From: a virus
Lineage: Duplodnaviria; Caudoviricetes
IMG/VR virus record: IMGVR_UViG_3300022307_000012
Coordinates: 1-25,494 of that record
Reading direction: 5' to 3' (one strand)
Length of the DNA stretch: 25,494 nucleotides
The notes under the pieces are model-generated. The model saw only the letters and a list, made by a program, of their open reading frames with translations, was not told where the DNA came from and did not search any database. Positions within the stretch are counted from its first letter, which is position 1; every line of letters begins with the position of its first letter. The translations under genes and the position numbers were made by a program. Shown in pieces: positions 1-25,494 of the stretch.

Positions 1-1
1 G

Positions 2-94
2 AGGCAGGATATTCTCGGACGTCCATTCCATACTAATAACATACATGGATTGCTGTGTCGGGGAAAGAGAAGGTACAGGGGTTTAGAAATATAA
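2..94 (+). CDS. 3' end of a hypothetical (cassette-type) gene, truncated by the window edge
   Basis: Frame 2 is open from the window start (RQDILGRPF...GLEI*). Its TAA stop at 92-94 lies inside the ATATAAC box of att-like site 1. Confidence 0.55.
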   Translation, partial: RQDILGRPFHTNNIHGLLCRGKRRYRGLEI

Positions 95-148
95 CGGCAG
101 GCATAACCGGGGAGCGTTAGCGACTCCGAGTTAATGCCATTGTTAGTG
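89..148 (-). repeat. attC-like site 1 (60 bp)
   Basis: ATATAAC-6nt-CATAAC...GTTAATG-5nt-GTTAGTG. The inner stem has extra bases on the 3' arm. Confidence 0.75.
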
Positions 149-170
149 TGATCTTTTATGGAGAATAGAA

Positions 171-470
171 ATGGGTGAAGAGGCAGATTATTTAGAAAGC
201 CAGTCTGATGGCGGTGCTGCTGATGCTATGCGCGAGTATGATCAGCAGGAATATTACAAAGGTCTGAGCAAAAAAGAAGCCAGATATCACGACAATAAAC
301 GCTCTGGTGTTGGCACAACGATTCGTTGCGCTAACTGTGGAAAACGAATTTTGAAGAAGTCGCACCAGACTCAATTTTGCAGAAACAAAGGAAAAGGGAA
401 CTGCAAGGACACTTACTGGAATAATGTGAGCGATACCCGGCGCGAAAGATCGCACAGGTTTTCACACTAA
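171..470 (+). CDS. cassette gene; hypothetical protein with Cys-rich putative Zn-binding motif
   Basis: GGAG RBS, CxxC...C...C pattern, stop in CACTAAC. Confidence 0.75.
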   Translation: MGEEADYLESQSDGGAADAMREYDQQEYYKGLSKKEARYHDNKRSGVGTTIRCANCGKRILKKSHQTQFCRNKGKGNCKDTYWNNVSDTRRERSHRFSH

Positions 471-548
471 CGCTGTATTAACTGGGCCGCTGATAGCCTT
501 AAATAAAAATACGGGGTCTACCGGCTCCAGTTGGATTACTTGTTAGTT
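465..548 (-). repeat. attC-like site 2 (84 bp)
   Basis: CACTAAC-5nt-ATTAACTGGGCCG...CGGCTCCAGTTGGAT-5nt-GTTAGTT. Unpaired G533 and T526 when the + strand folds. Confidence 0.8.
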
Positions 549-560
549 GAGGTGTTAACG

Positions 561-758
561 ATGGAATGGAAACAAAAAGGTTTTGCAGTCGTATCTGTGG
601 CAAGAGCCGGACAAAAGGCAATGCCGATGGTTCATTCTTTTTCCTCTGCTGAATGGGAGGCGCAGAGCGATAAGCGCAAGGCCGAACAATTGCCCGAGAA
701 TTTGCGTGAAGGGCTAGAAATTGTGCCTGCGACATTAACATTTGATATGAGCAACTAA
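561..758 (+). CDS. cassette gene; hypothetical protein (65 aa)
   Basis: GAGGT RBS at 549-553, ATG 561, stop in AACTAAC. Confidence 0.7.
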   Translation: MEWKQKGFAVVSVARAGQKAMPMVHSFSSAEWEAQSDKRKAEQLPENLREGLEIVPATLTFDMSN

Positions 759-808
759 CAAGGAGCTAAGTTGCCGCGATCAGCGGTCTACTTAGCGGGC
801 TGTTATGG
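753..808 (-). repeat. attC-like site 3 (56 bp)
   Basis: AACTAAC-5nt-GCTAAGT...CCGC gatca GCGG...ACTTAGC-5nt-GTTATGG. Unpaired T787; no bulge in the L box. Confidence 0.65.
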
Positions 809-828
809 TAAGTATATCAATAATAGCT

Positions 829-1211
829 ACACAACAAACAAGAGGAGTAGAGATGTGGCATACAAAGAAATGACAGAATACTGGAAAGAGCATGGTATCG
901 AGCCGGTTCAGCAGGTAGTTGTGGCGGCGGCATGCTTTTTGTCACATTGCCAACCTATCCTTGTTGGCGCAAGGCATTGGGATAGCGTGATGCGTGGACA
1001 GTTTGCGGGGATAGAGGGGCGTAGCGCCATTCCTAGTGGGGCATGGAAACAGGGTTTTATTGACCAATTTGGGACATTTCTTACTCGTGAAGAGGCTATG
1101 CAGATAGCGAAAGCGGCGGGGCAAAAGATCGATATTAATCGTGGCTGCGGCGGAAACGATAAAAAGCTTTACAGCGAAGGGCTTTATTAGTCACACAACA
1201 AACAAGAGGAG
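829..1211 (+). repeat. 19-bp direct repeat ACACAACAAACAAGAGGAG (829-847 and 1193-1211) containing an RBS
   Basis: Exact match read from the sequence. The two copies flank one gene. Confidence 0.85.
855..1190 (+). CDS. conserved phage hypothetical protein
   Basis: GAGGAG RBS then GTG 855 (or ATG 870). The G-x-R-H, QGFIDQFG-x-FLTREEA and LYSEGLY motifs recall a recurrent phage hypothetical family. Confidence 0.75.
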   Translation: MAYKEMTEYWKEHGIEPVQQVVVAAACFLSHCQPILVGARHWDSVMRGQFAGIEGRSAIPSGAWKQGFIDQFGTFLTREEAMQIAKAAGQKIDINRGCGGNDKKLYSEGLY

Positions 1212-1218
1212 CGGAGAG

Positions 1219-1401
1219 ATGTACGTGTATATTTTTGAGGACGGGCAAATAAAAACAGCATCAACTTTTGATGATGACGATATGGCAAGCTGTGATATGG
1301 GCGTTATTGATGTAATAGATATTAGTGGAGAGAAGCCGAAACAATACCATAATAATAACTGGCACGACCTAGAGAGCGCGGACGATGCCCGCACAACATA
1401 A
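1219..1401 (+). CDS. hypothetical acidic protein (60 aa)
   Basis: GAGGAG RBS and ATG 1219 within the 1141..1401 ORF. Confidence 0.7.
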   Translation: MYVYIFEDGQIKTASTFDDDDMASCDMGVIDVIDISGEKPKQYHNNNWHDLESADDARTT

Positions 1402-1412
1402 GGAGAGAAGAG

Positions 1413-1637
1413 ATGGCTGGTATCGAATTTATACTTATTATTACAATAATCTTTATTACTGCTTACGCAATAATGAGGTTTTATAGGAATGCTAGCTCTA
1501 TTGGAAAAAAGATGGGCGTTGTGACGCTTCATAAGCCAACACTTGACGATATGAGAGTGTTTAGGGAGTTGGGGTACAGACTAAGCCACGACGAAAGCTA
1601 TGGAATACTAGGGATGCATGGGGCTAAAAATCGATGA
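1413..1637 (+). CDS. hypothetical protein with N-terminal TM helix
   Basis: AGGAG RBS, hydrophobic N-terminus, ATGA overlap with the next gene. Confidence 0.7.
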   Translation: MAGIEFILIITIIFITAYAIMRFYRNASSIGKKMGVVTLHKPTLDDMRVFRELGYRLSHDESYGILGMHGAKNR

Positions 1638-2011
1638 AAAAGTGGGTGATAAACGATCCCCAAATACGCTCTAATGCCGCCAATGCTGTTATGGCTATAC
1701 GTGGGGAGGATAACTTAGAAGTCATCATTCAGGAGCATAAGGAGAGCAAGAGCGGGGAGCAAAGGGGTTTCTGGCACGTTTTAATCAAGATTATCAGCGA
1801 TGATACAGGATATCGCCCTGATGAGGTCAAAGAGATGCTTAAAAAGCGGATACTCGGCACTAGAGAGATTAAAATCGGCGGGTTTCAAACAGAGGTAACG
1901 GTAAGCTCAGAGTCGAGGGATAAAGTCGGATATTCTGAATTGATCGAGCATACCTACCAATTAGCGGCAGAGGCTGGGATTGTGCTTCCGTCATCCAGAT
2001 ATAACGGATAG
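1634..2011 (+). CDS. ninB: NinB/Orf-family recombination protein
   Basis: NinB-like pattern (R-x-NA...KS-x-EQ..WH..I..IS...KE..K...ELIE...AAE-x-GI) immediately upstream of ninG. Confidence 0.7.
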   Translation: MKKWVINDPQIRSNAANAVMAIRGEDNLEVIIQEHKESKSGEQRGFWHVLIKIISDDTGYRPDEVKEMLKKRILGTREIKIGGFQTEVTVSSESRDKVGYSELIEHTYQLAAEAGIVLPSSRYNG

Positions 2012-2072
2012 GATAGATAGAGATGTTAAAGCGCGATGGGGTTGATTCTAGCGGGTGGTATTGCTAAAAATA

Positions 2073-2648
2073 ATGAAAAAACCAATTAAGCAGAAAACCT
2101 GTAAAATCTGCAAGGAGAAATTCACCCCTTTTCAGCCGTTGCAATCTGTCTGCACCAATAATGGCTATGCATGCGCCAGAGAGTTCGCCAACAGACAAAG
2201 AGAAAAGCAGATCAAGAAAGAGAAAAAGGAGTTTAACGCCGAAACAAGGCGGATGAAGGAAAAGATCAAGACCAGAAAGCAATGGGCTGAGGAGGCTCAG
2301 GCCGCGTTTAATAAGTTTATTCGGCTAAGGGATGCGAGAGATCCGTGTATTAGCTGCGGAACCACCGACCAGAATATCCAATATTGCGCAGGCCATTATA
2401 AAACGAGAGGGGCATACCCTGAGCTACGCTATGAGGAATTGAACGTACACAAACAATGCAATAAGAACTGCAACCTTCACTTATCTGGCAACATAATCAA
2501 CTACAGGCCGCGTCTAATCGAAAAGATAGGGATTGATAAGGTTGAATGGCTGGAGGGTCATCACGAGCCTAAAAAGTACACCATAGACGACCTAAAGCGA
2601 CTAAAGGCGACTTATAACAAGAAAGCAAAAGAAATAGTAAATAAATAA
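2073..2648 (+). CDS. ninG: NinG/Rap-family endonuclease
   Basis: CxxC N-terminus, AQAAFNKFIRLRD..PCISCG, AGHY..RGA.PELRY.E.N.HKQC..CN.HLSGN...Y...LIEKIG...VEWLEG. Alternative GTG start at 2055. Confidence 0.92.
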   Translation: MKKPIKQKTCKICKEKFTPFQPLQSVCTNNGYACAREFANRQREKQIKKEKKEFNAETRRMKEKIKTRKQWAEEAQAAFNKFIRLRDARDPCISCGTTDQNIQYCAGHYKTRGAYPELRYEELNVHKQCNKNCNLHLSGNIINYRPRLIEKIGIDKVEWLEGHHEPKKYTIDDLKRLKATYNKKAKEIVNK

Positions 2649-2652
2649 TAAA

Positions 2653-2696
2653 TATGCGTGAATAGCATTGACAGTTACGCATAAAAAGCCTAAGCT
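2653..2696 (+). promoter_or_regulatory. sigma70 promoter with flanking inverted repeat (candidate operator)
   Basis: TTGACA 2668-2673, 17 bp spacer, TAAGCT 2691-2696. TATGCGT (2653-2659) and ACGCATA (2677-2683) bracket the -35. Confidence 0.7.
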
Positions 2697-2731
2697 AAGG
2701 CATCTTAAATAAAATCAGATGGAGAGAGAAG

Positions 2732-2989
2732 ATGGTTAAGTATAGGACGGAGGATAATTTTTATGGAGAGTTAATCGAGCCTGTAGAGGTTGAGCGCGAA
2801 ACCGCTTCAAGCGTTTGGATTAATGGTAGGAGAAACGCAAAAATAACAGACTGGCGTTGCTACCATGATACATGGGGCGAAGCTAAAGCGTATCTCCTTA
2901 AATTGGCAGAGTCCAAGTTAAATTCTGCGCGAAGATCTTTAGAGTTGGCGCAAGGCACTTACGGAAACGTAAAAGGCTTGAAGCAATGA
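2732..2989 (+). CDS. phage hypothetical protein
   Basis: GGAG RBS; VERETASSVWINGRR motif seen in small phage early proteins. Confidence 0.75.
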   Translation: MVKYRTEDNFYGELIEPVEVERETASSVWINGRRNAKITDWRCYHDTWGEAKAYLLKLAESKLNSARRSLELAQGTYGNVKGLKQ

Positions 2990-3144
2990 AAAGTCAAAAG
3001 CCATCAGCGGTAGCCAACCGAGCAAAGCGCAACAAGATGCGCGAAGAGGGGCGAGTAAAGGTGAGTTACTTCATTATGCCAGACCAAAAAGAGCGGGCGA
3101 ATAATTATATGCTAACCCGTCTAAAAGCAGTTAAAGGTAGCTAA
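2986..3144 (+). CDS. small basic protein, possible ribbon-helix-helix DNA binder (52 aa)
   Basis: Read by hand: MKSQKPSAVANRAKRNKMREEGRVKVSYFIMPDQKERANNYMLTRLKAVKGS. ATGA-coupled to the previous gene. Confidence 0.6.
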   Translation: MKSQKPSAVANRAKRNKMREEGRVKVSYFIMPDQKERANNYMLTRLKAVKGS

Positions 3145-3180
3145 TAACATGGGCAGATGATAGTCCATAAGGAGATTATA

Positions 3181-3573
3181 ATGGGTGAATTATTTAACAA
3201 TTTAACAATAGCATTAACACCGTCATCCGAAGATATGGCGATGATTAAGGCAACAGAGGATTTTTTCATGGAGGCGTTCGCAACACCAAGCATTGAAGAT
3301 TTTAATATAACTATTATCTCAACTACTGAGGCAAGGATTTACTATACCCTCGGAGATGAAGAGGTTGAAAGTATCGTTGATATTAACGCCAACTATTCGC
3401 CTAGAGAGCCTATGACATGGGAATACCCCGGATCACCGCCTGAGGCATGTATAGAAGAGGTGTTTGGGCTATCGGTATCTGAGAGGCATGAGTGGGATAA
3501 ATGGATGGGGGAGAATGATATAGAGCCAGATTTGCTGTACGCATTTGAAGGAAAAGACGATGACAGATTCTAA
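3181..3573 (+). CDS. acidic hypothetical protein
   Basis: AAGGAG RBS then ATG 3181. Confidence 0.75.
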   Translation: MGELFNNLTIALTPSSEDMAMIKATEDFFMEAFATPSIEDFNITIISTTEARIYYTLGDEEVESIVDINANYSPREPMTWEYPGSPPEACIEEVFGLSVSERHEWDKWMGENDIEPDLLYAFEGKDDDRF

Positions 3574-3679
3574 TGAAGAGATAACAGAAGAAGATCAAGA
3601 CGCTATTGATTACGCATGGGGTGAAGCCTGTTCTCAGCCCGATCTGGTAGATAACTATGAAGATAGAAGAGGTGAGTAA
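3560..3679 (+). CDS. small acidic hypothetical protein (39 aa)
   Basis: MTDSNEEITEEDQDAIDYAWGEACSQPDLVDNYEDRRGE; TAATG coupling to the next gene. Confidence 0.45.
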   Translation: MTDSNEEITEEDQDAIDYAWGEACSQPDLVDNYEDRRGE

Positions 3680-4416
3680 TGGACATTGAAGAGCTTAGAG
3701 AGCCACTTAGAATCGAGCAAATTGATTTTAGAGTGCAGTCTATCAATAAAGGCGGATATGCAACCATACTGGCATACAAGGACGCTAGGGTGGATATGAA
3801 TCGCCTGAACGCTGTGTTCCCGCTCAAATGGCAGCGAAAGCAGGAATCTATCAATGGGCGACTGTTTTGCTCGGTTGGTATTTACAATGACGATATTAAG
3901 GAGTGGGTGTGGGTTCAGGATGTTGGCACAGAATCAAATGCCGAGAAAGAGAAGGGGCAGTCCAGCGACGCATTTAAGCGAGCATGCTTTAACCTTGGGA
4001 TAGGTATTGAGCTTTACGATTACCCCCAGATTAGCGTGAAGCTGCGCCAAGACGAATGGGAGATGCGAAAAGGGAATGATGGAAAAGAGCGCCCTTCTGC
4101 AACATGGAACCTAAAGCTAAAAGAGTGGATGTGGTATTCCGATTTCGAAGAAGGAAAGATCTCGCGCCTTGTAGCTGTTGATTCAACAGGATCAACTAGA
4201 TTTGAGTGGGGAAGAAAGCTGCCAATCACGCCAAAAGTTAATATTAACCCAAAAGCGAAAAAGGAATTCGTGGTACAGGTAAAGCAATGCCTAGCTGATG
4301 CTGATGTAGAAGGTCTTAATGAGCTATTGTCTGAGTGGGATGCAGACGAAAAGGCCGTGCTTTGGAAGGAGTTTAATTCTCAACAACGTGCAGCAATTAA
4401 AGATTTAACAAAATAA
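3679..4416 (+). CDS. Rad52/22-family (Sak-like) single-strand annealing protein
   Basis: LAYKDAR..MNRL..V..W...CSVGI...W.W.QDVG.ES..EKEKG..SDAFKRA....GIG.ELY; followed by an SSB-like gene. Confidence 0.85.
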   Translation: MDIEELREPLRIEQIDFRVQSINKGGYATILAYKDARVDMNRLNAVFPLKWQRKQESINGRLFCSVGIYNDDIKEWVWVQDVGTESNAEKEKGQSSDAFKRACFNLGIGIELYDYPQISVKLRQDEWEMRKGNDGKERPSATWNLKLKEWMWYSDFEEGKISRLVAVDSTGSTRFEWGRKLPITPKVNINPKAKKEFVVQVKQCLADADVEGLNELLSEWDADEKAVLWKEFNSQQRAAIKDLTK

Positions 4417-4442
4417 TACCAACCAATAGAGGAAATAGAAAG

Positions 4443-4775
4443 ATGGCAAAACAACGACTAGCAATTAAAGTTGGCGAATACCAAGATAAAAACGACCCGA
4501 CGAAGATGAAGGGCGAATATGTGAAGCTCGGCGTAATGCTCGACGGGCAGAATGGGGCATATATCCTGATAGATCCATCGGTAAGCCTTGCCGGATGCTT
4601 GCAAAAACAGAACATGATGAACCATCGTGCCGGAAAAGAGGTTCGGGATACTCTTATGGTGTCAGTATTCGATGATCAGCAGCAAACCCAACAGCCCAAT
4701 GACTACGCCCCACAAGGATCGCCGAATAATTACGGCGGATCTCCATCGAATGGATCTGACGATACGCCGTTCTAG
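4443..4775 (+). CDS. phage single-stranded DNA-binding-like protein
   Basis: Compact N-terminal domain, Q/G/P-rich linker, acidic DDTPF C-terminal tip, position after the SSAP gene. Confidence 0.7.
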   Translation: MAKQRLAIKVGEYQDKNDPTKMKGEYVKLGVMLDGQNGAYILIDPSVSLAGCLQKQNMMNHRAGKEVRDTLMVSVFDDQQQTQQPNDYAPQGSPNNYGGSPSNGSDDTPF

Positions 4776-4783
4776 TCTGGAAT

Positions 4784-4813
4784 AAAAAAAGCCCCTCTGA
4801 TGAATGAGGGGCT
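4784..4813 (-). terminator. Rho-independent terminator (minus strand, possibly bidirectional)
   Basis: GCCCCTC/GAGGGGC stem with an A7 run on its left, giving U7 on the minus-strand transcript. Confidence 0.8.
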
Positions 4814-4837
4814 AAGGAGATGAATGGAGATTCATTG
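4784..4837 (-). ncRNA. candidate ~55-nt sRNA with CUCC/CUCCUU motifs
   Basis: Minus-strand TTGTAT-17-TATTAT promoter directly upstream, terminator at its end, no substantial ORF. Confidence 0.45.
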
Positions 4838-4843
4838 TTAGCG

Positions 4844-4892
4844 ATAATACCCCATAATGGATATTGATACAAATAATCTGTTGGTATATTTT
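4844..4892. promoter_or_regulatory. overlapping divergent sigma70 promoters
   Basis: Minus: TTGTAT (4872-4867), 17 bp, TATTAT (4849-4844). Plus: TTGATA (4864-4869), 17 bp, TATTTT (4887-4892), or extended -10 TGgTATATT. Confidence 0.5.
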
Positions 4893-4897
4893 TTATT

Positions 4898-4963
4898 GCA
4901 TAACGCTTGCGATAACGCGACTGAGCCGCAAGGCGAAGGTCGCTGTTAATTGCGTTGTTAGTT
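4898..4963 (-). repeat. attC-like site 4 (66 bp)
   Basis: GCATAAC...GCGATAACGCGAC...GCCgcaaGGC...GTCGCTGTTAATTGC...GTTAGTT. Unpaired T4944 and A4948. Confidence 0.8.
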
Positions 4964-4987
4964 TTCGACTTAAACGGAGATGAGAGC

Positions 4988-5161
4988 ATGAGAATAGATA
5001 AAACTGAACACGGTGTAACTTTGTGGGACGACAACAATAAATGGATATTAGACGCCTCAACAGTTGCTGATGATGGTGAGATAACGATTGATACAAAGGC
5101 TTTTGATATTAAGTACAACACCAAGAAACAGAGGATGGTGCTGAAACTCAAAGAAAACTAA
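4988..5161 (+). CDS. cassette gene; hypothetical protein (57 aa)
   Basis: GGAG RBS, ATG 4988, stop in AACTAAC. Confidence 0.7.
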   Translation: MRIDKTEHGVTLWDDNNKWILDASTVADDGEITIDTKAFDIKYNTKKQRMVLKLKEN

Positions 5162-5242
5162 CGCCATACTAAAGCGGCCGCACGATGCCACAACCACGGA
5201 GCCGAGAACTATCACGGCTCGATTTTAAGTTAATTGTTATAT
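5156..5242 (-). repeat. attC-like site 5 (87 bp)
   Basis: AACTAAC-5nt-ACTAAAGCGGCCG...CGGCTCGATTTTAAGT-5nt-GTTATAT. Unpaired A5227, A5222 and T5219. Confidence 0.75.
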
Positions 5243-5256
5243 TCAAGGTAAGCCGT

Positions 5257-5478
5257 ATGCAAAGGGTATCTAAAAAGAAAAGGAAGAAGCAGCGTAAAGC
5301 GGTTGGCTATGAGGAGCAGCCTGCAACGTGCCGATCTTGTGTTAACTATGAAGGCGGCCTTGTAGTGGATGGCTGTAGATACCAAATGAGGTGCGTGCTA
5401 CACGAGTTTGGGGTTAACCCAAGTGCTGTTTGTAATGATTGGGAAGATCGAAGTGGCGCTGTGCTTGAGAGAATATAA
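5257..5478 (+). CDS. cassette gene; small basic Cys-rich (CxxC...C..H...C) protein
   Basis: AAGGT RBS, ATG 5257, stop in ATATAAC. Confidence 0.7.
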   Translation: MQRVSKKKRKKQRKAVGYEEQPATCRSCVNYEGGLVVDGCRYQMRCVLHEFGVNPSAVCNDWEDRSGAVLERI

Positions 5479-5597
5479 CGGCTTGGCTGAGAGGCAGCAA
5501 GCCACACTTAACTTAAACAAAACCGATGGAGACTATGAGCATGAAAAATTTTAAACAAACATCGCGGCTTGCTGTCCTTTCTAGCCTGTTGTTAGGT
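5473..5597 (-). repeat. attC-like site 6 (125 bp), overlapping the start of the lipoprotein gene
   Basis: 19-bp stem GGCTGAGAGGCAGCAAGCC / GGCTTGCTGTCCTTTCTAGCC with unpaired T5575 and T5582; ATATAAC and GTTAGGT boxes. Confidence 0.8.
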
Positions 5598-5780
5598 GCC
5601 TTTGCACTGAGCGGGTGCTCAACTGGAGACAGACCGATGACAGACGCTGAAGATATTAAAACGCGATGCCTTGATGGGGTTACTTATTACCTCTATCGGG
5701 AAACGGCAGGATATTCGGGTTACGGATACATGAGTGTTAAATTTAACCGCGACGGATCAGTGAATACTTGTGGCACCTAA
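5541..5780 (+). CDS. cassette gene; putative lipoprotein
   Basis: GGAG at 5528-5531. MKNFKQTSR n-region, hydrophobic h-region and LSGC lipobox. Stop in ACCTAAC. Alternative starts at 5526 and 5535. Confidence 0.75.
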   Translation: MKNFKQTSRLAVLSSLLLGAFALSGCSTGDRPMTDAEDIKTRCLDGVTYYLYRETAGYSGYGYMSVKFNRDGSVNTCGT

Positions 5781-5839
5781 CGACCATGCTCACCGGGGCG
5801 AAGCGAAGCGTAGCATCCGTGTGGTGCTAATTGTTATAT
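5775..5839 (-). repeat. attC-like site 7 (65 bp)
   Basis: ACCTAAC-6nt-GCTCACCGGGGC...GCGAAGC...GCATCCGTGTGGTGC-5nt-GTTATAT. Extra bases on the 3' arm. Confidence 0.75.
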
Positions 5840-5859
5840 TTTTATTGAGGAATTTAGAG

Positions 5860-6102
5860 ATGCTTAGAACAAGCGAAGAACCAAGAAAGGCTGCAGCAGA
5901 GGCTCAAAACTATTGCGAAGTGAGCCTTGGTTATCATGTCGGGGCGATGCTGGTTATTAAGTTGCGAGACAACTGGAAAGAGAGGGTTTACAGAATAGGA
6001 TCTCAACAGGGATGTAACAGTTACCGTGTTGGCGATGTTAATAATGGAAAAGGGTTTAATTTTTATCCTTCCATTCACCCGCATGAGTTCGTTGAAATAT
6101 AA
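5860..6102 (+). CDS. cassette gene; hypothetical protein (80 aa)
   Basis: GAGG RBS, ATG 5860, stop in ATATAAC. Confidence 0.7.
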   Translation: MLRTSEEPRKAAAEAQNYCEVSLGYHVGAMLVIKLRDNWKERVYRIGSQQGCNSYRVGDVNNGKGFNFYPSIHPHEFVEI

Positions 6103-6115
6103 CAGTGTGTTATAC
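6097..6115 (-). other. minimal palindromic recombination core (attI-like simple site)
   Basis: ATATAAC-AGTGT-GTTATAC closes array 2. Confidence 0.55.
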
Positions 6116-6140
6116 GTCTTATGCAAGGTGTAGGATTAAA

Positions 6141-6153
6141 AATCAATGACTTA
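6141..6153 (+). promoter_or_regulatory. IHF consensus site
   Basis: AATCAATGACTTA matches WATCAANNNNTTR exactly. Confidence 0.45.
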
Positions 6154-6242
6154 CAAAGATAATAGGAAGGCTAGAGAGCTATGGTCAAAACAGGCTGTAG
6201 TGAAGAAAGTCGCTCTTACCCAAGATTTAGGAGAATGGAATA

Positions 6243-6572
6243 ATGAGCATTAACGAAGAACAGATAGATAAAGGCAAAAAGCTAACAAGTAGAGTGCCAT
6301 ACCGGGAAGCCTTCCAGCGTGGAGCTAGTTCTAGGGATGATGAGATTGAATTGTTACAGCTAGAGAACAAAGCGCTAAAGAATCGGGTTGAGAGGCTTGA
6401 GAGGGCGATGGACATAGATATTGTTGAGTATGTTAGCAATGAGCTTGACTCTGTTGAAACTGACAATATAAGAGCTTGCTCATTTCTTGCAGGCGCAGTT
6501 AAACAGGCGCGAGCTATTAAGAGTAAGCTCCTATCCCAACACAATACAGATAAGGAGAATGGACATGGGTGA
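6243..6572 (+). CDS. hypothetical coiled-coil protein
   Basis: AGGAG RBS; heptad-like central segment. Confidence 0.7.
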   Translation: MSINEEQIDKGKKLTSRVPYREAFQRGASSRDDEIELLQLENKALKNRVERLERAMDIDIVEYVSNELDSVETDNIRACSFLAGAVKQARAIKSKLLSQHNTDKENGHG

Positions 6573-6756
6573 TTGGATTAGTGTTGGGGATAGGTTGCCC
6601 GATAATGAGGTTCTATTAACGAACGGAATAACTCATCTGATTGGGTACGTTAATGATGAGCTGATGGGCGAAAGTGAATACGAGGTACTTCCAGGAGTAA
6701 CCCACTGGATGCCTCTACCAGAACCACCCAACACAGACAGCAAAGGAGAGAAGTGA
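6565..6756 (+). CDS. DUF551-domain protein
   Basis: WISVGDRLPD...VTHWMPLPEPP signature; AAGGAG RBS. Confidence 0.85.
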   Translation: MGDWISVGDRLPDNEVLLTNGITHLIGYVNDELMGESEYEVLPGVTHWMPLPEPPNTDSKGEK

Positions 6757-6965
6757 TAATGAGTAAAGGAAGTAACAGGCGACCATCACAAGTCCCTCAT
6801 ATTCATGAGGCTACTAATTGGGCTATGGCATTCGGTGAAAAATGGCAAGCGAAAGACATGGAAGGAAATGAGCTGGCAGTAGGAAAGACTTACGAAGAGG
6901 CGAGAGATAAGGCGCTAGCTACTACACCGGATGATCTTACATTTTCCATCATAAGAGTAAGATGA
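6753..6965 (+). CDS. phage hypothetical protein
   Basis: AGGAG RBS, GTGA coupling, MSKGSNRRP N-terminal motif. Confidence 0.7.
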   Translation: MIMSKGSNRRPSQVPHIHEATNWAMAFGEKWQAKDMEGNELAVGKTYEEARDKALATTPDDLTFSIIRVR

Positions 6966-6976
6966 TATAATTAACT

Positions 6977-7159
6977 ATGGAAAGTGAACATACAGATCGT
7001 GATTCCGAATTAGTTAGCGATGTTTCGGCGATGCTTGAGGGAAAACCAATAGGAGAATCCCTTAATGCGATGATCGCCATTATTATTGGAATTATTGAGG
7101 CAAGCCCAAAGAAAGAGGGTGCGATTATACGCACTGCTGTTATTAAGGCGCTACGGTAG
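6977..7159 (+). CDS. hypothetical protein (60 aa)
   Basis: Fills the gap between adjacent + strand genes. Confidence 0.55.
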   Translation: MESEHTDRDSELVSDVSAMLEGKPIGESLNAMIAIIIGIIEASPKKEGAIIRTAVIKALR

Positions 7160-7166
7160 AATTGTT

Positions 7167-7529
7167 ATGGCTAGAGGACGACCTACAGACTATACTCAAG
7201 ATATTGCCAATAAGGCATGGGAATATGTTGATAATTACGAGAATCATGGTCATGCGATCCCTAGCGTAGTTGGTCTATGTAAAGTATTAAAGCGTGGAAA
7301 ATCAACCATTTACGATTGGGCTCAAGACGAAGAAAAAGAATTCTCGGATATATTAGCCGCTATTAATGAAAATCAAGAGCTTGTAACATTCAATAAGTCT
7401 CTTACTGGGGACTATAATCCAACTATAGCAAAGCTCCTACTAGGCAAGCATGGATATCATGATAAGCAGGATGTTAATGCTTCGGTAAGGGAAGTGTCTC
7501 ACGAAGAATGGCTTGACTCGCTTGAGTGA
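7167..7529 (+). CDS. terminase small subunit (P22 gp3-like DNA-packaging protein)
   Basis: MARGRPTDY, PS..GLC..L...KSTIYDW (HTH-like), G.YNPTIAKLLL..HGY.DKQ; directly upstream of TerL. Confidence 0.85.
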   Translation: MARGRPTDYTQDIANKAWEYVDNYENHGHAIPSVVGLCKVLKRGKSTIYDWAQDEEKEFSDILAAINENQELVTFNKSLTGDYNPTIAKLLLGKHGYHDKQDVNASVREVSHEEWLDSLE

Positions 7530-9054
7530 AGAAAACAAATCAAAACACCAAAGGCTAAAGGATGATTTTTTATTCTACGCCAGAAACTGCCTAAAGATCC
7601 GAACAAAGAGCGAAGGAACTAAACCATTTATTCTCAACAAGGCTCAAGAATACATCCATGACCGCCTTGAGAGGCAAAGAGAAGAAACCGGCAAGGTTCG
7701 AGCGATAATACTCAAGGGGAGGCAACAGGGAGCGTCAACATACATTGGCGGTCGCTTTATGTGGCGCGTTACCCATTCAAAAGGCGTTAGGGCGTTTATC
7801 CTCACACACGAAGATGATGCAACTCAAAACCTATTTGATATGTCTAAGCGGTATTATGAGCATCTTCCTGAGTTCGTAGCACCTGAAAGAAGCTCAAGCA
7901 ATGCAAAAGAGCTTATATTTAATAGGTTAGATTCAGGGTATAAGGTAGGAACAGCAGGAAATAAGTCAGTAGGAAGATCGCAGACTAATCAATTATTTCA
8001 CGGGTCAGAGGTAGCCTTTTGGCCTAACGCAGCAGAACATGCAAAAGGGATCTTGCAGACTGTTCCTGATGCTCCAGATACAGAAGTTATCTATGAATCA
8101 ACAGCTAATGGGGTTGGGAACTTTTACCACATACAGTGGAAGCAAGCAGAGGCCGGGCTAAGTGACTTTATAGCAATATTTGTCCCTTGGTTTTGGCAAG
8201 AGGAGTACGCTAAGAGTGTTCCTGCTGGATTTTTCCCTGATGATGAGGAGACGGATCTTATATCTCAGTATGGGCTTACTGTAGAGCAGATATATTGGAG
8301 AAGGTTAAAAATAGTTGAGCTATCATCTGACGGAACCGACGGAACCGTATCGTTTATGCAAGAGTACCCAATGAATGCAGCAGAGGCATTCCAAACTACC
8401 GGCGCTGATGGGCTAATAAAGGCTGCTCCTATTGTAAAAGCAAGGAATACTAAAGTTAATGGGTCTGGGGCGCTAATAGTTGGGGTAGACCCCTCAAGAG
8501 GAGGGGATAGGTTTTCTACCATCAAAAGGCACGGGAGAAAGGCTTACGGCCTAAAGAGTTGGAAGGGCGATGCTGTAGACTCGCTCGGAAAGGCTGTATC
8601 AAAATGCAAGGAGATACTCGACGAGGTAGATGAAGAGGCTGGGAAAGTCCCAGATATGATGTTCATTGATGCCGGGGGCGGCGCTGATATTGTTGATCGC
8701 CTGCATGAGCTTGGATACTCTGATAGGGTGAAGGCTATATATTTCGGTGCCTCGCCATTAAACAGCAAGAAGTATATTAATAAGCGCGGCGAGATGTGGG
8801 GGACATACAACTTATGGCTTAACGATGAGAATATGGAGGTTGAGCTTCCAGATAGTGATAGCCTTCAAGCTGATTCGTGCGCATCTCCATATAGTCGAGA
8901 TAGTCATGATAGAATAGTACTATGGAAGAAAGAGCGGATAAAAAAAGAGTATGGCTTTTCTCCAGATGAAGGCGATGCTATAGCCCTTACTTTTGCAGAG
9001 CCAGTTAATTTAGATAAAGCCGTCGAGCTTGAGTTTGATTCACTATGGAATTAG
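7513..9054 (+). CDS. terminase large subunit
   Basis: Walker A-like ILKGRQQGAST, FHGSEVAFW, YESTANG coupling motif, nuclease IVGVDPSRGGD and SPDEGDA. Start codon uncertain. Confidence 0.95.
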   Translation: MTRLSEENKSKHQRLKDDFLFYARNCLKIRTKSEGTKPFILNKAQEYIHDRLERQREETGKVRAIILKGRQQGASTYIGGRFMWRVTHSKGVRAFILTHEDDATQNLFDMSKRYYEHLPEFVAPERSSSNAKELIFNRLDSGYKVGTAGNKSVGRSQTNQLFHGSEVAFWPNAAEHAKGILQTVPDAPDTEVIYESTANGVGNFYHIQWKQAEAGLSDFIAIFVPWFWQEEYAKSVPAGFFPDDEETDLISQYGLTVEQIYWRRLKIVELSSDGTDGTVSFMQEYPMNAAEAFQTTGADGLIKAAPIVKARNTKVNGSGALIVGVDPSRGGDRFSTIKRHGRKAYGLKSWKGDAVDSLGKAVSKCKEILDEVDEEAGKVPDMMFIDAGGGADIVDRLHELGYSDRVKAIYFGASPLNSKKYINKRGEMWGTYNLWLNDENMEVELPDSDSLQADSCASPYSRDSHDRIVLWKKERIKKEYGFSPDEGDAIALTFAEPVNLDKAVELEFDSLWN

Positions 9055-9058
9055 TACA

Positions 9059-11173
9059 ATGCCAGATTATAACAGTCATGAAACAGTATTAAAGCTACTC
9101 TCTACAGACCAAGAGCCGGAAGTAGATAACCGCGCAAAAGTCCGTGAGGTTACACACTTCACAGAGAAGGAGGACGGACAATGGGAGCCTGACGTAGTCA
9201 GCAATATGTCTGGACGACCTAGATACACGTTCGATAAGTGTAATCCTGTCATCGACTCCATAGCCGGGGAAATTGAACAGGCTGATTTTGGCATCAAGGT
9301 TCGTCCAGCCGGAGGAGAGTCGACAAAAGACCTTGCCAAACTATATAGCGGAATAATTAGAAATATTCAATCAATGTCAGATGCCGTCAATACGGTATTT
9401 AATCCAGCAGCTCGTCAGATGACGACGGCCGGATTTGATGCGTGGCGTGTTACTCAGGAATGGGGTGATAGCGACTCATTCGATCAAGATCTGTTTATTC
9501 GCAAGATATCAAACCCTGCTGACAGAGTGTGGTTCGACTCAGGGGCAGAGCTTCAAAACATGAGCGACGCTAGGCATGCGTTCGTTCTTCATGCTGTAGT
9601 TAAAGATGAGTATATGGAAAGATGGCCTGATGGTAAATGTTCATCTGTTGGCGACGCTAGGGACGAGACAGTTTATTACTATAAGCCAGACTTCGTTATT
9701 ATCGGAGAAATCTTATATAAGAAAGAGACTACAAAAGAGCTTGTATTGATGAGCAATAACGCGGTCTATGAGGACGATGAGAAGTTCCAATCCGTCGTGG
9801 ATGACCTTCTTGCTAACGGCATTAAAGAGGTTAGACGCAGAAAGAGCAAATCACACATTGTATTTAGCCGTAAGTTTGATAACGATGGATGGCTTGAAAA
9901 TGAAGTAGAGACGGTATTCGATTACATTCCTGTCATCCCTGTTTATGCCAACTTTAAGGTGTCAGAGAATAAAGTGATTTACCGTGGAGCGATCAATACC
10001 ATGATGGACTCTCAGCGCGTATACAATTATGCTCAGAGCCGAGCCATTGAGGAGGGGGCCTTATCGCCTAGAGGCAAGTATTGGATGACTAGAGAGCAGG
10101 CTAAATTAGATAAAGCCACGCTTGATACGATGAACACCAACGCCAATCCAGTGCAAACATATACCCATGTAGAAGGACATCCTCCACCATTCTGGCAGGG
10201 AGGCGCACAGATTAACGCTGGATTACAGCAAACAGCCGCCGATATGTCGGGCAATATCATTGAATCGTCTGGGGTATTTGCTGCTAACCAAGGCAACGCG
10301 CCTCAACAGTCAGGTGTTGCTATAGAGTTGCAGCAGAACAAGGGTGACAACTCAACGATTAAGTATTTCAAATCACAAGAGATCGCCATTACTCATACAG
10401 CAAGGATTATTGTCAACGCAATCCCTAAAGCATACGATACAAAGCGCATTGTTAGGATTATTGGCGAAGATGGAAGCTCTAAAGAAGAGACTATCAACGA
10501 CGAGATCTACGACCAAGAGCAGGGTAAGATGGTCGCATTAAATGATATCAGGAAGGGCAAATATGACGTTACTTGCGATGTTGGCCCAGCCTTTAAATCA
10601 CGACAACAGGAAACAGCTAGGGCGTTCCTTGATGCGGCTACTATTGATCCGTCGTTACTAGAGTTTGGGAAGGACATCTGGCTAAGCAATCAAACGGCTC
10701 CCGGATTCGATGCTATGGCAGAGAGAGCCAGAAAGAAGCTTCTGGAGAATGGAGAAATACCAGACGATCAGATGACCGACGAAGAGAAGGAGCGGGCTCA
10801 AGCATTAATAGAGCAGGCTCAAGCAGAGCAGGAAGCAGCGGCAAACCAAGAGCCGTCCGTTATGGATCAGGCTATTGTAGAGCAAACGCAGGCTAATACA
10901 GCCGATGTTGTGAGTCGAGCCAATGAGCGCAATACAAAGGCCGCTCTATCTCAAGAGAAACAAGACTTTGAGGAACTGAAATACGCGCGAGAGCTAGACC
11001 TTAAAGAGCGTAAGATGATTATTGATATGCTTAATACACAAGCCCAAACCCTAAAAACAATCAAGGATAGTATGGGGGTTGATACGATTGTTGGTGAAGG
11101 GAATGTAGATACCTACGCAGAACAAGTCGATGCGGTTGGCGACACCCAAGAAATGATTCCAGATGAGGACTAA
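9059..11173 (+). CDS. portal protein (P22 gp1-like)
   Basis: About 700 aa after TerL; GQW, RPR.TFD, IPVIPVY, DSQRVYNY, SGVAI, GKYDV..DVGPAFKSRQQE; coiled-coil C-terminus. Confidence 0.93.
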   Translation: MPDYNSHETVLKLLSTDQEPEVDNRAKVREVTHFTEKEDGQWEPDVVSNMSGRPRYTFDKCNPVIDSIAGEIEQADFGIKVRPAGGESTKDLAKLYSGIIRNIQSMSDAVNTVFNPAARQMTTAGFDAWRVTQEWGDSDSFDQDLFIRKISNPADRVWFDSGAELQNMSDARHAFVLHAVVKDEYMERWPDGKCSSVGDARDETVYYYKPDFVIIGEILYKKETTKELVLMSNNAVYEDDEKFQSVVDDLLANGIKEVRRRKSKSHIVFSRKFDNDGWLENEVETVFDYIPVIPVYANFKVSENKVIYRGAINTMMDSQRVYNYAQSRAIEEGALSPRGKYWMTREQAKLDKATLDTMNTNANPVQTYTHVEGHPPPFWQGGAQINAGLQQTAADMSGNIIESSGVFAANQGNAPQQSGVAIELQQNKGDNSTIKYFKSQEIAITHTARIIVNAIPKAYDTKRIVRIIGEDGSSKEETINDEIYDQEQGKMVALNDIRKGKYDVTCDVGPAFKSRQQETARAFLDAATIDPSLLEFGKDIWLSNQTAPGFDAMAERARKKLLENGEIPDDQMTDEEKERAQALIEQAQAEQEAAANQEPSVMDQAIVEQTQANTADVVSRANERNTKAALSQEKQDFEELKYARELDLKERKMIIDMLNTQAQTLKTIKDSMGVDTIVGEGNVDTYAEQVDAVGDTQEMIPDED

Positions 11174-11340
11174 TCCTCCTCTAGTTTGTATTTAAGTCCA
11201 CGACACATGCTAATAAGCTGGTTCCTTAACCGCTTGTTATTGCACCGCCTGTTGTATGTGTCGTATGGAATCCCCCAATAATTACAGGCTTCTTTAACTA
11301 GCCATCCCCTAGAATGTATTGTTCTTGTGAATTCGTTCAT
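11170..11340 (-). CDS. small HTH/Cro-like protein (56 aa)
   Basis: Read by hand: MNEFTRTIHSRGWLVKEACNYWGIPYDTYNRRCNNKRLRNQLISMCRGLKYKLEED. Confidence 0.6.
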   Translation of the reverse strand: MNEFTRTIHSRGWLVKEACNYWGIPYDTYNRRCNNKRLRNQLISMCRGLKYKLEED

Positions 11341-11348
11341 TATTTAGT

Positions 11349-11516
11349 TTAAGGATTTATGTTGTATGACGCGAATTCCTTGTCGTCACCGCTTGATGAT
11401 ATAGATATGTCAACTCTTTTTATTTTACTAGACGACTTCATTATAGCAATCACCAATTCGTTCATTAGTTGTTTTACTTCTTTTTCGTCAAGAACTTTAG
11501 ATATGTCTATGTCCAT
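11349..11516 (-). CDS. hypothetical protein (55 aa)
   Basis: Read by hand: MDIDISKVLDEKEVKQLMNELVIAIMKSSSKIKRVDISISSSGDDKEFASYNINP; in tandem with 11170..11340. Confidence 0.55.
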   Translation of the reverse strand: MDIDISKVLDEKEVKQLMNELVIAIMKSSSKIKRVDISISSSGDDKEFASYNINP

Positions 11517-11728
11517 CAATATTTCTCAGTCACTTTAATTATACCCATAATCGCCACCCCAATGATTTAAGTCTTTGGTAAAGAAGAATAGCCTCATATC
11601 TCCGACAAAACCTCGTTATTAGCACGATAAAACCTCTATCTATCAACAGTCTACCACAAATTTTATAATATAACCTACACAGTACGCGACTTTATCGCGG
11701 ATTATTACTCGAAAGAGGCAGAAATATT

Positions 11729-12547
11729 ATGAGCGAGCTACAGACTGAGTCGGTTGATGATGGAATTACCCTTGATAATGATCATGTCGAGGATATTGAA
11801 AATCAACAGCAAGACGAAGGAACCGTTGAAAGCGGATCGGATTTAGCCACCGAAGCTGAGGAAAAACAGGATAAAGCACAAGATGGTGTGCAGAAGGCGA
11901 TTAATAAGCAGCATGCTAAATTCAAAGAGGAGGAGCGTAAACGCATCGCCTCAGAGGATGAGGCTAGAGAGCTTAGAGAAAAGCTAGAAGCTATTGAGGC
12001 AGAGAATGGTGATGTAACTATTCCGCCTATGCCGGATGCCTATGATGAAGATTTTGATCAGAAGGTAGCGGCAAGAGAAAACGCCATCAGGCAGCAAGCG
12101 GTACGTGATGCGCAACAAAGTGTTATAGCAGAACAGAAGGTTGCTGCCAAGAAAGACGAGGAAAGAGCAGAGCAAGATCGGATTAACTCGCTTGTAAGTG
12201 GGTATGAAAAGAGAACGGCTTTACTCGGACTTGATGCAAATGAAATATCGAAAGCTGGTGATGTTGTGGTTAGTTACGGTATAGCGGGAGAGTTGGCAGA
12301 ATTCATCCTTAATGATGACGATGGCCCACTTATCACAAAATACTTAGCAGGTAATCCACTTGAATTGGATGATTTGCGAAATATGCCGATCACACAAGCC
12401 ACTATTAAGATTAATTCAACCATCAGGGAATCCGCGTCAGCAATGAAACCGCAAGCATCGACAGCCCCAGATCCAGTGGAAACACTACAAGGTCGTGGAG
12501 CAAGCGAGAAGGTAGACCCCTTTATTGCCGGTGCTACATTTACATAA
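11729..12547 (+). CDS. scaffolding protein
   Basis: Acidic, coiled-coil 272 aa between portal and coat; GP.I.KYLA.NP and APDPV motifs. Confidence 0.85.
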   Translation: MSELQTESVDDGITLDNDHVEDIENQQQDEGTVESGSDLATEAEEKQDKAQDGVQKAINKQHAKFKEEERKRIASEDEARELREKLEAIEAENGDVTIPPMPDAYDEDFDQKVAARENAIRQQAVRDAQQSVIAEQKVAAKKDEERAEQDRINSLVSGYEKRTALLGLDANEISKAGDVVVSYGIAGELAEFILNDDDGPLITKYLAGNPLELDDLRNMPITQATIKINSTIRESASAMKPQASTAPDPVETLQGRGASEKVDPFIAGATFT

Positions 12548-12565
12548 TATTTTTGGAGTAGTAAA

Positions 12566-13840
12566 ATGGCTAATAATTTTGACTCAAACTTTACGCGACA
12601 GCTCGCTAAGGTTTTCGTAAAGAAATTCGAGACTAATCGAGTTCTTTCTAAAAACGTCAACACTCAATTGCTTAAAGGGCGATTCAGTGAGGATTCAGGG
12701 GAGAACGTTGATTTTAAACGCCCAACTGACTATATCTCGCAGCGAACAGCGGGCGGTGATATTTCAGGAACTACCGCAAGCTCTATCATCACAGGTAAAG
12801 CTACAGGTACAGTCCAGAACTATTTTACCGTAGAGGTAGATTATTCTGAGGCAGATGAAGCGCTTAAGATGGGTCAAATTGACCAGTTGCTGGCTCCTAT
12901 GGCGACACGTATTGTGACTGACTTGGAGCTAGATTTCGCATCATTCATGATGAAGAATACCGCACTCCTTAATGGCACATACGGAACTGCTGTAACTACA
13001 TGGGATCATGTGGCTGGTGCTGGTGCTGTAATGGAATCTAGCGGCGTACCGATGGATGATGATTGGATTTATGCTGTAAATCCTTACACTAAGACATCAC
13101 TAGCAAGCAATCAGCGTTCATTGGGAGCTGGTGGTTCAGCCGGTGAGTTGATTTCTAAAGCCCATCAACGAGCCATTCTGTCTGATAACTTTGCTGGTAT
13201 GAAGGTTATGAGTGCAACATCTCTGGCATCGTACACCTCAGCAACTACTGGTGACTTGGTGGGATCGCTGTCAGCGACCCCTACAGGCACGTATGTTGGC
13301 GCTAAGGATACAATGACGCAGAGCCTTGCCGTAACTGGTTTCGGAACTTTCACTGGAACTATTCCAGCCGGAACAAACATTCAGGTAACAGGCCGTAACC
13401 GCTTAAACCTTTCGACTCGTAACCCCATCATTAATGCGGCTGGAGCTAACATCCTATGGACTGCTACAGTGACGGCTGACGCATCGCTGACTACTGGTGC
13501 GGGTACGTTGGTTGTTACTGGTCCGGGAATCTTCGAGGCTGCTGGTCAATACAATACTGTTGACTCTGCTTTAACCTCTGGTGATGTTGTGACCATTCTT
13601 GGTGCAGATACTACCCTGTATCAGCCTAACCTATTCTGGCATAAGCAAGCGTTCTCAATTGGATCAGTCCCTATCAAGAAGCTGAATTCGACTGACACCC
13701 TTGCTACCACAGAGGATGGGTTACAGATGCGCGTATCTAAAGGTGTGAGCTTCCGGGAGAACAAGCAGATTGTTCGCTTTGACTTCCGTCCTGCTTACGC
13801 GGTACTTAATCCATTCTTCGCCGGTCAAGGTTGGGGATAA
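12566..13840 (+). CDS. major capsid protein (P22 coat family)
   Basis: MANN start, 424 aa, PNLFWHKQAF and VRFD...Y.VLNP C-terminal motifs, followed by a terminator. Confidence 0.93.
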   Translation: MANNFDSNFTRQLAKVFVKKFETNRVLSKNVNTQLLKGRFSEDSGENVDFKRPTDYISQRTAGGDISGTTASSIITGKATGTVQNYFTVEVDYSEADEALKMGQIDQLLAPMATRIVTDLELDFASFMMKNTALLNGTYGTAVTTWDHVAGAGAVMESSGVPMDDDWIYAVNPYTKTSLASNQRSLGAGGSAGELISKAHQRAILSDNFAGMKVMSATSLASYTSATTGDLVGSLSATPTGTYVGAKDTMTQSLAVTGFGTFTGTIPAGTNIQVTGRNRLNLSTRNPIINAAGANILWTATVTADASLTTGAGTLVVTGPGIFEAAGQYNTVDSALTSGDVVTILGADTTLYQPNLFWHKQAFSIGSVPIKKLNSTDTLATTEDGLQMRVSKGVSFRENKQIVRFDFRPAYAVLNPFFAGQGWG

Positions 13841-13847
13841 TAACCGT

Positions 13848-13872
13848 AGCCCTCCTTGTGGGGGCTTCTTTT
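13848..13872 (+). terminator. Rho-independent terminator after the coat gene
   Basis: AGCCCTCC-ttgt-GGGGGCT followed by TCTTTT. Confidence 0.8.
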
Positions 13873-13915
13873 AATGGCTTTATTGTAGAGTCATTAAAAG
13901 AAAAGGAGCGGAATT

Positions 13916-14056
13916 ATGAGTATTTGGGTAAAGCCTAACGGCAATGAGATCGAGATTAATGATGAGGATGCTACTATTAAGTATGCAGAATCACTGAGCT
14001 GGACTAAAAAAGGCGAGCCAAAGAAGCGCGGACGCAAACCTAAAGATAGCGCATAG
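13916..14056 (+). CDS. small protein with KKRGRKPK motif (46 aa) between coat and gp4
   Basis: AAGGAG RBS, ATG 13916; same position as the small post-coat ORF of P22-like phages. Confidence 0.7.
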   Translation: MSIWVKPNGNEIEINDEDATIKYAESLSWTKKGEPKKRGRKPKDSA

Positions 14057-14058
14057 CC

Positions 14059-14541
14059 ATGCCAGAACAAGCAGGCGACATAATCAAGGATGCTCTAACT
14101 GAGATAACCGCTCTAGGTGCGGAAGCTTCGCTTGAAGCCTCTGACGCACAAACAGCAATGAGGTATCTTAATAGGCTAATGGCTTCTCTTGATGCCAAAG
14201 GAATTCCTTTAGGCTATACGGAAGTATCAAGCACCGCTGATTTAATCACAGTCCCAGCCGGGGCGATAGAGGGGATGGTATTTCTTCTTGCCGTAAGGCT
14301 ATGGACACAATATTCAGATGGGGCGCCGCCACCTCCAGCTCTAGTCGCTAACGCTGTTAGCGGGCTTAATGCTATGGTTGCGCTGGCTGTAACTATTGGA
14401 TCTACTGAGTTTCCCGGAACACTGCCGGTCGGGTCTGGAAATGCAGGCGGATCTATTCGGGGCGGTCGATTCTATACAGACCTTGAAAGTACCATTCTTG
14501 CAGAATCAACTGGATCGATTGGTCTTGAGGAATTAACATGA
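14059..14541 (+). CDS. head-to-tail adaptor / DNA stabilization protein (P22 gp4-like)
   Basis: 160 aa; AGDII..AL, L.RLMA.....GI.LGY, LAVRL, LPVGSGN motifs. Confidence 0.88.
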   Translation: MPEQAGDIIKDALTEITALGAEASLEASDAQTAMRYLNRLMASLDAKGIPLGYTEVSSTADLITVPAGAIEGMVFLLAVRLWTQYSDGAPPPPALVANAVSGLNAMVALAVTIGSTEFPGTLPVGSGNAGGSIRGGRFYTDLESTILAESTGSIGLEELT

Positions 14542-16094
14542 CAACCCAAAGCAACTCTCGAAAGATATCAAACTTCCTTGCTGCAACAAGCGTACCAAGC
14601 GGGGCTTATTTCACGTATATATCAAGCGGCACAAACTACAAGATACTTGATTCTAACTTTTATTCTTCGCTTGGTGTTACTGGAACTATTACACAGTCAG
14701 GCTCACCAACAGGAACCCCTGTATTAAATAAGTCTGGATCGGTTAATAATATAAGAACTCTTGAAGATGGCTCTGGAGTAAAAACGTCCGTATCACCTGA
14801 GAATGGAATCATCATTGAGCATGATTTTTTAGAAGATACGGCGGGAGTCACCCTAGTAACTGACCTAACAGCAAAACAACCTAAGTTTAGATCTCTGGTA
14901 GCCGGGGCTGGTGTCAATATATCTGCATCAAATGGAGAGATTCAGGTATCTCTTAGCGCCATCCCAGCATCAACAAAAACCGTCATCGTTAATAGTATCT
15001 CAGACTTTCCTTCCGCATCTGGCGGGATAATTACTCTGGCAGATAATACGGAATACGCAATAAGGAACGATATATCTACAACCAACAGGTTTATAGTTGG
15101 AAATGATACCGTCATAGGCGGGTCTGATGCTGCCGTTGTTGCTCTGACATACACTGGATCTGGGGTAATGTTTACCTCTTCAAACAGCACATGGAAAGCA
15201 AAGGATATTGCTATAAATTGCACCGCCGGGACATTTGTCTCATTTTCTGGGTCTAGCGCTGAGATATTCCAGCTTGGGCGATGCGTTATTAATGCCGCAA
15301 CCCTTGGAACGATAAGCGGGTTTAGAGGGATTCATTTCGATGACACTCAGATGGTCGCAACTACTAACGGATTCGCGTTTAGTGGATCTAATGGAGTTGG
15401 TTTATTTGAGGCTAATTTATCGACTATGAGCGCCGGGTTCCTATATGACTTAGGTGCAGCAACATTCGATGCGTTATCATTCACGGATGCGTTTGTAACA
15501 CTCAACGGGTCTAGCGGGTTTCTTGCTGGAGCCGCTGGGTCTGCTAACATAACCGCCGGAAATTTAGGCGTAGTCCAAGATTGCCGATTCTTCGGTACTG
15601 GATCACCATTAACAACAATCACGGCTGATGATGTTAGGTGGGTATTCTCGTCAAATGATGCCATTGTTGACACCCATAAAGATTGTTTGATGTATCAGTC
15701 ATCAAACACTACATCGACATCAATTGTAACCGCCGGGGTTCCGGTAAAGCTTGGAGGCGCGTGGACTAACCACCATTCGTCGCATTTTACAACTGACGCA
15801 ACAGGGAAGATGACATATACAGGAACAAGAGACAAACATATCGACGTTTCTATGTCGTTTACTGGTGAGCCGGTTTCTGGATCAAACAAAAATATAGGGT
15901 ATTTCTTTGCTAAGAATGGCGTAGCTATTCTCCCATCGAAGGCGTTAGCAAATATATCGTCAGGAGATCCAAAAAGAGTCACCGTGATATGGAAGGAGGA
16001 TTTGACAGAAGGAGATTATGTCGAGGCTTTTGTCGAGAACAATACCGATACTATTGACGTGCTGGTTACTGATGCGGTGATGAGGCTTGGATAA
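14538..16094 (+). CDS. putative virion fibre/appendage protein (S/T/G-rich, beta-rich)
   Basis: Translationally coupled on both sides within the structural operon; RKISNF N-terminus; beta-strand-rich composition. Confidence 0.6.
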   Translation: MTTQSNSRKISNFLAATSVPSGAYFTYISSGTNYKILDSNFYSSLGVTGTITQSGSPTGTPVLNKSGSVNNIRTLEDGSGVKTSVSPENGIIIEHDFLEDTAGVTLVTDLTAKQPKFRSLVAGAGVNISASNGEIQVSLSAIPASTKTVIVNSISDFPSASGGIITLADNTEYAIRNDISTTNRFIVGNDTVIGGSDAAVVALTYTGSGVMFTSSNSTWKAKDIAINCTAGTFVSFSGSSAEIFQLGRCVINAATLGTISGFRGIHFDDTQMVATTNGFAFSGSNGVGLFEANLSTMSAGFLYDLGAATFDALSFTDAFVTLNGSSGFLAGAAGSANITAGNLGVVQDCRFFGTGSPLTTITADDVRWVFSSNDAIVDTHKDCLMYQSSNTTSTSIVTAGVPVKLGGAWTNHHSSHFTTDATGKMTYTGTRDKHIDVSMSFTGEPVSGSNKNIGYFFAKNGVAILPSKALANISSGDPKRVTVIWKEDLTEGDYVEAFVENNTDTIDVLVTDAVMRLG

Positions 16095-17539
16095 TGCCTA
16101 AGATAGACATTCCTATTGCTAACGGGTTTTATGAGTCTGAATCTCTCCCGATATCCGCCCAAGAATGTACGAATTGGTATCCGAATGTGGTGCAAACTAG
16201 CGGATTATCGCAAGAGACATTATTGGGAACTCCCGGAATCAATCAGCTAGTAACTACGGGCATAATTAATCAGGCAAATAGAGGTGCGCACGTAAAAGGA
16301 GGGATCCCTTATTTTATAAATGGAGGAGATCTTTATCGGCTTGACAGGGCTATAGATGCGAGCGGCGTAGAGACTTTCTCTACTACAACTCTAGGAGCTG
16401 TTGCGGGTTCTGGAAGGGTGTCTATGGCAGATAATGGCACCCAGCTAATGATTCTATCCCCCGGAGGCAAAGGGTACATATACAATGAGCTTGCAGGCAC
16501 TCCATTTTTAGAGATAACAGATGTTGATTTTAATGCTAATGGCGCTCCTCAGCATGTAGTGTTTATAGATGGATATTTTGCTGTAACGACGGATTCTAAA
16601 AAATGGATAATTTCTGCATTAAATGACGGTATGACGTGGAACGCTCTTGATTTTGCATCTGCCGAGTCTGACCCAGACGATATCGTTGCCCCTATAGTTC
16701 TTATGAATCAGGTGTTCATCACTGGATCTGAAACAACAGAAAGCTCGCAAAACCAACCAAACGGCGCTGGATTCCCATTTGTCAGGTCTAATTTATTTAT
16801 GAACAAAGGGTGCTTTGCTCCATTCTCTCTAATTAATGCCAATGATTCGTTTTTGATGATTGGAGGAGGTCGTAACGAGTCCCCGGCTATATGGCAATTT
16901 AATGGATCTGGTTTCTCAAAAGTATCTACAACCGCAATTGATAACGTGCTTTCAAAGTTTTCTGACTCAGAAATATTAGAGGCGTTTTCATTTACTTATG
17001 CAGATAAGGGTGAGTATTTTGTAGGATTTACAATAGGCAATGTGACGTTTGTTTATGGGGCTATAGCAAAGAGGTGGCATGAAAGAAAGTCATATATAGG
17101 CACCTCGGACTTGAGGTGGCGCGTTAATTCTCTTGTTACGGCGTATGGTAGAGTGCTTGTTGGTGATTCTCAAGATGGGCGAATAGGTGAATTGGATAGT
17201 GAAACATACACAGAGTATGGTGAGAATATTAGGCGAGTAATAGCTACACAACCTTTTTCTAGTTTGGGAATGGTTATCCGGGTTCCGATGGTGGAGCTTA
17301 CCGTAGAATCGGGGGTTGGTAATTCTGCAAGAACTGACCCTACGGTTTCTATGGATGTTTCTGCGGACGGTAAGACGTTCTCCTACGAGAGAGCAAGATC
17401 GATGGGGAGGGTTGGAGAATATAATCAAAGAGCAGTTTGGTATAGAAATGGAAAGTTCAGCCGATTCGCAATATTAAGGTTTAAAATGTCAGATCCAGTT
17501 AAGCCATCAATTATAAAATGCGAGGCTTCCGTTGCCTGA
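16094..17539 (+). CDS. tail hub / packaged DNA stabilization protein (P22 gp10-like)
   Basis: 481 aa; GSGRVSMADNGTQL, FIDGYF, FASAESDPD, G.VGEY.QR.VW.R.G motifs. Confidence 0.9.
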   Translation: MPKIDIPIANGFYESESLPISAQECTNWYPNVVQTSGLSQETLLGTPGINQLVTTGIINQANRGAHVKGGIPYFINGGDLYRLDRAIDASGVETFSTTTLGAVAGSGRVSMADNGTQLMILSPGGKGYIYNELAGTPFLEITDVDFNANGAPQHVVFIDGYFAVTTDSKKWIISALNDGMTWNALDFASAESDPDDIVAPIVLMNQVFITGSETTESSQNQPNGAGFPFVRSNLFMNKGCFAPFSLINANDSFLMIGGGRNESPAIWQFNGSGFSKVSTTAIDNVLSKFSDSEILEAFSFTYADKGEYFVGFTIGNVTFVYGAIAKRWHERKSYIGTSDLRWRVNSLVTAYGRVLVGDSQDGRIGELDSETYTEYGENIRRVIATQPFSSLGMVIRVPMVELTVESGVGNSARTDPTVSMDVSADGKTFSYERARSMGRVGEYNQRAVWYRNGKFSRFAILRFKMSDPVKPSIIKCEASVA

Positions 17540-17789
17540 TATCGTACAGCCCAATCCAATATCAAAAGTTGTTACAGACTCAGGCGTTGCATCTGCTGAG
17601 TTTTACCGATGGATGACCCAAATAACCGCCAATGATCTAATTATAGGAACCGGATCACCAGAAGGGGTCATTGAGGCGACTATTGGAAGGGAGTATATGG
17701 ACGACGCAGGACTTGCTGGGGCTGTAAAGTTCATTAAGCAGCTCCCAGATATTGCTGGGGACAGAACGATGGGATGGGTTGCTATATGA
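17532..17789 (+). CDS. small tail protein at the gp26 (needle) position
   Basis: Overlaps the gp10 end; GTGSPEGV.EA..G..Y.D...GW motif recurrent in tail proteins. Confidence 0.65.
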   Translation: MPDIVQPNPISKVVTDSGVASAEFYRWMTQITANDLIIGTGSPEGVIEATIGREYMDDAGLAGAVKFIKQLPDIAGDRTMGWVAI

Positions 17790-18274
17790 ATATCGCAATC
17801 GCCCACGATATGGATTTGATAAAAGAAATCGTCACAGCTCCCGGAATGTGGGAAAGCATGGCAGAGGATGGCGTTACTCCAGACCAGTTTGTCGCAGAAA
17901 ATACCCCGTTTAGCTTCTGGCTGCTGGCTACTGTATCAGACAAAGTTTGTGGTATAATTCTCGTCAATGTAGAAACATCAATATCTTTCAAGGTGCATCC
18001 GCACATGCTGAAAGAGTTCGCAGGCAAAGGCTACCTAATGATTAAAGAATTATTTAGGTGGTTTCTCAGGGAGACTACTGACCTCTCGAATAAGATATGT
18101 ATAACCACGCCAACATTCAATAAGGCCGGTTATAAGTTAGCTGTAAAGCTTGGATTTAAAGACGAGGGACTATCTCGTCAAAGTTACAAGAAAAACGGCG
18201 AAATATTCGATCAATATATTCTCGGAATTACGCGAGATGAGGTTAAGGAGGTAGTTAGATGCCAACATTCATAA
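17786..18274 (+). CDS. GNAT-fold protein (P22 gp14-like)
   Basis: N..GYKLA.KLGFKDEG.SR.SY.KNG...DQ.I.G GNAT C-terminus; position before the ejection genes. Confidence 0.8.
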   Translation: MNIAIAHDMDLIKEIVTAPGMWESMAEDGVTPDQFVAENTPFSFWLLATVSDKVCGIILVNVETSISFKVHPHMLKEFAGKGYLMIKELFRWFLRETTDLSNKICITTPTFNKAGYKLAVKLGFKDEGLSRQSYKKNGEIFDQYILGITRDEVKEVVRCQHS

Positions 18275-19008
18275 CGGGCGCCCTATTAACAGCCGGGACA
18301 GTTGCGTCTGCTGCTGCCCCTGCGCTACCAGCTCTTGCTGGCATGGCTGCTGCATCTGCCTCGTCTCAGAGCCAAGCAGATACAGCGAACCAAGCAGCGG
18401 CGGCACGACAACAAGGGCTAGACAGAGCAGCAGCAGAGCAGAGCAGACAATTTGACATAACCCAACAGCAGGCAGCCCCATTTAGAGAGGCTGGTGTTGA
18501 GGCGCTTGGACAAGAGAGAGCATTAATTGGTCTGGCTGGAAAAGGTGCGCAAGATCAGGCATTTCGAGATTTTAACGAGTCTCCGGGGCAGGCGTTCCTT
18601 CGTCAAAGAGGCGAGCAGTCTCTATTGAGAAATCAGGCGGCAATCGGTGGGCTAGGAGGGGGAAATGTTCGATCTGAACTACAAAAGCAAGGGATCGGAT
18701 TCGCTCAGCAGGACTTACAAAACCAACTCGCTAGGCTTTCAGCTTTACGAACCGGCGGTCAGATCGCAACCTCTAACCTTGCTGGACAAAGATCTGGAAT
18801 GGCTGCGAATGTCGGAAACTTAGCAACGCAAGCTGGGCAGGCTCAAGCATCTGGAATTACTAGCGCGGGGCAAGCTAATCAGCAATTCATTAACCGCCTT
18901 GGAGCGGTTGGCGTTGGAGGTCTAGCGGGGTCTGGTCTTGCTGGAAGTAGGGCGCAAGCCGCTTTTGGCGGGTCTGGTGCTGCTGGTAGTCTTCTTGGTC
19001 TTTTATAG
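18259..19008 (+). CDS. ejection (DNA transfer) protein, gp7-like
   Basis: A/G/Q-rich; APFREAG, SPGQAF, AAIGGLGGGN motifs. Confidence 0.85.
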   Translation: MPTFITGALLTAGTVASAAAPALPALAGMAAASASSQSQADTANQAAAARQQGLDRAAAEQSRQFDITQQQAAPFREAGVEALGQERALIGLAGKGAQDQAFRDFNESPGQAFLRQRGEQSLLRNQAAIGGLGGGNVRSELQKQGIGFAQQDLQNQLARLSALRTGGQIATSNLAGQRSGMAANVGNLATQAGQAQASGITSAGQANQQFINRLGAVGVGGLAGSGLAGSRAQAAFGGSGAAGSLLGLL

Positions 19009-19017
19009 GGGTGTAAC

Positions 19018-20280
19018 ATGGCTGGATTAGGCGACATTTTAGGAAGATCTATTCAAGGCGGGCAGATGCTGCAAAGTGCTGGGGCTGCTGAGATCGGGCT
19101 ACAAAGAGCTGAACAGACTCAGGCATTAAAGCAGGCCGCATTAGGCATGCCTATGAGTCAAACGCCCGGATCTAGTCAGGTCGATCAAAACATATCACCA
19201 ACACAAGCATTGGCGCAGATGGCGGTATTAGATCCGGCTGCATTTGAAAGCATTAATAAATCAATAGGGCTAAATACTCAATCAAAGAAAAATGAGGCGG
19301 CTGACTTTGCCTTTAGAGTGCAAAATCTACCATTTGACCAAAGAGATGCAGCTATTCAGGAAAGAATTACGAGCCTTGAGTCACAGGGGCGCGATGCTAC
19401 TCATACGAAGCAGCTTATCGGAGTTCCAGAGGATGTTCAGAATGAAACGCTTGCCGCTGTTCAGGTGGCTGCGTTGTCTCCTAAAGAGCGGGCTAATCTA
19501 GCATCTGGAGTCGGTATGTCAAAAACACAATTCGGGGCGCAAGAAACATTCAAGGATTCTGAGGGGACTATTTTCTTCGGAACCACAAAGAGAGATCCGC
19601 GCACAGGTGGTGTTGGTAGTGCCGTTGTTGCTGCTGACGGTAGCGAATCTAAGCCTGTAGGGAAGTTAAGTCTTGTGTCTGGGGCTGGACTAACATCTGC
19701 TGAAACAGTTACTCAAAGGGGCGAAATTGCTAGGCAAGAGGCTGACGTTAAAAAGACGCTTGCCAGAGAGACTGAGGGGGAAAAAGTAACAGGCAAGGAG
19801 CAAGCAAAGAGGCGACAGGAGCAGATTAATAGAGGTCTTGATGCTGCTGATAGCATGGCAAATCTAAAGAGAGCCGAGGATTTGCTACGCCTTGTTGAGA
19901 CGGGTGGCGTTGATGCCGTATCTCTAAGAGCAAAGCAGCTATTCGGAGTTGAGGGGCAGAACGAAGCGGAACTATCAAACAGGCTCGGAAAGGCTGTATT
20001 GACTCAACTTAGGGCTACATTTGGAGCTGCGTTTACAGAACGAGAAGGGGCTACATTAGCGGATATTGAGGCTGGATTTGGAAAGTCCACAGCAGGCAAT
20101 AAACGTCTAATTGCTCAGACTATTAGAATTGTTGAGAGGGCTGCAAATAGAGGAATTAAGGCTGCCGAAGCTGCTGGAGATGATGAGGCGGCTCAAGATA
20201 TCAGGGATGCTTTAGAATTTACACTTGATGATTCGCCCAAAGGAAATAAAGTAGGCCGCTTCGTTGTGGAGGCTGAGTAA
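19018..20280 (+). CDS. ejection (DNA transfer) protein, gp20 position
   Basis: Helical A/Q-rich 420 aa directly after the gp7-like gene. Confidence 0.7.
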   Translation: MAGLGDILGRSIQGGQMLQSAGAAEIGLQRAEQTQALKQAALGMPMSQTPGSSQVDQNISPTQALAQMAVLDPAAFESINKSIGLNTQSKKNEAADFAFRVQNLPFDQRDAAIQERITSLESQGRDATHTKQLIGVPEDVQNETLAAVQVAALSPKERANLASGVGMSKTQFGAQETFKDSEGTIFFGTTKRDPRTGGVGSAVVAADGSESKPVGKLSLVSGAGLTSAETVTQRGEIARQEADVKKTLARETEGEKVTGKEQAKRRQEQINRGLDAADSMANLKRAEDLLRLVETGGVDAVSLRAKQLFGVEGQNEAELSNRLGKAVLTQLRATFGAAFTEREGATLADIEAGFGKSTAGNKRLIAQTIRIVERAANRGIKAAEAAGDDEAAQDIRDALEFTLDDSPKGNKVGRFVVEAE

Positions 20281-22100
20281 TGCCAACGTATAAAATAACA
20301 GATCCAGAAACAGGAGCAATGCTTCGTGTTACTGGTGATAGCCCTCCATCTGAGACTGAGATTGAGCAGTTATTCGCATCTCAACAGCCAGCAAATCAAG
20401 ATAAAAGTCTATTTGATCTTCCAGCGGCGGCTGCTCAGCAGGCCGGGTCTTTCCTTACAGGGGCTTTGGCTCAAATACCTTCTGGGATTGCCGGGGTCGC
20501 AGCCCTACCATTTGTTGGCGGAGAAAAGGCTGGGCAAGTAGTTAGGGATGTTCAGGAAGCCATGACGTTCAAGCCTACTATTGAGGGCGCAAAGCAAGGG
20601 GCGGAGATTATTGGTGAAAAGGCTGCCCCTATATCGAAAGCGGCTGAATTCATCCCCAAAACACTAGGCGACTTCACTCTGGATCTTACAGGATCGCCAG
20701 CCGCAGCCGCAGCCGCATACTCAGCGCCAACGCTTGCGCTGGAAATGATCGGATTGAAAGGGCTTCAAAATATTCGCAAAGGCACGAGGCTGATCGATCA
20801 ATCTGGCAGGCCAACAAAGCGACTAAGAATTGAGTTAGATAAAAGAGGTCTTGATTATGACCTGCTATCTCCAGAGGCGAAGAATGCTATCCCACCAGTA
20901 GCATCCCCAGAAATGCTGCCCGGAGCAAATTTGCCAGCAAAAGCATCGGAGAAAGCTCTTGTTGAGCAGATAAAATCAGGTGCGCGGGATGACGCTCTAG
21001 CATCGCTCAGAGTTGTTGATGGGCGAGTGTCTGTTGATGGCCTCGGTAAAGAGGCTGTAAAGCAGGGATTTGAGCCGGGGCTGGTTCAGTCCGTAAAAAC
21101 ATCAAGCAAAGCTACAAAGTTAAAGATGCGCAAAATGACCGATATGATGCGTAAGATAAAAAAATCATCAAGGAAAGGTCTTGAGTTTAGGCCGTCAGAC
21201 GTTGTTGGTGGGGCTGTAACAAGCAGAATTAAATTTATACGAGATAACGCGGATGCTGCTAGGAAGGAGCTTAATTTAATAGCGGCCACTAAATTGCGCG
21301 GAAAAAGTATAGACATATCTCCAGTAACAAAAAAATTACAGGAGTCTTTGTCAGATCTGGATGTCTCATTAGAAGATACCGCGTCTGGAATCCCAAAACC
21401 AGTATTCAAGGGCTCGTTGATATCAAAAGATAAAACGTCTAAAAGAATTATCAAGGATCTTGTTGATCTGCTCGGAGAGGATGTAGCGCCCGACGCACTA
21501 AGAGCGCACAAACTAAAAAAGCAGCTTGATATAATGATTGACTTCAATAAAAAGTCGTCAGCCGGACTTACTGATGCGGGCAAAAAAGTTCTTAAAGATA
21601 TAAGAAAAGAGCTTAATAATTCAGTGAGAGCTGTAGACCCTAATTATGCAAGAGTAAACGATAATCTATCAAGCTCGCTTAATGCCCTAAATTCGCTCGA
21701 TGAGTCAATCGGAACAATTGATATGTTCGGAAAGGGCGCTGATAAGGCGCTAGGTACTCGCATGAGATCTCTTTTAAGCAATCAAGCGAACCGCGTAAAA
21801 ATGGAAAATGCCATTGATAGTATTGACGATCTTGCGTCAGGATTGGGCGGCAAGTTTGATGATAACGTGAAGGACTTGGTTATGTTTTCAGATGCTCTCG
21901 ATAGCAGGTTCGGAACGCCTGCAAAAACATCGCTATCAGGTCAAATGGAGCAGGCCACAAGACAGGTGATGGATCAGGGTGTATCAAAAACAGCGTACCA
22001 AAAAGCCGGAGAGACTATCGGAAGGGGCGCAGAGAAATTGCGTGGAATCAATGACTTTAACGCATTTGAATCAATGCAAAGACTATTAAACGGCAAATAG
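20280..22100 (+). CDS. ejection (DNA transfer) protein, gp16 position
   Basis: 606 aa, TAATG-coupled, third gene of the ejection block. Confidence 0.7.
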   Translation: MPTYKITDPETGAMLRVTGDSPPSETEIEQLFASQQPANQDKSLFDLPAAAAQQAGSFLTGALAQIPSGIAGVAALPFVGGEKAGQVVRDVQEAMTFKPTIEGAKQGAEIIGEKAAPISKAAEFIPKTLGDFTLDLTGSPAAAAAAYSAPTLALEMIGLKGLQNIRKGTRLIDQSGRPTKRLRIELDKRGLDYDLLSPEAKNAIPPVASPEMLPGANLPAKASEKALVEQIKSGARDDALASLRVVDGRVSVDGLGKEAVKQGFEPGLVQSVKTSSKATKLKMRKMTDMMRKIKKSSRKGLEFRPSDVVGGAVTSRIKFIRDNADAARKELNLIAATKLRGKSIDISPVTKKLQESLSDLDVSLEDTASGIPKPVFKGSLISKDKTSKRIIKDLVDLLGEDVAPDALRAHKLKKQLDIMIDFNKKSSAGLTDAGKKVLKDIRKELNNSVRAVDPNYARVNDNLSSSLNALNSLDESIGTIDMFGKGADKALGTRMRSLLSNQANRVKMENAIDSIDDLASGLGGKFDDNVKDLVMFSDALDSRFGTPAKTSLSGQMEQATRQVMDQGVSKTAYQKAGETIGRGAEKLRGINDFNAFESMQRLLNGK

Positions 22101-22110
22101 AGGATATAAA

Positions 22111-23313
22111 ATGGCACGAATAATCCAAGCATTTTCCCAGTTTTTTGATGATAACGGCGATCCGCTTGTTGATGGGTTTCTACAGTTTTATGAGTCTGGC
22201 ACAACCACCGACAAGAATACTTATGCTGATGTAAATTTGTCCATCGCAAACACTAACCCTGTTGAGCTTTCTGGGGCTGGAAGATGCCGGAATGTCTTTG
22301 GCACTGGGTCATATAAGGTAATCTCATTTGATTCAGCGATGCAACAGATCCAAGTGTTCGATCCAGTTGGTGGAGACGCTGCCGGTAGTGGGTTTGCAGA
22401 CTGGAATTCGCCAACAATATACACAGATGGAGATATTGTAACCGGATCTGATGGCTTGTATTACAGGTCTATAACAAGTGGAAATCAGAACCAAGATCCA
22501 ATTTCATCAGCTGGAAATTGGGAAGAGGTTAGATTCATTGATGTTTATAATTTAAACATCACTTATGCAGAGGGTGATTTAGTTGTTGATTCTGTAGGAC
22601 ACTTATATAGATCGCTTGCGTCTGCAAATACAAACAACACGCCAGCAGATAATCCTGACAAGTGGGGCGATGCTACCAGTATAGCCAATCTATCGGCAAA
22701 TACCCTAACACACAATATGACCTCGGATGCAGATTACACGCTATCAACTGCTGAGAACCTTTATGGCCGAGTGATAATCACAGATACCAATCCATTCCTG
22801 TCAACAGGTAGGAATATTGTCGTATCAGCTACAGAGCGCCTATTTATTGCTCAGAACGATACGTTGCAAACGCTTACGCTCAAGACAGCCGCTGGCACAG
22901 GGGTTGCAATCCTAGCAGGTTCATCGGTAGAGCTGCAATGTGACGGAACTAATGTGATTGTACCAAGCAGATCAATTAGTGACGGCACAAGCGAGATACC
23001 AAAGTCTACAGTGATAGCGGGCAGCGCTAAAGCGTGGGTTAGTTTCAACGGTACAGGAGCAGTAGCCATATTAGGATCGTTCAATGTGTCTAGTATCATA
23101 GATGGTGGCGTGGGTGTATATACTATGAACTTCATCACCGATATGCCAAATACAAACTATGCCTGTATGGGAAATACTGACAACACTACTAATTTTGCAG
23201 CGGTTATGGTAGGTATTAAAGCCTTATCAACTTGTGGTTTATCAGTAGGTCATCACCCTGTCAACACCCTAGAAGATAAAGCTTATGTGGCAGCAGCGGT
23301 ACTCGCCTACTAA
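22111..23313 (+). CDS. tail fibre/spike with head-binding N-terminal domain
   Basis: QFFDDNG.PL..G.L.FYESGTTT...Y.D...IANTNPV.L N-terminus, two short carbohydrate-binding-like repeats (Y..GD.V....G.LY.S), C-terminal AKAWVSFNGTG...SFNVSSI.D.G.G.Y domain. Confidence 0.85.
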   Translation: MARIIQAFSQFFDDNGDPLVDGFLQFYESGTTTDKNTYADVNLSIANTNPVELSGAGRCRNVFGTGSYKVISFDSAMQQIQVFDPVGGDAAGSGFADWNSPTIYTDGDIVTGSDGLYYRSITSGNQNQDPISSAGNWEEVRFIDVYNLNITYAEGDLVVDSVGHLYRSLASANTNNTPADNPDKWGDATSIANLSANTLTHNMTSDADYTLSTAENLYGRVIITDTNPFLSTGRNIVVSATERLFIAQNDTLQTLTLKTAAGTGVAILAGSSVELQCDGTNVIVPSRSISDGTSEIPKSTVIAGSAKAWVSFNGTGAVAILGSFNVSSIIDGGVGVYTMNFITDMPNTNYACMGNTDNTTNFAAVMVGIKALSTCGLSVGHHPVNTLEDKAYVAAAVLAY

Positions 23314-23348
23314 TTTAAACCAACAACCTCCCATAAGGAGAACTTAAA

Positions 23349-23852
23349 ATGTCAGATCAACGTATCGTATTTACAGTAGCAGGGGATGAAGTACCAACTA
23401 AAGTATTAGCCCCCGGATTCAGAGTCGATGAAAACGGAAATAAGCGAAGAACCACAGTAGCAGAAATGCAAGCTGATGTACCAGTAGGAGCAACAGCAGT
23501 TCGTGAGATTACTACCGCTGAACTTCCTGCTAACCGTAACTATCGTAACGCTTGGGATGATTCTAACCCTGAGAACTTCGTAGGCATCAACGCTGCTAAG
23601 GCTGGTGTGATTGCCAACAAACGTAGAACCGATAAACGTGCCGTAATATTTGCGCCTTATGAAGCCATTGTAGAGAAAGCTGCTAGGGGTACTCCGCTTA
23701 AAGCTAATGAGAACGCAGTAGACGCGGCACAAGCCATGACTGACTACAAGACAAATGTCGATGACGTGGCTCAGATTGCTATCGCTGCTGGTGTATTGGC
23801 AGATGATTGGACTGCTATTGAAGCTGCTGAAGTAGCTGCTGGTCTTATCTAA
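23349..23852 (+). CDS. putative tail fibre assembly chaperone
   Basis: Directly after the fibre gene; DVP.G...I...ELP..R.YRNAW motif; AAGGAG RBS. Confidence 0.6.
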   Translation: MSDQRIVFTVAGDEVPTKVLAPGFRVDENGNKRRTTVAEMQADVPVGATAVREITTAELPANRNYRNAWDDSNPENFVGINAAKAGVIANKRRTDKRAVIFAPYEAIVEKAARGTPLKANENAVDAAQAMTDYKTNVDDVAQIAIAAGVLADDWTAIEAAEVAAGLI

Positions 23853-23871
23853 CTAATCCATTTGGGGTAGA

Positions 23872-23937
23872 ATGATGAAATGCTTTTGGAATGTTTTAAT
23901 ATCAATTGATCAACTGGGAAACACTGCTGATGATTAA
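23872..23937 (+). pseudogene. truncated remnant of a conserved phage small protein
   Basis: MMKCFWNVLISIDQLGNT then an early stop; recalls the N-terminus of the ...LIAIDQL.N.LLGG.PDETISSR phage family. Confidence 0.45.
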
Positions 23938-23976
23938 GATAATACCACCAATACGCGGCACAGACTCGCAAGGATC

Positions 23977-24324
23977 ATGACTATGACGCTGGGACAAAAG
24001 CAGAAGATATTTACCAGACTTGTTGGCCTACTTATCGAGTACGCCTACCAAAACGGCTATGAGCTTACTATGGGGGACGGATACAGGGATAAGAGGGTGT
24101 TCGGTGATGTCGGAGAAAAGAAAGGATATGGCGCATCAAGATCTAACCACAAGATCCGACTTGCTCATGACTTCAATCTTTTTAAAGATGGAGAATACAT
24201 GACTGAGACCGAGGATCATAGAGATCTTGGTGAGTTCTGGGAATCTCTGCATGAATCGTGCGTGTGGGGTGGACACTTCAATGATGGAAATCATTATTCA
24301 ATGGAACATAACGGGAGTAAGTGA
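23977..24324 (+). CDS. endolysin, peptidase M15 family (Zn peptidase)
   Basis: YR, S.H..RLA.D.NLF and WGG.F.DGNHYS motifs. Confidence 0.9.
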   Translation: MTMTLGQKQKIFTRLVGLLIEYAYQNGYELTMGDGYRDKRVFGDVGEKKGYGASRSNHKIRLAHDFNLFKDGEYMTETEDHRDLGEFWESLHESCVWGGHFNDGNHYSMEHNGSK

Positions 24325-24833
24325 TGGCATTTGATTGGAAAAGTTTGGTTGGCAGTGTCGCTCCTACAATAGCAACAGCATTAGGTGGGCCAATGGCTGG
24401 AATGGCTGTAAAGGCGATTGCAGGAGGATTAGGGCTTGACGATAGCGCTAGTGAGTCCGACATAGCAAAAGCCTTGCAGGGAGCATCCCCTGAGACTCTA
24501 GCGGCAATACAGAAGGCCGATCAAGAGTTTGATGCGAAAATGGCCGAGATTGGGGTTGATCTCGAAAAAATAGCCTCGGATGACCGCGTATCTGCCAGAG
24601 ATATGCAGAAATCAAACAAAGCGTGGATTGTGCCATTGTTGGCAGGAGTCACCGTAGCCGGATTCTTTGGTGTGGTATTCTGGGTCTTGACTGGCAACGT
24701 ATCGCTGGAAAGCACCTTATTAGGCTTTGTCCTCGGACAGGTCTCAGCCAAGGCCGAGCAAGTGTATAACTTCTATTTTGGATCTAGCGCTGGAAGCAAA
24801 GACAAGACCAGCCATTTAGCGAATAAAAGCTGA
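24321..24833 (+). CDS. holin-like membrane protein
   Basis: VAPTIATALGGP N-terminus, DR.SAR, C-terminal TM helices, FYFGSS.GS..K end; coupled to the endolysin gene. Confidence 0.75.
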   Translation: MMAFDWKSLVGSVAPTIATALGGPMAGMAVKAIAGGLGLDDSASESDIAKALQGASPETLAAIQKADQEFDAKMAEIGVDLEKIASDDRVSARDMQKSNKAWIVPLLAGVTVAGFFGVVFWVLTGNVSLESTLLGFVLGQVSAKAEQVYNFYFGSSAGSKDKTSHLANKS

Positions 24834-24864
24834 TATAATCACCAAAACAACAGAGGGCAGCATT

Positions 24865-24969
24865 ATGAAAGAAACTACATGTAAGTTTGATATAGTAATT
24901 CATTGTGGCGGAAAGGGTAGCGGAAGGAAAAAAGGAAGCGCCAACAAAAAGAAGAATAAGCCGAAATGA
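24865..24969 (+). CDS. small basic peptide (34 aa)
   Basis: GAGG RBS; MKETTCKFDIVIHCGGKGSGRKKGSANKKKNKPK; ATGA-coupled to the next gene. Confidence 0.45.
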   Translation: MKETTCKFDIVIHCGGKGSGRKKGSANKKKNKPK

Positions 24970-25421
24970 TCGACTTCCTAACATTAGTGATTGTTGGTAT
25001 TGCATTATTGCAGCCAACTACAGATCGAAAGATTGTAGCGATGATATTCGCATCACTAACGTTTATTCATAATGAATTCTTATATGGGCTTGAAGGTCTT
25101 TTATATTACGACACAGACGCGCTTTTCTACATTATAATTATTTCGGCGATTGGCTTTGTAAATAGTAAGTCACAGCTAATTGATGACCTCCAGAAAATAA
25201 GTATCGCCGCTGTTGCTTTAGACTATTTCGGGTGGTTTATCTGGATGGCGTACATGCCTCCAACAGGATATAACGTGGCTTTTATGGCTCTTTACGCATG
25301 GACAATATTTATTCTACTAAGGGGAGAGCCTAAACATGATGGATCTACTGAAATGGATAGAAGGCATTATTCTATTCTCTCTAATGCTTATTCAAGGCAT
25401 ATTATCAATAATCAACACTAG
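24966..25421 (+). CDS. multi-pass membrane protein of unknown function
   Basis: Four to five hydrophobic segments. Confidence 0.75.
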   Translation: MIDFLTLVIVGIALLQPTTDRKIVAMIFASLTFIHNEFLYGLEGLLYYDTDALFYIIIISAIGFVNSKSQLIDDLQKISIAAVALDYFGWFIWMAYMPPTGYNVAFMALYAWTIFILLRGEPKHDGSTEMDRRHYSILSNAYSRHIINNQH

Positions 25422-25429
25422 AAAGCGCA

Positions 25430-25494
25430 ATGAAACAAGAAATGACTCAACATCTAGCCAATGCAGCATCAAGCCCAAAGGTTGCAGCGGCTGT
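25430..25494 (+). CDS. 5' fragment of a gene running off the window
   Basis: ATG 25430, MKQEMTQHLANAASSPKVAAA..., open to the edge. Confidence 0.45.
   Translation, partial: MKQEMTQHLANAASSPKVAAA

Follow-up and report, generated by a model that had tools for sequence, protein, structure and literature searches.

Seven attC-type hairpins on the coding strand of a phage genome probably bound gene cassettes of reversed polarity

The window analysed here, the whole 25,494-nt stretch of the Caudoviricetes record IMGVR_UViG_3300022307_000012, carries seven hairpins in two arrays of three and four sites, all on the plus strand and 4.09 kb apart, the first array reaching the start of the contig. In array 1, site 1 (89-148) is followed by a 99-aa ORF of unknown function (phrog_8162; 171-470) whose stop is the TAA of site 2 (465-548), and site 2 by a 65-aa ORF without a family (561-758) which stops on the TAA of site 3 (753-808). 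A break in the contig at 752/754 is most plausibly a single-base bubble and was not used as evidence. The 111-aa ORF after site 3 (855-1190; phrog_839) has a TAG stop and no hairpin follows it, which leaves the end of its cassette undefined. Genes resembling NinB, NinG and Erf recombination genes lie between the arrays (1634-4775, plus strand). Array 2 opens with site 4 (4898-4963), at which no gene ends, and a 57-aa ORF without a family (4988-5161) that stops on the TAA of site 5 (5156-5242). Then comes a basic 73-aa ORF with Cys pairs (5257-5478), for which a homologue search returned nothing except the ORF itself, and which stops on the TAA of site 6 (5473-5597). The next gene (5541-5780; 79 aa, phrog_7772) begins within site 6, stops on the TAA of site 7 (5775-5839) and encodes a predicted lipoprotein, with a hydrophobic stretch followed by LSGC, which we take to be the lipobox. 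The last cassette ORF (5860-6102; 80 aa) has no family. All these ORFs are on the plus strand, and six of the seven sites begin on the TAA stop of an upstream frame. Genes for small and large terminase and P22-like portal and coat proteins follow on the same strand (7167-13840). A scan for promoters such as a Pc that would drive the array gave 9 promoter-like matches against 15.2 by chance, and a terminator scan stayed at chance level.

How does array 2 end? A preliminary description had it begin with a hairpin, as it does, and end without one. The end is not bare: a C directly follows the last stop, giving TAA|C, and a short inverted repeat made of an R box, 5 nt and an R-like box (6096-6114, plus strand) sits on that stop. 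The repeat might be an attI simple site or a collapsed attC; the window has two copies of its motif where 0.33 would be expected, and only the position argues for it.

Are the hairpins attC sites? The features sought were an AAC/GTT R box, a central spacer of 5-6 nt, an L box and a length of about 57-141 nt; the boxes and spacer are present in all seven, which span 56-125 nt. The window was also scanned whole, with filters off, using a covariance model (R1) built from 68 bacterial attC bottom strands. R1 recovered exactly the seven sites, all on the plus strand, at 23.1-39.0 bits (E from 1e-7 to 8e-4); its remaining 10 matches reached at most 13.7 bits, the value of the best minus-strand match. 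The Rfam 15 covariance models gave no match in the window at E up to 1. In classical attC the bulged bases are numbered from the R'' end (PMC5027507), and by this numbering six of the seven sites match the canonical positions 16, 20 and 23-24. An extrahelical base 16 lies on the arm opposite AAC in six sites, all except 753-808, and the conserved T at 23 or 24 is also present in six. Site 1 (34.3 bits; predicted cut after 94) has A133 at 16, A129 at 20 and T125 at 24, while site 2 (32.9 bits; predicted cut after 470) has G533 at 16 and T526 at 23, a spacing like that of aadA7. In array 2 the bulges are A4948, T4944 and T4940 (16, 20, 24) in site 4 (34.7 bits; tip GCAA), A5227 (16) and T5219 (24) in site 5 (31.5 bits), T5582 (16) and T5575 (23) in site 6 (29.1 bits), and G5824, T5820 and T5816 (16, 20, 24) in site 7 (39.0 bits; tip GCGAAGC). 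The bulges listed in the preliminary description were mostly right, with the exceptions that T5825 had been named in place of G5824, the conserved T24 at 125, 4940 and 5816 had been overlooked, and A5222 is ambiguous with T5223. Its central observation, that features of the attC bottom strand lie here on the coding strand, holds, since the strand-specific scores place 7/7 sites on plus. The two tips and the minus-strand TAACAA of six sites that it reported are likewise there. So is the excess of G-T pairs on the plus strand (12 against 3 on minus), which counts for less than the bulges, given the plus-strand G skew of about 0.2.

Site 3 is the exception. It scores 23.1 bits on plus and 13.1 on minus, lacks bulge 16 and retains only T787 at position 22, a shift by one position that loss of base 16 would produce. 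It is strand-symmetric in the L-box test (4.0 vs 4.0), its canonical fold probability is 1.5e-5 on either strand, and it is likely a degenerate or strand-neutral site. The other sites vary widely in fold probability: 0.30 on plus against 3e-4 on minus for site 1 and 0.51 for site 6, 0.025 for site 7 and 0.002 for site 5. Three of the seven are below 0.01, and the median is 0.025 against 0.065 in phages that bear IntI. Reference sites had been picked by a bottom-strand pattern, which gives their fold statistics an upward bias. In sites 4, 5 and 7 the free minimum-energy fold differs from the full attC fold, and unconstrained folding z-scores are weak. What is more, G is found at position 16 in just 2/6 sites here, compared with 52/68 in bacteria and 48/63 in IntI phages; in phage regions whose records all lack IntI the count is 41/82. 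Some sites look decayed, and that sites in this phage are active is something we infer.

One explanation for these features is that the hairpins are domesticated relics, descended from inverted cassettes and no longer recombining here, which were kept as mRNA leaders, stabilisers or processing sites or through their stop/start overlaps. The decay just described (bulge 16 lost in site 3, low fold probabilities, rare G16) would suit it, as would the protein-coding role of site 6 and the G-T pairs of the coding strand, which also suit RNA. There is no IntI in the 25.5-kb record, which is 70% complete, and hence no intI next to an array. The R1 scan found no hairpins at the four genes past array 2 or at the genes after 1190. 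Against relics, AAC/GTT is retained in 7/7 sites and a DNA-specific bulge register in 6/7, sites 1 and 6 fold well, and the median fold probability is near that of the IntI-bearing phages. The phage PH101 also has no tyrosine recombinase, and its attC1 and attC2 nevertheless recombined with IntI1 at G|TT, the bottom strand over the top strand (PMC9892861, section 3.4). Both sites are on the strand of the flanking genes and are therefore inverted. P12002L attC1, inverted to its genes as well, gave no recombinants in that study (PMC9892861). On balance we consider the relic explanation rather unlikely and prefer to read the hairpins as boundaries of cassettes.

Is the inverted orientation a property of phages? 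Viral contigs and bacterial genomes were sampled with orientation-blind patterns, and strands were called afterwards, gene strands coming from a codon-score caller written for this analysis and checked on the window and one PH101 stretch. The viral sample (30 of 123 loci) had 43 inverted, 9 standard and 6 unresolved sites among 58, while the bacterial sample (69 loci from 138 matched stretches) had 3 inverted, 114 standard and 29 unresolved among 146. By locus the inverted to standard ratio is 20:5 in viruses and 1:57 in bacteria (Fisher p 1e-13, with some loci on the same contig). A recount with the covariance model on the 80 viral loci that have flanks gave 63 inverted and 5 standard of 73 sites. 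These counts bear out the suggestion that the inversion is phage-specific. Arrays on both genome strands of one phage (L391, L401) are each inverted to the local genes, which indicates that polarity follows the direction of transcription. Standard arrays do occur in some phages (TJE1, L407), and L200:1122 was called standard by the grammar scanner and inverted by the covariance model. In a Vibrio-type control (L081, MK672802) both methods put the bottom strand on the non-coding strand; Vibrio phage H188 had no match to the covariance model.

Could ordinary bacterial cassettes have entered the wrong way round by top-strand recombination, or rare antisense cassettes have been captured as a block? 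Recombination of the top strand takes place at low frequency (PMC5027507), and three of the 146 bacterial sites were called inverted. But inserting a cassette the wrong way round turns gene and site as one, so that neither changes orientation relative to the other, while here each site is inverted to its own gene. Furthermore, 81/91 sites are inverted across 20 phage regions (chosen for having sites), and all cassette genes of the window with any family match hit phage families. Such an origin is very improbable, the least credible of the readings considered.

If the hairpins bound cassettes of reversed polarity, where is the crossover? The preliminary description placed it at TAA|C, immediately after the upstream stop, with hairpin-RBS-gene-TAA as the unit. 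Breakpoints were mapped in 16 site pairs picked from blastn matches among phages other than this one, from 5 genomes or genome pairs. Five pairs have the hairpin and the downstream leader or gene in common and differ in upstream DNA; three share only the hairpin, starting at AA|C; in five the upstream DNA is common and the hairpin changes 1-4 nt past AA|; and three are uninformative. The unit is thus bounded by AA|C in 13/16 pairs, all from other phages, and in none of the 16 was the hairpin kept with the upstream gene: it goes with the gene downstream. Site 6 leads to the same placement. The RBS and ATG of the predicted lipoprotein gene lie in its loop and the signal peptide is encoded by the 3' arm; cutting at the far G|TT would break the gene in two. 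The start of a gene lies inside the hairpin at 11/76 phage sites besides, and site 5 may have an upstream in-frame ATG at 5185 within its hairpin. The junctions in other phages together with site 6 therefore favour the proposed cut and unit. Seen from the recombining strand, the site is a normal attC with the invariable attC cutting position; it is the ORF that is flipped, not the chemistry.

Which enzyme would act on these sites? Searching with an IntI alignment gave 78 viral loci, of which 36 had attC matches: 27 inverted, 4 standard and 5 tied (70 inverted and 16 standard of 99 sites). A single Vibrio IntI as query had found only standard integron-like arrays of the Vibrio type, and the inverted loci needed the alignment query. 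All 22 viral integrases tested were above the TIGR02249 cut-off. In the inverted loci the cassette genes read toward intI and are co-directional with it, the gene preceding intI ends on TAA|C in 12/26, and 7/11 of the genes tested 3' of intI encode terminase, portal or phage integrase. Two loci (L439 and L440) have identical IntI and arrays that differ by whole cassettes. The phage IntIs may or may not form a single lineage: a quick mixture-model tree implied 8 label changes, 2 of them forced by strong branches, LG+G4 implied 5, and a one-clade test gave p-AU 0.055. An alternative is that another recombinase (Xer-like or a prophage integrase), or homologous recombination by Erf and Nin proteins, shuffles the units without IntI. 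The recombination genes between the arrays would fit, as would a tyrosine integrase of 385-409 aa in 4/21 inverted-array records. Against it, the sites fit the IntI bulge code, 27 inverted arrays adjoin true IntI genes, and the junctions have just 2-4 nt in common, too little for homologous recombination. In addition, none of 26 records in the integrase check reached the IntI cut-off, and six near-complete inverted-array genomes have no PF00589 match at all. We therefore judge it distinctly unlikely, and IntI remains our preferred enzyme.

No close relative of this phage was found. Cultured phages gave no DNA match to the window, and a metagenome scan for relatives gave nothing beyond the window's own sequence (L428). 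Searching viral sequences with three cassette proteins found 2, 19 and 1 distant loci, and no credible site appeared in the 15 of these 22 that were scanned with the covariance model. Among 80 loci with relatives of the Erf gene an inverted array occurred only in L001, and cassette joints sought in the one DNA sequencing run containing the window sequence, probably its source, were not found. No RNA run was listed as containing it.

Since the coding strand at the seven hairpins matches the bottom-type strand of attC, they probably bound phage cassettes of the form hairpin-leader-gene-TAA, with a predicted cut at TAA|C by an IntI that is absent from the record. The enzyme would fold and cut the coding strand. 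In complete elements new cassettes would enter at attI just upstream of intI, that is, at the downstream end of the array, and they would be transcribed from the phage's own early operon and not from a promoter inside intI. This mode of transcription is our proposed reason why the ORFs lie on the strand opposite to that of bacterial cassettes. The intI of this phage may have been lost, may never have been present or may be in the missing 30%, and the arrays may be served, or have been served formerly, in trans by an IntI of the host or of a co-infecting phage. A broader scenario falls slightly short of an even bet: phages would run an integron economy of their own, with a widespread pool of back-to-front cassettes and phage IntIs that also serve integrase-less phages in trans, and polarity would seal this pool off from bacterial cassettes.

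What would this mean? Integron models see in the bottom-strand rule the means by which cassette genes come to face away from intI (PMC5027507). Here that rule applies with the ORF on the other strand, in many phages and beside true IntI genes. It would give phages site-specific swapping of small accessory genes and explain part of their mosaicism without homology. It also predicts a barrier of polarity that separates phage cassettes from bacterial ones, a qualification to the view that cassettes reach bacteria by way of phage attC sites; if this is true, each kind of cassette would be silent in the other's array, though the enzyme chemistry is common to both. The genesis of cassettes is constrained as well, because the hairpin joins the gene on its 5' side and may bring the RBS and start codon with it. 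In practice, software that pairs each attC with the upstream ORF would mis-pair phage cassettes.

Finally, the arrays can be set beside known systems. With classical attC and cassettes (attC aadA7, VCR, attC oxa2; PMC5027507) they share the AAC/GTT R box, the 5-6 nt spacer and the L box, extrahelical bases at 16, 20 and 23/24 of the arm facing AAC, the cut at AA|C, a bottom strand richer in G-T pairs, and small promoterless ORFs whose stop is often in the TAAC box. They differ in having the bottom strand as coding strand, the stop in R' instead of R'', and a hairpin that leads the gene and can supply its RBS and start codon; the classical layout, a top-strand ORF upstream of attC, is found at none of the cassettes, whose ORFs are all on the bottom-type strand. 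Under the CALIN rule of at least two attC within 4 kb on one strand with no integrase nearby (PMC4889954), both site groups of the window are CALINs. Qi et al. 2023 (PMC9892861) described phage genomes with attC clusters and no integrase beside them (TJE1, PH101, P12002L, ctTUS972), and the arrays of PH101 and ctTUS972 have an inversion like that of the window. The PH101 array was there termed typical of bacterial arrays, and the available text of PMC9892861 contains no discussion of site versus ORF strand and no description of a phage IntI beside inverted arrays. In the literature searched, where coverage of subscription journals was thin, we found no description of ORF-inverted phage cassettes. 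Sedentary chromosomal integrons of the Vibrio type have the same site grammar, but there the sites are uniform and the array points away from intI, whereas those of the window vary in sequence and length. In the inverted integron group of Treponema, cassette genes are in normal orientation. That group (PMC4889954) resembles the phage elements in that intI is co-directional with the cassette genes; there it is intI that is flipped relative to attC, whereas the phage elements keep the classical relation of intI to attC and have flipped ORFs, with intI downstream of the genes. What is new is thus the polarity of the ORF only, and the chemistry is classical.

As set out in the available text of PMC5027507, the bottom, recombining strand of an attC site has AAC in R' and extrahelical bases on the opposite arm (positions 16, 20 and 23/24), and it forms more G-T pairs than its complement. 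Which strand of the window has these features? With the plus strand taken as bottom, an L-box scan closed the L box around the position-16 bulge at 89-148, 465-548, 4898-4963, 5156-5242, 5473-5597 and 5775-5839 (sites 1, 2 and 4-7), scoring 5.0-6.0 of 6 on plus and 2.0-4.0 on minus; site 3 (753-808) was symmetric between strands. As a control, the same scanner placed the bottom strand of a Vibrio integron (L081) on the non-coding strand. A covariance model of 68 attC bottom strands in standard orientation, taken from bacterial genomes, was run with filters off along the full length of the window and found exactly the seven sites, all on plus at 23.1-39.0 bits, with everything else at or below 13.7 bits. 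All gene calls within 1-7600 are also on plus, and the coding-strand polarity proposed in the preliminary description is upheld. Its list of bulged bases was correct overall, except that T5825 is actually G5824 and A5222 is ambiguous; TAACAA was found again on the minus strand of six of the seven sites. G-T pairs number 12 versus 3 in favour of plus, but the plus strand is G-skewed.

Is such inversion a property of phages? Viral and bacterial collections were searched on either strand with one bottom-strand pattern, and sites were called after a fold filter and a purpose-written codon-score gene caller; the results are samples. Among the matches listed, 43 of the viral sites were inverted, against 9 standard and 6 unresolved (30 of 123 loci with a site); in bacteria the figures were 3 inverted, 114 standard and 29 unresolved (69 loci). 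When the 80 viral loci that had flanks were recounted with the model, 63 of 73 sites were inverted and 5 standard among the matches listed; a second bacterial sample, which overlaps the first in part, had 2 of 67 inverted and 50 of 67 standard. The suggestion that inversion is phage-specific is supported by the predominance, among these matches, of inverted sites in viruses and of standard ones in bacteria. For 20 longer phage regions, picked for containing sites, 81 of 91 sites are inverted and all 7 standard sites fall within one record; the upstream gene ends on the TAA within TAAC in 54 of 78 cases, and in 11 of 76 the hairpin contains the start of the downstream gene. In L391 and L401, sites lie on both genome strands of one phage, each inverted to its local genes, thus polarity tracks transcription direction and not genome strand. 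Viruses hold both polarities, with standard arrays in L407 (G020), L084 (TJE1) and L453. The only bacterial locus with an inverted majority among the matches listed is in a Tenacibaculum chromosome (inverted site L264:4998).

Where is the cut made? No relatives of the window were found in searches of phage, viral and metagenome sequences, and the sole sequencing run carrying its DNA showed no recombination joints, so junctions were taken from other inverted arrays. Sixteen site pairs were chosen from blastn matches between inverted phage arrays. In five the hairpin and the leader or gene that follows it are shared and the upstream DNA differs, three share only the hairpin, beginning at AA|C, five share upstream DNA with the hairpin switching 1-4 bases past AA, and three are uninformative. 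L439 and L440, two phages that are nearly identical, supply eight of the 13 informative pairs; several pairs represent both sides of a single event, and the independent sets number five. These two phages (L439:2400-5500 versus L440:5200-9700) have the same IntI and differ in several whole cassettes. In the window, site 6 (5473-5597) includes the downstream gene's RBS, its ATG and the codons for its signal peptide, which is incompatible with a cut at the far end of the site. The mapping proposed earlier to separate TAA|C from G|TT, run on these other phages, thus placed the breaks at AA|C, with the hairpin kept with the upstream gene in 0 of 16 pairs. Together with the content of site 6, this supports the predicted crossover at TAA|C and the unit hairpin-RBS-gene-TAA, from which we infer the window's own cut. 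Contigs of the run break at 752-754, the first base of site 3 (depth 4.7 upstream, 7.3 downstream), most simply by a single-base variant. A separate 1751-base contig of similar depth has a hairpin less than 90% alike to site 3 (window 756-806), then an RBS and ATG; this is a further inverted site from that sample, and the contig is possibly the missing part of the window phage.

An IntI alignment search of viral sequences gave 80 loci, 78 of them new, and 36 of the new loci have attC matches: 27 inverted, 4 standard, 5 tied. In the inverted loci, which include complete integrons, the genes point at an intI that has their own direction; the 22 integrases tested all exceed the TIGR02249 cut-off of 265 bits, scoring 327-479. 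In 12 of 26 cases the final gene ahead of intI has its stop on TAA|C, 25-337 bases from intI, and attI would be expected in this stretch. Directly downstream of intI, a terminase, a portal protein or a phage integrase is encoded by 7 of 11 genes tested. Within the inverted arrays of IntI-bearing phages, or shortly before them, there are genes for DNA methyltransferases, an HNH nuclease and radical SAM proteins (L434, L435, L449, L463, L433, L437, L446).

The window record (25,494 bases, an estimated 70% complete) has no integron integrase, the best tblastn match to phage IntI proteins having E 0.07. None of the 26 records behind array loci reached the IntI cut-off, and six near-complete inverted-array genomes gave no tyrosine recombinase match. 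Gene order runs from small ORFs through NinB-, NinG- and Erf-like genes to terminases and P22-like portal and coat genes, and array 2 (sites 4-7) lies upstream of the terminases, comparable in position to the arrays of IntI-bearing phages. The TAA|C on which its final gene stops falls within a short inverted repeat at 6096-6114 that could be an attI or a collapsed attC. Just 5' of this array, a strong terminator-like hairpin (4790-4813, T run on minus) would halt antisense transcription from it. A leader repeat containing AAC is found ahead of ORFs 855 and 1219 (821-853 and 1185-1217; 85% identical, with 18 identical bases at its core); it may represent hairpin-less junctions or a duplicated leader. 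The window has no Rfam match. Distant homologues of the first cassette protein (171-470) occur in 158 records of cultured phages, most of them phages of Vibrio, Erwinia and Enterobacter.

According to the available text of PMC9892861, IntI1 recombined five out of six attC sites from phages at G|TT, the bottom strand more than the top; the exception was P12002L attC1. Mapped back, PH101 attC1 and attC2 lie on the same strand as their flanking genes, TJE1 sites are standard, P12002L attC1 is inverted and P12002L attC2 sits between convergent genes. That text describes the array of PH101 as typical and says nothing of ORF polarity. PH101 (KR534323; L116:25900-28000) carries four sites and shows two duplications, one of a hairpin with its leader and one of an upstream segment; both break at the TAAC box.

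A likely scenario is that IntI cuts the folded coding strand and moves a hairpin-leader-gene-TAA unit, expressed from a phage operon. The ORF would have to be flipped because this operon would read toward attI and intI. The window phage may rely, or have relied, on IntI supplied in trans. Counting against present activity are the lack of bulge 16 in site 3, G at position 16 in only two of six sites, and the wide range of fold probabilities (1.5e-5 to 0.51), although their median of 0.025 is close to the 0.065 of IntI-bearing phages.

How do these arrays relate to known systems? No description of ORF-inverted polarity was found in the literature searched, including the available text of PMC9024848, PMC8876359, PMC5371416 and PMC8352920, with subscription papers mostly outside the search. 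The arrays fall under the CALIN definition as given in the available text of PMC4889954, and they differ from the Treponema inverted-integrase group. They probably work like a classical integron cassette array, but the classical cassette has its ORF on the top strand, a defining feature that the window's cassettes lack, and the window has no intI.

Follow-up and report, generated by a model that had tools for sequence, protein, structure and literature searches.

In bacterial integrons, the purpose ascribed to attC strand choice is insertion of cassettes in the orientation expressed from the Pc promoter (PMC5027507, PMC2727003). The R boxes of a given cassette pair with each other over 9-11 nt (PMC2727003), and the making of cassettes is described as largely unknown (PMC5371416). 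Arrays of attC sites in phages have already been published, and those of phage PH101 were recombined by IntI1, better as bottom strands (PMC9892861). The results, tables and legends of that paper carry no remark on the direction of genes relative to attC. No description of cassette genes reversed relative to their attC sites was found in the literature searched.

The window, a viral contig of 25,494 nt analyzed over its whole length, is part of a phage genome. Judged by its gene content, the host element is a tailed, P22-like phage. It carries two attC-type arrays of three sites (array 1, which touches the contig end) and four sites (array 2), 4.09 kb apart. All seven hairpins were classified as attC-type by a strand-symmetric rule-based detector and a covariance model.

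89..148, minus strand: hairpin A, attC-type, 60 nt; unpaired bases 16, 20 and 24; covariance model 29.5 bits
171..470, plus strand: cassette 1 gene, 99 aa, PHROG 8162 (a phage family with four invariant cysteines); predicted unit 95-470; own-end boxes 142-151 and 462-471, exact run of 10 nt
465..548, minus strand: hairpin B, attC-type, 84 nt; found by detector, fold and covariance model
561..758, plus strand: cassette 2 gene, 65 aa, no family; predicted unit 471-758; own-end boxes 542-549 and 752-759, exact run of 8 nt
753..808, minus strand: hairpin C, attC-type, 56 nt; unpaired base at position 16 missing; weakest covariance match, E 0.09
1634..4775, plus strand: backbone block separating the two arrays, with NinB, NinG, an Erf/Rad52-like annealing protein and a small gene
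4898..4963, minus strand: hairpin D, attC-type, 66 nt; opens array 2
4988..5161, plus strand: cassette 3 gene, 57 aa, no family; predicted unit 4904-5161; own-end boxes 4957-4966 and 5153-5162, exact run of 10 nt
5156..5242, minus strand: hairpin E, attC-type, 87 nt; found by detector, fold and covariance model
5257..5478, plus strand: cassette 4 gene, 73 aa, cysteine-rich; predicted unit 5162-5478; own-end boxes 5236-5244 and 5471-5479, exact run of 9 nt
5473..5597, minus strand: hairpin F, attC-type, 125 nt; contains the cassette 5 start codon
5526..5780, plus strand: cassette 5 gene, 79-84 aa, weak PHROG 7772; predicted unit 5479-5780; own-end boxes 5591-5600 and 5772-5781, exact run of 10 nt
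5775..5839, minus strand: hairpin G, attC-type, 65 nt; found by detector, fold and covariance model
5860..6102, plus strand: cassette 6 gene, 80 aa, no family; predicted unit 5781-6102; own-end boxes 5833-5841 and 6095-6103, exact run of 9 nt
6097..6115, minus strand: end site H, an R box, a 5-nt spacer and an inverted 7-nt box; no hairpin
7170..13840, plus strand: P22-like packaging and head genes (terminase small and large subunits, portal, coat)

The small gene of the backbone block probably encodes an SSB, given its position and acidic tail. Two IntI queries revealed no integron integrase in the contig, which is incomplete. The locus as seen on this partial contig fits the definition of a CALIN, namely same-strand attC sites, at least two within 4 kb, and no neighboring integron integrase; intI adjoining the array, as in a complete integron, was found in a related array (L228, see below) and not here. 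An Rfam search of positions 1-7500 returned a single chance-level match and no family, and a DNA search of annotated phages with positions 1-7000 matched only NinG and a short DUF551-type stretch. Among the 80 closest Erf relatives, a clear array was present in L001 only. As for the cassette genes, the one in cassette 4 had no homologue except itself among proteins of similar length, and the Atlas look-alikes of cassettes 2 and 6 all scored below 0.9, none with a named function. The cassette 5 product is predicted to be a lipoprotein from its hydrophobic leader ending in Cys, read by eye. Its N-terminus is encoded in the right arm of hairpin F, a layout that is identical in contig L173.

The attC pattern tested comprised an L-box stem, an unpaired spacer of 5-6 nt and an R'' arm with unpaired bases at 16 and 23/24 and a 6-bp stem between them. 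On the minus strand, A, B, E, F and G displayed the full pattern, D had positions 16 and 20 only, and C lacked 16. Hairpin B is a textbook case by the rule of PMC5027507, with G16 and T23 unpaired on the plus strand and a 6-bp stem between. TAAC and GTTA occur in 7/7 sites, and the outer letters of the RYYYAAC and GTTRRRY boxes fit loosely. The G usual at position 16 of attC is found in only 2/7 sites, which counts against the explanation that we favor. The right box of hairpin C (802) has no downstream partner of at least 7 nt. A giant cassette running from 802 to 4904 is not supported, as only 6 nt pair and four further downstream boxes pair too. Array 2 has a hairpin at its start and none at its end, where site H lies. 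On the minus strand, site H reads TAA, 6 nt, GTT, like the Shewanella attI printed in PMC9892861, and we infer that it may be an attI-like landing site. Short sites before intI in L327, L329 and L331 resemble it, but are one base shorter. A Pc-like promoter match (10/12, minus strand, 6188-6159) would read the cassette genes antisense; there were 9 such matches against 14 expected by chance.

The earlier note made no mention of the direction of the sites relative to the genes. The strand-symmetric detector (background of 0.05 matches per shuffled window) placed the attC top strand on minus in 7/7 sites, versus plus in 16/16 Vibrio control sites. A covariance model built here from 23 canonically oriented attC sites matched 7/7 sites on minus and none on plus, with E from 0.0003 to 0.09, these E-values being rough. 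The spacer letters agree: AA follows the left AAC in 16/16 control sites versus 1/7 here on plus, whereas 6/7 of the present sites have TT directly before the right GTT, which is AA on the minus strand. The hairpins contain four G-T wobbles on plus and none on minus. Folding energies differed little between strands, with minus favored for site B, and were too close to decide polarity. In a canonical cassette the gene lies on the attC top strand, with attC behind it and expression from Pc; here 6/6 genes are on the bottom strand. In each of the six units the folding site sits before the gene and on the coding strand, the opposite of the bacterial layout. Since the sites are on minus and the genes on plus, the coding strand is the predicted recombining strand, and a crossover is therefore predicted at each stop codon (TAA↓C). 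The TAA of a unit's own box ends the plus-strand open reading frame in 6/6 units. Reversal extended beyond this locus, with 51 of 60 cassette units reversed in a motif scan of viral contigs. The published sites of P12002L, jenny 12G5 and 3/49 escaped the rule-based detector, which is therefore conservative, and the polarity of these sites lies outside this result.

The claim that the two boxes of each unit are exact reverse complements was confirmed for all six pairs, over runs of 8-10 nt as in canonical cassettes. By run length, own-unit pairing was the single best of 720 permutations; with boxes of fixed length scored past the invariant GTT, 4, 2 and 1 of 720 permutations reached it for 7-, 8- and 10-nt boxes, respectively. 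Cassettes 4 and 6 have a near-identical box and cross-pair over 8 nt. The two boxes of a standing hairpin had been said to mismatch right after TAAC/GTTA, which is true of six of the seven hairpins but not of 465-548, which pairs 6 nt. Circularization in silico gave a modeled circle junction more stable than the integrated site for 6/6 units. The same end pairing, over 8-11 nt, occurred in 13/13 scored units of the Vibrio array, these units having been pre-filtered for pairing of at least 7 nt. The earlier note had regarded the pairing as the strongest evidence for mobility. Pairing, however, is the normal state of cassettes and reveals cassette design rather than present-day mobility; being standard, it carries little weight by itself. 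Nor can it tell which hairpin goes with which gene. The reading as integron cassettes was nevertheless supported by the attC anatomy, the stabler circle junction and the occurrence of two of the six genes (cassettes 1 and 5) elsewhere as cassettes with different neighbors.

We therefore propose, with a probability of about 0.75, that these are phage integron-type cassettes whose attC hairpins lie on the strand opposite to the bacterial one and which would be excised and inserted by an integron integrase. The mobile unit would consist of hairpin, ribosome-binding site and gene, cut at TAA↓C of its own stop codon, and the integrase would act on the folded coding strand. On circularization, the stop-codon box would pair over 8-10 nt with the box before the same gene, completing the recombination site. 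New cassettes may enter at site H. The host, a co-infecting phage or an ancestral phage would supply the integrase, and the genes would be transcribed from the phage early transcript rather than from Pc.

Comparisons with related loci bear on these boundaries. In L173, the homologue of cassette 5 has retained the hairpin upstream, which beats all 141-142 background hairpins, over the non-coding 35 nt as well, and has not retained the downstream one. An unrelated cassette in four contigs likewise keeps its upstream hairpin, with divergence within one base of TAA↓C, and L117 and L171 are 100% identical until a TAA↓C and differ beyond. As a single query against viral contigs, cassette 1 gave one weak locus. 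Cassette 5 had no match in annotated phages, and the rule-based detector found no hairpin pair around the gene in its 17 viral-contig homologues. The pattern of hairpin B's family matched 0 viral stretches, and that of hairpin G's family two, neither carrying a gene of this window. In L228, a Sedimenticola prophage, a homologue of cassette 1 (81%) belongs to a reversed array, behind which comes a TIGR02249 integrase (407 bits against a cut-off of 265), and relatives of this integrase have minus-strand attC sites upstream in 5/6 viral loci.

It is unlikely that the arrays are fossils that arrived as cassettes and are now moved only by phage homologous recombination (Erf/Rad52-like protein, NinB, NinG), with the hairpins serving as short homology and gene leaders. 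The contig without integrase, the recombination genes between the arrays, the degenerate hairpin C with its unit lost and the exchange of hairpins for other types among homologous cassettes all agree with this account. So does the lack of matched boxes at 90 of 93 homologue loci of cassette 1. Against it, all six end pairs are still perfect, and the boxes vary between homologues yet stay paired, as seen for cassette 5 in L173 and for cassette 1 in L252 and L253, which argues for recent use or selection. The fossil account is compatible with the reversed design, and the dispute is limited to present activity.

A rather improbable account, which gene orientation taken by itself would favor, is that each cassette takes its downstream hairpin along and that the cut falls in the right-hand box, at G↓TT on plus, by top-strand recombination or by a recombinase with the opposite strand choice. 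Top-strand recombination does exist at lower frequency (PMC5027507, PMC9892861), and the closure of array 1 by hairpin C, with no matched unit behind it, fits downstream ownership too. The cassette 1 pair contradicts the predicted unit boundaries: cassette 1 has the downstream hairpin in common with L228 (its score of 0.39 is the best of 141, the next being 0.36), whereas the upstream hairpin is not shared (0.14, a score reached by 52/142), and the DNA match, from 142 to 558, begins precisely on the G of the 142 box. However, the match extends about 10 nt beyond the next G↓TT, which downstream ownership does not predict, the breaks in cassette 5 and four other contig comparisons fall at TAA↓C, and unpaired bases, spacer letters and covariance model all indicate minus-strand polarity.

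It is highly improbable that the hairpins are RNA-level elements between early genes (terminators, RNase III sites or leader hairpins) and play no part in DNA recombination, and as a sole role this is already largely refuted. In its favor, the hairpins separate co-oriented genes and are on the transcribed strand, parts of 3/7 pass a loose terminator scan, and PH101 and other phages likewise place hairpins in small-gene regions, but such self-contained stem-loops with a U tract and no link between hairpins are not what was found, and they would predict neither pairing between boxes of different hairpins (1/720), as the earlier note had rightly argued, nor unpaired bases at attC positions 16, 20 and 23/24, nor TAA↓C breakpoints and an adjacent integron integrase in relatives.

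Returning to reversed cassettes moved by an integron integrase, their polarity matters because attC strand choice is held to serve the expressed orientation behind Pc. A bacterial integron would leave reversed cassettes silent, whereas a phage early operon would express them, and the reversed build would set a phage pool apart from the bacterial one with chemistry common to both. More tentatively, and with some doubt, phages may maintain a mirror-image pool of integron cassettes of their own, derived from ordinary phage genes. A stop codon with C behind it would itself be a target box, with attC placed before the gene and the ends matched anew. Reversal would put the genes on the early transcript and still keep the recombining strand on the coding strand, which would be the lagging-strand template when transcription and replication share direction. 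The cassette 1 family, whose members occur both as ordinary phage genes and in cassettes that differ in their matched ends, would then offer snapshots of cassette birth, and in any case it is material on which the making of cassettes can be tested.

Compared with bacterial integron cassettes (class 1, Vibrio; PMC2727003, PMC5027507), this locus has the same RYYYAAC/GTTRRRY boxes, unpaired spacer of 5-6 nt and unpaired bases 16, (20) and 23/24 on one arm, site lengths of 56-125 nt, a single short promoterless gene per unit and own-end pairing over 8-10 nt. It differs in that the genes are on the attC bottom strand, with the hairpin first and the stop codon in the predicted crossover box, in the scarcity of G at position 16 (just 2/7 sites), in cargo from phage protein families where a family was found and in a contig without integrase. 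The CALINs of virulent phages (TJE1, PH101, P12002L; PMC9892861) also combine clustered attC sites and small genes without integrase. By our analysis, covariance model included, PH101 has the reversed layout, its sites being antisense to their three annotated genes, whereas TJE1 has the canonical orientation; the present phage differs from these in being P22-like and in having two arrays and a putative attI-like end site. In attG insertion (Loot et al., bioRxiv 10.1101/2022.09.11.507474), integrases can place cassettes, in either orientation, into short GWT sites that lie outside integrons. Such insertion could seed arrays in phage DNA, but it flips the whole cassette rather than the gene relative to its own attC, and site H, with its inverted second box, is closer to attI. 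Finally, inverted-integrase integrons of the Treponema type (Cury 2016, PMC4889954) have integrase and cassette genes co-directional, as in L228; in the Treponema type, intI is flipped relative to attC, whereas in L228 intI and attC keep their regular opposite arrangement and it is the cassette genes that are flipped.

Hairpins and plus-strand genes alternate in two arrays of the window, as follows (strands of hairpins are those of the predicted attC top strand).

89-148, minus: hairpin A, array 1
171-470, plus: cassette 1
465-548, minus: hairpin B
561-758, plus: cassette 2
753-808, minus: hairpin C
4898-4963, minus: hairpin D, array 2
4988-5161, plus: cassette 3
5156-5242, minus: hairpin E
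5257-5478, plus: cassette 4
5473-5597, minus: hairpin F
5526-5780, plus: cassette 5
5775-5839, minus: hairpin G
5860-6102, plus: cassette 6
6097-6115: site H, no hairpin; R box and inverted box separated by five bases

The window hairpins are attC-type sites with reversed polarity relative to the genes. According to PMC5027507, attC sites have unpaired bases at position 16, at 23 or 24 and in some cases also at 20, all on the R'' arm and accompanied by a 6-bp stem; cutting takes place on the bottom strand, within the R' box. When the minus strand is read, hairpins A, B, E, F and G match this pattern, hairpin D has 16 and 20, and hairpin C lacks 16. A strand-symmetric detector, written after the window had been inspected, found exactly seven sites in its 25 kb, every top strand being minus, with a background of 0.05 matches per shuffled window (20 shuffles). 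The same detector found 16 sites, all plus, in L099, a Vibrio anguillarum chromosomal array that phage Va_90-11-286_p16 carries. This count is that of the supplement of PMC9892861, with whose oligonucleotides the strand calls for PH101 attC1, PH101 attC2 and TJE1 attC2 also agree; its aadA7 control identifies the bottom strand. The 23 canonically oriented sites behind a covariance model comprised 11 of L099, two of TJE1, one beside a class 1 integrase and nine at viral loci, these nine oriented by our own rules. The model placed 7/7 window sites on the minus strand and 0 on the plus strand, and the letters adjoining the boxes indicate the same polarity.

With the attC top strand minus and the genes plus, recombination is predicted to use the coding strand and to cut at TAA|C. 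The TAA of the end box terminates a plus-strand ORF in every unit. Conserved proteins support plus-strand coding of cassettes 1 and 5; in the five units scored, so do ribosome-binding motifs and purine content.

The start and end boxes of each unit (142-151/462-471, 542-549/752-759, 4957-4966/5153-5162, 5236-5244/5471-5479, 5591-5600/5772-5781 and 5833-5841/6095-6103) match as exact reverse complements, the runs being 10, 8, 10, 9, 10 and 9 nt, respectively. Among the 720 possible start-box/end-box pairings, none but the own-unit one reached its total; with boxes of fixed length scored only beyond GTT, the observed score was reached by 4, 2 and 1 of 720 permutations at 7, 8 and 10 nt. The earlier note took this pairing as the footprint of circular intermediates and the strongest evidence for mobility. 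Its integron-cassette reading holds in that the arrays are genuinely of attC type, but the end pairing alone is ordinary for integron cassettes: it spans 8-11 nt in 13 L099 units, those that passed a threshold of 7 or more paired bases, and most cassettes self-pair over 9-11 nt according to the accessible text of PMC2727003. The early mismatch of boxes that it described within the standing hairpins occurs in six of seven (4 nt paired), but not at 465-548 (6 nt). When the units were circularised in silico and folded, as it had proposed, the modelled circle junction was more stable than the integrated site on the plus strand in 6/6 (for hairpin A, -18.2 versus -10.0 kcal/mol in unconstrained folds). 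The greater stability of these modelled junctions is compatible with a circular intermediate, yet it is expected, because extra base pairs are added, and junction folding is uninformative as to which hairpin belongs to which gene.

Several comparisons of sequences would make the upstream hairpin a gene's own. Array 2 begins at hairpin D and has no hairpin at its other end, site H, whose minus-strand spacing is that of the Shewanella attI given in PMC9892861; similar sites, one base shorter, precede intI in L327, L329 and L331. A cassette 5 homologue (L173, 44% identity) has other neighbours, different yet matched boxes and the same long upstream hairpin, the start codon lying within it. The upstream hairpins of this pair outscore all 141 background hairpins, including on the non-coding first 35 nt, whereas the downstream ones do not. 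A cassette of other phages keeps an upstream hairpin in 4/4 contigs and has a downstream one in 1/4, with divergence within a base of TAA|C, and contigs L117 and L171 are 100% identical until a TAA|C and unrelated beyond. A 64-nt stretch completing an attC hairpin (L171:1483-1546) is absent from the otherwise identical L117, and the two also differ in cassettes after position 2809. Two observations speak against upstream ownership. Cassette 1 and the 81% homologue carried by L228 have the downstream hairpin in common (best of 141, narrowly) but not the upstream one, and no matched unit follows hairpin C at the end of array 1. Any one of three processes would explain this contrary evidence: homologous recombination that passes on whole blocks, repeated use of one common type of hairpin, or occasional top-strand events.

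The window, a single incomplete contig, belongs to a P22-like tailed phage: genes for terminase, portal, coat and tail accessory functions follow from 7170 on, and the stretch that separates the arrays holds NinB, NinG and an Erf/Rad52-like gene. Two cassettes have a family match, cassette 1 to PHROG 8162 (E 1.5e-20) and cassette 5, weakly, to PHROG 7772; cassettes 2, 3, 4 and 6 have none. Among 93 cassette 1 homologue loci (own record excluded), the gene lies between matched boxes in three (L228, L252 and L253; runs of 10, 9 and 8, three different box sequences) and lacks them in 90, including six at 59-69% identity, so the family is both a plain phage gene and a cassette.

Other features surround the arrays. 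Box 86-95, preceded by a TAG stop, equals box 6094-6103 over 10 nt, and positions 1-95 are probably a seventh cassette cut off by the contig end. Directly after hairpin C, a 33-nt direct repeat (821-853/1185-1217, 85%) with a ribosome-binding site lies on either side of gene 855-1190 (PHROG 839). The right box of hairpin C (802-808) and the left box of hairpin D (4898-4904) pair over 6 nt, with the 4.1-kb NinB/NinG/Erf block between them. Both arrays may derive from a single one, a weak indication as four other boxes pair too. Positions 4806-4843, between a terminator and hairpin D, form a short inverted repeat, imperfect and recognised by eye, whose last element is a GTTA box at 4837; it is possibly a decayed site.

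Viral contigs were scanned with an attC motif devoid of gene information, giving 121 loci from 24/64 collection parts; flanks were available for 80, of which 44 had a hairpin score of at least 10. Of 60 distinct units (own-end pairing of at least 7 nt, shorter ones dropped; some loci overlapping or close kin), 51 were reversed, 6 canonical and 3 ambiguous; by locus, 23/28 were reversed, 4 canonical and 1 tied. The gene-direction rule is heuristic, calling the 13 L099 units 8 canonical, 3 reversed and 2 undecided. The closest Erf relative (L001) carries a reversed array behind an ssb gene. PH101 (L105:30919-32987) has four attC sites, and the three annotated genes in between are antisense to them; two of these sites were tested and recombined by IntI1, bottom strands more than top (PMC9892861, accessible text). 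TJE1 is canonical in polarity. Reversed cassettes in L183, L178, L144, L118, L128 and L129 have hairpins closely like the aadA7 attC of that supplement, and thus one hairpin family serves both polarities.

Two integron integrase queries found no integron integrase in the window (E 1.2 and 0.53 at best). The lambda-like prophage L228 of Sedimenticola selenatireducens has repressor, CII-like, primase and helicase genes, and includes this locus:

L228:9900-14800: seven reversed cassette genes, own integron integrase and adjoining separate phage integrase

The array stops just ahead of the integron integrase (TIGR02249, 407 bits), which keeps the regular opposite arrangement relative to attC, the cassette genes pointing to it. 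Relatives of this integrase have minus-strand attC sites upstream at 5/6 viral loci, the sixth being without upstream DNA. For the window arrays, the integrase probably acts in trans, has been lost or lies beyond the contig.

Genes transcribed along the direction of replication have their coding strand as lagging-strand template. Given such co-directional transcription, the reversed layout would allow expression from the phage's early transcript together with easy folding. In the accessible text of PMC5371416, attC folding and excision are higher with the bottom strand as lagging-strand template, an orientation that most chromosomal integrons avoid. A minus-strand promoter-like match (10/12; such matches are no commoner than chance) lies at 6188-6159, immediately to the right of site H. 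Together with a minus-strand terminator at 4813-4790, at the other end of array 2, it would frame an antisense transcript across the whole array.

Both own-end pairing and attC arrays of phages have been published. No description of phage cassettes with genes antisense to attC was found in full-text searches of the open-licence literature, judged by listed titles and the openings of abstracts, subscription papers being largely outside it. As far as their accessible parts describe them, the attG sites and inverted-integrase integrons of 10.1101/2022.09.11.507474, PMC4889954, PMC13323075 and 10.1101/2022.02.06.479319 differ from the reversed phage cassettes.
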